Source: an uncultured Eubacteriales bacterium (GTDB taxonomy: Bacteria > Bacillota > Clostridia > TANB77 > CAG-508). Taken from it: a stretch of 64,000 nt of DNA. This document shows positions 1 through 64,000 of this stretch, one piece after another. The position numbers and the translations under genes were made by a program. The DNA is taken from contig CASEEU010000083.1 in assembly GCA_949287075.1 (NCBI GenBank), positions 3,039-67,038 of the forward strand, in the 5' to 3' direction. Below the pieces are notes generated by a model. That model made no database searches. It worked only from the letters and a program-made list of their open reading frames with translations, and was not told the DNA's origin. How positions within the stretch are numbered: the stretch's first letter is position 1; every line of letters starts with the position of its first letter.

Positions 1-231
1 GAAATAGGTGTATCATCGTATTATTTAGGACAATTAATAAAAGGTGAAAAAAGACCACCAAGTAGAAAAATACAAAATAAAATAGTTATAGCATTAAATT
101 TTGATGAGAGTAAAAAAAATGAATTCTACGATTTGATTGCTAAAGAAAAGAATGACATACCAAGTGACATATATGAAGAAATAAAGGATGCTGAAAATTG
201 GAATGATATAAGAAAGAAAATAAAGGAGTGA
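1..231 (+). CDS. XRE-family helix-turn-helix protein, C-terminal part (5' end lies outside the window)
   Basis: Frame 1 is open from base 1 to TGA at 229-231. The translation EIGVSSYYLGQLIKGEKRPPS... resembles the recognition helix and turn of HTH_3/XRE regulators. It sits directly upstream of hsdR. Confidence 0.5.
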   Translation, partial: EIGVSSYYLGQLIKGEKRPPSRKIQNKIVIALNFDESKKNEFYDLIAKEKNDIPSDIYEEIKDAENWNDIRKKIKE

Positions 232-235
232 AAAT

Positions 236-3200
236 ATGTTAGTATTTAATGAAGATACAAGGGTTAAAATTCCGGCAACTATTCAGTTTTTAAAAATTGG
301 ATACAATTATCAATCTTTAAAAGATGATAAATTGGATATAGATTTTAACACCAAAATATTTATAAATAGATTTAAACCTGCTATTGAAAAAATTAATAAT
401 AGGGAATTATCTTATGATGAAGTAAAAATTTTACTAGATGAAATAAATAATTTAATAAAAAATAATGATTTAGGAAAAGAATTTTATTTTAGATTAATAA
501 ATCCACAAGATAAATTAAAATTAATAGATTTTGAAAATATAAATAATAATGATTTTGCAGTAGTGGATGAGCTTCCATTTAGCATTACTCCTGATTCTGA
601 TGTCGGCTCATTTAGACCGGATATAAATATTTTGATTAATGGTATGCCACTTGCTTTTTTAGAAGTTAAAAAACCAAATAATGAAGGTGGAATTCAAAAA
701 GAATTTAAAAGAATGATAAACGACAGATTAAAAAATTTTGAGTTTAAAAAGTATTTTAATTTTATACAGATGGTATCTTTTTCAAATAATATGGAATATG
801 AAGAATCTGATGAAGCAGAAGATGTAAGAGCAGGTTCATTTTATACCACACCAAATGGAAATAATACAAGTTTTTCATTTTTTAGAGAAGATGATGAATT
901 ATATCATATCAATTATAAGTACAAAGAGATAAATGATGAAAAGATTAAAGATATTACAAAAGATTTAGGATACAATAAAAATGTTTGTGATACAGAAGAA
1001 TTTAAAACAAATTTAAATGTAATGACACCATGTAATAGGTTTGTTACTTCTGTTTATGATAAAGAAAGATTTTTATACTTTTTGTATTATGGAATATTAT
1101 TTGTAAATGAAAAAATACCTCAAAAACAAATAATGAGATATCCTCAGTTTTTTGCAACTAGAAAAATAATAGAAAGACTTGAAATTGGAGGTAAAGGTGG
1201 CATAATTTGGCATACACAAGGTAGTGGAAAAACTGCTTTAGCTGCTTATTCAAATAGAATTATAAAAGATTATTATGCTAAAAAGAATATAGTTGCAAGA
1301 TTTTTCTTTGTAGTAGATAGAATTGATTTGTTAAGACAAACAAGCACAGAATTCGAAAATAGAGGATTAAGTGTAATAAATTGCAATAGTAAATCAGAAT
1401 TCACTACAGAATTAAATAAATCATTATCTACACAAACTTTAAATGATTCTATTGGAGAATATTGTGTTGTTAATATTCAAAAATTTGAAGGCGAGATGCC
1501 TGAAGCAAAGAATGATTATAATGCGAATATTCAAAGAATTTTCTTTGTAGATGAAGCACACAGAAGCTATTCAACTAATGGAGAGTTTTTTAAAAACTTA
1601 ATGGTTTGTGACAACGAAGGTGTTTATATTGCTTTAACGGGTACACCATTATTATCTAAGAAAGAACGTTCAAACTTAAAATTTGGAGATTATATTCATA
1701 AATATTTTTATGATAAATCAATAGCAGATGGATATACATTAAGAATAAAGAAAGAAGATATAGATACTGTTGCAAAAAAAGAAATAAAACAAAATCTTGA
1801 TATAGAAGATAATCAATTAGATAATAAAGATGTATATGAATCTGATGCCTATGTATCAGCTCTTGGAAAATTTATTGAAAGAGATTTTAAGAATTTTAGA
1901 TTTCAAAATACAGATAATTCTATTGGAGGAATGATAGTATGTAGAACAAATGCACAAGCTAGAAAAGTTCATAAATGGTTCGAAGAAAACGCTGAATTAA
2001 AAACAGGTTTAGTAATAACTGATACAACAGATCCAGTTCAAAACAAGATTAATAAAGAAAATCAATTAAATTTCAGAAATGATGACTTTCCAGATTTGCT
2101 AGTTGTAAATATGATGCTTACAACAGGATATGATGTAAAAAGATTAAAGAAAATGTATTTATTAAGAGGTCCTCATGCACAAAGTTTATTACAAACTATT
2201 TCAAGAGTGAATAGACCTTATAAATCTCCAAATGGAAGAATTTATAGATATGGCTATATTGTTGACTTTGTTGATATTGAAGAAGAATATAATAATACAA
2301 TTGAAGCATATATTAGAGAACTTGAACAAGACATGAATGACAATGGAGAAAATGAAGGCTCTCTTTCTGGATTAGTTGTTGGTATTGATGACATTAATAA
2401 AAAATATCAAAAATATTTAACTGAATTGAAAGATATGATTGATATTGATAATTTAGAAAAATTCTCAAAACAACTCACTTTGATGAACAGAGATGCTTTA
2501 TTAAAAATTAGAAGATTATTAAATGGAATTAGAGATTGCGAGACAGAATTTATTATTTCCCGAGTAAAAGAACAATATATTACTGTAGAAGAATCAGAAC
2601 ATTATAAAAAACTAAGAAGATCAGTACAAGAACGAATTGATTTTACAAACTTAACTAGTGATACAGTTGGAATGATGGATGTTATATCAAATGAGGAAGT
2701 AGTAGAAATTTTGTATGACTTTATTAAAACTAAAATTACAATATTGGATTTATCAAAATTAGATATTGATACAGATCCAAGAGTTAGAAGATTTGTTGAT
2801 ACTGCAACAGAAGTCCAAAATGTAATTAAGCATAATAAAAATAAAGATGATATACAAGTAAGAAAACTTAACGAATTATTAGAGGAAGTATTTAATAAAC
2901 TAAATATTTCAGATTTAGATAATATGGATGAGCTTACTGAAGAACTAAAAGAAGCACTAAAAAAGGCAAAAGAGATAAATGAAAAGAATGATGAATTATC
3001 AAATATTTATGGTGGTAATTTTGCTTTTGTTAAAACATATCAAGATATGATTGAAGATTCAGAAATTGATAAGTCAGATATTCAAAGAACATTGAGATTA
3101 ATTTTTGAAGAAATATCTGTATTTTATAATAGAGACATCTTCTTAGTGCAAGGTAAAAAGAATTTTGTTGATTCAGTAAAGCAAAAATTAACAATAAAAT

Positions 3201-3289
3201 TATTTCAAGAAGGCCTTTATGAAAAAGTAAGTAGCATTTATGATAATATGTTAAATGATTTATACAAAAATATTCAATTATATAAATAA
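236..3289 (+). CDS. hsdR: Type I restriction enzyme, R (endonuclease/translocase) subunit
   Basis: 1017 aa ORF with RBS AAGGAG upstream. Helicase motif I is HTQGSGKT and motif II is VDEAHRS (DEAH box). Size and position next to hsdM/hsdS are typical of HsdR. Confidence 0.9.
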   Translation: MLVFNEDTRVKIPATIQFLKIGYNYQSLKDDKLDIDFNTKIFINRFKPAIEKINNRELSYDEVKILLDEINNLIKNNDLGKEFYFRLINPQDKLKLIDFENINNNDFAVVDELPFSITPDSDVGSFRPDINILINGMPLAFLEVKKPNNEGGIQKEFKRMINDRLKNFEFKKYFNFIQMVSFSNNMEYEESDEAEDVRAGSFYTTPNGNNTSFSFFREDDELYHINYKYKEINDEKIKDITKDLGYNKNVCDTEEFKTNLNVMTPCNRFVTSVYDKERFLYFLYYGILFVNEKIPQKQIMRYPQFFATRKIIERLEIGGKGGIIWHTQGSGKTALAAYSNRIIKDYYAKKNIVARFFFVVDRIDLLRQTSTEFENRGLSVINCNSKSEFTTELNKSLSTQTLNDSIGEYCVVNIQKFEGEMPEAKNDYNANIQRIFFVDEAHRSYSTNGEFFKNLMVCDNEGVYIALTGTPLLSKKERSNLKFGDYIHKYFYDKSIADGYTLRIKKEDIDTVAKKEIKQNLDIEDNQLDNKDVYESDAYVSALGKFIERDFKNFRFQNTDNSIGGMIVCRTNAQARKVHKWFEENAELKTGLVITDTTDPVQNKINKENQLNFRNDDFPDLLVVNMMLTTGYDVKRLKKMYLLRGPHAQSLLQTISRVNRPYKSPNGRIYRYGYIVDFVDIEEEYNNTIEAYIRELEQDMNDNGENEGSLSGLVVGIDDINKKYQKYLTELKDMIDIDNLEKFSKQLTLMNRDALLKIRRLLNGIRDCETEFIISRVKEQYITVEESEHYKKLRRSVQERIDFTNLTSDTVGMMDVISNEEVVEILYDFIKTKITILDLSKLDIDTDPRVRRFVDTATEVQNVIKHNKNKDDIQVRKLNELLEEVFNKLNISDLDNMDELTEELKEALKKAKEINEKNDELSNIYGGNFAFVKTYQDMIEDSEIDKSDIQRTLRLIFEEISVFYNRDIFLVQGKKNFVDSVKQKLTIKLFQEGLYEKVSSIYDNMLNDLYKNIQLYK

Positions 3290-3295
3290 GGAGTA

Positions 3296-4963
3296 ATGGA
3301 AGTGGAAGAAAGAGTAATACAATTGGAAAACAAAATTAAAGAAATGATTGATGAACTTAAAGGGTTATGTAATACAAATGGTTTATCTAATCAAGCTAGT
3401 GAAGAAGTAGTTATAACATCAACATTCTTGTACAAGTTCTTAAATGATAAATTTATGGCAAACTTAAATGATTTTTCAGTTAAGACAGGAATGTTGATAG
3501 AAGATATACTAAAGAATGAACATAAAGAAATGGAAGTATTTTATAATTCTTATCCTCAAGATGTAGCTTTTATGTATGAAGATACAATTGAATGTTTAAT
3601 TAATAAAAGTACAGATGATAAATTTTATAAATTATTTGATGATGCATTGGAAAGAATTTCTAATTATCCTCAAAATGAAGAATTTAGTATTGATACCTCA
3701 GATGGTGGAAGAAAGCCATTATTTACAAGAATAACAGAAAATGTTGAAGCTTCAAAAAGAAATAATTTTGCAAAAAACATATTTGGAATTATAAGTCAAG
3801 ATAAATTTTCATTTGAACAAGCTTTTAAAGGAAATTTCGATTTTTATAGTGCAATATTTGAATATTTAATAAAAGACTATAATGTTGCAAGTGGAGTTTA
3901 TGCAGAGTATTTCACACCACAGGTTATTTCAAGCACAATTGCTAAAATATTAGTTAATATGTCTCCAGTTGAAGACAAAATATATGAAGTATATGATCCA
4001 GCAGCAGGATCTGGCTCATTGGTATTACATTTAGCAAATGAATTAGGAAAAGGACAATTTGGAGATAAAGCACAAGTATATACACAAGATATTTCTAATA
4101 AATCATCAAGATTCTTAAGAACTAATATGATTTTAAATGGATTAACAAATAGTTTAGACAATATTATAGAGGGAGATACGTTACTAAATCCATCACATTT
4201 TAATGTACCACATGATCCAGACAGTGGAATAAAGAAATTTGATTATGTAACTGCAAATCCACCTTTCAAAACAGACTTTTCTTCTACAAGAGATAAAATT
4301 GAAAGAAATTGGGAAGATACTGATAGATTTTTTGCAGGTATTCCAAAAATACCAGCTAAGGATAAAAAGAAAATGGCTATATATCTATGTTTTATTCAAC
4401 ATATTCTGTATAGTTTAAAGGATGAGGGGAAAGCAGCAATAGTGGTTCCAACAGGTTTTTTAACTGCACAAAGTAGTATAGAAAAATCGATAAGATCTAA
4501 ATTAATTGATAATCATTGGCTAAAAGGTGTTATTTCGATGCCTAGTAATATATTTGCCAATACAGGTACTAATGTTTCTGTTTTGTTTATTGATAAAGTA
4601 AATAAAGAAGATAAAGTAATTCTAATAGATGCTTCAAATTTAGGTAGTAAAGTAAAGGAAGGTAAAAATCAAAAGACAGTATTATCGACTTATGAAGTTA
4701 AAAAAATAGAAGATACATTTATAAATAAAGAGCAAGTTGATGATTTTAGTGTCTTAGTTACATTTGATGAAGTAAAAGAAAAAAATTATTCTTTTAGTGC
4801 AGGTCAGTATTTTAAAATTAAAATTGAATATGTTGAAATGACACAAGAAGAATTTGGCAAAAAAATTAATATGTATAAAAATGAATTAAACAAATTGTTT
4901 GAAGAAAATTCAATATTACAAAAACAAATTAAAGAGAATTTAGAAAAAATAAAATATGAATAG
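3296..4963 (+). CDS. hsdM: Type I restriction-modification system, N6-adenine DNA methyltransferase subunit
   Basis: 555 aa. SAM-binding motif I is DPAAGSGS and catalytic motif IV is NPPF (TANPPFK). It starts 7 nt after the hsdR stop with a GGAG RBS. Confidence 0.9.
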   Translation: MEVEERVIQLENKIKEMIDELKGLCNTNGLSNQASEEVVITSTFLYKFLNDKFMANLNDFSVKTGMLIEDILKNEHKEMEVFYNSYPQDVAFMYEDTIECLINKSTDDKFYKLFDDALERISNYPQNEEFSIDTSDGGRKPLFTRITENVEASKRNNFAKNIFGIISQDKFSFEQAFKGNFDFYSAIFEYLIKDYNVASGVYAEYFTPQVISSTIAKILVNMSPVEDKIYEVYDPAAGSGSLVLHLANELGKGQFGDKAQVYTQDISNKSSRFLRTNMILNGLTNSLDNIIEGDTLLNPSHFNVPHDPDSGIKKFDYVTANPPFKTDFSSTRDKIERNWEDTDRFFAGIPKIPAKDKKKMAIYLCFIQHILYSLKDEGKAAIVVPTGFLTAQSSIEKSIRSKLIDNHWLKGVISMPSNIFANTGTNVSVLFIDKVNKEDKVILIDASNLGSKVKEGKNQKTVLSTYEVKKIEDTFINKEQVDDFSVLVTFDEVKEKNYSFSAGQYFKIKIEYVEMTQEEFGKKINMYKNELNKLFEENSILQKQIKENLEKIKYE

Positions 4964-4974
4964 GAGGAAAACTG

Positions 4975-6120
4975 ATGAAAGAAAATCTTTTTATGAAAGA
5001 ATGTAAGATTTTAAAATTAAAAGATTGTATTAGCCAACTTAATACTGGTTTAAATCCTAGACAAAATTTCTCTTTAGGAAATGGTTCACTGAGGTATATT
5101 ACAGCAAAAAATTTAAACAAATTTGGAACTATAGATTTTACCAAATGCGATTTTATAGACGAAAAAGCTAAAGATATTATCCATAAAAGGTCAGATATTC
5201 AAATAGGAGATATATTATTTTCTAGTAGAGCACCTGTTGGACATTGTCATTTGATACAGAATGAGCCAGATTATTATGATATAGGAGAATCAATTTTTTC
5301 AATAAGGGTAAATCCTAATATTGTATTACCTGAATATATGTGTTTATATCTTTCAAGTGACTATTTTGTCAAATCTGCTTCAAATTATACGACTGGTAGT
5401 GTTATACAAGAAATACGAATTGCTAATTTAATGAATATGGATATAATTATACCTACAAAAGATGTACAAAAGAAGATATCTAATATTATAATAGCTATAA
5501 GTAAAAAAATTGAAAATAATTATAAAATAAATAATAATTTAGAAGAATTGGCTTATACAATTTTTTTACATGATTTTGCTAATAAAACTGCAAATGGAAC
5601 AATTGGAGATATTATAAAAGAAAATGAAAAATCAAAAATAAAAGTAGGAGATGCTAAAGATATCAAAGGAGAATATCCTTTCTTTACAAGTGGCGAGTCA
5701 ATATTAGAATGGAATGATTATTTAACAGATGGAAGAAATTTATTTTTAAACACAGGTGGAAATGCAGATGTTAAGTTCTATGTTGGTAAAGCTACATATT
5801 CAACAGATACATGGTGTATTACATTTAAAAATGAAATGTCAGATTATCTATATTTATATTTAAAAGCAATTAAAAATGAACTAGATAGGAAGTTTTTTCA
5901 TGGATCCGGATTGAAACATTTGCAGAAACCTTTATTTAAGCAAGAAAAAATTTATATACCTAAACAGGAAGAATTAAGAAGGTTTAATATTCAAGTAAAA
6001 ACTATGTTTGATACTATATCATCAAATAAAAGAGAAAATCAAAGATTAAATTCACTAAAAGAGTACTTATTACCACTTTTAATGAATGGACAAATTAATG
6101 TAGATGATATAGAAATTTAG
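4975..6120 (+). CDS. hsdS: Type I restriction-modification system, specificity subunit
   Basis: 381 aa with two target-recognition-like halves separated by a conserved helical spacer (IIIPTKDVQKKISNII...NNLEELAYTIF). A second helical region lies at the C-terminus. It immediately follows hsdM with an AGGAGG RBS. Confidence 0.85.
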   Translation: MKENLFMKECKILKLKDCISQLNTGLNPRQNFSLGNGSLRYITAKNLNKFGTIDFTKCDFIDEKAKDIIHKRSDIQIGDILFSSRAPVGHCHLIQNEPDYYDIGESIFSIRVNPNIVLPEYMCLYLSSDYFVKSASNYTTGSVIQEIRIANLMNMDIIIPTKDVQKKISNIIIAISKKIENNYKINNNLEELAYTIFLHDFANKTANGTIGDIIKENEKSKIKVGDAKDIKGEYPFFTSGESILEWNDYLTDGRNLFLNTGGNADVKFYVGKATYSTDTWCITFKNEMSDYLYLYLKAIKNELDRKFFHGSGLKHLQKPLFKQEKIYIPKQEELRRFNIQVKTMFDTISSNKRENQRLNSLKEYLLPLLMNGQINVDDIEI

Positions 6121-6184
6121 TCAGATAAATTGTGATTTTATAGAATAAAAAAAATATATATAGCTAAAGTGCAAATTTTACATA

Positions 6185-6240
6185 TTAAAGTGCAAAAATT
6201 GCACTTTAATATTGATATTACATCTGATAATTGATATAAT
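6185..6240 (+). promoter_or_regulatory. Candidate operator palindrome plus sigma-A type promoter of the fic gene
   Basis: Perfect palindrome TTAAAGTGCAAAAATTGCACTTTAA at 6185-6209. It is directly followed by TTGATA (6212-6217), a 17 nt spacer and TATAAT (6235-6240). Confidence 0.45.
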
Positions 6241-6262
6241 ATATATGTAGGAGGTATTTCTA

Positions 6263-7321
6263 ATGGATAAAAAAGAAGATTGGAATTTAGAATTATCAGA
6301 ATATATAAAACAAGGTGAACCAAATCAAGTTGAGAAAACTAAAACATGGGAAACAGCTATAGGTCTGCAAGATGTAGATGGATTGAAACCTTCAAAATAC
6401 TTAATAAAAACTGCTAAGGAACATATTGAAGGAACAATAGATATTGAGGAAGTAAAAGCAAGAATAGATGAATATTATGAAGTTCAAGATAGTAGAAAAA
6501 CCTTTGAAAAAGAGAATGAAGAAGCAGATAAAGTTGCAGTAAGAATAACAGAAATATTAAGCGAAAAAGCATTCATTTTTTCGCCAACAGAACTATTAAA
6601 TATTCATAAAAGATTATTTAAAGATATATTTGATGGGGCAGGAATATACAGGAATTATAATTTTACTAAAAAAGAATGGGTATTAAATGGAGATACAGTA
6701 ATATATGCATCATTTGATACTATAAAAGAAACATTAGAATATGATTTTGAACAAGAAAAAAATTTCTCATATAAAGATTTAAGCTTAGATGAATCTATTA
6801 AACATTTATGTAGATTTACATCAAATATATGGCAAGTACACCCTTTTTGTGAAGGAAACACAAGGACAACAGCAGTATTTATGATAAAATATTTAAGAAC
6901 TTTTGGATTTAATATTAATGATGAAGTATTTGCAGAAAATTCATGGTATTTTAGAAATTCATTAGTAAGAGCTAATTACAAAAATTTTGAAAAAAATGTA
7001 TTCGAGGATACTTCATTTTTAGAAAAATTCTTTTATAACTTGCTAACAAATGCTAATTATGAATTAAAAAATAGGTATACACATATAGATAATATTCAAA
7101 GTGCAAATGAAAATAATTTAAAGGGAAATAATTGCACTTTAGAAGAACAAGCAATAATAAATATATTAAAAATAAATCCAACAACAACTCAAGAAGAAAT
7201 ATCAAGACAGATTAATAAATCTGTAAGAACTGTAAAAAATTATATGGCGGAAATGCAAGAAAAGGGTATAATAGAAAGAAAAAATGGAAAGAAAAATGGT
7301 GAGTGGATAGTAAATGAGTAA
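6263..7321 (+). CDS. Fic/DOC-family protein with C-terminal winged-helix DNA-binding domain
   Basis: 352 aa. Fic active-site-like motif HPFCEGNTRTTA (canonical HxFx[D/E]GNGRxxR, here with G>T and final R>A). The C-terminal ~60 aa (EEQAIINILKINPTTTQEEISRQINKSVRTVKNYMAEMQEKGIIERK) look like a wHTH. Strong AGGAGG RBS. Confidence 0.8.
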   Translation: MDKKEDWNLELSEYIKQGEPNQVEKTKTWETAIGLQDVDGLKPSKYLIKTAKEHIEGTIDIEEVKARIDEYYEVQDSRKTFEKENEEADKVAVRITEILSEKAFIFSPTELLNIHKRLFKDIFDGAGIYRNYNFTKKEWVLNGDTVIYASFDTIKETLEYDFEQEKNFSYKDLSLDESIKHLCRFTSNIWQVHPFCEGNTRTTAVFMIKYLRTFGFNINDEVFAENSWYFRNSLVRANYKNFEKNVFEDTSFLEKFFYNLLTNANYELKNRYTHIDNIQSANENNLKGNNCTLEEQAIINILKINPTTTQEEISRQINKSVRTVKNYMAEMQEKGIIERKNGKKNGEWIVNE

Positions 7322-8300
7322 TAAAAAAGGTATAGCATTTTATTTGGATAGAAAATTTATAGTATGTGAAGAAGAAACTACAAAAGTGCATTCTATGTTA
7401 TTAGATTATAATATAGAAGAGTGCTTTAAAAATATAAAAAATATAGTATATTCATATGATAATAATGATATTATTATCAAAATATTTAGCGATAGTTTAA
7501 TATTTATTTCAGACAAGAGATATGAAAGCGAAGATTGGCAAAAATCAAAAAATAGACTAATAAAATTAGCTAATATTATTTTAGCAGTTATGTTTTCTAC
7601 ATCAAGTGAATATCTTAATATGAAAAAGGGAAGTACTACATTTTTTATACATGATAAAGAAATAACTGTAAAAAATATTATTCATTGTACTGCTAGTAAT
7701 GAATATAATGAGATTGAATTTGTAGGTTGCTATGGAACAATAAAAATAGACGATTTGAAACAAAGGGACGATATAAATGCTTTTGAAAGAAATAATAATA
7801 CAAGTTTCGTATATGATGTAAAGACTATAAATGAGTTTTTTCAACTATTTGAAAAAAACTTAAATTTAATTATTGATAAAAAAATAGAAAATATAGTATA
7901 TATGCTTTATAGAAGTATTTTAGAAACTAAAAAGAGTAATTTTGACATTTCAATATTATTATCTTTTTTCGTTATTGAGAATGTATTAAGCGATATGTGG
8001 GACAATGCTTTGATTGAAAGAGATTTATATAAAAAACTAAAAGACGATATGAATTATACTATTGCTATAAAATCAAATATGTTATATATGAATGGAGTTA
8101 TTTCAAAAGAAGAATTAGATAAAATTGATTTTGCAAGGAAAAAAAGAAATAGTATTGCTCATGCAAATTTTGAATTTCAAGACAAATTTGACTTTTCAAC
8201 AATGTTTAGTATTTCTTCTGAAATATTTTTATTAGCAATAGATTTATTTGCAAAATACTATAATATTAATTTTAAAATGCAATATGGATTCGAAGGATAA
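7314..8300 (+). CDS. Hypothetical protein with C-terminal HEPN-like (Rx4H) putative RNase domain
   Basis: 328 aa. Its start overlaps the fic stop by 8 nt (ATGA-type coupling). The C-terminal helical region carries ARKKRNSIAHANF, i.e. the R-N-x-x-A-H form of the HEPN Rx4-6H motif. The N-terminal ~190 aa are unrecognised. Confidence 0.6.
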   Translation: MSNKKGIAFYLDRKFIVCEEETTKVHSMLLDYNIEECFKNIKNIVYSYDNNDIIIKIFSDSLIFISDKRYESEDWQKSKNRLIKLANIILAVMFSTSSEYLNMKKGSTTFFIHDKEITVKNIIHCTASNEYNEIEFVGCYGTIKIDDLKQRDDINAFERNNNTSFVYDVKTINEFFQLFEKNLNLIIDKKIENIVYMLYRSILETKKSNFDISILLSFFVIENVLSDMWDNALIERDLYKKLKDDMNYTIAIKSNMLYMNGVISKEELDKIDFARKKRNSIAHANFEFQDKFDFSTMFSISSEIFLLAIDLFAKYYNINFKMQYGFEG

Positions 8301-8313
8301 AAAATGAATAAAT

Positions 8314-8340
8314 GAAGGCGAGAATTAATCCCGCCTTTTA
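8314..8340. terminator. Hairpin between convergent genes (possible bidirectional terminator)
   Basis: GAAGGCG...CGCCTTTT stem-loop between the stop of the 7314..8300 gene and the stop of the 8341..8634 gene. Confidence 0.4.
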
Positions 8341-8634
8341 CTATTCCTCAAAACATCCCATAACTAATTGTGAACCATCAACAAATCCATTTCTATAATA
8401 CTTTTCATTCCAATAGCATATATAGTCCATAAAATTTTTATCGAGCCTATCTAATTGTTTCTTAACATATTTTTTATTTTGTTTTGGAACATTTTTTAAA
8501 ACATTTTCAACTATTTCGTCAAAATTTATATTATGTTTTTTATCTTCATTAGTTAAATATCCTAATTCAGTTTCCTCTCTATAACTTAACCATTCTCTTA
8601 AAATATCATCATTTACTTCTCTAAAATTATTCAT
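8341..8634 (-). CDS. Hypothetical small protein
   Basis: 97 aa ORF with no recognisable motif. It is convergent with the R-M/Fic/HEPN block. Confidence 0.55.
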   Translation of the reverse strand: MNNFREVNDDILREWLSYREETELGYLTNEDKKHNINFDEIVENVLKNVPKQNKKYVKKQLDRLDKNFMDYICYWNEKYYRNGFVDGSQLVMGCFEE

Positions 8635-8864
8635 AACAATCCTCCAATTTTATAAAATTAATATACATATCAAAACGATATATTGAGTGAACTTTTAGTC
8701 AACGTGATATCAAAATTTAAAATTTTGGGGACACAATGGGGACAAAAGTACCCAAAATTGACTTAAAATCACTTAAAAATACATAACTTATAAATCAATA
8801 AAACCATTGAAATATAAGCAAAAACTATCAATTTCAATAAAATTCAAAAATTGCTAATAATACC

Positions 8865-8898
8865 CTCATAACCCGAAGGTCGTAAGTTCGAGTTTTAC
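8865..8898 (+). other. tRNA-Met(CAT)-like 3' fragment (anticodon loop to T-arm), possible attachment-site remnant
   Basis: CTCATAACCCGAAGGTCGTAAGTTCGAGTTTTAC resembles the anticodon loop, variable region and T-arm of bacterial tRNA-fMet. No acceptor stem or D-arm lies upstream, so it is not a complete tRNA. Confidence 0.4.
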
Positions 8899-9063
8899 TT
8901 ATGTAATCAAATAAACAGAAGGTTTTAGAATATGTATGAAATCTTATATTTGTGCTTTGACCGTAATCAGAATCAAATAGAATAAAATATAAATTTAACA
9001 AATCCCATTGACAACCTTATAGATAAATGTTATCTTATAAATAAAAAAGAGGAGATGATTTAT

Positions 9064-19090: not shown

Positions 19091-19621
19091 ATGAAAATAT
19101 TAATGGGAACCAAAAATCAAGGGAAAATAGAAGGGGTAAAAAGAGCATTTGAAAGATATTTTGACAATGTTGAGATAGAAGGAATACCAGTTGATTCAGA
19201 AGTAGGAGCACAGCCGATTAATAAAGGGATTGTTATCGGTGCGAGAAATAGAGTAAAAAACTTAAAAGAATATGCTAAGAAAAATAACATGGATGTAGAT
19301 TATTATGTAGCAAGTGAAGCAGGGATTACAGATTTATTAGATGAGTGGATAGATATTAATACAGTTGTGATTGAAAATAAAGAAGGAAAACAGAGTGTAG
19401 GAACCAGTCAAGGATTTCCAATTGATGCAAAATATATAGATGAAATAACCGGTACTGAACTTGGAAAAGTCATGGATAGAATCTTTAAAAGTCATGGATT
19501 AAATACAGGAAAAGGTGGAATTAGTATTTTAACACATGATGAAATATCTAGAATTGATTTAACAGAAAATGCTTGTATTATGGCTTTAATTAAGTTTATT
19601 AATCAAGGAATATGGGAATAA
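19091..19621 (+). CDS. YjjX-like (DUF84) non-canonical purine NTP phosphatase
   Basis: MKILMGTKNQGKIEGVKRAF...VDSEVGAQP matches the inosine/xanthosine triphosphatase family N-terminus. The start was chosen at the ATG at 19091 rather than the ORF-track start at 19043. Confidence 0.6.
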   Translation: MKILMGTKNQGKIEGVKRAFERYFDNVEIEGIPVDSEVGAQPINKGIVIGARNRVKNLKEYAKKNNMDVDYYVASEAGITDLLDEWIDINTVVIENKEGKQSVGTSQGFPIDAKYIDEITGTELGKVMDRIFKSHGLNTGKGGISILTHDEISRIDLTENACIMALIKFINQGIWE

Positions 19622-19664
19622 ATACAAAAATAGAAAAAATGAAATAAAGAAAGGAGGAATTTTT

Positions 19665-19895
19665 ATGGAAAGAGAGGTAAAACCAGGACAAGTTTATAGA
19701 CATTTTAAAGGAACTACTCATAAAATTATTTGTATAGCAAAACATTCAGAAACGAAAGAAGATTTAGTAATTTACACTCATGAAGAAGATAATGAAATAT
19801 GGGCGAGACCATTAGATATGTTTTTATCAGAAGTAGATCATGAAAAATATCCAGATATAGAACAAACTTATAGATTTGAGCTAATAGAAGAATAA
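19665..19895 (+). CDS. DUF1653-like small protein
   Basis: 76 aa. GQVYRHFKGTTHKIICIAKHSETKEDLVIYTH is the typical DUF1653 core. AGGAGG RBS. Confidence 0.6.
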   Translation: MEREVKPGQVYRHFKGTTHKIICIAKHSETKEDLVIYTHEEDNEIWARPLDMFLSEVDHEKYPDIEQTYRFELIEE

Positions 19896-19918
19896 ATAAA
19901 ACTAAGGGAGTAATAGTT

Positions 19919-20329
19919 ATGAAAATATTAGTGATTTGTAGCAAGACGTTTTATAATAAAATCGAACCAATTAAACAAAAATTAGAAGAAATGGGACATA
20001 GTATAGAATTACCAAACTCATATGATAATCCAGGAGCTGAAAAAGAAGCATGGGAGTTAGGAGATAAGGCACATTCTGAATTTAAGAAAAGAATGTTTCA
20101 ACGAAGTGAAGCAACCATTTCAAATATGGATGCTGTATTAAGTTTAAACTTTGATAAAAATGGGCAACAAAACTATATTGGTGGAGCAACTTTTCTAGAA
20201 CTATATGAAGCTTTTATGAAAGGTAAAAAAATCTATATGTATAACCCGATTCCAGAAGGCATGTTATATGATGAAATAGCAGGATTTTCACCAATTATCA
20301 TAAATGGTAATTTAGATTTAGTGAAGTAG
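19919..20329 (+). CDS. Nucleoside 2-deoxyribosyltransferase-like (Rossmann-like) protein
   Basis: 136 aa. GGATFLELYEAFMKGKKIY resembles the G-x4-E-x3-A-x3-GK segment of the deoxyribosyltransferase-like superfamily. This is a weak call by eye. Confidence 0.4.
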   Translation: MKILVICSKTFYNKIEPIKQKLEEMGHSIELPNSYDNPGAEKEAWELGDKAHSEFKKRMFQRSEATISNMDAVLSLNFDKNGQQNYIGGATFLELYEAFMKGKKIYMYNPIPEGMLYDEIAGFSPIIINGNLDLVK

Positions 20330-20337
20330 GAGGCAGT

Positions 20338-20967
20338 ATGAACATACTAGAAATATATAACCAATATCATTTACCAGAAAATTTACAAATGCATATGCTA
20401 AGAGTAACAGCATGTACAAATTTGATTCTAGATAACTGGACTGGAAAGCCAATAGATAGAAAAGCAATCACAAGAGTTTCTTTATTACATGATATGGGAA
20501 ATATGGTAAAAATACCAGAAGAGGAAATCCAAGATAAAGATTTCATAGAAGTAAGAAGGAAATATTTCGAAGAATATGGGACAAATGACCATGAAATCAA
20601 TATGGTAATTGGAGAAAAGGTAGGTCTAACAGATAAAGAATTAGATATTCTGGATGGAAAACGTTCTAGAAAAAATGAACAAACAGCAAAGTCTGATAAT
20701 TATGAAATTAAGATATGTGCTTATTGTGACCAAAGAGTTGCACCAGAGGGTGTAGTTAGTTTAAAAGAAAGATTAGAAGATGCAAAGATACGATATAAAG
20801 ATAGACCATTATCTGTATGGTCTAATGAAGAAAAAGCAAATCAATTAATTAAATGGGCATTGGAAATTGAAGAACAGGTTATGGAATATTGCAAATTAAA
20901 ACCAGAAGATATTAACAATCAATCTATACAACCATATATAGATAGATTAAAAGAATATGAAATATAG
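20338..20967 (+). CDS. HD-domain phosphohydrolase
   Basis: 209 aa. The H...HD signature is present (MHMLRV...SLLHDMGN). Confidence 0.6.
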   Translation: MNILEIYNQYHLPENLQMHMLRVTACTNLILDNWTGKPIDRKAITRVSLLHDMGNMVKIPEEEIQDKDFIEVRRKYFEEYGTNDHEINMVIGEKVGLTDKELDILDGKRSRKNEQTAKSDNYEIKICAYCDQRVAPEGVVSLKERLEDAKIRYKDRPLSVWSNEEKANQLIKWALEIEEQVMEYCKLKPEDINNQSIQPYIDRLKEYEI

Positions 20968-21012
20968 AAGTAGACAGGTTAAATATTAAGAAAGGAACAA
21001 AAAGACTAAATT

Positions 21013-21540
21013 ATGGAAGAATTAATAGATGTTTTAAATGAAGATGGAACAAAAACAGGAAAAGTTGTAACAAGGAAAGAAGTACATGAAAAAGGTTTAT
21101 GGCATAGGATTGTTGTCATTGCAATCATTGATAAAGAAGGACATATATTGATGCAACAGAGAGCCAAAGATAAAGAAACCAATCCAGGAAAATGGGATGT
21201 ATCTGTTGCAGGACATGTATCAGCAGGACAAACTTCTATAGAGGCAGCCATTAGAGAAGTAAAGGAAGAAATCGGAATAGATTTAGAAGAAAAGGACTTA
21301 CAATATATGCTGACTTATCAAACAGAAAGAAAAGTAAAAGAAAATTTTTATGCAAATCATATATTTGATTTTTACTTGGTAAAAACAGAAGTGATAGATG
21401 TATCAAAAATTAAGATACAAGAAAGTGAAGTAGAACAAGTAAAGTTGTGTAATTTGGAAGAAGTACAAAATATGCTTTCTAAGAACGTGGTAGTAGAAAG
21501 AAAACCAGTATATGAACTGTTAATAAAATATTTAAAATAA
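21013..21540 (+). CDS. NUDIX hydrolase
   Basis: 175 aa. The Nudix box is GHVSAGQTSIEAAIREVKEEIGI (Gx5Ex7REUxEExGU). Confidence 0.8.
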   Translation: MEELIDVLNEDGTKTGKVVTRKEVHEKGLWHRIVVIAIIDKEGHILMQQRAKDKETNPGKWDVSVAGHVSAGQTSIEAAIREVKEEIGIDLEEKDLQYMLTYQTERKVKENFYANHIFDFYLVKTEVIDVSKIKIQESEVEQVKLCNLEEVQNMLSKNVVVERKPVYELLIKYLK

Positions 21541-21557
21541 TATGAGGAGAGCATAAA

Positions 21558-22205
21558 ATGGAAGAAATTAATAAAAATTTAGAGGAATATATTGAAAAAA
21601 ATGTGTTACCACAATATGACACCAATAATGTTGGAGGTCATGGAAAAGAACATATAGAAACAGTTATTAATAGAAGTTTTGAAATTGTAAATGAATTTCA
21701 TTTAGATATTAATAAAGATATGGTATATACGATTGCAGCTTTTCATGATATTGGATATAGAGAAAATCCAGACCAACATGAAGAAGTATCAAGTGAAAAA
21801 TTTAAACAAGATAAAGAAATGGAAAAATTCTTTGATGAAGAAGAGAGAAAAATCATTGCAGAGGCAATTGTTGACCACAGAGCAAGTTTAGAATATGAAG
21901 CAAGAAGTATTTATGGAAAAATTGTTTCTTCAGCAGATAGAGAAACATCAGTAGAAAATATGCTTACAAGATCAATATTATATCAAGCAGACAAACATAA
22001 AGCAGAAAATCCAAGCTTAGAACAAGTAATAGAATATTCATATAAAAAATTATCAAGCAAATATGGAAAAGGTGGATATGCAAAAATGTATTATCCAGAT
22101 GAAAAATATAAAAACTATTTAAATAAAATGCAAGAATTATTAGAAAATAAAGAAAAATTCATAGAAGCAGAAATGGATTTAGCAAAAAAATTAGGAAAGG
22201 TATAA
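21558..22205 (+). CDS. HD-domain phosphohydrolase
   Basis: 215 aa. GHGKEHIETV...AAFHDIGY...DH signature. Confidence 0.7.
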   Translation: MEEINKNLEEYIEKNVLPQYDTNNVGGHGKEHIETVINRSFEIVNEFHLDINKDMVYTIAAFHDIGYRENPDQHEEVSSEKFKQDKEMEKFFDEEERKIIAEAIVDHRASLEYEARSIYGKIVSSADRETSVENMLTRSILYQADKHKAENPSLEQVIEYSYKKLSSKYGKGGYAKMYYPDEKYKNYLNKMQELLENKEKFIEAEMDLAKKLGKV

Positions 22206-22207
22206 AA

Positions 22208-22984
22208 ATGATTGATTTTATAAAAGCAAAAAATGTATTTAGTGAGTATTTAAAACAATATGATACATCAGATGGCAGTATAAAAATGAAGATAAAACAT
22301 ACTTATGAAGTGATTCACAAAAGTGAATATATTGCTAGAGAACTAAAATTAGAAGAAGAGGATATTGAACTTGCAAAATTAATAGCGCTATTACATGATA
22401 TTGGAAGATTCGAACAAATAAAAGAAACAAAAGACTTTTCTGATAATAAAAGTTTTGACCATGCAGATTATGGTGGATATATCTTATTTACCAAAGGATT
22501 GATCAGAGATTTTGTAAAAGATAATCAATATGATGAGATTATAAAAATAGCAATTATCAATCATAATAAATATCAAATACAAAGTGGACTAGATGAAAAA
22601 GTATTATTACATTGTAAAATCATAAGAGATGCTGATAAATTAGATAATTTTAGAGTAAAAGAATTAGAAAAGTTTGAGGATATGTTTCCAGGACACTATC
22701 ATCCTGAAACCATACATAATGAGAGAATATCAGATAAAGTTTATGAAGATTTTAAACATCATAAATGTATAAAAATAGAGGATAGAAAAACATGTATAGA
22801 TTGTATGATATGTGTCATAGCATTCATTTTTGATTTTAATTTTGATATTTCATTGAAATATATTAAAGAAAATAATTACATTAACAAATTAATGAATAGA
22901 TTTAAAAATCAAAATGAGGAAACGGCGCAGAGAATAGAAGAAATAAAAAAGATAGCAAATGATTATATCGAAAATCATGTATAA
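22208..22984 (+). CDS. HD-domain phosphohydrolase
   Basis: 258 aa. KHTYEV...LLHDIGRFEQ...RDADKLD is typical of the HD superfamily. It starts 3 nt after the previous stop. Confidence 0.7.
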   Translation: MIDFIKAKNVFSEYLKQYDTSDGSIKMKIKHTYEVIHKSEYIARELKLEEEDIELAKLIALLHDIGRFEQIKETKDFSDNKSFDHADYGGYILFTKGLIRDFVKDNQYDEIIKIAIINHNKYQIQSGLDEKVLLHCKIIRDADKLDNFRVKELEKFEDMFPGHYHPETIHNERISDKVYEDFKHHKCIKIEDRKTCIDCMICVIAFIFDFNFDISLKYIKENNYINKLMNRFKNQNEETAQRIEEIKKIANDYIENHV

Positions 22985-22995
22985 GTGGAGGAAAT

Positions 22996-23457
22996 ATGAT
23001 TAAAGTATTATTTGTATGTTTAGGAAATATATGTAGATCTCCTATGGCAGAATATGTATTTAAAGACATGGTAAAAAAGAAAGGCTTAGAAAAGCAATTT
23101 TCTATTGCTTCAGCAGCTACAAGTTATGAAGAAATAGGAAATGACATGCATTATGGAACAAAAGATAAATTAGATGAAAAGGGAATTCCATATGCAAAAC
23201 ATAAAGCAAGAAGAATCGAGAAACAAGATTATGAAAAATATGACTATATCATTGGTATGGAAGAAAGTAATCTTCGAAATATCCAAAGAATTGTAGGAAA
23301 TGATAAAGACAATAAAATATATAAACTTTTAGATTTTTCAAAAAATCCAAGAGATATTGCAGATCCATGGTACACAGGAAACTTTACAGTTACTTATCAG
23401 GATATTGTAGAAGGATGTACAGGATTTTTGGATTATTTAGAAAGGAAAATGTCGTAA
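22996..23457 (+). CDS. Low-molecular-weight protein-tyrosine phosphatase
   Basis: 153 aa. The P-loop is VCLGNICRSPMAE (CX5R-S), with a DPWY general-acid region. Confidence 0.85.
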   Translation: MIKVLFVCLGNICRSPMAEYVFKDMVKKKGLEKQFSIASAATSYEEIGNDMHYGTKDKLDEKGIPYAKHKARRIEKQDYEKYDYIIGMEESNLRNIQRIVGNDKDNKIYKLLDFSKNPRDIADPWYTGNFTVTYQDIVEGCTGFLDYLERKMS

Positions 23458-23472
23458 AATAAGAGGTAAATA

Positions 23473-24207
23473 ATGGCAAATACATATATTAAAATTAAGG
23501 AAAAAGAAATTCCAGTTATGATTAGAAATTATAGACATACAAATTTAATAAAAATGTATTTTAAAGGAAATGTTTTAAATATCAGTAAATCTAAATATTT
23601 ATCTAAAAAAAGAATGTTAGAAATTATTAAACAAAATGAAGAACAAATATATGAACAATATCTAAAAATCATTTCTAAAGAAAATGACAAAATGAAACAT
23701 TGGTATACAGGAGAGGAGATAAGCTATAAAGGTGAAGATTTTTGTATACAAATAGAATATGTTGCTAAAAAAAGACTAAAAATTATCTTAGATGAAGAAA
23801 ATAAACGCTTTATTATAGAAATACCAGAAATTTTGAAAGATGAAGATAATAAAGCAATCATTGATAAATATGTAAAAAGATTTCTTTGTATAAAGACAAA
23901 AGAATATTTAGAAAATAGATTACCATATTGGAGTCAAAAAATGAAAACAGAATACTATGAATGTAAGGTAGGAGATGCAACAAGTAAATATGGTAGTTGT
24001 ATACCAAGTAAAAAAGCACTTCATTTTAGTAATCGATTAATCATGTTGCCAGAAGATAAAATAGATGCGATTATTGTTCATGAATTGTCACATATGACAT
24101 ATGCTAATCATAGTGATAAATTCTATCAATTAATTCAGCAATATATACCAAACTATTTTGAAATTGATAAATGGTTAAAGAAAAATGTAAAGAGAGTTAT
24201 GATATAA
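23473..24207 (+). CDS. YgjP-like (DUF45/M48-related) zinc metallohydrolase
   Basis: 244 aa. HELSHM zinc-binding motif (IIVHELSHMTYANHSDKFY). Confidence 0.7.
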   Translation: MANTYIKIKEKEIPVMIRNYRHTNLIKMYFKGNVLNISKSKYLSKKRMLEIIKQNEEQIYEQYLKIISKENDKMKHWYTGEEISYKGEDFCIQIEYVAKKRLKIILDEENKRFIIEIPEILKDEDNKAIIDKYVKRFLCIKTKEYLENRLPYWSQKMKTEYYECKVGDATSKYGSCIPSKKALHFSNRLIMLPEDKIDAIIVHELSHMTYANHSDKFYQLIQQYIPNYFEIDKWLKKNVKRVMI

Positions 24208-24304
24208 ATTTTGTAAAAATTATGTAAATGTGGTATAATAAAGATAGTAGCCCGTGGTTCATGTAGTGCCAAGTCAAGAGGCGTATCTTGGCAGAAAGGA
24301 AATT

Positions 24305-24604
24305 ATGTACGAGTTAGAGAAGCAGACATTGAGAGTTCTCAAGGAGGAAAGAAAGAGATTGACTTCCAGACGGAAGTCAGAAAGGAAAGAGGCTCGCCAG
24401 GAAATTTTGGTTCAGCTCTTTGAGAGTAAACCATATTTTTCCAAAAAACTGGAGAAAGCATCAGATGAAATATTTTATATGCTGATAGATCTCCAGGACG
24501 GACAGGATGGTAATGAAGAAAACCAGGTAAAAATGTCAGATTTCTTAAAGAAATTTGACGAATACCTGGAAAAGTTAGCAGTTGTCGATAACGACTGCGA
24601 CTGA
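24305..24604 (+). CDS. Orphan small protein with foreign codon usage
   Basis: 99 aa from the ATG at 24305 (RBS AAAGGA). The upstream promoter has an extended -10 (TGTGGTATAAT at about 24228-24238). Many G/C-ending codons (gag, aag, cag, ctc, ctg, gac) are unlike neighbouring genes. It ends at a terminator hairpin. Confidence 0.5.
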   Translation: MYELEKQTLRVLKEERKRLTSRRKSERKEARQEILVQLFESKPYFSKKLEKASDEIFYMLIDLQDGQDGNEENQVKMSDFLKKFDEYLEKLAVVDNDCD

Positions 24605-24611
24605 AGGGGAG

Positions 24612-24649
24612 ACCTAGGATACAGATAATCAGATCTGTTCCTAGGTTTT
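24612..24649. terminator. Hairpin shared by convergent genes
   Basis: ACCTAGGATACAGAT-AATC-AGATCTGTTCCTAGGT followed by TTT. It overlaps the stop of the minus-strand radical SAM gene. Confidence 0.6.
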
Positions 24650-25564
24650 ACCATTTTTATAATATATCCCTTGATACAAATTTTCTTCTTTTAATTTTTT
24701 ATCCAAACCATTTAATATCCACTTTTTGTGTAAATCCCATTTAGGAGCAATTAATATATCTTTAGGAGCATCACCAGATACTCTATGAATGACAATATCA
24801 GAAGAAATATGTGAAAGGATATATACCAAACAATCTAAGTAATATTCTAAGGAAATAGGTTCATATTCATTCTTGCTATACATATTAGCTAAAACAGTAT
24901 TTTCTATAATATAAGTATTATGAATTTTTAATCCTTGGATATGATGCTGGTTTATAAAATTTACGGTATTTTGTATATCCTTAAAACTTTCACCAGGTAA
25001 TCCTACCATTATATGAATAATCACATCAATATCATACTTATTAAGCAATTGAACAGCCTTTGTAAATTGCTCATTTGTATATTGCCTATTAATGAATTTT
25101 CCGATTTCTTCATTGGATGTTTGCAAACCTAATTCTACAGAAACATAATATTTCTTTGTATAAGAATGTAACAGTTTTACAATATCTTCATTGATACAAT
25201 CAGGTCTGGTAGCAATTGATAATCCAATAATTTTCGGATTAATTAATGCACTGTCATATTTTTTCTTCAAGTTATCAATAGAATCATATGTATTCGAAAA
25301 ATTTTGAAAATAAACAATAAATTTATTTGCCCTATTAGAACGAGGAGAATTAAAATAATCTTCTACTTGTTCTGAAATATCTTTATATGGATTCAAATGT
25401 TCTCCAGAACCACATTCACTACAAAAGATGCAACCAGAACGACTTAAAGTTCCGTCACGATTAGGGCAAGTAAAATGCCCGTTAATGCAAATTTTTAAAA
25501 CTCTTTCTCCAAATCGTTTTATATAATATTCATTTAATTTCATATATCTATATAAACTTTCCAT
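24641..25564 (-). CDS. TIGR01212-family radical SAM protein
   Basis: 307 aa. CPNRDGTLSRSGCIFC is the characteristic cysteine pattern of this radical SAM subfamily. Confidence 0.8.
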   Translation of the reverse strand: MESLYRYMKLNEYYIKRFGERVLKICINGHFTCPNRDGTLSRSGCIFCSECGSGEHLNPYKDISEQVEDYFNSPRSNRANKFIVYFQNFSNTYDSIDNLKKKYDSALINPKIIGLSIATRPDCINEDIVKLLHSYTKKYYVSVELGLQTSNEEIGKFINRQYTNEQFTKAVQLLNKYDIDVIIHIMVGLPGESFKDIQNTVNFINQHHIQGLKIHNTYIIENTVLANMYSKNEYEPISLEYYLDCLVYILSHISSDIVIHRVSGDAPKDILIAPKWDLHKKWILNGLDKKLKEENLYQGIYYKNGKT

Positions 25565-25663
25565 AATGTATACAGTATATCAAAAATAGTACAAAATAAC
25601 AATTAGAAAAGCATAAAACGAAAATAAAAGTCAAATATTTTTTTAAATATTTAACTTGAATGG

Positions 25664-25819
25664 CTATGAATTATTATCTTTTTTGAATTTTGATAATATG
25701 AAATCCAAAAAAATAGATATAAGAAATAGAATCAAAAAGAAAAGCAGAAATATTAATAATTGTTTAACTTGTTCTTCTTTGGGTAACGTATAAAAATAAA
25801 ATAAATAATTACTTATCAT
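25664..25819 (-). CDS. Possible small membrane peptide (51 aa)
   Basis: Not in the ORF track (<60 aa). The ATG is preceded by AAAGGTGGA. It contains a hydrophobic stretch LLIFLLFFLILFLISIFL. There is no other support. Confidence 0.3.
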   Translation of the reverse strand: MISNYLFYFYTLPKEEQVKQLLIFLLFFLILFLISIFLDFILSKFKKDNNS

Positions 25820-25934
25820 AAAACATTCCACCTTTTAAATATCTTATATAGAATATTTTATGAAAGTAATATATTAAAAACAATATAATATATTCAAAAT
25901 AATACAAAAAGTACAAAAAAGTTTAAGAAATCGA

Positions 25935-26282
25935 CTAATTTTTTATGAAAATAGCAATATCTTTTATAATATTCATAGCCATTTTAATTTCTTTATCGCT
26001 ATATGAACTTAGTAGTTCTTTCGTTTTATCAATAGTTGTATCATCAAGACCATATAAAATATAATCAGCAGAATGACCACTTAAATCTCTAAGTTTTCGA
26101 ATGCTTCTATACATTAAATTTCCTCTACCTTCTTCAACTAATCCAAGGAATTGACTTGATATACCAATTTCTTTTGCTAACTGTGTTTTATTCATATGTA
26201 ACTCATGTTCTCGAATATATTTAATTCTTTTACCTCTCGAAATTTGTTCTTGTTTTTCTAGTTCTAAATCAGATTTATTCAT
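25935..26282 (-). CDS. XRE-family HTH transcriptional regulator
   Basis: 115 aa. MNKTQLAKEIGISSQFLGLVEEGRGN is a classic HTH_3 motif. It is divergent from the response-regulator gene. Confidence 0.8.
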   Translation of the reverse strand: MNKSDLELEKQEQISRGKRIKYIREHELHMNKTQLAKEIGISSQFLGLVEEGRGNLMYRSIRKLRDLSGHSADYILYGLDDTTIDKTKELLSSYSDKEIKMAMNIIKDIAIFIKN

Positions 26283-26436
26283 GAAAATCTCCTCCTATTA
26301 TAAAATCTTAAGTACTAAACTTAATAAATTTTACAATATAATATATTAAAACACATGGTAAAATATTTGTAGAATTATAGTATTTTATGGAGAAATATGG
26401 TAATATTATGAAAAAAAGAAGAAAGGGTGTATACAT

Positions 26437-27225
26437 ATGACAACAAAATCTATGAAAATACTAATAATAGAAGATGATAGAAATGATTGCAACAATTTTA
26501 TTAATAGTGTGAAGAATAGAGATGATGTAGAGATTATTGGAATCACGGATTCAGATGTAGAAGGACTAAAATATGCAAAATTAAAGAAACCAGAAGGTAT
26601 TATATTAGATTTAGAATTAAATAACAGTATGACAGGAAACGCAGATTCTTTGGGATTTTTGTCAGAGCTTAAAAAGTTGAATTTGGGTTATGAACCAATC
26701 ATTGTTGTGACAACACATATTCATTCAAAAAGAATATATGATATCGTTCATAAGAATGGTGCAGATATCATATTATATAAAAATCATCCAAGATATTCAG
26801 CAGACTATGTTTTGAATAAATTAATAAGTTTAAGAGAAGTAACACCAGAAAAAACAATAGAAACTTTAAAAGAAGAATTAGAAGATACTAGGCAAAAGAT
26901 ATCAGATTGCATTGTTAGAGAATTAGACTTAATAGGAATACCTGCTAAAATGGTAGGAAGAAAATATATACATGATGCAATTTTGTATTTGATTGAAAAT
27001 AAAGGAGATAATACAAACGTGATTAGACATTTAACAAATATATACAAAAAATCAGGAAATACAATTACGAATGGTATTCAAAATGCCATTATACATGCAT
27101 GGAATAATACACCAGTAGATGATTTGTTGGAATATTATAGAGCAAGAGTAAGTCTTGAAACTGGTATACCAACACCAATGGAATTTATATATTATTATGT
27201 AGAAAAAGTTGGAAGAGAAGTATAA
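26437..27225 (+). CDS. Response regulator with Spo0A-type C-terminal DNA-binding domain (Spo0A paralogue-like)
   Basis: 262 aa. The receiver domain has IIEDD, the phospho-acceptor ILDLEL, and TTH/K. The C-terminus (IGIPAKMVGRKYIHDAILYL...IQNAIIHAWNN...GIPTPMEFIYY) parallels the Spo0A_C signature (GVPAHIKGY.YLREAI...AIRHAIEVAW...PTNSEFI). Confidence 0.8.
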   Translation: MTTKSMKILIIEDDRNDCNNFINSVKNRDDVEIIGITDSDVEGLKYAKLKKPEGIILDLELNNSMTGNADSLGFLSELKKLNLGYEPIIVVTTHIHSKRIYDIVHKNGADIILYKNHPRYSADYVLNKLISLREVTPEKTIETLKEELEDTRQKISDCIVRELDLIGIPAKMVGRKYIHDAILYLIENKGDNTNVIRHLTNIYKKSGNTITNGIQNAIIHAWNNTPVDDLLEYYRARVSLETGIPTPMEFIYYYVEKVGREV

Positions 27226-27244
27226 GAAATAAAAATCAAAAATG

Positions 27245-27298
27245 AACATATCATAGGTATTAAATTTTTTAGTTGATATTTATGATATGTTTTTTTTT
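27245..27298 (+). terminator. Rho-independent terminator after the response-regulator gene
   Basis: AACATATCATA ... TATGATATGTT stem followed by a run of T. Confidence 0.55.
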
Positions 27299-27375
27299 AT
27301 ATTCGACAAAATTTTACCACTTTTTTTCACTAAAAGCTACCGTCTTTTTTTCGTAAGAAGATGGTAATTTTTTAT

Positions 27376-27404
27376 TTGTAGGAAGTATTACAGCTTTCTA
27401 TAAA
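27376..27404 (+). promoter_or_regulatory. Candidate promoter of the 17-codon peptide gene
   Basis: TTGTAG (27376-27381), 17 nt spacer, TATAAA (27399-27404). Confidence 0.4.
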
Positions 27405-27430
27405 TACGAAAGAAAAAGGTGGTGAGAGGT

Positions 27431-27484
27431 ATGAGAGATTGGTACGATGATTTTTTGGATTGGATATTAGGATGGCTTCCATAG
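27431..27484 (+). CDS. Unannotated 17-aa Trp-rich peptide MRDWYDDFLDWILGWLP (candidate signalling peptide)
   Basis: The ATG is preceded by AAAGGTGGTGAGAGG. A TAG stop is followed 20 nt later by a perfect 12 bp terminator. It has its own candidate promoter and lies between the response regulator and the multi-pass kinase. Confidence 0.5.
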   Translation: MRDWYDDFLDWILGWLP

Positions 27485-27505
27485 TAAATAAATAGTTATA
27501 AGTAA

Positions 27506-27545
27506 AAGGATAATCAATAAAATCTTGATTATCCTTTTATTTTAA
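27506..27545 (+). terminator. Rho-independent terminator after the peptide ORF
   Basis: AAGGATAATCAA-TAAAATC-TTGATTATCCTT (perfect 12 bp stem) followed by TTATTTT. Confidence 0.7.
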
Positions 27546-27557
27546 TATAATATATAA

Positions 27558-29021
27558 ATGGGAGTGATATTTGTGGGAGAAATACAAGCAACAATAGAAT
27601 ATTTTTTTAAAATTAGCTTTATTAGCATATGTACTCTATATTTAAATTATAAGATTTTAAATATCAATGAGAAAAATATAAAAGAAAAAATAAAAATATT
27701 AATACAGGTAGTGATAGTGAATATATTTAGCACAATGTTAAAATATATTTCTAATTCTACAGTAGGTATAATGGTAATAGATGTATTTTTAGCATTAATT
27801 TTCTCGAAAAATATAAATAAGAATATAGGATATTCATTATTAATCACAACAATTTCTTTAAGTATTAATTATATTCTTTATATCCTTTCAGCAGCTATAA
27901 ATTATGTATTGTTTAAAAATTATGCTATTCAAAATAGATACATAGTTTTTATAGTTATTTTATTAGTAGATATTGTTTTATTAAAATTAATATCTGGAAT
28001 AAAAAAGTTTAATAAAGGAATCAGTTTTTTAAAAAAGAATGAAAATAATGAATATTTTGGAATTTTTATATTAAATATAAGTTCAACATTATTTTTTGCT
28101 TTTATAATGATTAATAATCTTGATAGGAGTATAGTAAGACCTTTATTTATATATCTTATCATTTTCTCCATCATCATGTTCATCACCATCCAAAAATCCT
28201 TACAGTTATACTACAAACAAAAACTACAAGAAAGAGAAGTAGAAGAAATCAAAGAAGAACTGAAAAATAAAGATAAAGAAATAAAAGAATTAGAAAAAGA
28301 AAATTTGAAACTTAACAAAAAGAATCATTCAATAGCACATAAACAAAAATCATTGGAATATGAACTAGAACAAATGGTGCTGAATAATCAAGTAGCAGAT
28401 GGAAATCATGTAAAAGATAAAATAGAAAATTTATCAAAAGAAATGCAAAATGAAACTGTCAGTATAGAACTAACGAAAACAAATATTGATGAAATTGATA
28501 GTATGTTAAAATATATGCAATCAGAATGTGTAAAAAATAAAATAGATTTTCAATTACAAGTAAATGGAAATATTCATCATATGGTAAATACATATATTGG
28601 AAAAGAAGATCTAGAAATTCTAATTGCAGACATGATAAAGAATGCCATCATAGCTATTAACCATTCTGAAAATATCAATAAAAGTATTTTAGTAAGATTA
28701 GGATTAATTGATGGTGCATATAGTTTATATGTTTATGATTCTGGTATAGAATTTGAAATAGATACATTAATTAATCTTGGAATAAAACCAAGTACAACAC
28801 ATGCAAATGATGGTGGTACAGGAATGGGATTAATGAATACATTTGATACATTAAAGAAATATAAAGCAAGTTTGGTTATTGATGAATATGGAAAACCAGT
28901 AAAAGACAATTTTACAAAAGTAATAAAAATTCTTTTTGATAATGAAAATACATATAAAATCGAGTCATATCGTAAAAAAGATATACAAGAAAAAGATATA
29001 AATAAAAGGGTTTCTTTTTAA
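27558..29021 (+). CDS. Multi-pass membrane sensor histidine kinase (GHKL ATPase, AgrC/HPK10-like architecture)
   Basis: 487 aa. About 6-7 N-terminal TM helices are followed by a coiled-coil (EVEEIKEELKNKDKEIKELEKENLKLNKK). A candidate phospho-His lies in NHSIAHKQKS, an N-box in ADMIKNAIIAINHS, and a G-box in DGGTGMGL. The GTG at 27573 behind GGGAG is an alternative start. Confidence 0.8.
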   Translation: MGVIFVGEIQATIEYFFKISFISICTLYLNYKILNINEKNIKEKIKILIQVVIVNIFSTMLKYISNSTVGIMVIDVFLALIFSKNINKNIGYSLLITTISLSINYILYILSAAINYVLFKNYAIQNRYIVFIVILLVDIVLLKLISGIKKFNKGISFLKKNENNEYFGIFILNISSTLFFAFIMINNLDRSIVRPLFIYLIIFSIIMFITIQKSLQLYYKQKLQEREVEEIKEELKNKDKEIKELEKENLKLNKKNHSIAHKQKSLEYELEQMVLNNQVADGNHVKDKIENLSKEMQNETVSIELTKTNIDEIDSMLKYMQSECVKNKIDFQLQVNGNIHHMVNTYIGKEDLEILIADMIKNAIIAINHSENINKSILVRLGLIDGAYSLYVYDSGIEFEIDTLINLGIKPSTTHANDGGTGMGLMNTFDTLKKYKASLVIDEYGKPVKDNFTKVIKILFDNENTYKIESYRKKDIQEKDINKRVSF

Positions 29022-29030
29022 GAAACCCTT

Positions 29031-30242
29031 TTAAAATCCAATAATATCGTTATAAATCTCAATTGCAAATTTATCTGTCATACCAGAAATATAGTAAATA
29101 ATACATTTATAAAAATCTTGTTCATTATTGAAATCAAAAATAACATCATTAATTAGTTTTAGTTCTTCTCGATTTCCTAAATCATAATAATTTGCTAAAA
29201 ATCCAAGGAAGCTATCATAAAGTTTTACAGAAATTTTAGATAATCTATTTTTTAAAGTAGAGATTGTATTTTCTTTATCATAACAAGATTTCAAAGTATC
29301 ATATATTTCATTTAAAACTAGTTCAAAATATTTAACAGAAGGTTTTAATCTATCTGAGAAATAGATATTTCTATAATTAAATTCTTTAATTTTATTTAAT
29401 AAATCAAAAGCTTCTTCTGAGAAACATAATCCTTTTTCAGGAGTTGAATTTTTAGCTAAATCACATACTAAATAATTAATAATAATAGTATTGTTAATTT
29501 TCTTTTCAGGTAAATCATAATGTAGCAATTTGTATAGTTCATCCAAATGTTCATCAATAATCCCCAAACTAATGGCATCTTCAATATCTCTTCCAATATA
29601 GGAAATTTTGTCAGAAATTTTTACGACACAGCCTTCCCAAGTATATGGAGCATATTGATTAGGTCTAACATAAGTAGTTAAATCAATATATTCTTGTCTA
29701 GGTTTTAAACAATTTTCATCAATTTCACCACAGTGAGAAATAATACCATCTCTGACAGCATATGTTAAATCTAAATTATCTTTATATTGATCTTTATTTT
29801 CTAATAATTCTATTTTATCTACAAATTCTAGACCATTTTTTTCATGCCAAAAGTTACAACCTAAGTCTCTTTGAGAGATAGTAGATAAAATCTTTTCTCC
29901 CGCATGACCAAAAGGACTATGTCCAATATCATGTGCTACAGAAATTGCTTTTGTTAATTCTGTATTTAATCCTAAATAACTTGCAATTGTATAACTAATG
30001 GATTCTACATGTGCAACATGTTCACTTCTTGTACAAATATGATCACTTTCTGGTGAGAAAAATACTTGTGTCTTATGTTTTAGTCTTTTATAGGCATTTG
30101 AATGTGTAATTCTTGTATAATCTCTGTCAAAAACAGAACGAATATCCTCTGGATTGGTTAGTAAAGGCTTTTGTCTTTTGGATATAGTTTCCCAATTTGG
30201 ATGATGCATATTAGCTGCATAATCTTTAAAAACATTTTCCAT
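29031..30242 (-). CDS. dGTPase-family dNTP triphosphohydrolase-like HD protein
   Basis: 403 aa. FDRDYTRITHSNAYKRLKHKTQVF, TRSEHVAHV and HDIGHSPFGHAGE are hallmark segments of the Dgt/dNTP triphosphohydrolase family. Confidence 0.85.
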   Translation of the reverse strand: MENVFKDYAANMHHPNWETISKRQKPLLTNPEDIRSVFDRDYTRITHSNAYKRLKHKTQVFFSPESDHICTRSEHVAHVESISYTIASYLGLNTELTKAISVAHDIGHSPFGHAGEKILSTISQRDLGCNFWHEKNGLEFVDKIELLENKDQYKDNLDLTYAVRDGIISHCGEIDENCLKPRQEYIDLTTYVRPNQYAPYTWEGCVVKISDKISYIGRDIEDAISLGIIDEHLDELYKLLHYDLPEKKINNTIIINYLVCDLAKNSTPEKGLCFSEEAFDLLNKIKEFNYRNIYFSDRLKPSVKYFELVLNEIYDTLKSCYDKENTISTLKNRLSKISVKLYDSFLGFLANYYDLGNREELKLINDVIFDFNNEQDFYKCIIYYISGMTDKFAIEIYNDIIGF

Positions 30243-30415
30243 AATGTAATCATTCCTTTCTTTATCTAATAAAATTTATTGAATTGTGTTGTTTTCTTTA
30301 AATCTAAATGTAGTTTATTATAAAAAAGTAAAAAAGTCTATAAATAGATGAAAATAAAATATTGAAAATAAAAATATGACGTAGTATAATGAAAAAAACT
30401 AAAGGAGGAGATAAA

Positions 30416-30556
30416 ATGTTACATGTTATAAAAGATGATTTTGATGAAAGTCCAGAAGATATTTTAAACTCTATTAATAATATGTTAAAGAATAAAGGAC
30501 AAGCAAAAAAAGAGGAAGATGAAGAAGAAAGTAATGAGGAAAAAAAAGATAACTAA
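30416..30556 (+). CDS. Possible small acidic protein (46 aa)
   Basis: Not in the ORF track. The ATG lies 6 nt after AAAGGAGGAG, with a TATAAT-like -10 (GTAGTATAAT) about 30 nt upstream. No homology was recognised. Confidence 0.4.
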   Translation: MLHVIKDDFDESPEDILNSINNMLKNKGQAKKEEDEEESNEEKKDN

Positions 30557-30625
30557 TTATTTCAGTAAAGGAAAACATTAAAAAATATAAATCTATAAAA
30601 TAAAAATTTTTAAGGAGTAACAAAC

Positions 30626-31201
30626 ATGGCAAATTCAAAATTAATTGTAGTAGAAGGTCCACAAGGAGCAGGAAAAACAACAGTAACAGATTATTTAAGA
30701 TATTCATTAAGTTATACAAATTTATATAGATTATGCGGAACGGCAGATAGCTCTGCAGAAGGCAAGAAAAAAACAGAAGACATGTATATTAACTTATTGG
30801 AATATATAAAAAAAATGGAAAATAAAAGTATTAATCTAGTATTTGATAGAACATTTTTTACAGAAGAAAATTATTGTAGACTTGGGAAAAAAGAATATAC
30901 TTTTACAGATGTATATGAAAAATTATTAGAAGAATTTAGTAAATTAGATTTTGAAATATACTATATAACTTTATATTTAGAAGATGTGGAAAAATATCAT
31001 ACGAGATTGGATAGAAAAGATAAAGCAATTTTCAAAAATTCTAAATTTGAAGCTGAAAATAGTATTAACCAACAAAGAGTGTATCTAGAAATGTCAGAAG
31101 AAATACAAGCAAAATATCCCAATATTCAAGTGAAAAATATTGCAAATGATGGAGATTTTGAAAAAACAAAGAAAGAAATAAGAGAATTTATAGGATATTA
31201 A
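30626..31201 (+). CDS. P-loop nucleoside/nucleotide kinase-like protein (thymidylate/deoxynucleoside kinase superfamily)
   Basis: 191 aa. The Walker A motif is VEGPQGAGKTT at the extreme N-terminus, followed by a DR motif (VFDRTFF). Confidence 0.55.
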   Translation: MANSKLIVVEGPQGAGKTTVTDYLRYSLSYTNLYRLCGTADSSAEGKKKTEDMYINLLEYIKKMENKSINLVFDRTFFTEENYCRLGKKEYTFTDVYEKLLEEFSKLDFEIYYITLYLEDVEKYHTRLDRKDKAIFKNSKFEAENSINQQRVYLEMSEEIQAKYPNIQVKNIANDGDFEKTKKEIREFIGY

Positions 31202-31346
31202 AATAAAGAGAAAAACAAAGAAAAAGAGAGAAAATAAATGAAATAGTAAAAAATAGAATTGCTAGAAACAAAGAAAATCTGTACTTGTTAAAATATGACA
31301 AAAATGAAATTTGTCATATTTCACATTTATACTGTATAATATATAT

Positions 31347-31987
31347 CGATGGTGCATTATTCTAGTCATACTCAAGTTTATGAGGGTGGGGCTAAAAATC
31401 CACTAAAGGGCATATCGTTGAAGTTCTTTGAATGTGCGCGAAACGCCAAGTTTGTGTGTGTTCAGGGAGTAAGAAATTCGGGTATTATATAATGGCATAT
31501 ATAAGATTCCCTGGTTTCGCGGAGGCTTAAATTTATGATAAATGTATCTTTTTATACATAATTTAAGAGTAACCTGTGATGCGTGCCAAGACACAAAAAG
31601 CACAGAGTAGCCTGTCTTGAGTGAATGTATTGGGATTAAATCATTAGTAAAGCATAGTTTTGGCCAAATTAGTTTTACTGTACTTATGAAATTTCATTTG
31701 CAAAAAAGACTAATAAACTTGTAAAGTATGTTAAGGAAAACTTCTAGAATGTTTGCTTCCATAGAAGCATAGAAGTCTTTGGATTAAGGTACAGATTTAA
31801 GTGGCAATCTGGTAGCTATAGTTTCTATAGATATTTCCCTTAAACGGAAACGGCAATAGCAGTAATGCTATGCGGGAAATAGAGAAATTCAACCAGACCT
31901 AAACTGTAAAATTTACTTAGACTTTTACCATCTCAAATAAAAAATATTAAGAGGAAATCTTGGGAAAAACTCAAAATTTCCTCTTTT
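31347..31987 (+). ncRNA. Large (~640 nt) structured non-coding RNA candidate, OLE-like by size and synteny (family unverified)
   Basis: Promoter: TTGTCA (31311-31316), 18 nt spacer, TGTATAAT (31333-31340). No credible ORF lies on the + strand. G+C is visibly higher than the surroundings. Nested stems are visible, e.g. ACTTCTA[..GCTTC-CATA-GAAGC..]TAGAAGT near 31740-31780, CTATAG-TTT-CTATAG near 31815, and TTTCCC..[GCAATAGCA-GTAA-TGCTATGC]..GGGAAA near 31835-31880. Terminator: AAGAGGAAAT...ATTTCCTCTTTT at 31949-31987. Confidence 0.55.
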
Positions 31988-32105
31988 GAATGATGATTTT
32001 GGGGACGGAGCAAAAAATCATCATTTTGTTCTTTAAAAAGTTTTAAATGAAATATTCTTTATAAAATGGTGATTTTTTGCTCCGTCCCCAAAATCATCAT
32101 TCAAA
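31985..32105. repeat. ~120 nt element made of two 36-38 nt inverted arms, each itself a hairpin
   Basis: TTTGAATGATGATTTTGGGGACGGAGCAAAAAATCATCA (31985-32023) and its near-perfect reverse complement at 32068-32105 differ at one position. The arms are separated by about 44 nt of AT-rich spacer. Confidence 0.7.
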
Positions 32106-32127
32106 AAAAGAAAGGAAAGAGATAAAA

Positions 32128-32844
32128 TTGAAAGAAAAGACGAAAAAAGCAAAAGGAAAACCGTGTGAGGAAGATGCAGAAAAAATAAGACAAGAAATGA
32201 AAAAAGCTGTAAGACAAGAAAGTGCTAAAACAGAAAAAGAGAATGAAAAAGAAATAGAAGAAGTAAAGGAAAAAATAGAACAATCAAAAAGAAAAAAAGA
32301 AAAACAGAACAAGAAATATGAAAATGTGAAATGGTTTATAGAAGTTTTTATTATGACTTTTATATTATCTATTGTGTTTTCATATATATCAACAAATGGG
32401 GTGTCAAATTTAAGTTTAATACCAGCTATCCTGATTTTAGTAGCAGTTATCTTAGTAGGTATCATATTTGACATTGTGGGTGTAGCTGTAACAGTTGCAG
32501 ATGAACATGAATTTCATGCAAAAGCAACGAAAAAAGTAAAAGGTTCAAAAGATTCTATTAAATTAATTAGAAATGCACCTAGAGTTGCCAATATTTGTGC
32601 AGATGTTATTGGTGACATTTGTGGAGTATTAAGTGGTGCCATAAGTGCATTAATTGCACTAAAAATTACCAACCAATTTGGATTAAATTTTGATGTGCAA
32701 TTCTTATTAAGTGCTTTGGTTTCAGCTCTAACAGTTGGTGGAAAAGCATTAGGAAAAACAGTTGCTAATAATAATTCAACTAGAATTGTTCATGCAGTTG
32801 GTATGGTATTTAATAAGTTTAGTAGAAATAAAGATAAAAAATAG
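32128..32844 (+). CDS. Membrane protein with Lys/Glu-rich N-terminal region and four predicted TM helices (OapA-like position)
   Basis: The ORF track starts at 32077, inside the inverted repeat. The TTG at 32128 behind GAAAGGAAAGAG is a more plausible start. The C-terminal half has four hydrophobic helices with conserved-looking acidic residues (IIFDIVGVAVTVADEHE, ICADVIGDICGVLSGA). Confidence 0.6.
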   Translation: MKEKTKKAKGKPCEEDAEKIRQEMKKAVRQESAKTEKENEKEIEEVKEKIEQSKRKKEKQNKKYENVKWFIEVFIMTFILSIVFSYISTNGVSNLSLIPAILILVAVILVGIIFDIVGVAVTVADEHEFHAKATKKVKGSKDSIKLIRNAPRVANICADVIGDICGVLSGAISALIALKITNQFGLNFDVQFLLSALVSALTVGGKALGKTVANNNSTRIVHAVGMVFNKFSRNKDKK

Positions 32845-32936
32845 GAAGTATGAAAATACTTCTTTTTTATTGAAAATAATATGAAGATATAATAAAATAG
32901 GAAAAAATACGAATAATAAATATAAGAGGTAAAAAT

Positions 32937-33695
32937 ATGAAAGTTTTAATCACAGGAGCGTCATCAGGAATCGGAAAAGATATGGCAAGGATATTAGCCA
33001 AAAAAGCAGATGAATTGGTTTTGGTTGCAAGAAATACTGAAAAGTTAGAAGAAATCAAAAAGGAATTAGAGAATGATGCAAAAATAGAAATCATCTCTAA
33101 AGACTTAAGTATAGAGGAAAACTGTAAAGAAATCCACAATCAAGTACAAAATGTGGATATCTTAATTAACAATGCTGGATTTGGAGATTGCGGAAATTTC
33201 ACAAAAACAAGTTTAGAAAAAGATATCAACATGATAAAAACCAATATTATTGCTTATCACATATTAACCAAATTATATTTAACAGATATGAAAGAAAAAA
33301 ACAGTGGAAAAATCTTAAATGTGGCATCGATTGCAGGATTTATGCCAGGACCATTAATGGCAACCTATTATGCAACAAAAAATTATGTCATTAAATTATC
33401 AGAGGGAATTCGCGAAGAATTGAAAAAGGAGCATTCTAAGGTACAAATTAGTATATTATGTCCAGGACCAGTAGAAACAAATTTTAACAAAGTAGCCAAT
33501 GTAGATTTTCATTTAAGAGAGGCAAACAGTATGAAAGTAGCAAAATATGCCATTCAGAAATTAGAAAAAGGTAAATTTTATATTGTTCCAGGAATAGATA
33601 TAAAAATATCAAGAATTGGGGCAAAAATATTGCCAACAAATATCATTAGTAAATTTGCATATATGGTGCAAAAGAGAAAACTAGGTGGAGAATAA
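32937..33695 (+). CDS. Short-chain dehydrogenase/reductase (SDR) family oxidoreductase
   Basis: 252 aa. TGASSGIGK cofactor motif, NNAG, and catalytic YYATK. Confidence 0.85.
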   Translation: MKVLITGASSGIGKDMARILAKKADELVLVARNTEKLEEIKKELENDAKIEIISKDLSIEENCKEIHNQVQNVDILINNAGFGDCGNFTKTSLEKDINMIKTNIIAYHILTKLYLTDMKEKNSGKILNVASIAGFMPGPLMATYYATKNYVIKLSEGIREELKKEHSKVQISILCPGPVETNFNKVANVDFHLREANSMKVAKYAIQKLEKGKFYIVPGIDIKISRIGAKILPTNIISKFAYMVQKRKLGGE

Positions 33696-33752
33696 AATCT
33701 AACCTAGTTTCTTTTTTATGTATCCAATTTTTTTCATTAACATATGCTTACC

Positions 33753-34646
33753 TTACAAATTTCCAATGGCTGTTTTAATAGCCTGTATAGAATTTTCTAA
33801 TCTTAATTTTTCACTATTTTCTAAATCTAATGTATTAGATTTTTCAATACCATCTTTTCCAATGATAGAAGGTGTACTGGTAAATATTCCATAATCTTCT
33901 AGATAAGAACATACAGGTAAACATACCTTTTCATCAAAAATAATTGCTCTGGTAATTCTACTTAAAGCAGAAGCAATACCATATGCAGTAAAGCCTTGTG
34001 ATTTTGAAACATCAAAACCAGCTTTTTTAACAGCGCTTTCAATATTTGTCATTTCTGATTCAGGTAATTTTTCAACATTAACGGTAGACCAAGGAATAAA
34101 TTGACTATCTCCATGTTCACCAAGAACAAGACCTGTTACCTCTGTAATCGGTTTTTGATATTTTTCTGATAAAACATAACGTAATCTTGCTGTATCTAAT
34201 AATGTTCCAGAACCAATTACTTTTTTTGGATCACAATTCGTATATTTCCATGTTACATATGTCATAACATCTAAAGGATTTGTAGCAATTAAATAAATTC
34301 CAGAAAAATTCGTTTTATTAATTTCAGAAAGAATATTTTTTAAAATCGTATTTGCTTTATGCAAGTCTTCCATTCTAGAAGTTTTTAAATCTGATTGTTT
34401 AGGACCAGCTGTTATACAAATAATATCTGCGTCTTGACAATCAGAATAATTTCCTAAAATGACTTTTGTAGAGGTATTTAAATTATAGGTACTATGATTT
34501 AAGTCAGCAACTTTCCCTAATAATGTTTCTTTATCTACATCAATTAATATCAATTCTTTTATATCCAAACATTGATTTAATACAGAATAGGCATATGCCA
34601 TTCCTACATTTCCGCAACCAATAATCACAAGTTTATTCAAAATCAT
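33753..34646 (-). CDS. ldh: L-lactate dehydrogenase family (2-hydroxyacid dehydrogenase)
   Basis: 297 aa. IIGCGNVGMAYAY dinucleotide fold, ITAGP, and the GEHGDS substrate/catalytic loop. Confidence 0.8.
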   Translation of the reverse strand: MILNKLVIIGCGNVGMAYAYSVLNQCLDIKELILIDVDKETLLGKVADLNHSTYNLNTSTKVILGNYSDCQDADIICITAGPKQSDLKTSRMEDLHKANTILKNILSEINKTNFSGIYLIATNPLDVMTYVTWKYTNCDPKKVIGSGTLLDTARLRYVLSEKYQKPITEVTGLVLGEHGDSQFIPWSTVNVEKLPESEMTNIESAVKKAGFDVSKSQGFTAYGIASALSRITRAIIFDEKVCLPVCSYLEDYGIFTSTPSIIGKDGIEKSNTLDLENSEKLRLENSIQAIKTAIGNL

Positions 34647-34746
34647 TCCCTCCTATGTATATCATAAATTTTTATCAAATAGTGTATCAAACATATTATA
34701 TACCCAAATATGTAAAAATAAAAGTAAAATTTGTAAAAATAAAACA

Positions 34747-34775
34747 TTGACAAAACCAAACATACATTCTATAAT
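34747..34775 (+). promoter_or_regulatory. Promoter of dinB
   Basis: TTGACA (34747-34752), 17 nt spacer, TATAAT (34770-34775). The ATG follows 16 nt downstream. Confidence 0.5.
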
Positions 34776-34790
34776 CTAATTGGTGATGAT

Positions 34791-36014
34791 ATGGAACGTC
34801 AGATATTGCATGTAGATGTGAATAATGCTTTTTTAAGTTGGACAGCATTAGATATGATAAAAAATGGAAGTAAAGTTGATATAAGAGAAATACCAGCTGT
34901 TATTGGAGGAGATGAGTCCAAAAGGTCAGGAATTGTTTTGGCTAAAAGCATGAAAGCAAAAGAATGTGGTGTAAGAACAGCTGAAACGATTTATCAAGCA
35001 AGAATAAAATGTCCAGGATTAAAAGTGTTTCCATCAAATTTTAAAATATATAGGCACTATTCAAATCAGTTGTATCAATTATTATTAGAATACACAGACA
35101 AAATTGAAAGATTTAGTATCGATGAATGTTTTTTAGATATGACCCATTATTTAATGAATGATACTTTATTGAATAAAGGTAAAGAAATTAATAGAAGGGT
35201 AAAAGAAGAGTTAGGTTTTACAGTAAATGTTGGCGTGGCACATAATAAACTTTTAGCTAAAATGGCATCAGATTTTACAAAGCCAGATAGGGTTCATACT
35301 CTTTTCGAAAATGAAATACAAAATAAAATGTGGACACTACCTGTTTCAGAGTTATTTATGTTAGGAAAAAGAACAGTACCTAAATTACAGAATATGCAAA
35401 TAAAAACCATTGGAGATTTGGCAAAAACGAATAAGAGAATTCTACAAGATAAATTTGGAAAACATGGAACGATGATGTGGGAATATGCTAATGGAATTGA
35501 TAATTCTGAAGTGAAATATCAAAAAGAAAAACCAAAAGGAATTGGAAATTCTGTTACATTACCAGAGGATGTTTCAAATATAGAGAAACTAGAAGAAATA
35601 TTATTAGCTTTAACAGAACAAGTAACATATAGATTAAGAAAACAAAAGATGTTAGCAAGAGTGGTTAATGTGCAATTGAGAAATAAAGATTTTGTTGATA
35701 CTTCTCATCAAAGAAAATTACCAAATGCAACAGGAAGTACAAAAGAAATTTTTAATCATGCAAAAGAATTGTTAGAACAAATGTATAGAAAGGGAACACC
35801 TATTAGATTAATAGGTGTAAGAGTGGATGATTTAACAGATACAGAAGAAATGCAAATATCTTTATTTCAAGATGAGATAAAAAATGATAAACAAGAAAAA
35901 TTGGACAAAACTATTGATCAGCTAAAAGAAAAATATGGATATAATTTGATAACAAGAGCAGGAAAAATGGGAGTAGAAGATTTTATAAAATTTAGAAAAG
36001 AAGATGAGAAATAA
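34791..36014 (+). CDS. dinB: DNA polymerase IV (Y-family translesion polymerase)
   Basis: 407 aa. ILHVDVNNAFLS, SIDECFLD and the HNKLLAKMASDFTKP motifs are typical of DinB. Confidence 0.9.
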   Translation: MERQILHVDVNNAFLSWTALDMIKNGSKVDIREIPAVIGGDESKRSGIVLAKSMKAKECGVRTAETIYQARIKCPGLKVFPSNFKIYRHYSNQLYQLLLEYTDKIERFSIDECFLDMTHYLMNDTLLNKGKEINRRVKEELGFTVNVGVAHNKLLAKMASDFTKPDRVHTLFENEIQNKMWTLPVSELFMLGKRTVPKLQNMQIKTIGDLAKTNKRILQDKFGKHGTMMWEYANGIDNSEVKYQKEKPKGIGNSVTLPEDVSNIEKLEEILLALTEQVTYRLRKQKMLARVVNVQLRNKDFVDTSHQRKLPNATGSTKEIFNHAKELLEQMYRKGTPIRLIGVRVDDLTDTEEMQISLFQDEIKNDKQEKLDKTIDQLKEKYGYNLITRAGKMGVEDFIKFRKEDEK

Positions 36015-36131
36015 GAGAAAATAAAGATGTATTTTCTCTTTATTTTTATTAATTAATATTGTTCATAAGGAAAAAGTGTGATATAGTAACGATAATGAAT
36101 ATATATAAAAATGTGAATATGGAGGTAAAAT

Positions 36132-36749
36132 ATGGTAGAAGTATTATGTCATAGTAGCATTAAAATAACAGAAGATGTGATTATCTATATAGATCCATTT
36201 AAAATAGATAAAGAATATCATGATGCAGATTATATATTTTTTACACATTCTCATTATGATCATTTTTCACCAGAAGATATTGAAAAAGTAAGAAAAGAAA
36301 ATACAGTATTTATTGTTACAGAAGATATAAAAGTAAAAGCTGAAAAATTATTTAATAGAGAAAATGTATTTGCGGTTGAGCCAAGTAAAAGTTATCATGT
36401 TCATGGACTAGATTTTAAAGCAACATATGCATATAATGAGAATAAAGCATTTCATCCAAAAGAGAATAGATGGGTAGGATATATTATTGAAGTAAACCAT
36501 AAAACATATTATATAGCAGGAGATACAGATAACATAGAAGAAATTCAAAATATAGAATGTGATGAAGCATATATTCCAATTGGGGGAACATATACCATGA
36601 ATTATCAAGAGGCAGCTGAATTAGCAAATACAATTAAAGCAAAAGTTGTTATACCGACACATTACGGAAGTATTGTAGGTGATAAAAAGGATGCGACAAA
36701 ATTTAAAGAACTTGTGAAGAATAAGGAAGTAAAAATTTTAATAAAGTAG
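36132..36749 (+). CDS. MBL-fold metallo-hydrolase
   Basis: 205 aa. FTHSHYDH (HxHxDH) motif. Confidence 0.75.
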   Translation: MVEVLCHSSIKITEDVIIYIDPFKIDKEYHDADYIFFTHSHYDHFSPEDIEKVRKENTVFIVTEDIKVKAEKLFNRENVFAVEPSKSYHVHGLDFKATYAYNENKAFHPKENRWVGYIIEVNHKTYYIAGDTDNIEEIQNIECDEAYIPIGGTYTMNYQEAAELANTIKAKVVIPTHYGSIVGDKKDATKFKELVKNKEVKILIK

Positions 36750-36760
36750 GAGGCAAAAAA

Positions 36761-38515
36761 ATGGTTAATGAAACAGAAAAAAAGCTATATGAAATAATTG
36801 ATCAGATACCAGTAACGGAAAATAATAGAAAAAAAATAACAGAGATTAAAATGGCAGTTGGAGCAGGGGAATATAAAGAGGCATTGGCAAAACTAAAAGA
36901 GTTAAATGATGAAGATGAAAAAGCGTTAGAGGAAGAAGATGAAAATCTATTAGAAGAAAATGAGGAAGGAATGTTCCCAACTAAATTAAAGAATCCAGAA
37001 TTAGAGCGTATATATATGGGATTATTGTTAGAAAATCCTAAATCTATTTCTAGATATTATTATGTATATAGAGAGTGTTATTTTGAAGATGATGATGTTT
37101 TAAATGTATATAAAAGTGTATTGTTTACAGAAGGTGGAAAATATACTCCTGAGATAGCAAAAGATGGATTTAACTTTTCTAAAGATTCAGAAGAAGTATA
37201 TAAATTTAAAAATCAATTAAAAAAAGATGTTAGAGATAAAAACTATGACATGGAAAAAGTCTATACAGATTTAAAAAAATTATTTATTTTAAGAAGAGCA
37301 TATTTAAGTAACCCTGTAAAAAATATACAAGATAAGATTATTGAAATTATTGATTATGAGTTATATGATCAAATGTCAGTAGAAGAAGTAGAAGCAGCAA
37401 TTAATCAAGTAACAGTAACAGATAAATTTAAACAAACTGTTTTAAATAAAAATTTAACAAATTTTATTGAAGAAGGTTCTAATAATTTAGCAAATGGATT
37501 ACCATTACCATTTCCTATATTAACGCAAGTGTTTAAAGGGATTAGAAAAGGAGAAACCATGGCATATGCTATGCCATCTAACTCAGGAAAAAGTAGGTTT
37601 GCCATAGACTTAGCAGCATATACAGCATTTGTGAATAAGAAAAAAGTTTTAATTATTTCAAATGAGATGTCAGAAGAAAAAATGAAACTATGTTTAATTA
37701 CAACTATTGTCAATAATCCAGAAATTCAAAAAATTCATGGACAACAAATAAGTATCACAGAAAATGAAATTTTGGCATTACAATTTAAAGCAGATGATCC
37801 TAAAAAAGTAAAAGTAGATGAACAAGGACATGTCTTAAAAGAAAAAGATGAAAAACAAAGGGATTTTATAAAGAGATTAGAGAAAGAGTCTACACAATTT
37901 AAACAAGTTATCACTGTAACAAATTGGATTAATAAAGAAATTAATAATTCTATCTATTTTATGAATATAACAGATCATACTAATGATGAACTAAAAAAAG
38001 TTATTATGAATTATTATTATAAAGAAAAGATAGAATATGTATTTTATGATACATTAAAAACAGATACAGCCAATATTGGTAATCCTGAAGAAATCAAAAA
38101 GACAGCAACTATTTTATCTAATATTGCACAAAACTTTGAAATCTTTATCTGTTCTTCATTACAATTAGCAGAAGCATCTACATTACCAATTAATCTAGAT
38201 GTTAATGATTTAGCAGTTAGTAGAACAGTAAAAGAGGTATTAGATACATTATGTTTAATCAAACAAATTAATCGAGACCATTTACAAGATTATGAATATT
38301 CTTTAAAAGAAGTAGATACCACATTTTATGACTTAGAAAAATTTGAAGATCCAGATGTTAGATATTATGCTTGCGTTGTAGATAAGAACAGAGCAGGTCC
38401 TAAACCTAAATTAGTTTTCAGATTAAATTTAGCATATAATAGTTGGGAAGAATTAGGATATTTACGTTTAAAACAAACAGGAAATCAAGAAGAAAATAAT
38501 GAATATTATGTTTAA
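36761..38515 (+). CDS. DnaB-like helicase family protein with atypical Walker A and acidic N-terminal extension
   Basis: 584 aa. A DnaB-N-like segment (RIYMGLLLENPKSISRYY...VLNVYKSV) is present. The RecA-like C-domain carries AMPSNSGKSRFAIDLA where canonical DnaB has ARPxMGKTAF. Confidence 0.55.
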   Translation: MVNETEKKLYEIIDQIPVTENNRKKITEIKMAVGAGEYKEALAKLKELNDEDEKALEEEDENLLEENEEGMFPTKLKNPELERIYMGLLLENPKSISRYYYVYRECYFEDDDVLNVYKSVLFTEGGKYTPEIAKDGFNFSKDSEEVYKFKNQLKKDVRDKNYDMEKVYTDLKKLFILRRAYLSNPVKNIQDKIIEIIDYELYDQMSVEEVEAAINQVTVTDKFKQTVLNKNLTNFIEEGSNNLANGLPLPFPILTQVFKGIRKGETMAYAMPSNSGKSRFAIDLAAYTAFVNKKKVLIISNEMSEEKMKLCLITTIVNNPEIQKIHGQQISITENEILALQFKADDPKKVKVDEQGHVLKEKDEKQRDFIKRLEKESTQFKQVITVTNWINKEINNSIYFMNITDHTNDELKKVIMNYYYKEKIEYVFYDTLKTDTANIGNPEEIKKTATILSNIAQNFEIFICSSLQLAEASTLPINLDVNDLAVSRTVKEVLDTLCLIKQINRDHLQDYEYSLKEVDTTFYDLEKFEDPDVRYYACVVDKNRAGPKPKLVFRLNLAYNSWEELGYLRLKQTGNQEENNEYYV

Positions 38516-38853
38516 AATAATAAAAAGAATAGGTAAAAGAGAAATAGTAGTAATGAAAATAAATAAAATTACTACTATTTTTAAATAGAATACTTGAAAA
38601 GTGGAATTTAAAAATCCAATTTATAAAACTATAAATATTATAAAATAAATGAGATGTCTAAATCCATCGAATATTGCAATATAAAACATATGATATACAA
38701 AAAGGATACATATTATGTGCGCATAAAATCGAAAAAATAGAAAGAAGATAAAAAATAGTAGAAATATGTAAAATAATGCGATGAAAAGTTCTTGCAATGT
38801 CAATTTCTTCATAGTATTATGGAAAAGTACGAAAGAGGAAAGGGAGATGAAAT

Positions 38854-39171
38854 ATGAGAACTTTTTTTGGTGGAAAATTTATAGAAAAAGAAAAATTGAT
38901 AGAAGCTGGAATTCAGTATCCAATAAAATTAGAATATTATAAAAAAATAAATGAAGACCAATTTATCAAAAAAGAAAATGCAAAATTTGGAATTGCAGTT
39001 GTAAAAACAGAATATATACCAAACAACACAAAAATAGAAAATAAGGAAATAACATATTTATCAAATGATGAGCAAAAAGTAGAAAAAATATTAAAATTAT
39101 TTAAAGAAAATGAAGTAACACCTATTGGAGTAGAAGACGTCCTAGCAGATTTAAGTAAAGAATTATTTTAA
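38854..39171 (+). CDS. Hypothetical protein
   Basis: 105 aa ORF with a GGAAAGGGAG RBS. It lies upstream of topA. No motif was recognised. Confidence 0.5.
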   Translation: MRTFFGGKFIEKEKLIEAGIQYPIKLEYYKKINEDQFIKKENAKFGIAVVKTEYIPNNTKIENKEITYLSNDEQKVEKILKLFKENEVTPIGVEDVLADLSKELF

Positions 39172-39325
39172 GAGTCAAAGGTTGTCAAAAGTTTCTATTT
39201 TATTTATTTCTTAGGCAACCCTTAGAGGATAAAATTTGTAAAAAACTTGCAAAATATTTTCTTTTAAGCTAGAATACTATATATGGAATAAGAAATATTC
39301 GAAAAAATAAATGGAGGAAGTCTGA

Positions 39326-41416
39326 ATGGCTGATAAATTAATTATCGTAGAGTCACCAGCAAAAGCAAATACGATAAAAAAATTTTTAGGTGGCAGTACA
39401 AAGGTTGTAGCATCAATGGGACATATTAGAGATTTACCAAAATCAAAAATGGGAATTGATATAGAACATGACTTTGAACCAGAGTACATAAACATTAGAG
39501 GAAAAGGAGACCTAATAAAATCACTAAAAAAAGATGCAAAACAAGCAAAAAAAATATATATCGCAACTGACCCTGACCGTGAAGGAGAAGCAATTGCATG
39601 GCATTTAGCAAAAATTTTAGAAGATGAAAAAGATAAAATTGTAAGAGTAACTTTTAATGAGATTACAAAAAATGCCGTACAAAAAGCGATTAAACAACCT
39701 AGAGATATAGATGTGAATTTAGTAGATGCCCAACAAGCAAGAAGAGTGTTGGATAGAATTGTGGGATATAAAATTAGTCCTGTGTTATGGAAAAAAGTTA
39801 GAAGAGGATTATCAGCAGGAAGAGTGCAATCTGTTGCTGTTAAACTAATTGTAGATAGAGAAGATGAAATTGAAAAATTTATTCCAGAAGAATATTGGAA
39901 TATCTATGCAAATCTAGAAGATACTAAAACAAAAAAAGAATTTGAAGCACATTTTTATGGAAAAGATGGGAAAAAATTAGACATCCATTCAAATGATGAA
40001 GTTCAAGTAATTTTAGATAATATCAAAAATGCAAAATATATTGTCAGTGAAGTGAAAAAAGGTGAGAAAAAAAGAACACCTGCACCACCATTTACAACAA
40101 GTACAATGCAACAAGAAGCTTCAAGAAAACTAGGATTTACATTAAAGAAAACGATGTCTATCGCACAAGGATTATATGAAGGTGTAAAAATTCCTGAAAA
40201 AGGAACAGTGGGATTAATTACTTATATGAGAACTGACTCAACAAGAATATCTGAAGAAGCAAGAAATGTTGCAAAAACACAAATCACAAAATTATATGGT
40301 GAAAACTATTATGAAAATCGATATTACAAAACAAAAAAAGATGCACAAGATGCGCATGAAGCAATTAGACCAACCTATATTGATATTGAGCCAGATAGCA
40401 TAAAGACAAGTTTAACAAATGATCAATATAAATTATACAAATTAGTATATAATCGATTCTTAGCTAGTCAAATGGCACCAGCAGTTTATGATACAATGAA
40501 TGTAAATATTAAAGCAAATTCGTATGATTTTAAAGCAAATGGACAAATGTTAAAATTTAAGGGATTTATGACTTTATATGTTGAAGGTACTGATAAAGAA
40601 GAAAAAGAGGAAGAAGGAATGCTTCCAGAACTTGAAGAAAATCAAGAAGTAAAATTAAAAAAATTGAATCCAAAACAAAGCTTTACAGAACCACCACCAA
40701 GATATACAGAGGCAAGTTTGGTAAAAGCTTTAGAGGAAAAAGGAATTGGAAGACCTAGTACCTATTCACCAACAATTACAACCATTTTAGAAAGAAGATA
40801 TATAGAAAAAGAAAAGAAACAATTATATCCAACAGAATTAGGAAAAGTAGTTAATAAACTATTAACAGAAAATTTTACAGATGTTATTAATGTAGAATTT
40901 ACTGCAAAAATAGAGGATGAATTTGATGAGATTGCAGAAGGACATGAAAAATGGAAAAAAATGATTCGAGAATTCTATGGACCATTTGAAGAAGAAGTAG
41001 AAAAAGTAGAAAAAGAATTAGAACATGTGGAAATGGTTGATGAAGTTTCAGATGTTAAATGTGAAAAATGCGGAAGAATGATGGTATATAAGTATGGAAG
41101 ATATGGAAAATTCTTAGCATGTCCAGGATATCCTGAATGTAAGAATGCAAAACCAATCATAGAAACGATTGATGTACCATGTCCTAAATGTGGAGCAACT
41201 GTGCAAGTTAGAAAAACAAAAAGAGGAAGAAAATATTACATTTGTGAAAACAATCCAAAATCATGTGATTACATTTCATGGAATCAACCAAAAGTAGGAG
41301 AAGAATGGAACCCAGAAGAGAAAGCAGAATTTGAAAAAACAAATACAACGAAAAAGAAAACAAGAAAAACGAAAACTAAAAAAACAACCAAGAAGACAAC
41401 AAATAAGAAAAAATAA
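39326..41416 (+). CDS. topA: DNA topoisomerase I
   Basis: 696 aa. TOPRIM is LIIVESPAKANTIKKFLG. The active-site Tyr region is GLITYMRTDS. C-terminal Cys4 zinc ribbons are present (CEKCGRMM...CPGYPEC and CPKCGA...CEN), with a Lys-rich tail. Confidence 0.95.
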   Translation: MADKLIIVESPAKANTIKKFLGGSTKVVASMGHIRDLPKSKMGIDIEHDFEPEYINIRGKGDLIKSLKKDAKQAKKIYIATDPDREGEAIAWHLAKILEDEKDKIVRVTFNEITKNAVQKAIKQPRDIDVNLVDAQQARRVLDRIVGYKISPVLWKKVRRGLSAGRVQSVAVKLIVDREDEIEKFIPEEYWNIYANLEDTKTKKEFEAHFYGKDGKKLDIHSNDEVQVILDNIKNAKYIVSEVKKGEKKRTPAPPFTTSTMQQEASRKLGFTLKKTMSIAQGLYEGVKIPEKGTVGLITYMRTDSTRISEEARNVAKTQITKLYGENYYENRYYKTKKDAQDAHEAIRPTYIDIEPDSIKTSLTNDQYKLYKLVYNRFLASQMAPAVYDTMNVNIKANSYDFKANGQMLKFKGFMTLYVEGTDKEEKEEEGMLPELEENQEVKLKKLNPKQSFTEPPPRYTEASLVKALEEKGIGRPSTYSPTITTILERRYIEKEKKQLYPTELGKVVNKLLTENFTDVINVEFTAKIEDEFDEIAEGHEKWKKMIREFYGPFEEEVEKVEKELEHVEMVDEVSDVKCEKCGRMMVYKYGRYGKFLACPGYPECKNAKPIIETIDVPCPKCGATVQVRKTKRGRKYYICENNPKSCDYISWNQPKVGEEWNPEEKAEFEKTNTTKKKTRKTKTKKTTKKTTNKKK

Positions 41417-41436
41417 AGTAAAAAAGAGGATAAAAT

Positions 41437-42903
41437 ATGAAGAAATATTCATTAGAAATAACGGTGTTTTTAAGTGGTGCACTAACCATGATGTTAGAGC
41501 TAATTGCAGCAAGAGTATTATCACCATATGTGGGAAGTTCTAATTTGATATGGACGACCATTATAGGAATCATGTTAACAAGTATGAGCATAGGATATTG
41601 GTTTGGTGGAAAAATGGCAGATAAAAATAAAGAAAATGACATAAAGATTTTATCTAATTATTTATTGGTTTCTGCCATTGCAACAAGCATTATACCAATA
41701 CTAGAAGTTATATTTATAGATGTGTTATCGCAACTTTCAAGTAACTTAATTGTTGTTGCTATCATATGTGCAACTGTCACATTTGGAATACCAAGTTTCT
41801 TATTAGCAACTGTATCTCCAATAGCAGTAAAAATAAAAAATAATAGTATGGATCATATAGGTGCAACATCAGGAAAAATATCATCACTATCTACAATAGG
41901 AAGTATTTTTGGTACATTTTTTGCAGGATTTATATTGATACCAAATTTAGGGGTAAGAAATATTATATTAGGATGCTCTATTTTGTTATGGATATTATCT
42001 GTATATCTATTTAACAAAAAGGATAAGAAATATTATATGTTAATGATGGTAGAATTAGTTGTTATTATTGCTCTGAATCTATTAGGAGGATATCTATTTC
42101 AAATAAAAAATCCTGAAATAACAAAAGATGTTGATTCTGAGTATAGTAGAATATGGGTAACAAATCTTAATGTAGATGAAACTACTTATAAGACGCTACA
42201 AGTAGATACAGGTTTAGAATCTTACATAAATCAAGAAACTGGAGAAATGGGAGCAACATATTTATATTATTATGATTTATTTGAATATTATGATAAAGAA
42301 GCAAATAATGCATTGATGATAGGTGGAGCAGCATATACTTATCCAATGCATTATTTAAAAAAATATGAGAATAAAACAATCGATGTTGTAGAAATTGACG
42401 AAAAAATGACACAGATTGCAGAAGAAGAATTTGGACTAGATAAGAACAATCCTAATTTGGGATTAATTACACAAGATGGAAGAAGCTATTTAAATTATAA
42501 TGAGAAAAAATATGATACAGTTTTTATAGATGCGTTTAAAGGTCTAAATGCTCCATTTGAATTAACAACCTATGAGGCTATGCAAAAGGTATATGATAGT
42601 TTAGATGAAAACGGAACAGTCATAACCAATATTATATCAGCAATCGAAGGGAAGGATGCAGACTTTATTAAATATGAATATAGCACATATAAGGCTGTAT
42701 TTGATGATGTAAAAGTATATCAGGTAAATTCAGATCATTTACCAGAAGAAAAGCAAAACTTAATCTTAGTAGGTATTAAAGGAAATGGAAATATAAATAC
42801 TGACAAAGAAGAAGAATATAATGAGTTATTAAGTAATGAAATAAAAGATTTTACGAGTGATAAACAAGTTGTTACAGATGATTATGCACCTATAGGAGAT
42901 TAA
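41437..42903 (+). CDS. Fused multi-pass membrane / spermidine synthase-like (class I methyltransferase fold) protein
   Basis: 488 aa. About 7 N-terminal TM helices precede a C-terminal aminopropyltransferase-like domain (ALMIGGAAYTYP...VVEIDEKM...DTVFIDAF). Confidence 0.7.
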   Translation: MKKYSLEITVFLSGALTMMLELIAARVLSPYVGSSNLIWTTIIGIMLTSMSIGYWFGGKMADKNKENDIKILSNYLLVSAIATSIIPILEVIFIDVLSQLSSNLIVVAIICATVTFGIPSFLLATVSPIAVKIKNNSMDHIGATSGKISSLSTIGSIFGTFFAGFILIPNLGVRNIILGCSILLWILSVYLFNKKDKKYYMLMMVELVVIIALNLLGGYLFQIKNPEITKDVDSEYSRIWVTNLNVDETTYKTLQVDTGLESYINQETGEMGATYLYYYDLFEYYDKEANNALMIGGAAYTYPMHYLKKYENKTIDVVEIDEKMTQIAEEEFGLDKNNPNLGLITQDGRSYLNYNEKKYDTVFIDAFKGLNAPFELTTYEAMQKVYDSLDENGTVITNIISAIEGKDADFIKYEYSTYKAVFDDVKVYQVNSDHLPEEKQNLILVGIKGNGNINTDKEEEYNELLSNEIKDFTSDKQVVTDDYAPIGD

Positions 42904-42904
42904 A

Positions 42905-42955
42905 ATTGCCAGGAGTTGCCAAAGGGGACGTGCCTTTTTGGCAACTTCTGGCAAT
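42905..42955 (+). terminator. Long hairpin terminator
   Basis: ATTGCCAGGAGTTGCCAAAGG-GGACGTG-CCTTTTTGGCAACTTCTGGCAAT, followed by TTCTT. Confidence 0.6.
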
Positions 42956-43043
42956 TTCTTATAAATTTATCTGTTCGATGGATGAGATTTGAAAAAAGTC
43001 TTGACTTTTACGAATATATTTGTTATCATATTATTTGCAAAAT

Positions 43044-43119
43044 GCGGGAATAGCTCAGTTGATAGAGCGCTGCCTTGCCAAGGCAGAGGTCGCGGGTTTG
43101 AGCCCCGTTTCCCGCTCCA
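43044..43119 (+). tRNA. tRNA-Gly (anticodon GCC)
   Basis: The cloverleaf was read by eye: acceptor GCGGGAA/TTCCCGC, D-arm GCTC..GAGC, anticodon stem CTGCC/GGCAG with loop TTGCCAA, T-arm GCGGG-TTTGAGC-CCCGT, and an encoded CCA. Confidence 0.9.
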
Positions 43120-43202
43120 ATTTTTGTTCCACTGTTACAAAAAATAAAAATGGTTATAATACAGTCATTGTTTATAAGTTTGGAACATATAATTTAATAT
43201 AT

Positions 43203-43277
43203 GGCGACATAGCCAAGTGGCTAAGGCACGAGTCTGCAAAACTCTGATCCCCGGTTCGAATCCGGGTGTCGCCTCCA
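43203..43277 (+). tRNA. tRNA-Cys (anticodon GCA)
   Basis: Acceptor GGCGACA/TGTCGCC, anticodon loop CTGCAAA, T-arm CCGGG-TTCGAAT-CCGGG with GTTCGAATC, and an encoded CCA. Confidence 0.9.
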
Positions 43278-43468
43278 ATTTGAATAAGTTTAGACGGTTA
43301 TTACTTAAAATGATACGATATATCAATATAACCGAAATTACAGAAAATACTGCCTTTTAAAACAGTATTTTATTTTTATATTTAACACAGAATATCATAG
43401 ATTATTGTAGAAAACTATAAGTATTGCAATAAAATTGCAGTAATTTTTTATAGTGTGAGGGAAAAATT

Positions 43469-44074
43469 ATGGAAGAAAAATATAATACTTTAGAATATTA
43501 TAACAAAAATGCAAAAATATATTGTGAACAAACATTAGAAGGAAATATGCAAGAGAATTATGATAAATTTTTACAGCATTTACCTTCTAATGCATATATT
43601 TTAGATTTCGGATGCGGTTCAGGAAGAGATAGTAAATATTTTATAGAAAATGGATATAAAGTTAAAGCAATAGATGGTTCAATTGAAATATGTAAGTTAG
43701 CTAGCAAATATATCAATCAAGAAGTGACATGTATGAATTTTAAAGAATTGGAAGATATAAATACATATGATGGTATATGGGCATGTTCTTCAATATTGCA
43801 TATTGAAAAAGAAAAACTGCCAAATATTCTTAATAAAATGATAAATGCTTTAAAAGTTAATGGAATAATTTATACTTCTTTTAAAATAGGAGAAGGTTTT
43901 GAGATAAAAGAAGAAAAATATTATAATTATTTAACTAAAAATGAGATGATACAAATACTAAAAGATTTAAATAGAAATGTTAAACTTATTGATTATTTTG
44001 AAACACTTCCAAGTACAAAAAGAATTGCAAAAAATACAATTTGGGGTAATTTCATTATAAAAAAGTTTGAGTAA
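43469..44074 (+). CDS. Class I SAM-dependent methyltransferase
   Basis: 201 aa. SAM-binding motif LDFGCGSGRDS. Confidence 0.75.
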   Translation: MEEKYNTLEYYNKNAKIYCEQTLEGNMQENYDKFLQHLPSNAYILDFGCGSGRDSKYFIENGYKVKAIDGSIEICKLASKYINQEVTCMNFKELEDINTYDGIWACSSILHIEKEKLPNILNKMINALKVNGIIYTSFKIGEGFEIKEEKYYNYLTKNEMIQILKDLNRNVKLIDYFETLPSTKRIAKNTIWGNFIIKKFE

Positions 44075-44118
44075 AATAAATATTTGACAAATACAAAAAA
44101 AGATGTTATTATATATTT

Positions 44119-44198
44119 AGCTTAAGCAAATGTGTCATAGGTCGTATGAGACATATATGTAACTGGTGTGTGTAACTGCAATTACACATACTTTTTTT
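44119..44198 (+). ncRNA. Candidate small antisense-type RNA A (cognate to small ORF A)
   Basis: Promoter: TTGACA (44084-44089), 17 nt spacer, TATTAT (44107-44112). Terminator: GTGTGTGTAA-CTGCA-ATTACACATAC plus TTTTTTT (44166-44198). Segment 44140-44163 (GGTCGTATGAGACATATATGTAAC) resembles the + strand at 44381-44406, so the RNA is complementary to the start region of the minus-strand ORF A mRNA. Confidence 0.5.
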
Positions 44199-44294
44199 AT
44201 GCTAAAATAGAAAACTAATCCGACTTTATTGTCTATAACAATAAAAAGCAGAAACAAACTGCAATTTGTTCCCACTTTCGACTATGTATGCAAC

Positions 44295-44396
44295 CTAGTC
44301 TTTGTCATTCATCTTTTCATCTCTTAATTGGTAGTTCTTGTCTTTTTCAGTAAGTAACATTTCAATTAATCGTAAGATTAAGTCGTATGATGACAT
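44295..44396 (-). CDS. Small ORF A, 33 aa (MSSYDLILRLIEMLLTEKDKNYQLRDEKMNDKD)
   Basis: Not in the ORF track. RBS GGAAAGGGGG lies 9 nt before the ATG. Minus-strand promoter: TTGTTT (44485-44490 on +), 17 nt spacer, TGTAATAT (44462-44469 on +). A hairpin lies downstream near 44247-44275. Confidence 0.5.
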   Translation of the reverse strand: MSSYDLILRLIEMLLTEKDKNYQLRDEKMNDKD

Positions 44397-44831
44397 AGTA
44401 TGTAACCCCCTTTCCACCCTTGAGTAAGGATTGCCTTTCTGTCAATGAAAAGGTTGCTAATATATTACAATATTTTACAATAAAAAACAAGCGAACATGG
44501 TAAAAATTTACAATTAATTTATAGTATAAATAAAATATAAATTATGTAGTTGCAGTAAAATTGCAGTAATATTTTGGAGGTATAATTATGGAATATATAA
44601 AAAACTAATTATACATACATTGAATCACATATAGTTATTATTAAAAATATTACTTTTTAAGTTTTTTATTATTCAAATGATGTTTATATTTCTAACTTAA
44701 CTATAAAGATTAAATTATCAGAGATAGAAAATTATTTGAAAAATATATAATTTGTAAAGTCTTCAAACTATTGAATTTAAGCCAATATTTTGATATAATG
44801 AAAACTATAAAAATAGAAAGAAGGTAGAAAT

Positions 44832-45485
44832 TTGAATATAATTAAAACTTATTCAATCAATAGAAATAATATACATATAGATAATGAATTGAAAACTAAT
44901 GAAGCAATCATAGTGTGTAATCATTATATAATGGAACAATTATCAAGGAACGGTGTAACTTTTGACGAGATGTATCCTGGAGTATTTATAGTTACTTCTT
45001 TAAATGGTAATTCAACAATGCAAGATATAGAAAAAATTAATAGATTAATTAGACTATATGATCCAGATTTAATAGACGAAAGTAATTTAGTAGCTCAAAT
45101 GTCTCAAGAAAAAATGGATGCTTTTTTTCAAAATCATTTTTGGTCTGACGGAGAAAAGAAAAAAATGCATATAAAAAGCGTTGAATATAGAGGAAAACGA
45201 TTTGATATTGATCCAGGTTCTTTAATCGTTACATATCAAGAAGGTAAAAGAGGTAAAGAATTTACTTTCAATTTTAGAGATGGTAGTACAGATTTGCTTG
45301 GATATACAGAAGATTGGGTACGAATAGAAGATGTATGGGATAAGTATTTATTTGATGAGACTGTAAAACCATGGCTAGAAAAAAATAAATTACGTTTGTC
45401 TGTAAAAGTTCATAATAGTTCGACTGTGTTAAATAATCAAAATAAGGCAAGAGTTACTAGAACAATTGAACTAGAAGAAAAATAG
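44832..45485 (+). CDS. Hypothetical protein (orphan cargo between the two sRNA/small-ORF modules)
   Basis: 217 aa with a TTG start behind GAAGGTAG. Its own promoter is TTGAAT, 17 nt spacer, TGATATAAT (about 44772-44800). No motif was recognised. Confidence 0.6.
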   Translation: MNIIKTYSINRNNIHIDNELKTNEAIIVCNHYIMEQLSRNGVTFDEMYPGVFIVTSLNGNSTMQDIEKINRLIRLYDPDLIDESNLVAQMSQEKMDAFFQNHFWSDGEKKKMHIKSVEYRGKRFDIDPGSLIVTYQEGKRGKEFTFNFRDGSTDLLGYTEDWVRIEDVWDKYLFDETVKPWLEKNKLRLSVKVHNSSTVLNNQNKARVTRTIELEEK

Positions 45486-45667
45486 CAATATCTATTGATA
45501 ATATAAGTTAAATTTATATAATTTTTTATTGAAAGTATCTATAATATTTTTTGGTTGAGACATTTTCTCAAGTGATTTATTAAGACATTATCACAAATGA
45601 ATCAGATTATAAAAAATTTTGAGTAAAAATATTTGACAAAAATATATATAAATGCTATTATATAATT

Positions 45668-45746
45668 ACATTAAATAAAACATTCAAAGTTCTGCGAATG
45701 TCATTTGTGCTTGTATGTGTATCACAACTACACATACTTTTTTTTT
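45668..45746 (+). ncRNA. Candidate small antisense-type RNA B (cognate to small ORF B)
   Basis: Promoter: TTGACA (45633-45638), 17 nt spacer, TATTAT (45656-45661). Terminator: GTATGTGTA-TCACAAC-TACACATAC plus T9 (45713-45746). Segment 45688-45712 (AGTTCTGCGAATGTCATTTGTGCTT) matches the + strand at 45903-45927 at 22 of 25 positions, so the RNA is complementary to the ORF B start region. Confidence 0.5.
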
Positions 45747-45793
45747 ATAAAAACAGGATAGACCACAACATTCTATCCTGTTTAACAATACTA

Positions 45794-45919
45794 TTATGTA
45801 TTATCTACTTTAATCTTTTTATCTTCTGTATTTGCTTTCGTAGATTTTAATGTTTCAATTTCTTCCTTTTGTTTTAATAATTTATCTACTAGTTGCAAAA
45901 TTAGTTCTGCGTTTGTCAT
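45794..45919 (-). CDS. Small ORF B, 41 aa (MTNAELILQLVDKLLKQKEEIETLKSTKANTEDKKIKVDNT)
   Basis: Not in the ORF track. RBS GGAAAGGGGG lies 8 nt before the ATG. The leader/promoter region (45930-46050) is near-identical to that of ORF A. Terminator hairpin AACAGGATAG...CTATCCTGTT lies at 45752-45782. Confidence 0.5.
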   Translation of the reverse strand: MTNAELILQLVDKLLKQKEEIETLKSTKANTEDKKIKVDNT

Positions 45920-46043
45920 ATGTGCTTCCCCCTTTCCGTTCCTAGGTAAAGAACTGCCTTTTGACAAGAAAGGTTGCTAACATATTACAAGATTTTACAA
46001 TAAAAAACAAGCGAACATAGTAAAAATTTACAATTAATTTTTA

Positions 46044-46763
46044 CTATAAATAGATATATTTTGTTTTGAAAAGTTTTATGAAAAGTTCTTGTAATCTAAT
46101 TGCTTGTTCTTTATCTAATTTCTCATTCGTAAGTTCATTATTAGAAATGATTCTAATTCCAACACAAGGAATTTGAAATTGATTACATACACAATATGTT
46201 CCTATACTTTCCATATCTTCAGAAAGATGATGAAATTGATTTTGTAACCACACAATTCTGTCATATTCTCGATTAAATACATCTCCACTTCCTAATGTTC
46301 CCGTATAAATTGCATTTTCATGATTTGTTTCAAAGAAATCTTTAAAAAGCTTTACTAATTTTTCATCTCCATTTTGTATTTCTTTTCCTCTTTTATTAGG
46401 CTCCCATTCAAAAGGATTAGAAGAATGTCCTTCTTCTTTTGTCGGCATTGAAAAAGCATTAATATTGCAACATTTTTCACCAATAATAATATCACCAATA
46501 TGAATATTTGATTTATGAGCTCCTGCGATTCCTTGGTTAATTACAAAATCTGGGTGAAAAGTCATAATGCCAATAGTGGTAGCAGTAGTGGCATTCACAA
46601 CACCTACTAATGTTTTGGAAATAATAATTTTTGATGTATGAATGTAACCTGTGTAAAATTCATATCCTGCTATTGTATGCTTTTCCTTTTTTTCTAGATG
46701 ATTAATGAAATATTCAACTTCAATATCCATTGCTCCTTGAATTAAAATCGTTTTATTTTTCAT
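46044..46763 (-). CDS. PNP_UDP_1-family nucleosidase (5'-methylthioadenosine/S-adenosylhomocysteine nucleosidase-like)
   Basis: 239 aa. ILIQGAMDIEVEYF at the N-terminus, NQGIAGA, and a SEDMES-type C-terminal motif are typical of MtnN/Pfs-like enzymes. Confidence 0.7.
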   Translation of the reverse strand: MKNKTILIQGAMDIEVEYFINHLEKKEKHTIAGYEFYTGYIHTSKIIISKTLVGVVNATTATTIGIMTFHPDFVINQGIAGAHKSNIHIGDIIIGEKCCNINAFSMPTKEEGHSSNPFEWEPNKRGKEIQNGDEKLVKLFKDFFETNHENAIYTGTLGSGDVFNREYDRIVWLQNQFHHLSEDMESIGTYCVCNQFQIPCVGIRIISNNELTNEKLDKEQAIRLQELFIKLFKTKYIYL

Positions 46764-46961
46764 TTCAAAAATTCCTTTCGTAATAATAATTATATATTCT
46801 TTTTTAGAAATTATAGTGTATCTAATGTTATTTTCATAATAAACTCTTGCATTATTTGATACAATCTAGTTTTTGAAAAATAGCATTTACCATATTTTTA
46901 TTCCTTTTAAAATATTAATATATGAATAAAATAAATTTGTCAATAAAAATATAAAAATGTA

Positions 46962-47021
46962 TTGACAATTGAATAATTATTCAACTATAATAAAGTAAAA
47001 GATAATTGAATATATATTCAA
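46962..47021 (+). promoter_or_regulatory. Promoter with two ArsR/SmtB-type palindromic operators
   Basis: TTGACA (46962-46967) and TATAAT (46986-46991). The perfect palindrome TTGAATAATTATTCAA (46969-46984) lies in the spacer. A second palindrome, TTGAATATATATTCAA (47006-47021), lies downstream. Confidence 0.6.
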
Positions 47022-47044
47022 CTGTATATAGGAAGGAGAAAAAT

Positions 47045-47407
47045 ATGGTTGCAAGAATTGAGACATGTGATTGTAATAGTATTCATCAAGATGTCATTGA
47101 TACAGTAAAAGACCATATGTTATCTGATAAAAAAATAGAAGCATTAGCAAATTTTTATAAAATATTTAGTGATAATACAAAAATAAAAATATTATGGGCA
47201 TTAGATGTTCATGAAATGTGTGTATGTGATTTAGCAGTGTTAACTAATATGACAAAATCAGCAATTTCACATCAACTAAGAGCATTAAAAGAAGCAAATT
47301 TAGTAAAATATAGAAGAGATGGTAAAAATGTATATTATTCATTATCAGATACTTGTACGCGTCATATTATAGAAAATGGTATTTTACACACGATTAATAA
47401 GGAATAA
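47045..47407 (+). CDS. cadC: ArsR/SmtB-family metal-sensing repressor (CadC-like)
   Basis: The ATG at 47045 follows GGAAGGAG. CVCDLAVLTNMTKSAISHQLRALKEANLV (wHTH with a metal-binding CVC) and the N-terminal CDC cysteines are typical of CadC. Confidence 0.8.
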   Translation: MVARIETCDCNSIHQDVIDTVKDHMLSDKKIEALANFYKIFSDNTKIKILWALDVHEMCVCDLAVLTNMTKSAISHQLRALKEANLVKYRRDGKNVYYSLSDTCTRHIIENGILHTINKE

Positions 47408-47476
47408 GACAGAAAGCATACTTTAAGAAAATGAGAAATTGAAAAGTATAGATAAAAAAGGAAGGGATGAAAGTTT

Positions 47477-47698
47477 ATGAAAAAGAATTATATCTTAGAA
47501 GATTTAGATTGTGCAAATTGTGCAGCAAAAATAGAAGAAGGTGTGAAAAAGATTGAAGGTGTTACAGAATGTTCTGTAAGTTTTGTAACAGAAAAAATGA
47601 TTGTAGAAATTGAAGATGGAAAAGAGAAAGAAGTAGAAAAAGAAATAAAAAAAGTAGTTAGAAAAATTGAGCCTGATACAACATTAAGAGAAGCATAG
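47477..47698 (+). CDS. Heavy-metal-associated (HMA) domain protein
   Basis: 73 aa. LDCANCAAKIE is the CxxC metal-binding loop of the HMA fold. Confidence 0.8.
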   Translation: MKKNYILEDLDCANCAAKIEEGVKKIEGVTECSVSFVTEKMIVEIEDGKEKEVEKEIKKVVRKIEPDTTLREA

Positions 47699-47717
47699 AA
47701 AAGAGGTGACAAAATAC

Positions 47718-49580
47718 ATGAAAAAGAGATTAAGAAAAATTATTATAGCAGCTATCATTTTTCTAATAGCTGTTTTCATAGAAAAAATAAATTTTGTTAA
47801 TATTGATGAAAATATGATATTTATCATACAAATTGTATTATATGTATTAAGTTACTTAATTGTTGGATTTGAAGTTGTCAAAAAAGCAGTTGTGAATATT
47901 TTTCATGGAGAGTTTTTTGATGAAAATTTCTTGATGAGTATTGCTACCATTGGTGCTTTTGTGATTAAAGAATTTCCAGAAGCAGTTGCAGTTATGCTAT
48001 TCTATCAAGTAGGAGAATATTTCCAAAGTTATGCAGTAAAAAAATCTAGAAAATCTATTGCCAATTTAATGGATATCAGACCAGATTATGCAAATTTAAA
48101 AGTAAATGGAAATATAGAAAAGAAATCTCCTGAAGAAGTAAACATAGGTGATATCATTGTTGTAAAACCAGGAGAAAAGGTTCCATTAGATGGTATTGTA
48201 ACAGATGGAAAATCTATGTTAGATACCTCAGCATTAACAGGGGAATCTGTTCCAAGAGAAGTAAAAGCAAATGATAATATATTAAGTGGATGTATTAATT
48301 TGAATGGTGTACTAGAAATTAGAGTAGAAAAAGAATTTGGTGAATCAACTGTAAGTAAGATATTAGATTTGGTTGAAAATGCGACAAATAAAAAAGCAAA
48401 AACAGAAAATTTTATTACAAAATTTTCAAAATATTACACACCTATTGTTGTATTTTTAGCTTTAATCATAGCATTTATACCACCAATGATAACCCAAACA
48501 GATATATTAGATTGGGTATATAGAGCACTTACATTTCTAGTGGTATCATGTCCATGTGCTTTAGTTATTTCTGTTCCACTTAGTTTCTTTAGTGGGATTG
48601 GAGCAGCATCTAAAAAAGGAATATTAGTAAAAGGAAGCAATTATTTAGAGCTATTATCTAAAACGGAAATTGCTGTATTTGACAAAACAGGAACTTTAAC
48701 AGAAGGTGTTTTTGATGTACAAAAAGTTATGAATGAAAATGGAGTAGATAAAAACGAATTACTAGAATTGGCAGCATATTGTGAAAGTTATTCAAATCAT
48801 CCGATATCAATGTCTATCCAAAGAGCATATGGAAAAGAAATTGACAAAAACAGAATTATGAATAGTGAAGAAGTAGCAGGAAAAGGAATGATAAGTACAA
48901 TTGATGGAAAAGAAGTCGCTTGTGGAAATACAAAATTAATGGAAATATTAAATATAGAAAATATAAAACAAGTAGACGAAATGGGAACTGTAGTTTATGT
49001 AGCAATTAATAAACAATATGTAGGATATATTTTAATCAGTGATAAAATAAAAGAAGATTCTAAAAAAGCAATTCAAGATTTGAAAAAAGCAGGTGTTAAA
49101 AAGACAGTTATGCTAACAGGAGATAATAAAGATGTAGCAGAAAAAGTAAATCAAGAACTAAAATTAGATATGGTATATAGTGAATTGCTTCCAGTAGATA
49201 AAGTTAATAAAGTAGAAGAATTATTGAAAAATAAAAATGAAGAAGCCAAATTAGCATTTATTGGTGATGGAATTAATGATGCACCAGTATTGGCAAGAGC
49301 AGATATAGGAATTGCTATGGGAGCTTTGGGTTCAGATGCGGCAATTGAGGCAGCAGATGTTGTTATTATGACAGATGAACCATCCAAAATAGCAATTGCT
49401 ATGAAAATTTCAAGAAAAACTTTGAAAATTGTGTATCAAAATATTAGTTTTGCATTAATTGTAAAAATCGGTGTTTTAATATTAAGCGCTTTTGGATTAG
49501 CTTCAATGTGGGCAGCCGTATTTGCCGATGTAGGTGTAACTGTTCTAGCAGTTCTAAATTCATTTAGAGCATTGAAATAA
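47718..49580 (+). CDS. cadA: Heavy-metal (Cd/Zn/Co-type) translocating P1B-type ATPase
   Basis: CPC transmembrane metal site (VVSCPCALV), DKTGTLT phosphorylation site, TGES, and the GDGINDAP hinge. The ATG at 47718 follows AAGAGGTG. The ORF track start at 47706 lies inside the RBS. Confidence 0.9.
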   Translation: MKKRLRKIIIAAIIFLIAVFIEKINFVNIDENMIFIIQIVLYVLSYLIVGFEVVKKAVVNIFHGEFFDENFLMSIATIGAFVIKEFPEAVAVMLFYQVGEYFQSYAVKKSRKSIANLMDIRPDYANLKVNGNIEKKSPEEVNIGDIIVVKPGEKVPLDGIVTDGKSMLDTSALTGESVPREVKANDNILSGCINLNGVLEIRVEKEFGESTVSKILDLVENATNKKAKTENFITKFSKYYTPIVVFLALIIAFIPPMITQTDILDWVYRALTFLVVSCPCALVISVPLSFFSGIGAASKKGILVKGSNYLELLSKTEIAVFDKTGTLTEGVFDVQKVMNENGVDKNELLELAAYCESYSNHPISMSIQRAYGKEIDKNRIMNSEEVAGKGMISTIDGKEVACGNTKLMEILNIENIKQVDEMGTVVYVAINKQYVGYILISDKIKEDSKKAIQDLKKAGVKKTVMLTGDNKDVAEKVNQELKLDMVYSELLPVDKVNKVEELLKNKNEEAKLAFIGDGINDAPVLARADIGIAMGALGSDAAIEAADVVIMTDEPSKIAIAMKISRKTLKIVYQNISFALIVKIGVLILSAFGLASMWAAVFADVGVTVLAVLNSFRALK

Positions 49581-49655
49581 TATAAAATGAGGATGATTTT
49601 ATAGAAAATAAGAAAACAAAAAATCCACATAAAATCAACTTTTCCTATACAATAG

Positions 49656-49835
49656 ACAGAACAACCTATTATGAATTATAAAGATATTTCGGTTCAATAC
49701 AAGCTCTAAGAAAATCTAAAAATCGATTACTGAGCCTCTCCAATGGAATTGCTCCCTCAGTAATCGATTTTAATATTTTCTAAGAACTTTCCAATCACAT
49801 TCAATATCTTTATAATTCATAATAGGTTGTTCTGT
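49656..49835. repeat. ~180 nt long-hairpin (MITE-like) palindromic element
   Basis: The 33 nt terminal arms are perfectly complementary (49656-49688 versus 49803-49835). The inner arms also pair (AAAAATCGATTACTGAG / CTCAGTAATCGATTTTAA). It lies between convergent genes. Confidence 0.75.
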
Positions 49836-49862
49836 TTTATATTAGAAATTTTTATTATTCTT

Positions 49863-50699
49863 TTATTTCACAATTTTAATGAAATTATATTCATATCCTG
49901 AAACAGAAGTATTATCATATTTATATCCTTTATAAATACCACCATCTTCTCCACTTAAATCTACGTTAAGTCTTACAGGACAAATGAATTCTTCATTTAG
50001 ATTATTCACAATATGAATTGTAAGATTTAGAGTATAATTGATATCATTTAAATTAATACCAGCTTCTTGTAATACTTTTCCATTAAAAGAAATAGTATTA
50101 GAATCAGAAGAAGCAGCATAATTTGTGATAATATCTTGATTCATATATTCTAAAGTAATTGGGTTTGAACAATCTGCATAAAAAGTTGGTGCTTCATAAT
50201 CAGTATTATTGTTTTCATCATTTGTATTAACAATATTAAATTCTATTTTATCCCCATCTAATTCGTCAATTTCTTTGTATTTTGCAAAGTCTAAGGCACT
50301 TTTATAATTTACATATTGACGACCTTTGTCAGAATTAGTAGTTACACTAATATTGTCAATATATAATTCTTTTATTGTATTTTCATTTGTAAGGTCATAG
50401 ACAGTACTTGTATTATCTATCGTTATAGCTATATCACTATATTGCAAAATACTTAAATCTTGTAGAGATTCATTTTCACTTTTATCAATTGCGTTGGCAC
50501 TACTATAGATAAGTATTTTTTGAATCTTAAATATAGGGTTTTCATTTTGTTCAGCAATTTTTTCAACCTGAGTTGAAAATTCATCTTTTGCATATGAAGT
50601 TTTAAAAATTAAATCATAATACAAAAATGTTAATACACATAATATTAATATTAAAATTGTAAAAACAATTTTATGATTTTTAATTTTAATTTTTTTCAT
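49863..50699 (-). CDS. Hypothetical exported/membrane-anchored protein
   Basis: 278 aa with an N-terminal signal-anchor (IVFTILILILCVLTFLYY). It lies immediately downstream of the peptidoglycan hydrolase gene. Confidence 0.55.
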   Translation of the reverse strand: MKKIKIKNHKIVFTILILILCVLTFLYYDLIFKTSYAKDEFSTQVEKIAEQNENPIFKIQKILIYSSANAIDKSENESLQDLSILQYSDIAITIDNTSTVYDLTNENTIKELYIDNISVTTNSDKGRQYVNYKSALDFAKYKEIDELDGDKIEFNIVNTNDENNNTDYEAPTFYADCSNPITLEYMNQDIITNYAASSDSNTISFNGKVLQEAGINLNDINYTLNLTIHIVNNLNEEFICPVRLNVDLSGEDGGIYKGYKYDNTSVSGYEYNFIKIVK

Positions 50700-50710
50700 A
50701 ATGACTCCTT

Positions 50711-52207
50711 TTAGCTAAGTCTATTATATAACATTTCCATGTAAGAATATACTTTTGTATGCCAATCTGGATCACTTGCATATCTTTGGTTAACACCTTC
50801 TAAAGTAGGTCCATTATAATACCAAGCACTTGCTGTTTCTCCATCATAGATTTTTGTTCCAGCAGGGTTTAGATAATATTTAACTAATGATTTGGTTACT
50901 GTTTCAATACCATCTGCAAATGAAGTAAATTCAAAAGAGGATTCATAAGGTGTTTCATCATAAGAACCGTAACCAAATAAGTTATTTTTATCATCAGCAA
51001 TTTGTGATGTACCCCATGCACTTTCATGGATAGCAATTGAAGCTATGAAAATACCATTTACATTGTACTTCTTGTCCATGTTATAAAAGACTTCTGCATT
51101 TTCTTCAAAAATTCCATTTGTATCATTTGGTAAGTCTTTAAAGATTTTTTGATAATCTTTTAAAGTTAGACCAGTAGATTTATTTAATTCCATTTCTATA
51201 TTAACATTGATTAAAATTCTTTGAATTCTATTTTTCTCTATGATACTTGGTGTTTTTGCAGGTGATGTTAATACATCTGTTGGTAAATATCCTTCAATAC
51301 TATCAAAAGATACTTTACACCAATCTTCATTTGGTAATTCAAGAAGTTTTACATCTATATATTTTTTGATGTTAGCAACTTCTTCAGAATCTTGGGATGC
51401 TTCTTTTCTTAAGGTTGCATCTTTATTTAAATAAACGGTATCACCAATATGTATATTTAAATCTGCTAAGAAATCTGAAGTTCCTATATCTAAAATTTCA
51501 GGTGTTGGTTCTTCAATGGTTTCTTTTGCTAAAATAATTTCTTCTATAAATTCTCCATTTTCATAAGTCTTTACTAAAGAAACATTTTCTTTTCCCATAA
51601 TACCTTCTTGAAGAACAACTTGTTCTCCTCTTGGAAGTGTTGGATTTTGTTGTGTTTGAATTTCATATTCGATCTCTCTTTCCTCAGAAACTTGTTCTTT
51701 TACTTTTTCAAAACTTGAGTTCTCGGAAATGATTTTTTGCATATTTAAGGCTCTTCTGTTGATTTCAAAATTAGTAGGAATAGATGCTGTTTCTACAACT
51801 TCCTCAGAATCTTTAGAAGTATCTCCTGTTTCAACTGAAAATACATTCATTGGAAATACTGCAATAATTACTAAAACTAAAACAACAAGAACAATTAATA
51901 AATTTGAAAGTTTTATCCCTTTTTTATTATCAAAAGAAACATTAGTACTTTCAATAAAAGAAACTTTAGTTTTAGGCTTAACTGACTTAGAAGTCTTAGT
52001 AGGATTTGTATGTTCAACTTGTTTCTTTGTCTTATTTTCTGAATTAGATATTGAGGCTGTATGTATATTAGCTTTTTGTTTTGTTCTTGTTTTTGATTTC
52101 GTTTTCGTTGTCTCTGAATATCGAATTTCTTGTAACTCTTTAAAAACATCAGACAAATTTCTATTATCTGGTTTGTTGTTCATAGAGTTATTTTTATCAT
52201 TTGACAT
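50711..52207 (-). CDS. Peptidoglycan hydrolase: TM anchor, G5-like and SH3-like domains, C-terminal N-acetylglucosaminidase (GH73-like) domain
   Basis: The start was chosen at MSNDKNN behind GAGGA (the ORF track extends to 52285). The G5-like segment is EIEYEIQTQQNPTLPRGEQVVLQEGIMGKE. The SH3-like segment is DWCKVSFDSIEGYLPTDVL. The glucosaminidase core is FIASIAIHESAWGTS...NNLFGYG. Confidence 0.75.
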   Translation of the reverse strand: MSNDKNNSMNNKPDNRNLSDVFKELQEIRYSETTKTKSKTRTKQKANIHTASISNSENKTKKQVEHTNPTKTSKSVKPKTKVSFIESTNVSFDNKKGIKLSNLLIVLVVLVLVIIAVFPMNVFSVETGDTSKDSEEVVETASIPTNFEINRRALNMQKIISENSSFEKVKEQVSEEREIEYEIQTQQNPTLPRGEQVVLQEGIMGKENVSLVKTYENGEFIEEIILAKETIEEPTPEILDIGTSDFLADLNIHIGDTVYLNKDATLRKEASQDSEEVANIKKYIDVKLLELPNEDWCKVSFDSIEGYLPTDVLTSPAKTPSIIEKNRIQRILINVNIEMELNKSTGLTLKDYQKIFKDLPNDTNGIFEENAEVFYNMDKKYNVNGIFIASIAIHESAWGTSQIADDKNNLFGYGSYDETPYESSFEFTSFADGIETVTKSLVKYYLNPAGTKIYDGETASAWYYNGPTLEGVNQRYASDPDWHTKVYSYMEMLYNRLS

Positions 52208-52440
52208 CTTGATTTCCTCACTTTCATAAAATTCTACACCCCTATTATACAACAACAAAATGAACTTGTCTACAAAAAAAAGCAAAAAAGAGCAAAGTAG
52301 AAAAAATTTCTAAAAATAAATGAATATATCCTTAATTTGCTTGCAAAATCTATAAAATAGTATATAATAGAGACGTAAAGAAAGAGAAGGTAGAAGAATA
52401 TTTAAAGATAGATTTGACTTAGGAAGGAAAGCGAGCAAGC

Positions 52441-53115
52441 ATGAATATAGAAGGAATTGAAAAAGAAATAGGATATACATTTCAAAATAAAGAATTACTA
52501 AAAACAGCATTAACACACACATCTTATGCTTATGAAAAGCATGTCAAGAGTAATGAAAAATTAGAATTTTTAGGAGATAGTATATTAGAATTTTTATCAA
52601 GTAGATATTTATACACGCATTATATAAACTTGAGAGAAGGAGAAATGACAAAGGTTAGGGCAACAGTGGTATGTGAAAGAAGTTTATATAAGGTAGCAAT
52701 GAAACATCATTTTGGAGATTATTTGTTATTAGGAAAATCAGAAAAATTAAGTGGAGGAAATAAAAGACCAGCGATATTAGCAGATAGTGTTGAAGCAGTG
52801 ATAGCTGCTATGTATTTAGATGGTGGATTAGATCCAGTAAATACGTTTATAATTGATAATTTAAAAGAAGAAATTGAACAAGCAAGTAAACATGTAGGAG
52901 ATAAAGACTATAAAACCGTATTGCAAGAAAAATTACAAGAAGCAGGAGATGTGAAAATAGAATATGAAATTATAAAAGAAAGTGGACCAGACCATGATAA
53001 AAGTTTTGAAGCACAAGTCAAATTTAATGGAAAAGTTTTGGCAAAAGGTTCAGGAAAAAGTAAAAAAGGTGCTGAAATGCAAGCTGCGAAAAAAGCTTTA
53101 GAAAATTTAAAATAG
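52441..53115 (+). CDS. rnc: Ribonuclease III
   Basis: 224 aa. The RNase III signature is EKLEFLGDSILEF. A C-terminal dsRBD is present (GPDHDKSFEAQV...GSGKSKKGAEMQAAKKAL). Confidence 0.95.
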   Translation: MNIEGIEKEIGYTFQNKELLKTALTHTSYAYEKHVKSNEKLEFLGDSILEFLSSRYLYTHYINLREGEMTKVRATVVCERSLYKVAMKHHFGDYLLLGKSEKLSGGNKRPAILADSVEAVIAAMYLDGGLDPVNTFIIDNLKEEIEQASKHVGDKDYKTVLQEKLQEAGDVKIEYEIIKESGPDHDKSFEAQVKFNGKVLAKGSGKSKKGAEMQAAKKALENLK

Positions 53116-53130
53116 AAAAGAGGTAAATCT

Positions 53131-54222
53131 ATGAAACATCAATATATCATACCGATATTTGTACCACATTTAGGATGTCCTAATGATTGCATTTTTTGTA
53201 ATCAAAAATCTATCAGTGGCCAAAAAAAGAATATGACAAAGGAAGAAGTAAAAAAAATAATAGATGATTACCTAGTAAATATAAAAGATAAAGAAGCACA
53301 AATTGAAATTGCCTTTTTTGGAGGAAGTTTTACAGCAATAGAAGAAAATTTACAAAATGAATTATTAGAACTAGCATATGGATATGTAAAAAATGGAAGA
53401 GCCGAAAGTATAAGAATATCTACGAGACCAGACTGTATTAACAAAGAGATTTTAAAAAGATTAAAAAAATATAAAGTAAAAACAATTGAATTAGGTGTAC
53501 AATCTTCAAATGATTATATCTTAAAAAGAGCTAATAGAGGACATACATTTCAAGATGTAAAAAAAGCATCAAGATTAATCCGATTTTATGGCTTCAAATT
53601 AGGACATCAAATGATGGTGGGATTACCAGAAAGTACAAGAATTGATGAAATTAATACAGCAAAAGCACTAATAAAATTAAAACCTAAAATGGTCAGAATT
53701 TATCCAGTATTAGTCGTAAAAAATACAAAACTAGAAAAAGAATATACAGAAGGTATTTATGAACCATTACCATTACCACAAGCAATTGAAACTTGTAAGG
53801 AATTGGTTAGAATGTTTGCAGATAAAAAAATTGATATTATTAGAGTGGGATTGCAAAATACAGATGAAATTGCAGATCCTGGTAAAGAAAAAAGCGAAGT
53901 TGTAGCAGGACCATATCATCCAGCATTCAGACAATTGGTGGAATCAGCTATGTGGTATGATGCCATTGTTGGAAAAATTAAAAAATTAAATGTAAAAGTA
54001 AAAGAAGTAGAAGTGAAAGTAAATCCAATTGATGCTAATAATGTAATTGGACACAAAAAAGAAAATGTTAAAAAATTAAAAGAATATTATGATGTGGATT
54101 TAGTTTTAAAACAAGATGAATCAATTAAACAAGGAAAGTCTAAAATTGAAGTAACCAAAACATTTAAAGATTTTGCTTATGAAGAAAGAGAAGAAGAGAA
54201 AAAAGAAGTAAGCAAAAAATAA
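53131..54222 (+). CDS. Radical SAM protein (ELP3/HemN-like family)
   Basis: 363 aa. CPNDCIFC (CX3CX2C) lies near the N-terminus, with a GGSFT glycine-rich SAM motif. Confidence 0.8.
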   Translation: MKHQYIIPIFVPHLGCPNDCIFCNQKSISGQKKNMTKEEVKKIIDDYLVNIKDKEAQIEIAFFGGSFTAIEENLQNELLELAYGYVKNGRAESIRISTRPDCINKEILKRLKKYKVKTIELGVQSSNDYILKRANRGHTFQDVKKASRLIRFYGFKLGHQMMVGLPESTRIDEINTAKALIKLKPKMVRIYPVLVVKNTKLEKEYTEGIYEPLPLPQAIETCKELVRMFADKKIDIIRVGLQNTDEIADPGKEKSEVVAGPYHPAFRQLVESAMWYDAIVGKIKKLNVKVKEVEVKVNPIDANNVIGHKKENVKKLKEYYDVDLVLKQDESIKQGKSKIEVTKTFKDFAYEEREEEKKEVSKK

Positions 54223-54299
54223 AGAGAGAACAAAAGGAATATGAAATAGAATAAAATCACCTGAAATTACCAATACTAGTAATAAAGGTGATTTTTATT

Positions 54300-55160
54300 A
54301 TGAACTTAAAAGAAAAAATACTGATAAAAAGATTTATTTTAGAAATATTAGGAACAATTTTAGGTGCATTTATCATTGCAGTAGCTGTATCATTATTCTT
54401 ATTGCCAAACAAATTATCCTCTGGAGGAGTAGCTGGAATTGCAACAATCACTTACTATTTGTTTCATATGCCAATGGGAATTAGTATGTTAATCATAAAT
54501 GTCCCATTATTTTTCATGTCTATATTAAAAATTGGAAAAAAATTTTTCATAGAGTCAATTATAGGAACAATTAGTTTATCCATGTTTATTGATATATTAG
54601 ATAAAGTCACACCTCTAACAGAAGATAAATTTTTAGCATGTATCTATGGTGGGATTTTAATGGGAGTAGGTACAGCGATTATTTTAAAATGTAACAGTTC
54701 AACTGGAGGAACAGACCTATTTAGTTATATAGCTAAAATTTATAAACCAACTATGAAAGTAGGGGAAATCATCTTTCTAATTGATATTGTAATTGTTGCC
54801 CTGAACATGATTTTTTTAAGAGAAATAGAAATTGGATTATATTCAGCAATTGCGATTTATTTAATGGGAAAAATTATTGATATTTTATTTGAAGGAATTT
54901 ATTTTACAAAGCTTATTTATATTGTTTCTGATAAATCAGAAGAAATAGCAAAAGAAATTGGAAAGACAATAGGAAGAGGGACAACAGGAATTTATGGAAA
55001 AGGGATGTATACCAATACGGATAAATTAATTTTAATGTGTGCAGTTACTAGAAAAGATGTAGGAAATACGATACAAATCATAAGAAAAATAGATAAAAGA
55101 AGTTTTGTCATTATTACAAATTCAAGAGAAGTATTAGGGTTAGGATTTAAGAATGAATAA
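54300..55160 (+). CDS. YitT-family membrane protein (DUF161/DUF2179)
   Basis: Multi-pass membrane N-terminal part with LPNKLSSGGVAGIA and STGGTD motifs. A soluble C-terminal DUF2179-like domain follows. The start was chosen at MNLKEK. Confidence 0.8.
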   Translation: MNLKEKILIKRFILEILGTILGAFIIAVAVSLFLLPNKLSSGGVAGIATITYYLFHMPMGISMLIINVPLFFMSILKIGKKFFIESIIGTISLSMFIDILDKVTPLTEDKFLACIYGGILMGVGTAIILKCNSSTGGTDLFSYIAKIYKPTMKVGEIIFLIDIVIVALNMIFLREIEIGLYSAIAIYLMGKIIDILFEGIYFTKLIYIVSDKSEEIAKEIGKTIGRGTTGIYGKGMYTNTDKLILMCAVTRKDVGNTIQIIRKIDKRSFVIITNSREVLGLGFKNE

Positions 55161-55286
55161 AAGGGAAAAATGAGTCTGTTACCGAAATCCTTTGAGTTTG
55201 TAATGTTGAGCAATTTGTGATATAATAGCATTATAAAAAGCAAAGAAAGGGATCCACTAAGAATCTAGTGGACAAGGTACAAAAAA

Positions 55287-55490
55287 ATGAAAAACTACAG
55301 TGCTTGGCCGACCGAGCGACTTCAGAAAGAAGAAAAAGATCTCAGACTGGATGGGTATGATGAATACCCAGATATTTGCAAAGCTGATAAAAGTGACAAT
55401 TTGCAAATGATCAGAAGAATGAGAGAAGGACATGCAGAGTGGCTAGCAGTCTGCAGTGAATTACAAGCTCGAAAAAACAGGGAAACTTAA
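55287..55490 (+). CDS. Orphan small protein with foreign codon usage
   Basis: 67 aa. The upstream promoter is TTGTAA, 17 nt spacer, TATAAT with an extended TG (about 55198-55226). A 5' UTR hairpin CCACTA-AGAATC-TAGTGG is present. The sequence is G/C-enriched compared with the flanks. The terminator overlaps the stop codon. The RBS is weak. Confidence 0.45.
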   Translation: MKNYSAWPTERLQKEEKDLRLDGYDEYPDICKADKSDNLQMIRRMREGHAEWLAVCSELQARKNRET

Positions 55491-55510
55491 TCTAAGTTTC
55501 CCTGTTTTAT
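55478..55510 (+). terminator. Rho-independent terminator
   Basis: AACAGGGAAACTTA-ATC-TAAGTTTCCCTGTT followed by TTA. Confidence 0.65.
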
Positions 55511-55569
55511 ATAGAGTAATTTTTTTTAATATGATATAATAAAAAAAATTAGAAACAGAAAGGTGAAAA

Positions 55570-56439
55570 ATGAAAGAACAGCAATATATATTAAAAGAAC
55601 CAAAGACATTTGATTTAAAAGATATATTTGAATGTGGACAATGTTTTCGTTGGAATGAACAAGAAGATGGTAGTTATACAGGTATATGGAAAGAAAATAT
55701 TGTCAATATTAAAAAAGATGGACAAGATTATGTGTTTTCTGGTATGTGTAAAAATGGAAATTTAAAAGAGGAAATATATCATTATTTTGATTTAGCTAGA
55801 AACTATGAACAAATAAAAAAAGAATTATCAAAAAAAGATGAATATATGAGAACAAGTATTGCATATGGTAAAGGAATCAGAATTTTAAATCAAGATCTAT
55901 GGGAAACTATTATATCATTTACCATATCTGCCAATAATAATATACCAAGAATAAAAGGAATTATTGAAAGATTATCAAAAGCATATGGAAAAGAGATAGA
56001 ATGGAAAGGAAAAAAATATTATACATTTCCAACACCAGAAGAACTAAAAGATGTTACAGTAAAAGAATATAGGGATTTAGGATTAGGATTTAGAGATGTA
56101 AGGTTATATGAAACTACAAAAATGATACTAGAAAGAAAGCTAGATTTACAAGAATTAGAGAAAAATCCAAATACAATAGAAGTAAGAGAAAAATTATTGA
56201 CACTTTCAGGAGTAGGACCAAAAGTGGCAGATTGTATATTATTATTTTCTGACTTAAAACGATTAGAAGTATTTCCAATAGATGTATGGGTAAGAAGAGT
56301 CATGAATGATTTATATATCCAAAATGAAGATGAGGCAAAAGTAAGTAAAAAACAAATTGAAAAAATTGCAAAAAATAAATTTGGGAATTTAGCAGGTTTA
56401 GCACAACAATATTTGTTTTATTGGAGAAGAGAAGCATAA
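55570..56439 (+). CDS. ogg: 8-oxoguanine DNA glycosylase / HhH-GPD family base-excision repair enzyme
   Basis: 289 aa. The helix-hairpin-helix is LLTLSGVGPKVADCILLFS, followed by a Pro/Asp region (FPIDVWVRR). Confidence 0.75.
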   Translation: MKEQQYILKEPKTFDLKDIFECGQCFRWNEQEDGSYTGIWKENIVNIKKDGQDYVFSGMCKNGNLKEEIYHYFDLARNYEQIKKELSKKDEYMRTSIAYGKGIRILNQDLWETIISFTISANNNIPRIKGIIERLSKAYGKEIEWKGKKYYTFPTPEELKDVTVKEYRDLGLGFRDVRLYETTKMILERKLDLQELEKNPNTIEVREKLLTLSGVGPKVADCILLFSDLKRLEVFPIDVWVRRVMNDLYIQNEDEAKVSKKQIEKIAKNKFGNLAGLAQQYLFYWRREA

Positions 56440-56445
56440 AATTAA

Positions 56446-56510
56446 TGTCGCATAGAAAAACGAACTCTATGCGACAAAATGTCCCATAGAAAAACGAACC
56501 CAATGGGAGA
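56446..56510. repeat. Two tandem copies of a 31 nt palindromic (REP-like) hairpin motif
   Basis: TGTCGCATAGAAAAACGAACTCTATGCGACA (56446-56476) and TGTCCCATAGAAAAACGAACCCAATGGGAGA (56480-56510). The second copy carries compensatory stem changes (G>C paired with C>G). Confidence 0.7.
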
Positions 56511-56575
56511 TTTTGAACAAAAGAATATTGTAAAATAAAACCATGTATGATAGAATCTGAAACGAGGAGGGAAAA

Positions 56576-57493
56576 ATGATTTATACAATAACATTTAATC
56601 CTGCATTAGATTATATTACACAAGTTAAAAATTTTAAAATTGGTGAAATAAATAGAACAAAAACGGAAACAATATTACCAGGTGGAAAAGGACTAAATGT
56701 TTCTATTGTTTTAAAAAACTTAGGAATTGAAAATACAGCACTTGGTTTTGTGGCAGGTTTTACTGGAGAAGAGTTAATACGTAAAATAGAGTCACAAGGT
56801 GTAAAAACAGATTTTGTTAAAGTAGAAAAAGGGATAACAAGAATAAATATTAAAATAAGTTCTATGAATGAAAATATGATAGAAGAAACAGCTTTAAATG
56901 GAATGGGACCACAGATTACGAATGATGATACGAAAACATTAATGGAGAAAATACAAAATATGACAGCTGAGGATATTGTTATTTTATCAGGAAGTATACC
57001 TCAAAATATAAGTACAGATATATATGATAAAATATGTAAATCACTTAGTGAAAAAGAAATTACTTTTATAGTAGATTCCACACAAGAATTACTAATGAGT
57101 GTATTAAAGTATAACCCTTTTTTAATAAAACCAAATAAAGAAGAACTAGAAGAAACACTAAATTGTAAAATTTCAACAAAAGAAGATATAGTCAATGCGG
57201 CTAAAGAGCTAAAAAAAATGGGAGCACAAAATGTTTTAGTATCTTTAGGAAATGATGGAGCATTATTGCTAACAGAAGAGAACGAGACATATTATTCAAA
57301 AGCGCCTAAAGGAGAAGTGGTAAATACTGTTGGATCAGGAGATTCCATGGTAGCTGGATTTATAGCAGGATATTATCAAACACAAGATTACGAATATGCA
57401 TTGAAGACAGGGGTTGCAGCAGGAAGTGCAAGTGCATTTTCTATACGACTTGCAACGAAAGAGGATGTCAATATACTTTTAAAACAATTATAA
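56576..57493 (+). CDS. fruK: 1-phosphofructokinase
   Basis: 305 aa PfkB family. MIYTITFNPALDY, GGKGLNVS and GSGDSMVAGF motifs. It lies upstream of fruA. Confidence 0.9.
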   Translation: MIYTITFNPALDYITQVKNFKIGEINRTKTETILPGGKGLNVSIVLKNLGIENTALGFVAGFTGEELIRKIESQGVKTDFVKVEKGITRINIKISSMNENMIEETALNGMGPQITNDDTKTLMEKIQNMTAEDIVILSGSIPQNISTDIYDKICKSLSEKEITFIVDSTQELLMSVLKYNPFLIKPNKEELEETLNCKISTKEDIVNAAKELKKMGAQNVLVSLGNDGALLLTEENETYYSKAPKGEVVNTVGSGDSMVAGFIAGYYQTQDYEYALKTGVAAGSASAFSIRLATKEDVNILLKQL

Positions 57494-57516
57494 ATACAAA
57501 AGAAAGGAGTAGAGTA

Positions 57517-59442
57517 ATGAAAATTACAGATTTACTTAGTGAAAAAGCCATTAATCTACAGGGAAAAGCAAATAGTAAAGAAGAAGCAATTATTCAATTA
57601 GTAGACTTAATGGTAGAAAACGAAAATATTAACAATAAGGAGGCTTATAAACAAGCCGTATTAAAAAGAGAAGAAGAAGGAACAACAGGAATTGGTGAAG
57701 GAATTGCTATTCCTCACGGAAAAACAGATGCGGTAGAAAAACCAGGATTGGCTGCTATGATAATTCCAGATGGAGTAGATTTTAAATCATTAGATGGAAG
57801 TCCAGCTAAATTACTATTTTTAATTGCAGCACCAAATACAAAGGATAATGTACATTTGGATGTTTTGAGTAGATTATCTACACTATTAATGGATACAGAA
57901 TTTAGAGAAGCATTATATAATGCAAAATCACCAAGAGAATTTTTGGAATGTATAGATAAAGCTGAAAGTGAAAAGCTAGGAGAAGAAAAAAAATCAAATA
58001 ATCAATATGAAATTTTAGCAATTACGAGTTGTCCAACAGGAATTGCACATACCTATATGGCAGCAGAAGCTTTAGAGCAAATGGGGGAGCAATTAGGACA
58101 TAAAGTGAAAGTAGAGACCCATGGATCATCAGGCGTGAAAAATAAATTCACAAAAGAAGAAATAAATAATGCAAAAGGAATCATTATTGCTTCAGATACG
58201 AAAATTGATTTATCAAGATTTGATGGTAAAAAATTGATAAAAGCAAAAGTAGCAGATGGAATTAATAAACCAAAAGAATTAATTGAAAATGTACTATCCT
58301 CAAACGCAAAAATATATCATTCAGATTCTAAAAATAAATCTGAAGAAAATAATGATGAAGAAAAAGAAAAAATAGGAACAAAAATATATAAACACTTAAT
58401 GAATGGTGTTACACATATGTTACCATTCGTTGTAGGTGGAGGAATTTTAATAGCAATTGCATTTCTATTGGATGATTATTCAATAAACCCTTCAAATTTT
58501 GGTATGAATACACCTATTGCAGCCTTCTTTAAAACAATAGGAAATGCAGCATTTAATGTTATGTTATATATACTAGCAGGTTATATTGCTATGAGTATCG
58601 CAGATAGGCCAGGTTTGGCAGTCGGATTTGTTGGAGGAATTTTGGCAGTACAAGGAACAACATTTGAATCATTAACAAATGGTGATATCACTCTAGTTAG
58701 TTCAGGATTTTTGGGAGCATTAATTGCAGGTTTTGTTGGAGGCTATATTGTTCTAGGTTTGAAAAAATTATGTAGTTATTTACCAGACAGTATAGAAGGG
58801 ATTAAAACAATTCTTTTATACCCTGTATTTGGAATATTGCTTATGGGGACATTTATGTTATTAATTAATCCTTATGTAGCGGCAATCAATACAGGAATTA
58901 ATGATTATTTAGCTTCAATGAGTAATGCAAATAAAATTATATTGGGAGCAATATTAGGCGGAATGATGGCTGTGGATTTAGGAGGTCCTATTAATAAGGC
59001 AGCATATACATTTGGAACAGGAATGTTAGCATCAGGACAATATGAAATTATGGCAGCTGTTATGGCTGGAGGAATGGTTCCACCACTTGCAATTGCATTC
59101 TTAGCAACAGCATTCCCAAGAAAAATTCCTAAAAAAGATAAACAAGCAGCATATGTAAATTATATTATGGGGTTATCTTTTATATCAGAAGGAGCAATTC
59201 CTTTTGCATCAGCCGATCCATTAAGAACAATTCCATCATTTGTTATAGGATCAGCAATTACAGGAGCACTTTCAATGTGGTTTAGTTGTACATTAATGGC
59301 ACCACATGGAGGAATATTTGTAATAGCAACAATTGGACATCCACTAAAATATTTATTAGCAATTGCAGTAGGAGCAATCGTTTCTACATTAATTATGGCA
59401 AAATTAAAAAAGAATTTGCCTGAATATGAAAAACAAGCATAG
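57517..59442 (+). CDS. fruA: PTS fructose-specific transporter, EIIA-EIIB-EIIC fusion
   Basis: 641 aa. EIIA(Fru/Mtl type) is GIGEGIAIPHG. EIIB is ITSCPTGIAHTYMAAEAL. A C-terminal multi-pass EIIC domain follows. Confidence 0.9.
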   Translation: MKITDLLSEKAINLQGKANSKEEAIIQLVDLMVENENINNKEAYKQAVLKREEEGTTGIGEGIAIPHGKTDAVEKPGLAAMIIPDGVDFKSLDGSPAKLLFLIAAPNTKDNVHLDVLSRLSTLLMDTEFREALYNAKSPREFLECIDKAESEKLGEEKKSNNQYEILAITSCPTGIAHTYMAAEALEQMGEQLGHKVKVETHGSSGVKNKFTKEEINNAKGIIIASDTKIDLSRFDGKKLIKAKVADGINKPKELIENVLSSNAKIYHSDSKNKSEENNDEEKEKIGTKIYKHLMNGVTHMLPFVVGGGILIAIAFLLDDYSINPSNFGMNTPIAAFFKTIGNAAFNVMLYILAGYIAMSIADRPGLAVGFVGGILAVQGTTFESLTNGDITLVSSGFLGALIAGFVGGYIVLGLKKLCSYLPDSIEGIKTILLYPVFGILLMGTFMLLINPYVAAINTGINDYLASMSNANKIILGAILGGMMAVDLGGPINKAAYTFGTGMLASGQYEIMAAVMAGGMVPPLAIAFLATAFPRKIPKKDKQAAYVNYIMGLSFISEGAIPFASADPLRTIPSFVIGSAITGALSMWFSCTLMAPHGGIFVIATIGHPLKYLLAIAVGAIVSTLIMAKLKKNLPEYEKQA

Positions 59443-59468
59443 AAAACAACACAAATAAGGAGGAAATT

Positions 59469-59741
59469 ATGGTAAAAAACACAATCATATTAAAAAATGA
59501 AACAGGATTACATGCAAGACCAGCAGGTGAATTGGCAAAACTTGCGGCGTCATTTCAAAGTACAATAAAATTAAATGTTAATGGTAAAACAATTGATGCA
59601 AAGTCTATTTTAGGAATTATGGCGGCAGGAATCAAATATAGTACAGAAATTGAAATAGAATGTGATGGGGAAGATGAAGAAAGAGCTTTATCAGAAATCA
59701 TAAAAGGTTTTGAAAATAATTTTGGTGAAGAACAAAAATAA
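59469..59741 (+). CDS. ptsH: Phosphocarrier protein HPr
   Basis: 90 aa. The His15 region is ETGLHARPA and the Ser46 region is AKSILGIM. Confidence 0.9.
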   Translation: MVKNTIILKNETGLHARPAGELAKLAASFQSTIKLNVNGKTIDAKSILGIMAAGIKYSTEIEIECDGEDEERALSEIIKGFENNFGEEQK

Positions 59742-59752
59742 TAAGATTCTAA

Positions 59753-59946
59753 TTACAGTTTAGTATTTCATTCTGGAGGGAATATATATTATATTTTTCG
59801 CTATCCCAACACTTTACATATTCTAACTAAATCAGCTCCCACGGGACTGTCGCTGATTTAATAAGAATATGTAATGTGTCGGTCCCCACGAAACTCGCTT
59901 AAAATATAATATATATTCCCTCCAGAATTGAAAATCTAAACTGTAA
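59753..59946. repeat. ~194 nt long-hairpin (MITE-like) palindromic element inserted between ptsH and ptsI
   Basis: Termini are TTACAGTTTAG...CTAAACTGTAA. The arms pair along almost their whole length (e.g. ATTCTGGAGGGAATATATATTATATTTT / AAAATATAATATATATTCCCTCCAGAAT and AAATCAGC / GCTGATTT at the centre). Confidence 0.75.
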
Positions 59947-60006
59947 AAATTAAAGGTTTATAGGTTTATCCATAAAATCTAAATACATATATAAGGAATG
60001 GTACAG

Positions 60007-61710
60007 ATGCTAAAAGGAAAAGGAGTTTCAAAAGGTATAGGATTTGGAAATATAATTGTTTTAAAAAAAGTAGAAAGAAAAATAGAAAAAAAAACAATAG
60101 AAAGTGAACAAGTTGAACATGAAGTAGAAAGACTTCATGAAGCATTAAATCAAGTTATCAATGAAACAGAAATACAAATGAAACATATTACTGGAACAGA
60201 AGCAGATATCATGCAAGCATATTTAATGATTATGCAAGATCCTTCATTAATTTCAGAAACAGAAAATGCTATTAAAAATTCAAACTATAATGCAGAATAT
60301 GCTGTAGAAGTTGGATTTAATACAGTGATACAGATTTTTGAAAATATGGATGATGAATATATGGCTTCAAGATCTAGAGATATTCTAGATATAAAGAATA
60401 GAGTATTAGGAAAATTACTAAAGGAAGAAAGTATAGATCTAAGTAATTTAAAAGAAAATACAATTATTGTAGCAACAGAATTAACGACTTCTGAAACTGC
60501 AAAACTAGATTTTAAAAACGTATCAGGGATTATTACAGAGCTTGGAGGAGAAAATTCACATACTTCTATTATGGCAAGAACACATACAATTCCGGCAATT
60601 ACCAAAGTAGAAGAAGCTACCCAAATATTTAAAGATGGTGATAGTGTTGCTATTAATGGTGCATCTGGAGAAATTTATGTGAATCCAACTGAAGAAGAAA
60701 AACAAAAATTATTGGATTTAGAAAAAGAGTTGGAACAAGAAAAATCAGAGTTAGATAAATACAGAAATAAAGAGAGTGTTACAAAAGATGGAACAAAAGT
60801 AAAATTATATGCAAATATTGGACTACCAGCAGATGCTGAAATAGCAGTAAATAATACTGCAGAAGGTGTTGGATTATTAAGAAGTGAATTTTTATATATG
60901 GATAGTGACACAATGCCAACAGAAGAGAGTCAATTTGAAGCATATAAAAAAGTAGCGGAAATCATGAAAGATAAAGAAGCGATTATTAGAACATTAGATG
61001 TTGGAGGAGATAAGGATTTAAAATATTTAAAATTAGAAAAAGAAGCAAATCCATTTTTAGGATATAGAGCTATCAGATTATGTCTAGATAACCCAAAAAT
61101 TTTTAAAACACAACTAAGAGCAATACTAAGAGCTAGTGCATTTGGAAAATTGGCTATCATGTTTCCAATGATATCTTCTATAGAAGAATTAAGATCTGCT
61201 AAAGATGTGTTAGAAGTATGTAAACAAGAATTAGATAATGAAAATATATTATATGACAAAAACATTCAAGTAGGAATTATGATTGAAATTCCATCAGCAG
61301 CCTTAATAGCAGATAAATTAGCTCAAGAATGTGATTTCTTCAGTATAGGAACAAATGATTTAATTCAATATACAGTAGCAGTAGAAAGAGGAAATGAAAA
61401 GATTTCTAAGTTATACACAAAATATCATCCAGCAGTTATCAAATTAATCAAAAAAGCAATTGATGGTGCACATTCAGCAAACATCATTTGTGGAATGTGT
61501 GGAGAAGCAGCAGGAGATTCAACTTTTATACCACTTTTAGTCGGATTAGGATTAGATGAATTTTCAATGAACTCAAACAATATATTAAGAGCCAGAAGAA
61601 CGATTAATAATTTAGATAAAGAAACTTGTGTAAAACTTAGTGAAGAAATTTTACAAATGGCATCTGCAGAAGAAGTAGAAAATAAATTAAAAGCGTTTGT
61701 TAATAATTAA
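60007..61710 (+). CDS. ptsI: Phosphoenolpyruvate-protein phosphotransferase (PTS enzyme I)
   Basis: GGENSHTSIMAR (active-site His), LRSEFLYM, and the GTNDLIQYT and CGE motifs. The ATG at 60007 (MLKGKGVS) is better spaced from AAGGA than the ORF-track start at 59998. Confidence 0.95.
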   Translation: MLKGKGVSKGIGFGNIIVLKKVERKIEKKTIESEQVEHEVERLHEALNQVINETEIQMKHITGTEADIMQAYLMIMQDPSLISETENAIKNSNYNAEYAVEVGFNTVIQIFENMDDEYMASRSRDILDIKNRVLGKLLKEESIDLSNLKENTIIVATELTTSETAKLDFKNVSGIITELGGENSHTSIMARTHTIPAITKVEEATQIFKDGDSVAINGASGEIYVNPTEEEKQKLLDLEKELEQEKSELDKYRNKESVTKDGTKVKLYANIGLPADAEIAVNNTAEGVGLLRSEFLYMDSDTMPTEESQFEAYKKVAEIMKDKEAIIRTLDVGGDKDLKYLKLEKEANPFLGYRAIRLCLDNPKIFKTQLRAILRASAFGKLAIMFPMISSIEELRSAKDVLEVCKQELDNENILYDKNIQVGIMIEIPSAALIADKLAQECDFFSIGTNDLIQYTVAVERGNEKISKLYTKYHPAVIKLIKKAIDGAHSANIICGMCGEAAGDSTFIPLLVGLGLDEFSMNSNNILRARRTINNLDKETCVKLSEEILQMASAEEVENKLKAFVNN

Positions 61711-61741
61711 AATAGCAAGAAAAATCTTGCTATTTTTTTTA
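61711..61741 (+). terminator. Rho-independent terminator after ptsI
   Basis: AATAGCAAGA-AAAA-TCTTGCTATT followed by T7. Confidence 0.75.
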
Positions 61742-61767
61742 TTGTATTATAAAATTTACAAAAGAAA

Positions 61768-61798
61768 TGTCGCATAGAAAAACGAACTCAATGCGACA
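61768..61798. repeat. Third copy of the 31 nt palindromic hairpin motif
   Basis: TGTCGCATAGAAAAACGAACTCAATGCGACA differs from the copy at 56446 at one position. Confidence 0.7.
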
Positions 61799-61812
61799 AA
61801 AAGGAGATTTTT

Positions 61813-64000: not shown

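Follow-up and report, generated by a model that had tools for sequence, protein, structure and literature searches.

A never-annotated tryptophan-rich peptide and the membrane part of its neighbouring sensor kinase form matched variant cassettes in a candidate signalling module with a Spo0A-like regulator

Main finding

Our analysis identified, in an uncultured gut Clostridium, a four-gene signalling module in which a 17-residue tryptophan-rich peptide that has never been annotated and the membrane part of the adjacent sensor kinase are swapped together, as matched variant cassettes, between otherwise identical strains. This pattern is the hallmark of a strain-specific cell-to-cell signalling system, here wired to a relative of the sporulation master regulator Spo0A. 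The module lies within a 64-kb stretch of DNA (hereafter, the window) and comprises an XRE repressor-like gene, a response regulator (RR) with a Spo0A_C domain, a 17-codon open reading frame (ORF), and a histidine kinase (HK) with seven predicted transmembrane (TM) helices. An earlier sequence-only reading had described these four elements, and all of them are present as described. Its interpretation, a peptide-sensing circuit wired to a Spo0A paralogue, was supported by our data, although its "HPK10/AgrC-like" label for the kinase holds only for layout.

Components of the module

The XRE/Cro-CI-type regulator (25935-26282, minus strand; 115 aa) matched Pfam HTH_3 at 23.2 bits, essentially at the gathering score, and the 434 repressor was its closest solved relative in a sequence search of the PDB. 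The gene is a conserved member of the module and is usually divergent from the RR gene.

The RR (26437-27225, plus strand; 262 aa) matched Pfam Spo0A_C over residues 161-257 (E=2.9e-12), whereas its Response_reg score of 28 bits was just under the gathering score. Receiver residues E12, D13, D58, T92/93, and K115 are invariant in 52 orthologues, and the helix SGNTITNGIQNAIIHAW is nearly invariant. A hairpin followed by a T-run after the stop codon (27245-27298, plus strand), conserved in position in the alignment of upstream regions, is the terminator of the RR gene.

Whether the RR was simply the canonical Spo0A of the organism had been named in advance as a point that would overturn the idea of a paralogue. 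The protein aligned end to end with NCBIfam Spo0A (TIGR02875) but scored only 74 bits against a cut-off of 200. It aligned with the Spo0A C-domain structure 1LQ1 (6.4e-5), with about 28% identity to the DNA-binding domain of B. subtilis Spo0A, which is normally highly conserved, and with a different recognition helix. The view that the module is the ordinary sporulation-initiation switch, with the kinase as a sporulation kinase, could draw on the full-length REC + Spo0A_C architecture, on the 0A-like boxes nearby, and on the lack of any other spo0A in the window or in any fetched locus, to which the search for spo0A was confined. However, an adjacent cognate kinase, XRE gene, and peptide is not the spo0A context, and no sporulation gene was recognised among the window proteins scanned. 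We consider this view very unlikely.

The 17-codon ORF (27431-27484, plus strand) encodes MRDWYDDFLDWILGWLP behind the strong Shine-Dalgarno (SD) sequence AAAGGTGGTGA (27415-27425, plus strand). It is followed by a hairpin terminator (27504-27543, plus strand; AAAAGGATAATCAA...TTGATTATCCTTTT with a T-run) that recurs in distant loci and whose GATAATCA/TGATTATC arms are conserved in many species. A TATAAT -10 box for a separate kinase promoter lies at 27546-27551 (plus strand), and a TATAAT-like hexamer was found between the peptide terminator and the kinase start in all 21 loci inspected.

The kinase (27558-29021, plus strand; 487 aa) probably starts at GTG 27573, behind GGGAG, as called on an identical contig. 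Its N-terminal sensor domain (27558-28172, plus strand) has seven TM helices, as predicted from hydropathy and seen as helices in the AF2 model, with an N-out/C-in orientation by the positive-inside rule. The highly conserved cytoplasmic core (28173-29021, plus strand) consists of a long DHp helix and an alpha/beta GHKL catalytic domain, with invariant H257 and H261, N362, DxG 394-396, and GGTGMG 419-424. The Pfam HATPase_c hit was weak (20.9 bits), a profile search hit RsbW, and Foldseek matched the fold to the solved histidine kinases HK853, DesK, CpxA, and ZraS. The sequence-only reading had proposed HATPase_c_5 and a SpoOB-type dimerisation domain as checks on the kinase; no member of the family matched HATPase_c_5, any HisKA model, or SPOB_a. 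A GC-containing hairpin (29003-29033) between the convergent kinase and dGTPase genes is the terminator that closes the module.

Conservation of the peptide gene

The RR and XRE genes both lie next to the kinase in 61 of 77 species-level genomes of uncultured gut Clostridia, while the flanking genes change; four loci lack an adjacent RR, four lack an adjacent XRE, and one lacks both. A wider search for the kinase recovered 216 clusters at E<=1e-30 among 1.84 billion representatives, with uniform architecture. Relatives whose kinase core is only 31-33% identical, from organisms of 35-56% GC, keep XRE + RR(Spo0A_C) + HK and also carry a strong-SD small ORF and direct repeats upstream of the kinase.

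Conservation of the small ORF had been put forward beforehand as the key test of the peptide idea, and the result was strongly positive. An equivalent ORF was found in 71 of the 74 loci with upstream sequence on the first scan, with a nearly invariant SD sequence, and in the remaining three on closer inspection, which is far beyond chance. These ORFs encode 13-20 aa with the core W-[YF]-[DE]-x-[FL]-x-x-W-[ILV]-x-x-W-[LIM], and gene callers never call them. The codon pattern is that of a coding sequence, with the second position fixed and the third free at the D/E, F/L, and I/L/V columns. The product is leaderless, acidic, Trp-rich, and amphipathic (z=2.5 against shuffles), and some loci carry two to three tandem peptide genes, whereas some carry orphan RR-HK pairs without a peptide, as expected for pheromone and eavesdropping arrangements.

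The three conserved single-codon Trp positions and the terminator between the ORF and the kinase could indicate a leader peptide without a function of its own, at which ribosome stalling would control read-through into the kinase gene, as in trp-type attenuation. This appears very unlikely, since non-Trp positions are constrained at the level of amino acid properties (acidic at columns 2, 5, and 6, and hydrophobic with T at the second codon position) and the Trp codons are spaced i, i+7, i+11, a helical stripe and not a cluster. In addition, the ORF co-varies with the kinase TM domain, the kinase has its own TATAAT box, the downstream gene has no link to Trp metabolism, and distant relatives have small ORFs without Trp.

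An alternative in which the peptide is primarily an antimicrobial or membrane-active effector (a leaderless bacteriocin or PSM-like peptide), with the two-component system as its autoinducing regulator as for nisin-NisKR or plantaricin A, also seems unlikely. It would fit the leaderless, Trp-rich, and amphipathic character of the product, its stand-alone, strongly translated transcription unit with its own terminator, and the multi-copy peptide genes of some loci. However, the peptides are short and mostly net negative (-1 to -3), whereas known leaderless bacteriocins are cationic and 30-50 aa long, and no immunity or ABC transporter genes occur in the conserved module.

Matched variation of peptide and sensor

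Peptide distance was correlated with sensor distance (Mantel r=0.51, p<=0.0005), and the correlation persisted given the RR (partial r=0.48), whereas that between peptide and catalytic domain given the sensor was not significant (r=0.07). The sensor is hypervariable, with a mean divergence of 0.64 against 0.31 for the core. Its entropy was higher on the predicted extracellular side (2.17/2.52 against 1.77/1.86 bits, p=1e-4), although this bias is modest, the predicted extracellular loops are only 3-11 residues long, and variability also runs through the whole of TM helices 2, 3, and 5. In contrast, the XRE protein is 100% identical across the alleles.

Contigs encoding an identical RR carry either peptide MDEWIELFWQWVSKWI or peptide MGELFDEFLDWIRKWLI, with sensors that are 34% identical and catalytic domains that are 100% identical, and the same peptide always goes with an identical sensor. 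Nucleotide identity is 100% for kilobases on both sides and about 50% within a cassette of approximately 0.75 kb (~770 bp), running from the peptide start to about kinase codon 200 (27420-28150 in the window, plus strand). This was the case between L083 and L084 (handles denote individual loci of our set), and L004 versus L006 and L024 versus L028 showed the same; identity between the window and L079 was 100% up to about 27390, 20-75% through about 28150, and 90-98% thereafter. This is pherotype polymorphism as in agr or comQXP, and co-variation together with such allelic exchange is stronger evidence for a ligand-receptor pair than was within reach of the sequence-only reading.

The co-variation would nevertheless fit any direct binding partner, and it is possible, though we think it doubtful, that the peptide is a cell-autonomous modulator of the kinase in the style of MgrB/SafA-PhoQ or Sda-KinA, lying at the cytoplasmic membrane interface and tuning kinase activity in the producer. 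The absence of a leader, exporter, or processing gene, a 16-residue amphipathic Trp-rich helix suited to a membrane interface, and variability through whole TM helices rather than only the loops are compatible with this view. Those modulators are likewise tiny proteins that act directly on a sensor kinase and are often missed by annotation, but they are not allelic cassettes with the sensor domain, are not encoded as kinase-linked pherotypes, and act within the producing cell. Discrete alternative cassettes kept in otherwise identical genomes are the pattern of social or discriminatory signals such as agr, comQXP, and blp, and are hard to explain for a private intracellular interaction. The tandem peptide genes and orphan RR-HK pairs also speak against it, and unlinked exporters (PptAB) are the rule for other leaderless streptococcal pheromones.

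Regulatory sequences upstream of the peptide gene

Tandem 0A-box-like direct repeats (27302-27319, plus strand; TTCGACA-N4-TTTACCA, 11-bp period) are the candidate binding site of the RR, or of Spo0A, at the peptide promoter and suggest autoinduction. They are the only match to TTCGNCA-N4-TTYRNCA in 64 kb (0.02 expected). Strict TGNCGAA boxes numbered 38 in 72 upstream regions against 1.3 in shuffles, 36 of them in one orientation, although these counts are inflated by shared ancestry. The sequence-only reading had suggested that the RR could compete at 0A boxes, and here the evidence points both ways: the recognition helix differs from that of Spo0A, such that the boxes could instead be bound by the genuine Spo0A, yet the repeats do lie upstream of the peptide gene. 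Analogous direct repeats with a 10-11 bp period but a different sequence occur in distant relatives.

Between the repeats and the SD sequence lies a conserved RNA stem-loop (TACCGTCTT...AAGATGGTA) followed by a U-tract (27338-27374, plus strand), which was also detected as a terminator-like site (27338-27366) and is either a 5' leader hairpin or an attenuator. In the alignment, 84.7% of cells are paired against 39-57% when slid, 7 of 12 pairs change on both sides, and a conserved G.U pair fits only the plus-strand RNA. This hairpin lies between the putative promoter and the ORF, and no expression data exist. A possible sigma-A promoter (27376-27404, plus strand; TTGTAG-17-TATAAA) is weakly supported, as it was seen only in this allele group and is not conserved in distant loci, and the main promoter may instead lie at the repeats upstream of the hairpin.

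Proposed mechanism

With moderate confidence, we propose a self-contained, strain-polymorphic peptide signalling module of the quorum-sensing type. In this model, the 17-codon gene would be translated into a leaderless, unprocessed or minimally processed amphipathic peptide that reaches the outer face of the membrane by an export route not encoded in the module. There it would bind the 7-TM bundle of its own allele of the kinase and change autophosphorylation at the conserved DHp histidine (H257, possibly H261), and the phosphate would pass to D58 of the RR. The phosphorylated RR would bind the tandem TTCGNCA-type repeats at the peptide promoter, giving positive feedback, and an unknown regulon, with the small XRE protein as a co-regulator, probably a repressor of the module. 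Specificity would lie in the variable peptide positions and TM residues, such that strains sharing the RR and kinase core fall into non-cross-talking pherotypes.

Our computations demonstrated that the ORF is real and conserved, that peptide and sensor co-vary and are allelic as one cassette, that the RR is an intact REC + Spo0A_C protein distinct from Spo0A, that the kinase core is intact, and that the repeats and leader hairpin are conserved. Secretion, the direction of the effect (activation or inhibition), phosphotransfer, the DNA target, and the regulon are inferred; all the organisms are uncultured, and no signal peptide, leader, processing enzyme, or exporter was found in the module. 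The residues for phosphotransfer are intact in both HK and RR.

Comparison with related systems

We regard the module as a form of peptide/two-component quorum sensing that is new, and it was compared with individual known systems. As in staphylococcal and clostridial agr (AgrB-AgrD-AgrC-AgrA), the peptide is encoded next to a polytopic (6-7 TM) kinase without an extracytoplasmic domain, the peptide gene and sensor domain form a hypervariable cassette with sharp boundaries against a conserved kinase core and regulator, giving intraspecific specificity groups, and an autoinduction site probably lies at the peptide promoter. In contrast to agr, there is no AgrB-like gene, an absence that the sequence-only reading had noted and that we confirmed, no conserved Cys and so no thiolactone, and no propeptide, the ORF being essentially the conserved core. 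AgrC is not among the sequence or structure hits of the kinase, the output domain is Spo0A_C and not LytTR, with no LytTR partner present, and the peptide, kinase, and RR each have their own terminator or promoter rather than forming one operon.

Bacillus ComQXPA likewise combines a polymorphic pheromone and N-terminal multi-TM part of the kinase with a conserved kinase C-terminus and regulator, and a Trp residue is essential in ComX. However, the present module has no ComQ isoprenyl transferase, its 13-20-aa peptide has no pro-region, its regulator is not of the NarL/LuxR type, and its kinase has no HisKA_3 match. With Spo0A and the clostridial orphan sporulation kinases, the module shares the REC + Spo0A_C architecture, TGNCGAA-like boxes at a target promoter, and plausible direct kinase-to-regulator signalling without a phosphorelay, but it has a dedicated adjacent kinase with no PAS domains.

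The streptococcal leaderless or short hydrophobic pheromones (SIP-RopB, SHP-Rgg, and ComS/XIP-ComR) are also very short ribosomal peptides without a canonical signal or leader, SIP being described as a "secreted leaderless peptide signal" (PMC6565748). Type II ComS has a Trp-rich C-terminus, the exporter is encoded elsewhere, and an XRE-family HTH gene is linked. Those peptides are re-imported and bind cytosolic RRNPP/Rgg receptors of about 280 aa, whereas the XRE protein here has only 115 aa, has no peptide-binding repeat domain, and is not hypervariable, and the partner that co-varies with the peptide is a membrane histidine kinase.

Genomic setting and components of the module

The window, with a G+C content of about 25%, has its closest relatives among metagenome-assembled genomes (MAGs) labelled uncultured Clostridia, Clostridium sp. 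or Eubacteriales from chicken, rabbit, goat, mouse, and human (Hadza, Nepal) guts. The genes around the module are housekeeping genes: a low-molecular-weight phosphatase, a YgjP-like protein, the MnmL/YtqA tRNA radical-SAM enzyme, a dGTPase, OLE RNA, lactate dehydrogenase, DinB, topoisomerase I, and a type I restriction system. This synteny is kept in close relatives, and the locus is therefore chromosomal and not an obvious mobile element. The kinase core returned no hit in the plasmid collection, and the regulator returned only ~22%-identical hits in phage-like gut contigs. Unannotated "Bacteriophage sp." contigs from human faeces (hits H1-H8 of the phage collection; MT835781.1 and others) encode full-length REC + Spo0A_C-like proteins about 21-26% identical to this regulator, in agreement with a report that PF08769 is enriched on gut Firmicutes mobile elements (PMC6907783), the only context in which we found Spo0A_C paralogues mentioned. 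The nearby radical-SAM gene was considered as a peptide-modifying enzyme and rejected, since its product is an MnmL/YtqA tRNA enzyme (304 bits against a cut-off of 180) and the gene is not linked to the module in distant loci.

All four elements described in the sequence-only reading, namely an XRE gene, a Spo0A-type response regulator (RR), a 17-codon ORF, and a multi-pass kinase (HK), are present. The XRE gene (25935-26282, minus strand) encodes a 115-aa protein with only HTH_3 and Cro/CI-type (434-repressor) similarity; it lacks the TPR-like peptide-binding domain of about 200 aa that is fused to the HTH in RRNPP/Rgg cytosolic peptide receptors. The regulator (26437-27225, plus strand) carries a receiver domain (Response_reg, 28 bits) followed by a Spo0A_C DNA-binding domain (Pfam, E=2.9e-12), and the receiver residues E12, D13, D58, T92/93, and K115 are invariant across 52 orthologues. 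It aligns end to end with the NCBIfam Spo0A equivalog model TIGR02875 (positions 2-255 of 262) but scores 74.2 bits against the curated cut-off of 200, and it is about 28% identical to the B. subtilis Spo0A DNA-binding domain. In the alignment to 1LQ1, the putative recognition helix reads NTITNGIQNAIIHAW instead of the B. subtilis ...SRVERAIRHAIEVAW, with replacement of the Arg/Glu/Arg positions that reportedly contact bases in that structure; the helix SGNTITNGIQNAIIHAW is itself nearly invariant within this family.

That the regulator might simply be the canonical Spo0A of the organism had been named beforehand as a point that would overturn the proposal, and both the scores and the context contradict this idea, which we consider very unlikely. 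Canonical spo0A is an orphan regulator gene in a sporulation neighborhood (spoIVB-spo0A), whereas the neighbors here are the XRE gene, the peptide gene, and the kinase gene, set among housekeeping genes. A search for a genuine spo0A, also proposed in advance, was performed with the B. subtilis Spo0A C-domain and found only this RR in the window and in the 77 loci described below, whole MAGs not being covered. No sporulation gene was recognized among about 45 window proteins scanned, whole MAGs again not being covered, and whether these organisms sporulate was not determined.

The kinase gene (27558-29021, plus strand), probably starting at GTG 27573, encodes a protein with seven predicted transmembrane (TM) helices and no extracytoplasmic domain, in which TM7 runs straight into a long DHp helix followed by an alpha/beta catalytic domain. 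The residues H257, H261, N362, D394xG396, and the GGTGMG motif (419-424) are invariant, as expected of two-component histidine kinases. The sequence-only reading had labelled this kinase HPK10/AgrC-like, and a profile search for the corresponding catalytic domain had been suggested as a check. The polytopic layout agrees with this label, but none of 27 members matches HATPase_c_5 (Pfam PF14501) at E<=1; only HATPase_c and HATPase_c_2 hit weakly, and no NCBIfam model was matched. A profile search of the PDB found RsbW and KinB only, and Foldseek on an AF2 model (pLDDT 70) returned ordinary histidine kinases, such as HK853, DesK, CpxA, and ZraS, with AgrC not among the top 50 hits; the AgrC-family label was therefore rejected. 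Furthermore, the regulator carries Spo0A_C instead of a LytTR output domain, also in distant relatives, and the linked peptide gene has no leader and no processing or export gene (AgrB or a C39-ABC transporter) in or near the module.

A conserved small ORF upstream of the kinase

Conservation of the small ORF in relatives had been set out in advance as a key test, and the ORF is real. The 17-codon ORF (27431-27484, plus strand; MRDWYDDFLDWILGWLP) follows a strong Shine-Dalgarno sequence (SD) and lies between hairpin terminators. One genome per species (GTDB) was scanned with the kinase alignment, which yielded 77 loci (these and further loci are denoted by L numbers). An ORF of 13-20 codons behind AAAGGTGGTGA lies upstream of the kinase in 71 of the 74 loci that have upstream sequence, and the other three have it as well, after an inserted gene or in the first of two tandem modules. 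The aligned core is x-[D/S/E]-W-[F/Y/W]-[D/E]-[A/E/D]-[F/L/M]-x-x-W-[L/I/V]-x-x-W-[L/I/M], followed by 0-3 residues, and the shortest version starts at the conserved core (MWDDFWRWVSKWF), so there is no leader. Only 9 of 72 peptides contain Cys, which excludes a thiolactone as a family feature. The codon pattern is that of a protein, the second base being fixed and the third free at the D/E, F/L, and I/L/V columns. The peptides are amphipathic helices (hydrophobic moment z=2.5 against shuffles) with an aromatic stripe (W, F/L, W, W at i, i+4, i+7, i+11), and most carry a net charge of -1 to -3. Public gene calls on 20 contigs never include this ORF.

The small size and negative charge of these peptides, together with the lack of immunity or transporter genes, disfavor the possibility that they act as autoinducing antimicrobial peptides, which we regard as improbable. 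The idea that the ORF is a Trp leader-peptide attenuator was rejected, being contradicted by the constraint at the amino acid level, by the covariation with the sensor domain described below, and by the kinase's own promoter; we consider its likelihood remote.

Both the RR and XRE genes lie next to the kinase gene in 61 loci, whereas four loci have the RR only, four have the XRE only, and one has neither within reach. The order is usually XRE(<) RR(>) peptide(>) HK(>), although in some species it is RR(>) XRE(<) peptide(>) HK(>). In distant species the flanking genes differ, so the module is the conserved unit, and no additional conserved gene, such as one for a ComQ isoprenyl transferase, was found in the module across loci. 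In several species (L005 3651-4571, L010 3539-4447, L014 3622-4530, L026 3713-4642, and L070 3581-4534), a ~302-aa ORF (MSNLKKQKEVEMLPLSNDYVFKRIFGKGGNE...) is inserted between the RR and peptide genes, separating the RR from the peptide promoter without removing either. This ORF may encode an Rpn/PD-(D/E)XK transposase-like protein, although no family scan was run on it; a PDDEXK_2 gene also lies near the distant module in L093. Some loci (L040 1-588, L051, and L067) have two or three peptide genes in tandem, and two loci carry a second RR-HK pair without a peptide gene. In the tandem duplicated modules (L051, 294-3318 and 3603-6368; L067, 464-3349 and 3653-6386), the first module carries 2-3 peptide genes in a row, each with its own repeats, hairpin, and terminator, whereas the second RR-HK pair has no peptide gene and so looks like an orphan receptor. 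One L051 peptide copy has lost the upstream Trp residues (MNDLLHQFALFIKRWI). These organizations resemble multi-pheromone and orphan-receptor arrangements.

An exhaustive HMMER search with the kinase core found 216 clusters (50% identity) at E<=1e-30 and 793 at E<=1e-10, nearly all of which are 470-510 aa with the core starting near residue 200. Four members only 31-33% identical to the window kinase core come from organisms of 35-56% GC. Three of the four again sit next to an XRE gene and an RR with Spo0A_C, whereas the fourth (L094) is on a 3.4-kb contig that holds neither. All four have a strong-SD small ORF upstream of the kinase (MWGWVAAWGTWASGLARR, MWGWLARVVFR, MATFMAIWQYVCDCFRDVFK, and MRIFGIIGNALRHALRR), although these distant ORFs are candidates only, since each rests on a single sequence. 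Direct repeats with a 10-11 bp period precede the ORF in three of them, with different sequences: AACGACA x3-4 in L094 (216-597), TTTGCAT x3 in L095 (3506-4001), and CTTGAAC x2-3 in L098 (1676-2125), as if the regulator's DNA specificity had drifted with the family.

The peptide and the sensor domain vary as a matched, exchangeable pair

Our central result is that the peptide and the kinase sensor domain covary and segregate as discrete alleles against conserved signaling parts. Across 52 complete loci, the kinase TM domain (mean divergence, 0.64) and the peptide (0.61) diverge twice as fast as the kinase core (0.31) and the regulator (0.32). Peptide distance correlates with sensor distance in a Mantel test (r=0.51, p<=0.0005), and the correlation survives control for the regulator (partial r=0.48), whereas the correlation of the peptide with the catalytic domain, given the sensor, is r=0.07. 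The species pair L004 and L006 has identical regulators and 98%-identical kinase cores but sensors that are 53% divergent and different peptides. At the nucleotide level, the DNA is about 100% identical through XRE, RR, and the peptide promoter, drops to 51-70% identity exactly at the peptide ORF, and recovers to 96-100% near kinase codon 190.

Contigs that all encode exactly one regulator protein, designated P0001 and 96% identical to the window RR, carry one of two alleles, with peptide MDEWIELFWQWVSKWI or MGELFDEFLDWIRKWLI. The sensors of these alleles are 34% identical and their catalytic domains 100% identical, and the flanks are 100% identical for kilobases around a ~770-bp cassette at about 50% identity. 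Contigs with the window's own regulator protein carry three alleles (MRDWYDDFLDWILGWLP, MDWYEDFLNWVRDWLF, and MDWFEDFLNWIRDWVF). In every comparison, the same peptide goes with an identical sensor. This is the pattern known from the agr specificity groups and the comQXP pherotypes, and it is what a ligand-receptor pair under diversifying or balancing selection is expected to look like. A cell-autonomous modulator of the MgrB/Sda kind would explain the lack of export genes but not the discrete alleles in otherwise identical genomes, and we consider this alternative unlikely, although it is the strongest of the rivals.

By the positive-inside rule, the N-terminus of the kinase is outside and the K-rich loops (35-46, 87-89, and 147-164) are inside. 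The predicted outer TM halves and outer loops are more variable than the inner ones (2.17/2.52 against 1.77/1.86 bits, p=1e-4). However, TM2, TM3, and TM5 vary along their whole length. These data mildly favor recognition from the outer leaflet without proving it.

Regulatory DNA and RNA

After the RR terminator come tandem boxes, TTCGACA-N4-TTTACCA (27302-27319), the only match to the pattern in 64 kb, with 0.02 expected. Across 72 loci, the strict 0A-box consensus TGNCGAA occurs 38 times in the 110-nt upstream segments, against 1.3 in shuffles, a count that is inflated by shared ancestry; 36 of the 38 are in the same orientation, often as tandems with an 11-bp period. A TATnAT-like -10 element follows in many loci, including L051, whereas a general promoter scan was uninformative in DNA of 25% GC (50 sites found against 47 expected), and the transcription start was not mapped. 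Next comes a stem-loop plus U-tract (27338-27374). RNAalifold predicted no consensus structure for this hairpin, but the structure supplied by hand passed the pair counts: 84.7% of its cells are paired, against 39-57% when slid, seven of 12 pairs change on both sides, and a conserved G.U pair fits only the plus-strand RNA. It may be a 5' stabilizing hairpin or an attenuator, and our data do not distinguish the two. After the peptide gene come a terminator and then a TATAAT box in front of the kinase in all 21 loci inspected, so that the description of the ORF in the sequence-only reading as separately promoted and terminated is reasonable.

The terminator after the peptide gene (window 27504-27543) keeps the same arm sequence (GATAATCA...TGATTATC) at the equivalent positions in quite distant species (L004, L016, L017, L029, L030, L037, L039, L044, and L051), whereas other species use a different conserved stem (AAGCAATATAAG...CTTATATTGCTT). 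Sequence conservation of a terminator stem that overlaps the -35 region of the kinase promoter suggests that it may also be a protein operator, perhaps for the XRE protein.

Proposed mechanism and comparison with known systems

The interpretation of the locus as a candidate peptide-sensing circuit wired to a Spo0A paralogue is supported. In the mechanism that we consider most likely, and hold with moderate confidence, the peptide is made without a leader, is released by an unlinked route, and binds the TM bundle of its cognate kinase allele, changing phosphorylation of the DHp histidine. The phosphate would then pass to D58 of the Spo0A-like regulator, which would act on the tandem boxes at the peptide promoter (autoinduction) and on an unidentified regulon, with the XRE protein as a co-regulator. 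The genetic signatures that motivate this scheme come directly from our sequence comparisons, whereas each step from leaderless synthesis to action on the boxes is an inference: secretion and allele-specific action on the receptor were not assayed, the export route was not identified, and neither modification of the peptide nor whether it activates or inhibits the kinase was determined. We hold with high confidence the weaker claim that the peptide is the direct specificity partner of the kinase sensor domain.

The module resembles agr or comQXP, with a linked peptide, a polytopic kinase, a hypervariable cassette, and probable autoinduction. However, it belongs to neither system, having no HATPase_c_5, no LytTR, no AgrB or ComQ, and no propeptide. 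It shares leaderless peptides with the streptococcal SIP-RopB, SHP-Rgg, and ComRS systems (PMC6565748), but those use cytosolic RRNPP receptors, whereas here the XRE protein is too small and is not variable. Full-text literature searches found no description of this module. We therefore regard it as peptide/two-component quorum sensing that differs from the described systems in a kinase family not captured by Pfam or NCBIfam and in an unusual output domain.

A broader reading, which we consider slightly more likely than not, is that the module represents a previously unrecognized class of Gram-positive cell-cell signaling, in which leaderless, essentially unprocessed 11-20-residue peptides would be sensed directly by a new family of 7-TM histidine kinases (about 200-800 clusters at 50% identity share this one architecture) that signal to Spo0A_C-type regulators, with intraspecific pherotype cassettes. 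Such a system would be widespread in uncultured Clostridia of animal, human, and termite guts and invisible in current annotation because the peptide gene is never called. In lineages that may have lost sporulation, this Spo0A-like branch could be what couples population sensing to the former Spo0A-type regulatory logic. Peptide pheromone systems with specificity groups (agr, com, blp, and comQXP) are central models for bacterial social behavior, agr being a drug target, and all of them pair a processed peptide with a known kinase family and a LytTR or NarL regulator. This module would add a structurally different solution, with no leader, no maturation enzyme, a kinase matching no Pfam dimerization or AgrC-type model, and an output domain otherwise known almost only from the sporulation master regulator. 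It occurs in dozens of uncultured gut species, where almost nothing is known about communication, and it gives directly testable peptide-receptor pairs, since the natural allele pairs have identical downstream parts. It also shows that sub-20-codon genes missed by gene callers can be the key component of a system, and it provides a natural experiment on how Spo0A-type DNA-binding domains diversify.

Other features of the window

A full-length OLE (ornate large extremophilic) RNA (31333-31947, plus strand), scoring 342 bits against a gathering score of 50, lies just downstream of the module in this gut-associated, 25% GC Clostridium, and an ORF with no family match (32077-32844) follows it where OLE-associated protein genes usually lie. 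The YifB/ComM-type Mg-chelatase-like AAA ATPase gene is split into two adjacent ORFs (11142-11993 and 12013-12675, minus strand), which match model positions 3-217 and 226-499, reflecting a frameshift, a stop codon, or an assembly error; dprA lies next to it at 10045-10896. A complete type I restriction-modification operon (236-6120, plus strand; HsdR, 1017 aa; HsdM, 555 aa; HsdS, 381 aa) lies at the start of the window, followed by two ORFs without family matches at 6263-8300. A fused MFS transporter/spermidine synthase (41437-42903, plus strand; NF037959, 260 bits) is followed by two tRNA genes at 43044-43116 and 43203-43274.

What the first reader, a model, noticed from the sequence alone, without database searches (positions are those of the whole stretch)
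27431..27484. Unannotated 17-codon Trp-rich ORF MRDWYDDFLDWILGWLP with complete expression signals
Seen in sequence:
- A promoter-like element is present: TTGTAG, 17 nt spacer, TATAAA.
- A strong RBS (AAAGGTGGTGAGAGG) precedes the ATG.
- The ORF has 17 sense codons and a TAG stop, followed by a perfect 12 bp stem terminator.
- Four of the 17 residues are Trp, with an acidic N-terminal half and a hydrophobic/aromatic C-terminal half (LDWILGWLP).

Established knowledge:
- Several Gram-positive pheromones are encoded by tiny unannotated ORFs of this size with aromatic C-termini, for example the 17-aa ComS precursors with a double-Trp motif and the SHP peptides.

Inference:
- This is the best candidate ligand for the adjacent multi-pass kinase.
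- Alternatively, it is a small membrane-active regulator of that kinase.
- It has no Cys for a thiolactone and no Gly-Gly leader, so it does not fit the AgrD or ComC classes.
Basis: partly seen in the sequence, partly recalled or inferred. Interest (0 to 1): 0.7.

Follow-up and report, generated by a model that had tools for sequence, protein, structure and literature searches.

The report
Conserved mini-gene paired with sensor kinase
The 17-codon reading frame is a real, conserved gene for a small tryptophan-rich helical peptide that changes in step with the membrane part of the kinase next to it, which suggests an undescribed peptide-signalling system in gut Clostridia.

Summary
The ORF at 27431-27484 (MRDWYDDFLDWILGWLP) is real, but it has three Trp, not four. 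Its strong ribosome-binding site and downstream terminator hairpin are confirmed. The proposed promoter is weak.

It is not a chance ORF. About 150 related loci from gut metagenome-assembled genomes were examined. Nearly every kinase homologue (35-90% identical) has a 13-20 codon gene of the same pattern, M-x-D-W-[YF]-[DE]-x-[FL]-x-x-W-[LIV]-x-x-W-[LIM]. The SD AAAGGTGGTGA is invariant in the genome-set loci.

The conserved module is XRE regulator, Spo0A_C-type response regulator, peptide and 7-TM histidine kinase.

Among close relatives the regulator (82-98%, mean 90%) and the kinase's cytoplasmic half (72-98%, mean 83%) are conserved. The kinase's membrane domain is only 28-63% identical (mean 39%). 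Peptide divergence tracks that domain (partial Mantel r 0.39-0.77, p<=5e-4) and not the regulator, the catalytic domain or XRE. Loci with two kinases carry two peptide genes.

Best reading: the peptide is the kinase's cognate partner, most likely a leaderless, unmodified autoinducing signal with specificity alleles. This is analogous to Agr, Com and ComQXP but not homologous to them. Secretion is untested, and no exporter is linked. No Pfam or NCBIfam family matches, and no paper describing it was found.

The parts
25935..26282 (-). XRE-family HTH regulator, 115 aa, transcribed divergently. It is the fourth conserved member of the module.
   Evidence: Pfam HTH_3. Present next to the response regulator in 63 of 77 genome loci and in distant metagenome loci. 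It does not co-vary with the peptide once the sensor domain is controlled.
26437..27225 (+). Response regulator with a receiver domain and a Spo0A_C DNA-binding domain. It is a Spo0A paralogue, not Spo0A itself.
   Evidence: Pfam Spo0A_C 2.9e-12 and Response_reg. TIGR02875 scores 74 bits against a cutoff of 200. E12, D13, D14, D58, T92/T93 and K115 are conserved in 62 sequences. It is 94-97% identical to the window in the nine relatives whose sensor domains are 30-46% identical.
27296..27331 (+). Repeated TTCGNCA-like boxes: an exact TTCGACA at 27302-27308, then TTTACCA and TTTTCAC about 10 nt apart. TTCGNCA is the reverse complement of the 0A box TGNCGAA. Candidate binding sites for the response regulator.
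   Evidence: Exact boxes are about 57-fold enriched at -170 to -70 from the peptide ATG (36 in 7.2 kb against 52 in 596 kb), but an exact box occurs in only 28 of 71 loci. Degenerate direct repeats occupy the same place in the other subgroups. Binding is inferred.
27338..27373 (+). Conserved, co-varying hairpin (TACCGTCTTTTT / AAGAAGATGGTA) followed by a T-run, between the boxes and the SD. It could be an insulating terminator or a leader element.
   Evidence: Terminator scan. 87% of cells are paired against at most 51% when the pairing is slid, and 24 double-change cells against 11.5 in shuffles, 0 of 500. In distant loci the regulator gene has its own terminator further upstream.
27376..27404 (+).
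   Evidence: Present but below the scan threshold. Conserved only in the window's subgroup. Function is uncertain.
27415..27425 (+). Shine-Dalgarno sequence AAAGGTGGTGA.
   Evidence: (A)GGTGGTG is present 5-10 nt upstream of the ATG in all 71 genome loci, with one GGGTGGTG variant (L052). A related SD is present in distant loci.
27431..27484 (+). Mini-gene for the 17-aa peptide MRDWYDDFLDWILGWLP: an amphipathic, Trp-rich helix with an acidic N-terminal half.
   Evidence: Conserved in 71 of 75 genome loci at this position and elsewhere in the locus in 3 more. Codon-position entropy is pos2 < pos1 < pos3. The amphipathic periodicity peaks at 100 degrees, mean z 2.5. PSSM score 29.6 bits. Closest alleles are MRDWYDDFLDWILQWLP and MEEWYEDFLEWILQWLP.
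27503..27543 (+). Intrinsic terminator-like hairpin and T-run between the peptide gene and the kinase gene.
   Evidence: Fold. A hairpin of about -13 to -28 kcal/mol lies within 75 nt downstream of the peptide stop in most of the 71 loci; about eight are weaker than -13, down to -3.9.
27558..28196 (+). Hypervariable sensor domain of the kinase: seven predicted TM helices, inferred N-terminus outside, very short outside loops. The true start is probably GTG 27573.
   Evidence: AF2 helices. K-rich loops at residues 35-40, 86-90 and 147-164 (sequence). Segment identities of 23-55% within close relatives, correlating with the peptide at r up to 0.74. Only G154 is at least 97% conserved.
28197..29021 (+). 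Cytoplasmic DHp and catalytic (GHKL) domains of the histidine kinase.
   Evidence: Weak Pfam HATPase_c. Foldseek matches to HK853, DesK, BceS and ZraS. H257, H261, the N box, and the G1 and G2 boxes are conserved. 83-85% identical in close relatives, with no correlation to the peptide.

Best explanation
The ORF is a genuine, translated mini-gene. Its 17-residue product is an amphipathic, Trp-rich alpha-helical peptide. It is the cognate partner of the seven-helix membrane domain of the adjacent histidine kinase.

The most likely mechanism has five steps:
1. The unprocessed or minimally processed peptide is released from the cell.
2. It partitions into the membrane interface.
3. It binds the kinase's helix bundle and switches the kinase.
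4. The kinase controls phosphorylation of the Spo0A_C-type response regulator.
5. That regulator binds the repeated TTCGNCA-like boxes upstream of the peptide gene. The terminator after the peptide gene keeps the peptide far more abundant than the kinase.

The peptide and the sensor domain form a hypervariable, recombining cassette of specificity alleles on a conserved regulator and catalytic background.

Shown:
- The gene is real and under protein-level constraint.
- The module is conserved.
- Hypervariability is confined to the peptide and the membrane domain, and the two co-vary.
- Two peptide genes occur with two kinases.
- The kinase has a histidine-kinase fold with its catalytic motifs.
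- The regulator has intact receiver residues.

Inferred:
- Secretion of the peptide.
- Direct binding to the kinase.
- The sign of the effect.
- Binding of the regulator to the boxes, and autoinduction.
For: Gene reality:
- 71 of 75 genome loci carry the ORF at this position, giving 69 distinct peptides. All start with ATG, all have the SD (A)GGTGGTG, and most have a downstream hairpin.
- Three further loci carry the gene elsewhere in the locus.
- Metagenome loci with kinases only 35-47% identical still have it.
- An independent-set PSSM test found 52 of 61 loci and no false hits.
- Codon-position entropy is 9.8 (pos2) < 12.6 (pos1) < 16.7 (pos3).

Peptide properties:
- Helical amphipathicity peaks at 100 degrees, and 91% of peptides exceed their own shuffles.

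Partnership with the kinase:
- In the window's nine nearest relatives by regulator identity, the regulator is 94-97% and the catalytic half 87-92% identical to the window, while the sensor is 30-46%. Across all pairs of the 16 close loci the means are 90%, 83% and 39%.
- The boundary is sharp at about residue 213.
- Peptide divergence against sensor divergence gives Mantel r = 0.48 (n=62), 0.77 (16 close relatives) and 0.55 (n=96). The partial correlations given the catalytic domain or the regulator are 0.39-0.77, p<=5e-4.
- Peptide divergence against the regulator, catalytic domain or XRE, given the sensor, is about 0-0.17.
- The correlation is graded: 90% sensor identity goes with one peptide change, 79% with five changes (four Asp/Glu swaps, R2E and G14Q), and 63% with more.
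- L051 and L067 each have two peptide genes, two kinases and one regulator.

Signalling components:
- The kinase has a histidine-kinase fold and conserved His, N, G1 and G2 motifs.
- The regulator's phospho-acceptor pocket is intact.
- 0A-type boxes are about 57-fold enriched upstream of the peptide gene.

Allele dynamics:
- Mosaic alleles show that the cassette moves as a unit. L078 and L081 have sensor dS 0.07 but cytoplasmic dS 0.60, with identical peptides.
- One 90%-identity cluster of the regulator holds 172 member sequences. The four kinase clusters examined, all from relatives of the window's kinase, hold 3-4 each.
Against: - There is no signal peptide, leader, exporter, peptidase or modification enzyme in the conserved module.
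- No ABC ATPase signature occurs anywhere in the 64-kb window, so release from the cell has no identified route.
- The peptide gene adjoins the 5' (sensor-coding) end of the kinase gene. Co-inheritance of one recombination block could therefore produce part of the correlation without physical interaction.
- dN/dS between near alleles is below 1 in the sensor (0.18-0.31), so there is no direct signature of positive selection.
- The sidedness test was inconclusive.
- The boxes match the exact 0A consensus in only 28 of 71 loci.
- All organisms are uncultured, and no expression or peptide data were available.
Confidence: 0.55

Rival explanations
1. The peptide never leaves the producing cell. It partitions into the inner membrane leaflet, or stays cytoplasmic, and binds the membrane domain of its own kinase as a feedback modulator. 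It would work like MgrB on PhoQ or SafA on PhoQ, but as a surface-lying amphipathic helix rather than a transmembrane one.
For: - No export, processing or modification genes are in the conserved module, and there is no ABC signature in the window.
- The peptide is leaderless and amphipathic.
- Co-variation with the membrane domain is equally expected under this model.
- A need for insulation between paralogous systems in one genome could drive diversification. Examples are L002 and L024 in one MAG, L051 and L067 with two kinases, and L164 with two modules.
Against: - Extreme allele diversity exists among near-identical genomic backgrounds: sensor 30-46% identical where flanking proteins are 90-97%. 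Known polymorphic signal-receptor systems (agr, comQXP; established knowledge) show such diversity; MgrB, to my knowledge, is well conserved (memory, not checked here).
- Predicted outward-facing halves of the helices are the more variable ones (0.74 against 0.61 mismatch, p=4e-5). This is a weak hint that depends on the inferred topology.
- At 13-17 residues the peptide is too short to span the membrane, unlike known small membrane regulators.
Confidence: 0.25
2. The peptide is an effector rather than a signal, or both at once. It would be a leaderless membrane-active peptide of the phenol-soluble-modulin or leaderless-bacteriocin type, whose production the two-component system controls.
For: - It is leaderless, Trp-rich and amphipathic, with a very strong SD suggesting high output.
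- Tandem multi-copy arrangements exist: three genes in L040 and two in L051 and L067.
- Candidate regulator boxes lie upstream, as AgrA directly controls the psm genes (established knowledge).
Against: - Net charge is mostly -1 to -3, unlike cationic leaderless bacteriocins.
- The length of 13-17 aa is shorter than PSMs (20-26 aa) or leaderless bacteriocins (over 30 aa).
- No immunity or transporter genes are linked.
- Peptide copy number matches kinase number in L051 and L067.
- Allele-specific co-variation with the sensor is not needed for a pure effector.
Confidence: 0.1
3. The peptide is a SinI-like antagonist of the divergently encoded 115-aa XRE repressor. Its expression would depend on the Spo0A-type regulator, as sinI depends on Spo0A in B. 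subtilis.
For: - The XRE gene is a conserved module member of SinR-like size.
- 0A-like boxes lie upstream of a tiny helical peptide gene.
Against: - Peptide divergence does not follow XRE once the sensor is controlled (partial r 0.08, p=0.06), whereas peptide against sensor given XRE is 0.49.
- XRE is 88-94% identical to the window in eight of the nine nearest relatives (L070 gave no XRE match), although their peptides differ widely.
- There is no SinI-domain match in XRE.
Confidence: 0.05
4. The ORF is only a regulatory leader peptide. Ribosome stalling at Trp codons would control read-through of the downstream terminator into the kinase gene, and the peptide itself would have no function.
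For: - The ORF is short, Trp-rich and strongly translated, and it lies directly upstream of a terminator and the kinase gene.
Against: - The Trp codons are spaced (W-x6-W-x3-W), not adjacent.
- Non-Trp positions are conserved by physico-chemical class and helical periodicity.
- The distance from the stop codon to the hairpin varies.
- Peptide genes occur in tandem and away from a kinase: L051, L067 and L040. The second kinase in L051 and L067 has none.
- Co-variation with the sensor protein sequence is unexplained by this model.
Confidence: 0.03

Closest known systems
Staphylococcal agr (AgrD/AgrB/AgrC/AgrA)
   Same: - A small peptide gene lies next to a polytopic histidine kinase that has almost no extracellular loops.
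- Hypervariability is confined to the peptide and the kinase's membrane domain, on a conserved catalytic domain and regulator, with recombining specificity alleles.
- Autoregulation by the regulator is likely (inferred).
   Different: - There is no AgrB.
- There is no conserved Cys or Ser, so no thiolactone or lactone ring, and no N- or C-terminal propeptide.
- The kinase does not match HATPase_c_5.
- The regulator has a Spo0A_C domain, not LytTR.
- The gene order is regulator, peptide, kinase.
ComC/ComD/ComE and the inducer peptides of class II bacteriocin loci (three-component systems)
   Same: - The signal is a linear, unmodified peptide of about 17 residues that acts as an amphipathic helix on a polytopic kinase (established knowledge for CSP and ComD). 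The size and the amphipathic pattern match.
- Allelic pherotypes exist.
   Different: - There is no Gly-Gly leader and no ComAB-type ABC/C39 exporter.
- The peptide is encoded at its final size.
- It is mostly anionic, whereas CSP is cationic.
- The regulator is not LytTR.
SHP/Rgg and ComS(XIP)/ComR short hydrophobic peptides of streptococci
   Same: - They are unannotated ORFs of 17-23 codons with no dedicated processing genes next to them and an aromatic, Trp-containing C-terminal half.
   Different: - Those peptides are re-imported and bind cytoplasmic TPR (RRNPP) regulators.
- Here the adjacent HTH protein has 115 aa and no TPR part, and the co-varying partner is a membrane kinase.
ComQXPA of Bacillus
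   Same: - It has a Trp-containing pheromone, a multi-pass kinase (ComP) and a conserved regulator.
- Polymorphism covers the pheromone gene and the N-terminal part of the kinase (established knowledge; census in PMC4008528).
   Different: - No ComQ isoprenyl transferase is linked.
- The peptide is not cut from a roughly 55-aa precursor.
- The regulator is Spo0A_C-type, not NarL-type.
MgrB, SafA and other small membrane proteins that modulate histidine kinases
   Same: - A tiny protein is encoded with, or controlled by, a two-component system and acts on the kinase's membrane part.
   Different: - Those proteins have a transmembrane segment, and MgrB, to my knowledge, is well conserved (memory, not checked).
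- This peptide is 13-20 aa, amphipathic, and hypervariable together with its kinase.
Spo0A and its paralogues in Clostridia
   Same: - The regulator has a receiver domain plus Spo0A_C, and 0A-type boxes lie upstream of a target gene.
- Paralogous spo0A genes are recorded in some Clostridiales (bioRxiv 10.1101/2022.02.25.481979).
   Different: - It scores far below the Spo0A equivalog cutoff (74 against 200 bits).
- It is paired with its own kinase and a peptide gene. The one source consulted records such paralogues without assigning them a function.

Membership tests
Agr-type cyclic autoinducing peptide system | Precursor peptide with a conserved Cys or Ser that forms a thiolactone or lactone ring | tested here: not met
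   The window peptide has no Cys or Ser. Only 9 of 78 family peptides contain Cys, and at a variable position.
Agr-type cyclic autoinducing peptide system | AgrB-type membrane peptidase encoded with the peptide | tested here: not met
   The conserved module is XRE, regulator, peptide and kinase only. The neighbouring genes vary and are unrelated.
Agr-type cyclic autoinducing peptide system | HPK10 kinase (GHKL HATPase_c_5) with a LytTR response regulator | tested here: not met
   Pfam gives only a weak HATPase_c match for the kinase and Spo0A_C for the regulator. NCBIfam finds no family for the kinase.
Agr-type cyclic autoinducing peptide system | Hypervariable peptide and sensor domain on a conserved catalytic domain and regulator. 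This is a functional hallmark, not a test of homology. | tested here: met
Double-glycine-leader pheromones (ComC, BlpC, PlnA) | N-terminal leader ending in Gly-Gly, and an ABC exporter with a C39 peptidase domain | tested here: not met
   The peptides are 13-20 aa in total with no leader. There is no ABC signature in the window and none in the module.
RRNPP / Rgg-SHP / ComRS | Adjacent cytoplasmic receptor with HTH and TPR domains (about 280-300 aa) | tested here: not met
   The adjacent HTH protein is 115 aa and matches HTH_3 only. The peptide does not co-vary with it.
RRNPP / Rgg-SHP / ComRS | Very short leaderless ORF with a hydrophobic, aromatic C-terminal part | tested here: met
ComQXPA | ComQ isoprenyl transferase gene upstream of the pheromone gene, and a prenylated Trp | tested here: not met
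   No such gene is in the module. Modification of the Trp residues cannot be tested from sequence.
Two-component system (histidine kinase plus response regulator) | DHp helix with a conserved His and a GHKL ATP-binding domain | tested here: met
   Foldseek matches to HK853, DesK, BceS and ZraS. H257, H261, and the N, G1 and G2 motifs are conserved. The sequence around the His (NHSIAHKQK) is non-canonical.
Two-component system (histidine kinase plus response regulator) | Receiver domain with an acidic pocket, phospho-acceptor Asp, Thr and Lys | tested here: met
   E12, D13, D14, D58, T92/T93 and K115 are at least 97% conserved. Phosphotransfer itself cannot be tested here.
Spo0A (sporulation master regulator) | Score at or above the TIGR02875 equivalog cutoff | tested here: not met
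   74.2 bits against a cutoff of 200.
Small transmembrane kinase modulators (MgrB/SafA type) | A hydrophobic segment long enough to span the membrane | tested here: not met
   16-17 residues with an amphipathic, not uniformly hydrophobic, pattern.
trp-type leader peptide attenuator | Adjacent regulatory codons, an alternative antiterminator overlapping the ORF, and a downstream operon for that amino acid | tested here: not met
   The Trp codons are spaced, no strong alternative pairing appears in the fold, the downstream gene is a kinase, and tandem or detached copies exist.
Secreted quorum-sensing pheromone (functional class) | The peptide is found outside the cell and acts from outside in a concentration-dependent way | not testable with these tools
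   This needs peptidomics or synthetic-peptide assays. No exporter was identified.

The most novel reading that the evidence does not exclude
This is a previously undescribed class of Gram-positive cell-cell signalling. Its pheromones are leaderless, unmodified, Trp-rich amphipathic peptides of 13-20 residues, encoded at their final size. Each is sensed by a seven-helix histidine kinase that feeds a Spo0A-paralogue regulator. Many specificity alleles (pherotypes) are shuffled by recombination among gut Clostridia of humans and animals.
Probability: 0.5. Interest if true: 0.85.

Novelty: new variant of a known kind. Interest (0 to 1): 0.78.

Why it matters
If the peptide is a signal, gut Clostridia known only from metagenomes would have a private, allele-specific communication channel. 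Annotation pipelines cannot see it, because the gene is 13-20 codons long.

The system would need no processing or export genes, which makes it the simplest peptide-kinase signalling unit so far. Its output is a paralogue of the sporulation master regulator, which hints at control of a developmental or colonisation programme.

It is also directly testable. The peptides are short enough to synthesise, and natural allele series give ready-made specificity controls. The module has only three or four genes, so it can be rebuilt in a model host.

The case also shows that co-variation with a neighbouring receptor can validate unannotated mini-genes.

Tried and rejected
- **Chance ORF.** Rejected by conservation, the PSSM test and codon-position statistics.
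- **Known RNA element.** Rfam found nothing in 27100-27700.
- **Known protein family for the peptide.** The 20-23 aa family members gave no Pfam or NCBIfam match. Peptides under 20 aa cannot be searched.
- **Named kinase family.** NCBIfam found none. Against PDB sequences only RsbW matched, at 1.7e-4. No source gives these proteins a name.
- **Phage origin.** No relatives were found in viral contigs.
- **The 26-codon ORF MFFSIFDKFLPFFFT... upstream (27288-27368).** It is conserved in the window's subgroup but has no SD, and its frame is not kept in other subgroups. Its conservation is explained by the boxes and the hairpin it overlaps.
- **Radical SAM gene as a peptide maturase.** It is a TIGR01212-like, ELP3-type enzyme without SPASM or RRE domains. 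Its position relative to the module is inconsistent, so it was left as an unexplained linkage.
- **Genes inserted between the regulator and the peptide gene in relatives.** These are PDDEXK_2/Rpn transposase-like fragments, not export or processing genes.
- **Positive selection.** dN/dS is below 1.
- **Sidedness of co-varying positions.** Inconclusive.
- **Literature.** Five full-text searches found no description of this system.
- **RNAalifold on the leader.** It preferred an alternative pairing of an upstream repeat (ACCATTT) with the right arm. The local hairpin is better supported.
Full report
**1. What is in the window**

The sequence at 27431-27484 reads ATG AGA GAT TGG TAC GAT GAT TTT TTG GAT TGG ATA TTA GGA TGG CTT CCA TAG. 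This gives MRDWYDDFLDWILGWLP, 17 sense codons and a TAG stop.

- It contains three Trp (W4, W11, W15).
- The SD AAAGGTGGTGA lies at 27415-27425, 5 nt before the ATG.
- A perfect hairpin lies downstream at 27503-27539 (15-bp stem, 7-nt loop), followed by TTTT.
- The kinase ORF follows at 27558. It more probably starts at the in-frame GTG 27573, which has its own SD, GGGAGTGA.
It did not pass the consensus scan, and promoter-like hits in this 27% GC DNA are at chance level (38 found, 39.7 expected).
- A second terminator-like hairpin lies upstream at 27338-27366.

**2. The neighbours**

- 26437-27225 encodes a response regulator with a receiver domain and a Spo0A_C DNA-binding domain. It scores 74 bits against the Spo0A equivalog model, whose cutoff is 200, so it is a paralogue and not Spo0A.
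- 27558-29021 encodes a 487-aa protein with seven predicted membrane helices in residues 1-213. A long coiled helix and a GHKL ATPase domain follow.
- By sequence this protein is barely recognisable: a weak HATPase_c match, no NCBIfam family, and only RsbW among PDB sequences.
- By fold, the AlphaFold model (pLDDT 71) matches the DHp-plus-catalytic cores of HK853, DesK, BceS and ZraS.
- H257, H261 and the N, G1 and G2 motifs are conserved. So are the regulator's E12, D13, D14, D58, T92/T93 and K115.
- A 115-aa XRE-type HTH protein is encoded divergently at 25935-26282.

**3. The mini-gene is conserved, far beyond chance**

A scan of one genome per species returned 77 loci. All came from uncultured gut Clostridia and Bacillota MAGs from human, chicken, rabbit and goat.

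- In 71 of the 75 sequences where the region could be read (74 loci and the window), a 13-20 codon ORF lies 55-312 nt upstream of the kinase. These give 69 distinct peptides.
- All 71 start with ATG, all have (A)GGTGGTG 5-10 nt upstream, nearly all end in TAA, and most have a hairpin downstream.
- The consensus is M-x-D-W-[YF]-[DE]-[AED]-[FL]-x-x-W-[LIV]-[SRK]-x-W-[LIM]-(G).
- Three of the four exceptions carry the gene elsewhere. L040 has three in tandem. L051 and L067 each have two in tandem ahead of a second kinase.
- A metagenome scan added 80 loci with kinases down to 35% identity. These still carry the gene, in shorter forms such as MDFWEWLRYWLGL, MSWEEIWKLIERILGA and MSWEDFWETVRRLVGLG.
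- A position matrix trained on the genome set without the window scores the window ORF 29.6 bits. The next best of 702 small ORFs in the window scores -0.8.
- In the independent metagenome set the matrix finds a hit upstream of the kinase in 52 of 61 eligible loci. It finds none among about 7,300 other small ORFs.
- Codon-position entropy is lowest at position 2 and highest at position 3 (9.8, 12.6 and 16.7), the signature of selection on the protein.
- No Pfam or NCBIfam family matches the longest members. Rfam finds nothing.

**4. What the peptide looks like**

- The hydrophobic moment peaks at 100 degrees per residue. It exceeds that of the peptide's own shuffles in 91% of 78 peptides (mean z 2.5).
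- The N-terminal half is acidic and the C-terminal half tends to be basic, which favours a free-standing helix.
- Net charge is mostly -1 to -3. Length is mostly 16. Trp count is mostly 3-4.
- There is no conserved Cys, no Gly-Gly leader and no signal peptide.

**5. The peptide goes with the kinase's membrane domain**

Nine loci are syntenic close relatives of the window. Their flanking proteins are 88-97% identical to the window's, their regulators 94-97%, and the cytoplasmic half of their kinases 87-92%. Residues 1-210 of their kinases are only 30-46% identical. Across all pairs of the 16 close loci the means are 90% for the regulator, 83% for the cytoplasmic half and 39% for the sensor.

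- The change is abrupt at about residue 213. Membrane segments are 23-55% identical within the close group, against 83-85% for the DHp and catalytic parts.
- Only G154 is at least 97% conserved in the whole membrane domain.
- Peptide divergence follows sensor divergence. Mantel r is 0.48 for 62 loci, 0.77 for the 16 closest and 0.55 for 96 non-redundant loci.
- The partial correlations, controlling for the catalytic domain or the regulator, are 0.39-0.77, p<=5e-4.
- Once the sensor is controlled, the peptide no longer follows the regulator (0.04), the catalytic domain (0.03-0.17) or XRE (0.08).
- The relation is graded:

| Sensor identity to the window | Peptide |
|---|---|
| 90% | MRDWYDDFLDWILQWLP |
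| 79% | MEEWYEDFLEWILQWLP |
| 63% | MQEWYEDFLEWLIKWLP |

- Copy numbers agree. L051 and L067 each have two peptide genes, two kinases and one regulator.
- The cassette recombines as a unit. L078 and L081 share the peptide and a nearly identical sensor (dS 0.07), but their cytoplasmic halves differ at dS 0.60.
- One 90%-identity cluster of the regulator holds 172 sequences. The four kinase clusters examined, from relatives of the window's kinase, hold 3-4 each.
- Caveat: the peptide gene adjoins the sensor-coding end of the kinase gene, so linkage alone contributes to the correlation.

**6. Regulatory anatomy**

- Direct repeats resembling TTCGNCA lie upstream of the peptide gene, spaced about 10 nt apart. 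TTCGNCA is the reverse complement of the Spo0A box TGNCGAA. The window has an exact TTCGACA at 27302-27308.
- Exact boxes are about 57-fold enriched at -170 to -70, but are present in only 28 of 71 loci. Other subgroups have TTTTCACCA or TTTTGTCAT repeats at the same place.
- The hairpin-plus-T-run comes next (27338-27373). Its stem co-varies: 87% of cells are paired against at most 51% when slid, with 24 double changes against 11.5 in shuffles.
- In distant loci the regulator gene has its own terminator upstream of the boxes. The hairpin therefore belongs to the peptide unit.
- Where transcription starts is unknown.
- The terminator after the peptide gene leaves only about 17 nt before the kinase's SD. 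The kinase is therefore probably made by read-through, which gives much peptide and little receptor (inference).

**7. Mechanism and rivals**

The best-supported mechanism is a peptide-receptor pair with specificity alleles.

I rate a secreted autoinducer as most likely (0.55). The diversity is extreme and recombining on near-identical backgrounds. This pattern is known from agr and comQXP, where signals pass between cells. The size and helical pattern of the peptide match mature CSP-type pheromones.

The main weakness is that no exporter, peptidase or modifying enzyme is linked, and no ABC signature occurs in the window.

| Rival | Rating | Main evidence against |
|---|---|---|
| Cell-internal modulator of the kinase | 0.25 | Explains co-variation equally well; fits the allele diversity less well |
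| PSM or leaderless-bacteriocin-like effector | 0.10 | Anionic charge, short length, no immunity genes |
| SinI-like antagonist of XRE | 0.05 | No co-variation with XRE |
| Pure leader peptide | 0.03 | Tandem and detached copies; protein-level constraint |

A test of whether the outward-facing halves of the helices carry the coupling was inconclusive. They are more variable (p=4e-5), but the coupling difference was not significant (p=0.08). dN/dS between near alleles is below 1. This points to old alleles that are maintained and shuffled, not to recent positive selection.

**8. Comparison with known systems and novelty**

Functionally the system resembles agr, ComCDE and ComQXPA. In the form of its gene it resembles SHP and ComS. 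It fails the defining homology features of each:

- no AgrB and no ring-forming residue
- no Gly-Gly leader and no ABC/C39 exporter
- no ComQ
- no TPR receptor
- no LytTR regulator
- no HATPase_c_5 match

Five full-text literature searches found no description of it. The only related note is that some Clostridiales carry paralogous spo0A genes. No source names the proteins.

I class it as a new variant of a known kind, peptide-controlled two-component signalling, built from non-homologous parts. It is widespread in gut MAGs. I found no relatives in phage contigs.

Noticed in passing
window 15466-15503 (upstream of ORF 15539-16360): A near-perfect palindrome, TTTGTCGAAATTTGTATAATTTTACAAAATTCGACAAA, carries two inverted 0A-type boxes. 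It lies just upstream of a TATAAT and of a gene for a probable secreted protein with a YHYHCGGNPAHLH motif. It may be a target of a Spo0A-type regulator, either the true Spo0A or this paralogue.
   Followed up: partly
window 24641-25564 (-), and L022, L044, L058, L059, L071 and others: A TIGR01212-like radical SAM gene (Radical_SAM plus Radical_SAM_C) lies beside the module in 29 of 77 genome loci. It is left of XRE in the window's group and convergent with the kinase in distant groups. This may be functional linkage or only old synteny. It has no SPASM or RRE domain of the kind RiPP maturases have.
   Followed up: partly
L001, L003, L005, L010, L014, L026, L070, L078-L087 (between the regulator and the peptide gene): Many close relatives have a 0.9-1.5 kb insertion of PDDEXK_2/Rpn transposase-like genes or fragments between the regulator gene and the peptide gene. 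The window has none. The insertions might promote exchange of the peptide-sensor cassette.
   Followed up: partly
L078 vs L081; L051, L067, L040, L164: Alleles are mosaic: the same peptide and sensor (dS 0.07) sit on divergent catalytic halves (dS 0.60). The module has also expanded in places: two peptides with two kinases and one regulator (L051, L067), three tandem peptide genes (L040), and two whole modules in tandem (L164).
   Followed up: yes
window 27338-27373: A hairpin with compensatory changes, followed by a T-run, lies between the candidate regulator boxes and the peptide gene's SD in almost all loci. Its role is open: insulator terminator, leader attenuator or 5' stabiliser. RNAalifold also finds an alternative pairing of an upstream repeat (ACCATTT, 27316-27322) with the right arm.
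   Followed up: partly
window 27558-27575: The kinase ORF as listed starts at ATG 27558, which has no SD. The in-frame GTG at 27573 is preceded by GGGAGTGA (27560-27567) and is the more likely start.
   Followed up: no
window 27288-27368: A 26-codon ORF (MFFSIFDKFLPFFFTKSYRLFFVRRW-like) recurs in the window's subgroup of loci. It has no SD, its frame is not kept in other subgroups, and it overlaps the conserved boxes and hairpin. It is judged to be a by-product of DNA and RNA conservation.
   Followed up: yes
whole window: GC content is 26.9%. No ABC-transporter ATPase signature (LSGGQ) occurs in any frame of the 64 kb.
   Followed up: yes

What the first reader, a model, noticed from the sequence alone, without database searches (positions are those of the whole stretch)
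31347..31987. ~640 nt highly structured intergenic RNA with its own promoter and terminator, followed by a 4-TM membrane protein: OLE/oapA-like locus or another large ornate RNA
Seen in sequence:
- The 870 nt gap between the kinase-like gene and the next CDS has a good promoter (TTGTCA, 18 nt spacer, TGTATAAT) and a terminator (AAGAGGAAAT...ATTTCCTCTTTT).
- It has no plausible + strand ORF. The only tracked ORF is a 66 aa minus-strand one without signals.
- G+C is higher than in the flanks.
- Many nested helices are present, some capped by GNRA-type loops (GCAATAGCA-GTAA-TGCTATGC, CG-GAAA-CG, GCTTC-CATA-GAAGC inside ACTTCTA...TAGAAGT, TTTCCC...GGGAAA).
- The next gene encodes a protein with four TM helices and conserved-looking intramembrane acidic residues.

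Established knowledge:
- OLE RNAs are about 600 nt and occur in anaerobic or extremophilic Firmicutes.
- They are characteristically followed by oapA, which encodes a small multi-pass membrane protein that localises the RNA to the membrane.
- Other large ornate RNAs (ROOL, GOLLD, HEARO) also occur in Firmicutes.

Inference:
- This is a large functional ncRNA.
- OLE is my best guess from size and synteny, but I cannot verify the consensus from memory.
- The Lys/Glu-rich N-terminal extension of the membrane protein would be atypical.
Basis: partly seen in the sequence, partly recalled or inferred. Interest (0 to 1): 0.65.

Follow-up and report, generated by a model that had tools for sequence, protein, structure and literature searches.

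The report
OLE RNA gene with oapA

Summary
Rfam's OLE model (RF01071) matches window 31333-31947 (+) over its full length at 341.9 bits (gathering score 50, E 8.5e-97). No other large RNA family matches anywhere in the window.

Support from 69 relatives and from RNA data:
- OLE sits directly upstream of the same membrane-protein gene in all 76 of 80 related loci where OLE was detected.
- The Rfam structure is 93.5% paired, against 32-51% for slid controls, with 57 pairs showing compensatory changes.
- The -35 and -10 promoter boxes keep their spacing while the spacer varies.
- Four gut metatranscriptomes cover 31353-31937 at word depth 100-1100, against 0-20 on both flanks.
- The 66-aa minus-strand ORF is intact in only 6 of 70 relatives.

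The downstream protein (32128-32844) has the OapA hallmarks: four core helices, an invariant DxxxD motif, a basic loop, a weak CNNM Pfam match, and a model whose top five PDB matches are CorB/CorC transporters.

Local peculiarities:
- P13 lacks the GNRA loop and bulge that OapB binds, as in the published "variant 1".
- OLE has its own promoter and terminator.
- OapA carries a Lys/Glu-rich N-terminal tail specific to this lineage.
- A variable palindromic element lies between the two genes.

Verdict: already known, low interest.

The parts
31311..31340 (+). sigma-70-type promoter of ole: -35 TTGTCA (31311-31316), 18-nt spacer, -10 TATAAT (31335-31340). Predicted start about 31347-31349.
   Evidence: Best promoter-like site in the region, 11/12. 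Both hexamers and their spacing are conserved in about 70 relatives while the spacer and upstream flank vary. The start site is inferred, not mapped.
31333..31947 (+). OLE RNA gene (Rfam RF01071 match). The functional RNA probably runs from about 31347 to about 31930-31989.
   Evidence: 341.9 bits, E 8.5e-97, model 1-616/616. 137 of 159 consensus pairs are canonical in the window. Covariation in 69 distinct relatives. Metatranscriptome contigs cover 31353-31937 at word depth 100-1100, against 0-20 in the flanks.
31367..31384 (+). 5' strand of a long-range helix that pairs with 31710-31730. It is not in the Rfam structure. It probably corresponds to P3/P3.1, the helix that encloses domain 1.
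   Evidence: RNAduplex gives -17.4 kcal/mol. On alignment A2 the cells are 94.5% paired against 31-50% when slid, and 10 pairs change on both sides against 2-6. The assignment to published P3 is inferred from the description in PMC12265935.
31710..31730 (+). 3' strand of the long-range P3-like helix
31415..31474 (+). P5 hairpin with flanking bases that could form the k-turn bound by OapC/YbxF: U31415-C31416, bulge GUU, G31420-A31421 ... A31471-A31472, G31473-A31474
   Evidence: The flanking bases AUC, the bulge U31419 and GAAG are invariant in A2. P5 pairs covary. The register was deduced from the text of PMC9723947. The window's subclade lacks one base 3' of P5, so k-turn formation is uncertain.
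31816..31830 (+). P13 equivalent: CUAUAG-UUU-CUAUAG, with no GNRA tetraloop and no single-base bulge. The primary OapB binding site is absent.
   Evidence: The cmscan alignment shows deletions in P13 and its loop. The loop is variable in sequence and length across A2. The requirements for OapB binding come from PMC7936274.
31832..31881 (+). P14/P14.1: UAUUUCCC ... GGGAAAUA enclosing the conserved loop UUAAACGGAAACG and the hairpin 31853-31873, which is capped by a GUAA (GNRA) tetraloop
   Evidence: Consensus helices 20 and 21 show 6 pairs each with compensatory changes. The GUAA loop is nearly invariant.
31949..31989 (+). intrinsic terminator of ole: a nested hairpin followed by UUUU
   Evidence: Inverted repeat I2. 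Folds at -16.2 kcal/mol. Conserved in 10 close relatives while the DNA just downstream is hypervariable. RNA depth drops 10- to 100-fold here.
31977..32113 (.). 51-nt-arm palindrome (REPIN/MITE-like) inserted between the terminator and the oapA ribosome-binding site. Each arm carries a GGGGACGG core inside its own small stem.
   Evidence: Arms are 94% complementary. Folds at -70.7 kcal/mol. Present, partial or absent among close relatives. The same core occurs in other intergenic hairpins. Not part of OLE.
32128..32844 (+). oapA: 238-aa membrane protein, TTG start, ribosome-binding site AAAGGAAAGAG at 32111-32121
   Evidence: 5720 homologues. The ribosome-binding site and TTG start are conserved in close relatives. 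Encoded immediately downstream of OLE in 76 of 80 related loci. Weak CNNM PF01595 match. The AlphaFold core model has pLDDT 78 and its top five PDB matches are CorB/CorC.
32128..32325 (+). Lys/Glu-rich N-terminal tail of OapA (residues 1-66: 20 K, 16 E, 3 R, 1 D), predicted helical
   Evidence: Composition. Present only in the closest relatives; others have tails of 5-25 aa. Modelled as a long helix at low confidence.
32602..32616 (+). DxxxD motif of OapA (D159-V-I-G-D163) in the third membrane helix
   Evidence: D159, V160, G162 and D163 are invariant and I161 nearly invariant across 18 aligned homologues; both aspartates are also invariant across 66. DxxxD is described as distinctive of OapA in PMC11332333.

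Best explanation
Window 31347 to about 31989 (+) is an ole gene. It encodes an OLE RNA of about 600 nt, one of the known large, highly structured non-coding RNAs of Bacillota.

Shown here:
- The RNA has its own conserved sigma-70-type promoter and ends at its own intrinsic terminator.
- It is far more abundant in gut metatranscriptomes than the neighbouring mRNAs.
- The next gene, oapA (32128-32844), encodes a four-helix, CNNM-like membrane protein with the DxxxD motif.

Inferred from work on Halalkalibacterium halodurans and Clostridium OLE, not tested here:
- OapA dimers bind the RNA and hold it at, or through, the cell membrane.
- The RNA dimerises, and the ribonucleoprotein helps the cell cope with stresses such as cold, short-chain alcohols, excess Mg2+ and poor carbon sources.
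- The biochemical activity of OLE RNA itself is still unknown in every organism.

This copy lacks the P13 GNRA loop and bulge that OapB recognises. It therefore probably works with fewer protein partners, as published for the reduced 'variant 1' OLE RNAs of uncultured gut Clostridia.
For: - Rfam OLE match: 341.9 bits against a gathering score of 50, E 8.5e-97, full model. 137 of 159 consensus pairs are canonical.
- On 69 distinct relatives the Rfam structure is 93.5% paired, against 32-51% slid. 57 pairs and 442 cells change on both sides, against 22-31 pairs and 76-134 cells slid. No shuffle out of 500 reaches the observed values.
- A long-range P3-like helix is also supported by covariation.
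- OLE was detected directly upstream of the oapA homologue in 76 of 80 related loci. Four of six tested in Rfam score 326-365 bits over the full model.
- The promoter hexamers are conserved while the spacer varies. The terminator folds at -16.2 kcal/mol and is conserved.
- RNA contig depth is 100-1100 over 31353-31937, against 0-20 in the flanks, in four metatranscriptomes.
- No reading frame is conserved.
- OapA: invariant DxxxD and basic loop; CNNM PF01595 at E 2e-3, below threshold, as published for OapA (PMC11332333); the top five PDB fold matches are MtCorB 7M1T/7M1U and CorC 7CFF at probability 0.95-1.0.
- Host context: relatives are gut Clostridia MAGs, and a Spo0A-like gene lies in the window.
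Against: Nothing argues against the identity. The limits are these:
- Function and membrane localisation are extrapolated from other species.
- The RNA evidence comes from assembled contigs of related strains (90-100% identical), which give presence and rough depth but not exact ends or strand.
- The primary OapB site is missing, and the strand 3' of P5 in the k-turn region has a 1-base deletion. The protein composition of the particle may therefore differ from the H. halodurans model.
- Foldseek E-values for CorB are weak (0.04-1.2) and TM-scores modest (0.38-0.53).
- No OapB-like or OapC-like ORF was found among the seven small ORFs scanned, but a 64-kb window cannot show that these genes are absent from the genome.
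Confidence: 0.96

Rival explanations
1. It is a different large ornate RNA (ROOL, GOLLD, HEARO, raiA), RNase P, tmRNA or a group I/II intron.
For: Size and structural complexity alone would allow it.
Against: No such family reaches its gathering score anywhere in the window, nor E<=1 in 31150-32200. OLE explains the whole length at 342 bits.
Confidence: 0.005
2. It is a long cis-acting leader (riboswitch or attenuator) of the oapA mRNA rather than an independent RNA.
For: It is on the same strand as oapA and immediately upstream, with no strong promoter between them. Some RNA signal continues past the terminator in one run, X31, at depth 29 over 31938-32054. In H. halodurans ole lies within a polycistronic transcript (PMC12265935).
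Against: A conserved terminator separates the two genes. RNA depth over OLE is 30-100 times that over oapA. A hypervariable spacer, with or without an inserted palindrome, lies between them. OLE is known to act in trans as a stable RNP component. Read-through that supplies oapA mRNA is compatible with the main explanation.
Confidence: 0.02
3. The region encodes a small protein, for example the 66-aa minus-strand ORF or the 47-aa plus-strand ORF.
For: ORFs of 47 and 66 aa exist in the window.
Against: The 66-aa ORF is stop-free and in frame in only 6 of 70 relatives. The longest stop-free stretch is variable, 39-98 aa. Substitutions follow base-pairing, not codon structure.
Confidence: 0.005
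4. It is a decaying, non-functional OLE remnant in a reduced genome.
For: P13 has lost the OapB site, and distal P7 pairs poorly in the window. Relatives show shortened P7, and one (L010) has a 375-nt OLE.
Against: The match is full length. Hundreds of columns are invariant across relatives whose neighbouring sequence is hypervariable. Compensatory changes are present. The promoter is conserved. RNA abundance is high. An intact, highly conserved oapA follows.
Confidence: 0.01

Closest known systems
OLE RNA (Rfam RF01071), as studied in Halalkalibacterium halodurans and solved by cryo-EM for Clostridium botulinum and C. acetobutylicum
   Same: - Length of about 600 nt.
- Full match to the covariance model.
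- Conserved single-stranded blocks.
- P5-P9 domain enclosed by a long-range helix.
- P12-P15 domain with the UUAAACGGAAAC loop and a GNRA-capped P14.1.
- oapA immediately downstream.
- Bacillota host.
- High RNA abundance.
   Different: - It has its own promoter and terminator instead of lying inside a long polycistronic cluster (PMC12265935).
- P13 has no GNRA loop or bulge, so the primary OapB site is absent.
- One base is deleted 3' of P5, in the k-turn region.
- G+C is very low (34%).
- The neighbours are a P-loop kinase-like gene, an HD-domain phosphohydrolase, a short-chain dehydrogenase, lactate dehydrogenase and DNA polymerase IV. I did not compare these with the published list of ole-linked genes.
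'Variant 1' OLE RNAs of uncultured gut Clostridia (TANB77 clade), Fernando and Breaker 2024 (PMC11332333)
   Same: - The host is an uncultured, AT-rich gut Clostridia lineage.
- The OapB-binding bases at the tip of P13 are missing.
- Many relatives in the same alignment have a much shortened P7.
   Different: - In the window itself P7, P8 and P9 have about the consensus lengths (615 nt against a 616-nt model), so it is intermediate between 'full-length' and 'variant 1'.
- I could not verify that the host belongs to GTDB order TANB77.
[quoted passage not shown]
   Same: - Four membrane helices.
- DxxxD motif.
- Basic cytoplasmic loop.
- Sub-threshold PF01595 match.
- Fold most similar to MtCorB (7M1T, 7M1U), the same structure reported as the top match for H. 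halodurans OapA.
- No CBS or CorC_HlyC domains.
   Different: - It carries a 66-residue Lys/Glu-rich N-terminal tail found only in the closest relatives.
- C. botulinum OapA is described as having an N-terminal signal sequence instead (PMC12265935).

Membership tests
OLE RNA (RF01071) | Scores above the curated gathering threshold of the covariance model over most of its length | tested here: met
   341.9 bits against 50, model positions 1-616 of 616
OLE RNA (RF01071) | Consensus secondary structure maintained, with compensatory changes among homologues | tested here: met
   93.5% of cells paired against 32-51% slid. 57 pairs change on both sides against 22-31. The structure was projected from the window's own Rfam alignment, which favours the unslid version on percentage paired, but the counts of compensatory pairs are independent of that.
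OLE RNA (RF01071) | Long-range helix (P3/P3.1) enclosing domain 1 and linking it to domain 2 | tested here: met
   31367-31384 pairs with 31710-31730. 94.5% paired, 10 covarying pairs. Equivalence to published P3 is inferred.
OLE RNA (RF01071) | oapA as the immediate downstream neighbour | tested here: met
   Seen in the window and in 76 of 80 related loci
OLE RNA (RF01071) | Host in Bacillota, typically an anaerobe or extremophile | tested here: met
   The closest loci are uncultured gut Clostridia/Clostridium MAGs. A Spo0A-like gene lies in the window.
OLE RNA (RF01071) | Expressed as an abundant, stable RNA of about 600 nt | tested here: met
   Four metatranscriptomes give depth 100-1100 over 31353-31937 against 0-20 in the flanks. 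Exact ends and strand are not resolved because the data are contigs.
OLE RNA, full-length type | GNRA tetraloop and single-base bulge in P13 (OapB binding site) | tested here: not met
   P13 is CUAUAG-UUU-CUAUAG (31816-31830), with a variable loop in relatives. The criteria come from PMC7936274. This matches the published variant 1, not the full-length type.
OLE RNA, full-length type | k-turn next to P5 (OapC/YbxF binding site) with a conserved C-G pair beside a 3-base bulge | tested here: inconclusive
   C31416-G31473, bulge GUU, and G-A and A-A pairs are possible, and the 5' strand is invariant. However, one base is missing 3' of P5 in this subclade. The register was deduced from text only.
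OLE RNA (RF01071) | Membrane localisation, dimerisation and stress phenotypes | not testable with these tools
   Known only from experiments in H. halodurans and E. coli and from cryo-EM of Clostridium RNAs (PMC12265935, PMC12286853)
OapA | Small protein with four transmembrane helices | tested here: met
   The AlphaFold core model has helices at core residues 2-29, 32-68, 76-119 and 125-150, plus a C-terminal helix at 152-171. Kyte-Doolittle windows pass 1.6 for three of them. I did not score the fourth separately, and it did not reach the threshold.
OapA | DxxxD motif, absent from CNNM domains | tested here: met
   Both aspartates of D159-V-I-G-D163 are invariant in the alignments of 18 and of 66 homologues (PMC11332333)
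OapA | Cluster of basic residues on the cytoplasmic face | tested here: met
   The loop HAKATKKVKGSKDSIKLIRNAPR (residues 130-152) is almost invariant. The cytoplasmic location is inferred from the positive-inside rule.
OapA | Distant similarity to the CNNM domain (PF01595) in sequence and fold, without CBS or CorC_HlyC domains | tested here: met
   PF01595 at E 2.1e-3, 18.2 bits, below the cut-off of 28.4. Foldseek ranks 1-5 are 7M1T, 7M1U and 7CFF at probability 0.95-1.0. No other domains were found.
OapA | Absence of the conserved CNNM proline | not tested
   No residue-level alignment to CNNM was made.
OapA | Direct sequence match to an experimentally studied OapA (H. halodurans, C. botulinum CLB_RS09010) | not tested
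None of the listed homologues carried the name.
OapA | Cooperative binding to OLE RNA | not testable with these tools
   Biochemical property
ROOL / GOLLD / HEARO / raiA / RNase P / tmRNA / group I-II introns | Match to the respective Rfam model | tested here: not met
   No hits at gathering thresholds in the window, nor at E<=1 in 31150-32200

The most novel reading that the evidence does not exclude
In this lineage of host-associated, AT-rich Clostridia the OLE particle may be a pared-down, essentially two-component device of OLE RNA plus OapA. The OapB site has been lost. The OapA protein has gained a long Lys/Glu-rich cytoplasmic helix that could take over RNA-chaperoning or tethering roles played elsewhere by OapB or OapC. 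If so, this clade would offer the simplest natural OLE ribonucleoprotein for reconstitution and structural work.
Probability: 0.1. Interest if true: 0.4.

Novelty: already known. Interest (0 to 1): 0.2.

Why it matters
OLE RNA is one of the largest bacterial non-coding RNAs whose biochemical function is still unknown. Recent work proposes that it spans the membrane. This locus adds no new kind of element. It is a routine annotation that standard protein-based gene calling would leave as a 900-nt 'gap'.

Its modest value is as a clean, compact example with these features:
- an independently transcribed and terminated ole gene;
- very high representation in gut metatranscriptomes;
- a natural loss of the OapB site;
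- an OapA variant with a charged tail.

These could help in choosing minimal systems for reconstitution.

Tried and rejected
- Pfam and NCBIfam have no OapA model. Only sub-threshold hits were returned, of which CNNM is the meaningful one.
- Sequence searches of the PDB with the protein and with a profile gave only insignificant LolE matches.
- The first AlphaFold run, on the full-length protein with 18 sequences, was too poor to use (pLDDT 59). The core-only run with 66 sequences reached 78.
- The consensus terminator scan found nothing. The hairpin was found by the repeat search and by folding.
- I looked for OapB-like (KOW) and OapC-like (L7Ae) proteins among seven small ORFs of the window and found none. 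This says nothing about the rest of the genome.
- I tried to confirm from the literature that the relatives (for example Clostridium sp. CAG:440) belong to GTDB order TANB77 and found nothing.
- The palindrome at 31977-32113 matched only generic hairpin models (plant miRNA precursors) below threshold, and no plasmid.
- One candidate helix, 31360-31363 with 31734-31737, is invariant and conflicts with the consensus P10 hairpin, so I did not count it as evidence.

Full report
**What is there.** The 926-nt gap between the P-loop kinase-like gene (30626-31201) and the next coding sequence (start 32128) holds a full-length match to Rfam's OLE model, RF01071. The match is at 31333-31947 on the + strand, 341.9 bits against a gathering score of 50, E 8.5e-97, covering model positions 1-616 of 616. 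The only other Rfam hits in the 64-kb window are two tRNAs. ROOL, GOLLD, HEARO, raiA, RNase P, tmRNA and introns do not match, either at gathering thresholds or at E<=1 in 31150-32200. Of the model's 159 consensus pairs, 137 are canonical pairs in the window sequence.

- Promoter. TTGTCA-18-TATAAT (31311-31340) is the best promoter-like site in the region, 11 of 12. In this AT-rich DNA such sites are no more frequent than in shuffles: 11 found against 10.3 expected.
- Terminator. The hairpin is at 31949-31985. It folds at -16.2 kcal/mol and is followed by UUUU.
- G+C. It is 34.3% in the RNA, against 26.9% for the window and 19-29% in the flanks.
- Helices. The other two, CG-GAAA-CG and ACUUCUA/UAGAAGU, are not. 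Those bases form a conserved internal loop or pair elsewhere.

**Comparative evidence.** An alignment of homologues of the downstream protein was used to fetch 80 loci from species-representative genomes. All are uncultured gut Clostridia or 'Clostridium sp.' MAGs from humans, chickens, rabbits and mice.
- nhmmer with the window's RNA finds OLE directly upstream of the protein gene in 76 of the 80. The partial matches lie mostly in loci cut at a contig end; L010 and L039 are described below.
- Four of six loci tested in Rfam score 326-365 bits over the full model.
- On an alignment of 70 OLE sequences (69 distinct), the projected Rfam structure is paired in 93.5% of cells. Partners slid by 1-3 columns give 32-51%.
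- 57 pairs and 442 cells change on both sides, against 22-31 pairs and 76-134 cells when slid. No shuffle out of 500 reaches the observed values.
- The percentage paired is partly circular, because the structure came from the window's own alignment to the model. The compensatory counts are not.
- A long-range helix absent from the Rfam structure, 31367-31384 with 31710-31730, is also supported. It is 94.5% paired with 10 covarying pairs, for example one column pair with CG 31, GC 28, UA 6, AU 2. I take it to be the published P3/P3.1 helix that encloses domain 1 (PMC12265935). That equivalence is an inference.
- The -35 hexamer (TTGTCA, TTGGAA or TTGTAA) and the -10 TATAAT keep their spacing across about 70 loci, while the spacer and everything upstream vary. 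This is much better evidence for the promoter than the single-sequence match.
- The terminator is conserved in ten close relatives, whereas the DNA right after it is hypervariable.
- No reading frame is conserved. The 66-aa minus-strand ORF is intact in 6 of 70 relatives, and the longest stop-free stretch ranges from 39 to 98 aa.

**Expression.** The sequence is found in many bird, chicken and other gut metagenomes and in several metatranscriptomes.
- In four metatranscriptome runs, contigs cover 31353-31937 at word depths of about 100-1100. Both flanks, including oapA, are at 0-20.
- No high-depth contig extends past those limits.
- One run has contigs joined to sequencing adapters at 31356 and 31930.
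- These are assembled contigs from related strains, without strand information. They show an abundant discrete RNA of about the right size, not its exact ends.

**The downstream gene.** ORF 32128-32844 has a TTG start preceded by AAAGGAAAGAG, and both are conserved in close relatives. It encodes 238 aa and has 5720 homologues.
- The core of about 170 residues is very conserved. It includes D115, the loop HAKATKKVKGSKDSIKLIRNAPR, and D159-V-I-G-D163, whose two aspartates are invariant in the alignments of 18 and of 66 homologues.
- DxxxD, four membrane helices, a basic cytoplasmic cluster and a distant relation to the CNNM domain are the published hallmarks of OapA (PMC11332333; PMC12265935).
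- Pfam gives a sub-threshold CNNM match: PF01595, E 2.1e-3, residues 102-231.
- An AlphaFold model of the core (pLDDT 78, pTM 0.64) has four long helices plus a C-terminal one.
- Its five best PDB matches are the archaeal CNNM MtCorB (7M1T, 7M1U) and the CorC membrane domain (7CFF), at Foldseek probability 0.95-1.0. All later hits are at 0.28 or below. 7M1U is the structure reported as the top match for H. halodurans OapA.
- The E-values (0.04-1.2) and TM-scores (0.38-0.53) are modest, so this is supporting rather than decisive evidence.
- I could not compare directly with an experimentally studied OapA sequence.

**How it most likely works.**
- Shown here: an independently promoted and terminated, abundant, structurally constrained OLE RNA next to an OapA gene.
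- Inferred from H. halodurans genetics and biochemistry and from cryo-EM of Clostridium OLE RNAs (PMC12265935, PMC9723947, PMC7936274, PMC12286853): OapA binds the RNA cooperatively and brings it to the membrane. The RNA dimerises, and the particle supports growth under cold, alcohol, Mg2+ and carbon-source stress.
- The chemical activity of OLE is unknown everywhere, so it is unknown here too.

**Differences from the textbook case.**
1. P13 is CUAUAG-UUU-CUAUAG (31816-31830). It has neither the GNRA tetraloop nor the single-base bulge required for OapB binding. This is the published signature of 'variant 1' OLE RNAs from reduced gut Clostridia, which mostly lack OapB and OapC. The secondary GNRA site on P14.1 (GUAA) is retained.
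2. P7-P9 have about consensus length in the window, though many relatives have a very short P7. The window copy is therefore intermediate between 'full-length' and 'variant 1'.
3. The bases that would form the OapC k-turn are largely conserved: U-C, bulge GUU, G-A on the 5' side, and A-A, G-A on the 3' side. However, this subclade has lost one base 3' of P5, so the result is inconclusive.
4. ole is a stand-alone transcription unit here, whereas in H. halodurans it is part of a polycistronic cluster.
5. OapA carries a 66-residue Lys/Glu-rich tail (20 K, 16 E) found only in the nearest relatives. Other members of the clade have 5-25 residues. By the positive-inside rule the tail would be cytoplasmic, on the same side as the basic loop. 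This is an inference.

**Verdict.** This is an already known kind of element, found in a clade where it has already been catalogued, so interest is low. The most novel reading still open is that this clade has a minimal OLE-OapA particle in which the charged tail replaces lost protein partners. That is speculative; I put it at about 0.1.

Noticed in passing
window 31977-32113; also window about 42890-42960 and about 8720-8745; L014 10332-10431; L049 5647-5689; L067 1293-1329; L008 313-391: A 137-nt near-perfect palindrome (51-nt arms, -70.7 kcal/mol) sits between the ole terminator and the oapA ribosome-binding site. Each arm is a small stem of variable sequence around a conserved GGGGACGG core. 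It is present, partial or absent among very close relatives. Hairpins with the same core occur in other intergenic spots. It looks like a dispersed REP/REPIN- or MITE-like element. No Rfam family reaches threshold and no plasmid matches.
   Followed up: partly
window 31293-31319: The palindrome ATATGACAAA-7 nt-TTTGTCATAT overlaps the -35 box of the ole promoter. It is present only in the window's subclade, and in some members one arm is mutated. It could be an operator for a regulator of ole.
   Followed up: no
L010 4406-4780: A chicken-gut MAG carries a 375-nt OLE (183 bits) with an intact promoter. It lacks everything from distal P5 to the 5' side of P9, which is nearly all of domain 1. This is a larger deletion than the published variant 2. 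It is either a natural mini-OLE or an assembly artefact.
   Followed up: partly
L039 4100-4880: An ABC-transporter ATPase reading frame runs straight into the 3' third of OLE (model positions 436-595), with no 5' part of the RNA. This is probably a chimeric assembly, or possibly a rearrangement.
   Followed up: partly
window 31356 and 31930: In one metatranscriptome (X25), contigs carry Illumina adapter sequence directly joined at 31356 (5' side) and 31930 (3' side). The 3' point coincides with the end of sequence conservation (…ACCAUC), upstream of the terminator hairpin. This hints at 3' trimming of the mature RNA. Only a single contig supports each end.
   Followed up: no
window 32128-32325: The Lys/Glu-rich N-terminal tail of OapA varies from about 5 to about 70 residues across the clade. 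It changes by in-frame insertions and deletions, while the membrane core stays 75-95% identical.
   Followed up: partly
window 26437-27225, 27558-29021, 29031-30242, 32937-33695, 33753-34646, 34791-36014, 43044-43274: Neighbourhood: a Spo0A-like regulator, a membrane histidine-kinase-like protein, an HD-domain (dGTPase-like) phosphohydrolase, a short-chain dehydrogenase, lactate/malate dehydrogenase, DNA polymerase IV and two tRNAs. The order ole-oapA-dehydrogenase is kept in 66 of 80 related loci. The HD gene is found in 41 and polymerase IV in 50.
   Followed up: partly

What the first reader, a model, noticed from the sequence alone, without database searches (positions are those of the whole stretch)
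45633..46050. Module B: second, diverged copy of the sRNA/small-ORF module with co-varying complementarity
Seen in sequence:
- The layout is the same as module A: TTGACA, 17 nt spacer, TATTAT promoter; ~80 nt RNA; terminator GTATGTGTA-TCACAAC-TACACATAC plus T9.
- The convergent 41-codon ORF is MTNAELILQLVDKLLKQKEEIETLKSTKANTEDKKIKVDNT, behind GGAAAGGGGG.
- The ORF and the sRNA body differ from module A, yet the sRNA again carries a copy of its own partner's start region. AGTTCTGCGAATGTCATTTGTGCTT (45688-45712) matches AGTTCTGCGTTTGTCATATGTGCTT (45903-45927) at 22 of 25 positions.
- By contrast, the minus-strand promoter/leader region is almost identical between the modules over about 75 nt (44451-44525 versus 45976-46050). 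It contains three ATTGTAA(A/T) repeats and a CGAACAT element.
- The peptides share the pattern x-x-x-(D/E)-L-I-L-x-L-(I/V)-(E/D)-x-L-L followed by a charged tail.

Inference:
- The antisense segment co-varies with its target while the promoter stays conserved. This argues that the RNA-RNA pairing is under selection and that each pair is cognate.
- It also argues that both modules answer to the same transcription factor.
Basis: seen in the sequence. Interest (0 to 1): 0.75.

Follow-up and report, generated by a model that had tools for sequence, protein, structure and literature searches.

The report
Antisense RNA guarding a small-protein gene
Module B is a real two-gene unit in which a small RNA is predicted to block translation of a neighbouring 41-amino-acid protein; its wiring matches known RNA-controlled toxin genes, but the protein belongs to an unnamed family that lacks the usual membrane segment.

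Summary
Module B has a near-consensus sRNA promoter (45633-45661), a ~79-nt sRNA ending in a strong terminator, and a convergent 41-codon ORF (45919..45794) behind GGAAAGGGGG. A 25-nt DNA direct repeat (45688-45712 / 45903-45927) makes the sRNA complementary to positions -8..+17 of the ORF's start region.

- **Specificity.** Cognate duplexes are -33 kcal/mol (B) and -36 (A); non-cognate ones are -14 and -17. Shuffles give z of about -6 to -7.
- **Co-variation.** In eight diverged lineages, 150 of 160 helix cells pair. The cognate assignment is the single best of 40,320.
- **Coding.** The ORF is under purifying selection (pN 0.05 against pS 0.83). It belongs to an unannotated family of at least 150 clusters of 29-41-aa helical peptides.
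- **Closest known system.** The architecture matches the Enterococcus par/Fst-RNA II type I toxin-antitoxin locus: convergent promoters and direct repeats over the start region. Module B differs in having no shared terminator, and its peptide has no transmembrane segment or Fst signature.
- **Shared promoter.** The same promoter core also drives three classes of hydrophobic, toxin-like peptides in related genomes.

A common transcription factor is plausible but untested, and toxicity is unproven. I rate it a new variant of a known kind.

The parts
45633..45661 (+). sRNA-B promoter: TTGACA, 17-nt spacer, TATTAT, with TG of an extended -10
   Evidence: 11 of 12 matches. The same TTGAC(A/T)-17-TA...AT with TG is kept in nine diverged modules while the spacer sequence varies.
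45668..45746 (+). Predicted sRNA-B transcript, about 79 nt: AU-rich 5' part, antisense segment, terminator
   Evidence: Start inferred from the promoter, end from the terminator. Fold: terminator hairpin plus a weakly structured 5' part, -14.7 kcal/mol.
45688..45712 (+). Antisense segment of sRNA-B; one copy of the DNA direct repeat
   Evidence: (D6). The RNAduplex places sRNA nt 20-45 on mRNA -8..+18 at -33.0 kcal/mol.
45713..45746 (+). sRNA-B intrinsic terminator: 9-bp stem GTATGTGTA/TACACATAC, 7-nt loop, T9
   Evidence: The stem sequence is conserved in all A/B-type lineages.
45753..45781 (-). Separate terminator hairpin of the ORF mRNA (ACAGGATAGA / TCTATCCTGT, 9-nt loop), followed by a U-run
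   Evidence: Read from the sequence and present in the mRNA fold. It is not shared with the sRNA.
45794..45919 (-). 41-codon ORF plus stop: MTNAELILQLVDKLLKQKEEIETLKSTKANTEDKKIKVDNT
   Evidence: Relatives. Purifying selection. Predicted single helix, residues 3-39, pLDDT 96-98 over residues 1-20.
45903..45927 (-). Target site on the mRNA, -8..+17 around the AUG; second copy of the direct repeat
   Evidence: The duplex is 7 bp, a 1x1 loop, 6 bp over AUGACA, a 2x2 loop, then 9 bp.
45928..45937 (-). Shine-Dalgarno sequence GGAAAGGGGG
   Evidence: Conserved with at most single-base changes (GGAAAGGGGG, GGGAAGGGGG or GGAAGGGGG) in all 11 aligned leaders.
45938..45978 (-). 5' UTR with a CCUUUC anti-SD element (45973..45968) and small hairpins
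   Evidence: In the minimum-free-energy fold, CCUUUCU pairs with the SD. CCUUU/GAAAG pairing is kept in the leader alignment, but without two-sided changes.
45982..46010 (-). Predicted mRNA promoter: -35 TTGTTT (46010..46005), 17-nt spacer, -10 TAATAT (45987..45982)
   Evidence: Read from the sequence. The same register fits the other cassette types. Not experimentally mapped.
46008..46052 (-). Conserved element upstream of the -35: TTAATTGTAAATTTTTACTATGTTCGCTTG; candidate regulator site
   Evidence: (D1).
44078..44532 (.). Module A, the paralogue. sRNA promoter 44084-44112, terminator 44165-44192, 33-codon ORF 44396..44295, shared promoter block 44449-44532

Best explanation
Module B is a self-contained locus of the type I toxin-antitoxin kind, built like the Enterococcus par (Fst/RNA II) system.

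- **The sRNA.** A near-consensus, probably constitutive promoter makes a ~79-nt sRNA. Because a 25-nt stretch of DNA is repeated in direct orientation and the two genes are transcribed convergently, the sRNA is complementary to positions -8 to +17 of the mRNA of the neighbouring 41-codon ORF.
- **The proposed action.** The duplex covers the start codon and sits just 3' of the Shine-Dalgarno sequence. Its three helices are separated by two conserved internal loops. It should block ribosome binding and hold the mRNA translationally silent. A CCUUUC element in the 5' UTR may additionally mask the Shine-Dalgarno sequence.
- **The mRNA promoter.** It is weaker than the sRNA promoter. Its upstream core is shared with module A and with several cassettes that encode hydrophobic toxin-like peptides, so the whole set is probably switched on together.
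- **The product.** It is a conserved helical peptide with a hydrophobic, charge-interrupted N-terminal half and a variable charged tail.

Shown here: the anatomy, the specificity and co-variation of the pairing, selection on the peptide, and family membership.

Inferred: that both RNAs are made, that pairing blocks translation, that the peptide is harmful when made, and that a common regulator exists.
For: 1. **Promoter and terminator are real.** The sRNA promoter and terminator are present. They are conserved in nine diverged modules although spacers and loops differ.
2. **Pairing is specific.** Cognate duplexes are A -36.1, B -33.0 and E -35.7 kcal/mol. Non-cognate pairs give -11 to -20. Shuffles give z = -6.2 to -6.9.
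3. **Pairing co-varies.**
   - Diverged relatives were fetched from metagenome contigs L046, L048, L170, L172, L174 and L176.
   - 150 of 160 helix cells pair, and the cognate assignment is the unique best of 40,320.
   - Across lineage pairs there are 159 two-sided changes that keep a pair, against 13 one-sided changes that break one.
   - Columns -6, -5, +9, +10, +12 and +15 each show three Watson-Crick pair types.
4. **Internal loops recur.** Loops at -2/-1 and +6..+8 appear in all lineages; only 9 of 24 cells pair at +6..+8. This argues against simple homogenisation of the repeats.
5. **The ORF is translated and selected.** Module A against L172, codons 7-24: pS 0.83, pN 0.05. Module B against L046: pS 0.28, pN 0.02. 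A profile search finds 150 clusters at E <= 0.001, all short proteins with the motif at their N-terminus.
6. **The module is autonomous.** It lies in unrelated contexts in different lineages: rplI-dnaB, after pyk, after tatD.
7. **Toxin-like siblings share the promoter.** The same core drives hydrophobic peptides:
   - C: MIEAVLLEIIYLLLFGLVVETIIVFALIILVIILSK
   - D: MVEQAMLMIIYLLFYGFVGMTIIAFALIIAIVVILSK
   - E: MKKYIKLIALIIILLILKELDD
   - Each has its own convergent sRNA.
8. **The design is established.** Convergent promoters, direct repeats over the initiation region, an SD-masking 5' structure, and specificity set by repeat sequence are all described for par (PMC7472228).
Against: - There are no expression data, so neither RNA has been observed.
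- The peptide has no transmembrane segment. The best 19-residue Kyte-Doolittle mean is 0.14 (B) and 0.31 (A), against 3.1 for C and D and 2.2 for Fst.
- By my count, 9 of the best 15 residues are hydrophobic. Fozo et al. used 10 or more as their filter. Almost all known type I toxins have such a segment (PMC4147584), so toxicity is uncertain.
- There are no hits in Pfam, NCBIfam, PADLOC, PHROGs, PDB or Rfam.
- Among closely related genomes, the few changes in the pairing region are one-sided. I read three as keeping a G-U pair and four as breaking a pair.
- The co-variation could come partly from gene conversion between the two repeat copies. Recombination between them does occur (L015 deletion).
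- SD masking has no two-sided co-variation to support it, because both partners are invariant.
Confidence: 0.72

Rival explanations
1. The RNA mechanism is the same, but this is not a toxin-antitoxin pair. The peptide is a harmless small regulatory or adaptor protein, for example a coiled-coil binder of a larger protein. Its synthesis is kept off by the sRNA until the shared promoter is induced.
For: - The peptide is hydrophilic overall (GRAVY -0.75) and has no transmembrane segment.
- It is predicted as one long helix.
- The hydrophobic residues I7, L10, L14, I21 and L24 fall in a heptad-like spacing (read from the sequence).
- The N-terminal 18 residues are strongly conserved across 150 clusters, which suggests a specific partner.
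- In some lineages it sits at a fixed single-copy chromosomal position.
Against: - It shares its promoter, leader logic and sRNA design with cassettes encoding clearly toxin-like hydrophobic peptides (C, D, E) in the same arrays.
- It is multiplied in tandem, and copies are frequently deleted or frameshifted (L015, L021, L039). Both are typical of type I toxin loci (PMC2887945).
- No conserved partner gene lies nearby.
Confidence: 0.22
2. The 25-nt repeat and the promoter-like and terminator-like sites are leftovers of local duplication in AT-rich DNA and have no RNA function.
For: - The region does carry duplication scars. The last 23 nt of the methyltransferase gene are repeated at 45606-45628 (D7).
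- Consensus promoter matches are common in AT-rich DNA: 27 found against 19.7 expected.
Against: - Eight lineages with different sequences all keep the complementarity, the TTGACA-17-TATTAT promoter and the terminator.
- The cognate assignment is the unique optimum of 40,320.
- Terminator-like sites number 3 against 0.2 expected.
- The ORF is under purifying selection.
Confidence: 0.02
3. The sRNA acts mainly by triggering degradation of the mRNA through double-strand-specific cleavage, or it has other main targets. Occlusion of the start region would then be secondary.
For: - Several Bacillus type I antitoxins work mainly through mRNA decay (table in PMC4147584).
- The sibling cassettes C and D show no significant pairing at the start region (z about -1.5). 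Their stop codon and sRNA flank a single hairpin with an A-run on one side and a T-run on the other (read from the sequence). That would give a 3' overlap of the degradation-type layout.
Against: - In A, B and E the duplex sits exactly on the start codon.
- The duplex is interrupted by conserved internal loops. These would disfavour cleavage of a long perfect duplex.
- The window holds no other site matching the antisense segment.
Confidence: 0.04

Closest known systems
par locus of Enterococcus faecalis plasmid pAD1 and its relatives (Fst toxin mRNA RNA I / antitoxin RNA II; Fst/Ldr family)
   Same: - Convergent promoters.
- The two RNAs read in opposite directions across DNA direct repeats, which makes the sRNA complementary to the toxin's translation initiation region.
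- The pairing is split into blocks (DRa/DRb there; three helices here).
- A 5' structure can mask the Shine-Dalgarno sequence.
- Specificity between paralogous loci is set by the repeat sequence.
- The peptide is about 33 aa with a charged C-terminal tail.

Source for the par features: PMC7472228.
   Different: - There is no shared bidirectional terminator. Modules A and B have two separate, adjacent hairpins, so the terminator-loop kissing step cannot occur.
- The peptide lacks the transmembrane helix, the PXXXG motif and the conserved Trp.
- There is no Pfam or Rfam match.
E. coli type I systems with a separately encoded antitoxin (TisB/IstR-1, ShoB/OhsC, Zor/Orz, DinQ/AgrB)
   Same: The antitoxin gene lies next to the toxin gene rather than overlapping it. 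It pairs through a short dedicated stretch of complementarity. Some of these loci are duplicated in tandem (PMC4147584; PMC2887945).
   Different: - Those pairs are divergent, and the sRNA binds within the long 5' UTR, not over the start codon.
- Here the genes are convergent and the duplex covers -8..+17.
- Those toxins are hydrophobic membrane peptides.
Type I toxins without a membrane segment (SymE, RalR)
   Same: They set a precedent: a type I toxin need not be a membrane peptide (PMC4147584).
   Different: SymE (113 aa) and RalR are nucleases much larger than 33-41 aa. They show no sequence relationship to this peptide.
Staphylococcus aureus SprA1/SprA1AS (PepA1)
   Same: From my own recollection, not tested here: the antitoxin represses translation in trans through a region that pairs with the start region of the toxin mRNA. 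The review read lists PepA1 as an Fst homologue.
   Different: - As I recall, that antitoxin overlaps the toxin gene's 3' end.
- PepA1 is a membrane peptide.

Membership tests
Type I toxin-antitoxin system (general definition) | Short ORF (under about 60 aa) with an adjacent or overlapping gene for an antisense sRNA | tested here: met
   41-codon ORF with a convergent sRNA gene that has its own promoter and terminator.
Type I toxin-antitoxin system (general definition) | [quoted passage not shown] | tested here: met
   Predicted duplex of 22 bp at -33 kcal/mol, z = -6.9, cognate-specific. Co-variation across eight lineages. This is computational only.
Type I toxin-antitoxin system (general definition) | The toxin is a small hydrophobic peptide with a predicted transmembrane segment | tested here: not met
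   Best 19-residue Kyte-Doolittle mean is 0.14 (B) and 0.31 (A); GRAVY is -0.75 and -0.92. By my count 9 of the best 15 residues are hydrophobic, against the filter of 10 or more in PMC2887945.
Type I toxin-antitoxin system (general definition) | Overproduction of the peptide is toxic, and the sRNA prevents this | not testable with these tools
   Needs expression experiments.
par / Fst-RNA II family | Convergent promoters transcribing across DNA direct repeats that cover the translation initiation region | tested here: met
   (D6). The feature definition is from PMC7472228.
par / Fst-RNA II family | Bidirectional intrinsic terminator shared by both RNAs, giving a second complementary region | tested here: not met
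   There are two distinct hairpins: 45713-45737 for the sRNA and 45753-45781 for the mRNA.
par / Fst-RNA II family | Intramolecular structure in the toxin mRNA that sequesters the Shine-Dalgarno sequence | tested here: inconclusive
   The minimum-free-energy fold pairs CCUUUCU with the SD. CCUUU/GAAAG pairing is kept in the leader alignment, but none of the predicted pairs shows a two-sided change.
par / Fst-RNA II family | Fst/Ldr toxin signature: transmembrane helix, P/D/S/TXXXG(C) motif, conserved Trp, charged C-terminus | tested here: not met
   Only the charged tail is present. No Pfam family at E <= 1 and no NCBIfam family.
par / Fst-RNA II family | Sequence/structure match of the sRNA to a curated antitoxin RNA family | tested here: not met
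   Rfam with permissive filters over 43900-46200 gives only chance-level snoRNA and miRNA hits.
Divergent trans-encoded type I systems (TisB/IstR-1, Zor/Orz, ShoB/OhsC) | Divergent gene pair; the sRNA binds within the 5' UTR and does not cover the initiation site | tested here: not met
   The genes are convergent and the duplex spans -8..+17. The definition is from PMC4147584.

The most novel reading that the evidence does not exclude
The A/B peptides (consensus M-T/S-x-x-D/E-L-I-L-R-L-V/I-E-M-L-L-x-E-K...) may define a new class of type I 'toxin' that is not a membrane-spanning peptide. They could be a soluble or surface-active amphipathic helix with a protein or interfacial target, or a non-toxic regulator that has taken over par-like RNA control.

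In this reading, one still unknown transcription factor would co-induce them together with several unrelated membrane toxins, through a promoter cassette shared by at least five cassette types. The cassettes would be assembled into arrays next to tRNA-Cys by small integrating units that leave tRNA-Cys 3'-end copies behind.
Probability: 0.3. Interest if true: 0.7.

Novelty: new variant of a known kind. Interest (0 to 1): 0.55.

Why it matters
[quoted passage not shown] This family would be missed by such filters and carries no annotation. It has at least 150 sequence clusters, so far seen only in metagenomes and uncultured Clostridia genomes.
- **Natural evidence for the specificity code.** The eight-lineage set is an unusually clean natural compensatory-mutation series. 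It shows that the direct-repeat pairing is the specificity code of each module. It also shows that two internal loops flanking the start-codon helix are themselves conserved.
- **A testable regulon.** One promoter core is shared by five unrelated small-peptide cassettes. That gives a concrete route to a regulator controlling a whole toxin set in gut Clostridia.
- **A possible broadening of the class.** If the peptide proves toxic without a membrane segment, it widens what a type I toxin can be.

Tried and rejected
- **Library searches found nothing.** Rfam gave no match at gathering or permissive thresholds. Pfam, NCBIfam, PADLOC, PHROGs and PDB gave no credible match for any of the peptides. 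The one sub-threshold PHROG hit (E = 0.011, unknown function) was ignored.
- **No mobile-element link.** Phage and plasmid BLAST and a viral-contig scan found nothing. The module is not obviously carried by a phage or plasmid.
- **Wasted metagenome scan.** I used too loose a pattern (16 specified bases). Of the loci returned, the three I recognised as real modules were L093, L095 and L127.
- **LexA box rejected.** In the promoter only the half-site GTTCG/CGAAC is present, and the other half does not match. SigD, SigB, SigH and Spo0A consensus sequences also did not fit by eye. No regulator is assigned.
- **Within-type co-variation is too sparse.** The closely related genomes show too few changes to be informative. 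The test became informative only after fetching diverged relatives.
- **Cassettes C and D do not pair at the start region.** Their sRNAs show no significant complementarity to their start regions. They probably work through a 3' overlap at a shared terminator, so they were left out of the co-variation test.
- **ORF inside the sRNA dismissed.** The 50-codon ORF starting at 45698 runs through two terminators and has no Shine-Dalgarno sequence.
- **No literature match.** A text search for the peptide motifs returned nothing.
Full report
**1. What is in the sequence**

The plus strand carries TTGACA-17-TATTAT at 45633-45661, preceded by TG. A 9-bp GC-containing hairpin at 45713-45737 follows, then nine T. 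The scan of this region found three terminator-like sites against 0.2 expected, and two of the three belong to the sRNAs of modules A and B. These signals define an RNA of about 79 nt (45668-45746).

On the minus strand a 41-codon ORF runs from 45919 to 45794 behind GGAAAGGGGG. It has its own terminator hairpin at 45781..45753.

The 25-nt segment 45688-45712 recurs at 45903-45927 with 22 of 25 identities. These are the only two copies in the 64-kb window at up to 3 mismatches. The repeat is direct and the genes are convergent, so the sRNA is antisense to the ORF's start region.

Module A (44078-44532) has the same layout. A formal alignment of the two modules shows which parts are kept:
- an almost identical promoter and 5' leader block (84 nt at 94%);
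- the Shine-Dalgarno sequence;
- the sRNA terminator stem;
- the sRNA promoter.

Everything else has diverged.

**2. Is the complementarity specific and selected?**

The predicted duplex joins sRNA nt 20-45 to mRNA -8..+18. It consists of 7 bp, a 1x1 loop, 6 bp over AUGACA, a 2x2 loop and 9 bp, at -33.0 kcal/mol. Shuffled sRNA bodies give -13.4 +/- 2.8 (z = -6.9). Module A gives -36.1 (z = -6.2). The cross-pairs give -13.7 and -17.2, which is the shuffle level.

Among closely related genomes the pairing region barely varies, and the few changes are one-sided, so that set is uninformative. I therefore searched with a profile of the A and B peptides. I fetched the DNA of diverged relatives from loci L046, L048, L170, L172, L174 and L176. 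Every one has a convergent sRNA carrying a copy of its own start region.

Aligned on the AUG, the eight lineages give these results:
- 150 of 160 cells pair in the three helices (-8..-3, +1..+5, +9..+17).
- The mRNA base varies in 14 of those 20 columns.
- Columns -6, -5, +9, +10, +12 and +15 each show three different Watson-Crick pairs.
- Among all 40,320 ways of assigning sRNAs to mRNAs, the true one is the unique maximum (mean 112.6, sd 8.2).
- Lineage pairs show 159 two-sided changes that keep a pair, against 13 one-sided changes that break one.

Positions -2/-1 and +6..+8 are recurrently unpaired; only 9 of 24 cells pair at +6..+8. That is hard to reconcile with plain homogenisation of the repeats by gene conversion. 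It suggests that an interrupted duplex is itself selected.

**3. The RNA gene and the ORF are real**

All nine modules examined keep TTGAC(A/T), a 17-nt spacer ending in TGn, TA...AT, an antisense segment placed directly 5' of the terminator, and a T-run. All A/B-type modules also keep the stem GTATGTGTA/TACACATAC, with one variation in L048. Spacers and loops differ between modules.

The ORF is under purifying selection outside the pairing region:
- module A against L172, codons 7-24: pS 0.83, pN 0.05;
- module B against L046: pS 0.28, pN 0.02.

An exhaustive profile search finds 150 clusters at E <= 0.001. All are short proteins, with the motif at the N-terminus or after an upstream alternative start. 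The sequences form a continuum between the A and B types. None carries a name.

**4. The peptide**

AlphaFold predicts one helix, residues 3-39, with pLDDT 96-98 over the first 20 residues and a low-confidence tail. The conserved core is (D/E)LIL(R/Q)L(V/I)(E/D)(M/K)LL.

Hydrophobicity measures:

| Peptide | GRAVY | Best 19-residue Kyte-Doolittle mean |
|---|---|---|
| B | -0.75 | 0.14 |
| A | -0.92 | 0.31 |
| C and D (sibling cassettes) | 2.14 to 2.48 | 3.1 |
| Fst | 0.42 | 2.2 |

The peptide therefore has no transmembrane segment. By my count, 9 of the first 15 residues are hydrophobic, one short of the filter of 10 used by Fozo et al.. Charged residues at positions 5, 9, 12 and 16 fall on one helical face (read from the sequence). 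The peptide is thus an amphipathic helix with a broad hydrophobic face. It could act at a membrane surface or bind a protein.

**5. Family context**

The promoter core GTAAATTTTTACNATGTTCGCTTG occurs at 35 loci in about 30 species-level genomes of uncultured gut Clostridia. There it drives five cassette types: A, B, and three hydrophobic peptides C, D and E. Each cassette has its own convergent sRNA.

Type E uses the same start-region pairing (-35.7 kcal/mol, z = -6.3). Types C and D do not (z about -1.5). Their stop codon and sRNA flank a single hairpin with an A-run on one side and a T-run on the other (read from the sequence). This looks like a shared bidirectional terminator.

Parts of the core (TGTAAATTTTT, and TGTT(C/T)GCTTG next to the -35) persist in more distant lineages. 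This fits a common regulator, but none can be named. Exchange of cassettes behind a constant promoter would give the same picture.

**6. Comparison with known systems**

The design is that of the par locus of pAD1 and its relatives. The shared features are convergent promoters, DNA direct repeats (DRa/DRb) that make the antitoxin complementary to the initiation region, a 5' structure that masks the Shine-Dalgarno sequence, and specificity between paralogues set by the repeat sequences (PMC7472228).

Two defining features are not met. There is no shared bidirectional terminator, and the peptide lacks the Fst signature. No Pfam, NCBIfam or Rfam model matches.

The divergent E. coli systems bind the 5' UTR rather than the start codon (PMC4147584). 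Known type I toxins without a membrane segment (SymE, RalR) are much larger nucleases. I therefore file module B as working like par, but as a new variant rather than a member.

**7. Verdict**

The co-variation inference is strongly supported. The shared-regulator inference is plausible and untested. Toxicity is unproven; I give the rival that the peptide is a non-toxic regulator about 0.22. No phage, plasmid or viral match was found, and no paper in the library prints these peptide motifs.

Noticed in passing
window 31333-31947 (+): Full-length OLE (ornate large extremophilic) RNA: Rfam RF01071, 341.9 bits, E = 8.5e-97.
   Followed up: no
L003:4620-5000, L014, L018, L034, L037, L038, L045: The same promoter core drives three other cassette types encoding hydrophobic peptides. 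They are C (MIEAVLLEIIYLLLFGLVVETIIVFALIILVIILSK), D (MVEQAMLMIIYLLFYGFVGMTIIAFALIIAIVVILSK) and E (MKKYIKLIALIIILLILKELDD). Each has its own convergent sRNA. C and D appear to share a bidirectional terminator with their sRNA.
   Followed up: partly
L015 (minus-strand offset 7727); also L021 and L031: A natural deletion lies exactly between the two direct-repeat copies. It removes the ORF and both terminators and leaves GCACATATGACAAACGCAGAACTTTGAATG. Two further loci also look like deletion variants.
   Followed up: partly
window 43044-43119 and 43203-43277; upstream of the modules in L011, L013, L015, L016, L033, L035 and others: Modules cluster next to a tRNA-Gly/tRNA-Cys pair. In related loci, most modules are preceded by a conserved stretch of about 150 nt. 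Its far end copies the last ~17 nt of tRNA-Cys plus that gene's downstream flank (TGTCGCCTCCAATTTGAATAAGTTTAGA...). This looks like attachment-site scars of small integrating units.
   Followed up: partly
window 45606-45628, 44548-44609, 43418-43468: There are duplication scars of the methyltransferase gene. Its last 23 nt recur before sRNA-B (D7). Its 5' leader motif TTGCA(A/G)TAAAATTGCAGTAAT recurs at 44548-44571, followed by a strong Shine-Dalgarno sequence and a 6-codon remnant ORF, MEYIKN. Related loci carry truncated copies of the methyltransferase beside the modules.
   Followed up: partly
window 45486-45600 (+): A promoter-like site TTGATA-16-TATAAT lies at 45495-45522 (11 of 12 matches). 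It sits inside a ~110-nt element that also lies beside type B and type D modules in other loci (L011, L013, L033, L035, L045). No terminator was seen and its function is unknown.
   Followed up: no
window 44832-45485 (+): The 217-aa ORF between the two modules has no match in Pfam, NCBIfam, PADLOC or PHROGs. The exact protein was found on only two contigs.
   Followed up: no
window 45713-45737 and 44165-44192; L046, L170-L176: The sRNA terminator stem sequence GTATGTGTA/TACACATAC is conserved across A/B-type lineages whose loops and flanks differ. That is more conservation than a terminator alone needs, so it may be a protein-binding or RNA-contact site.
   Followed up: no
L002:1-2700: A module B identical to the window's lies on a 3-kb contig whose neighbouring called genes carry DUF4493/PCMD domains, a different context from the window. 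This could be a different insertion site or an assembly chimera.
   Followed up: no
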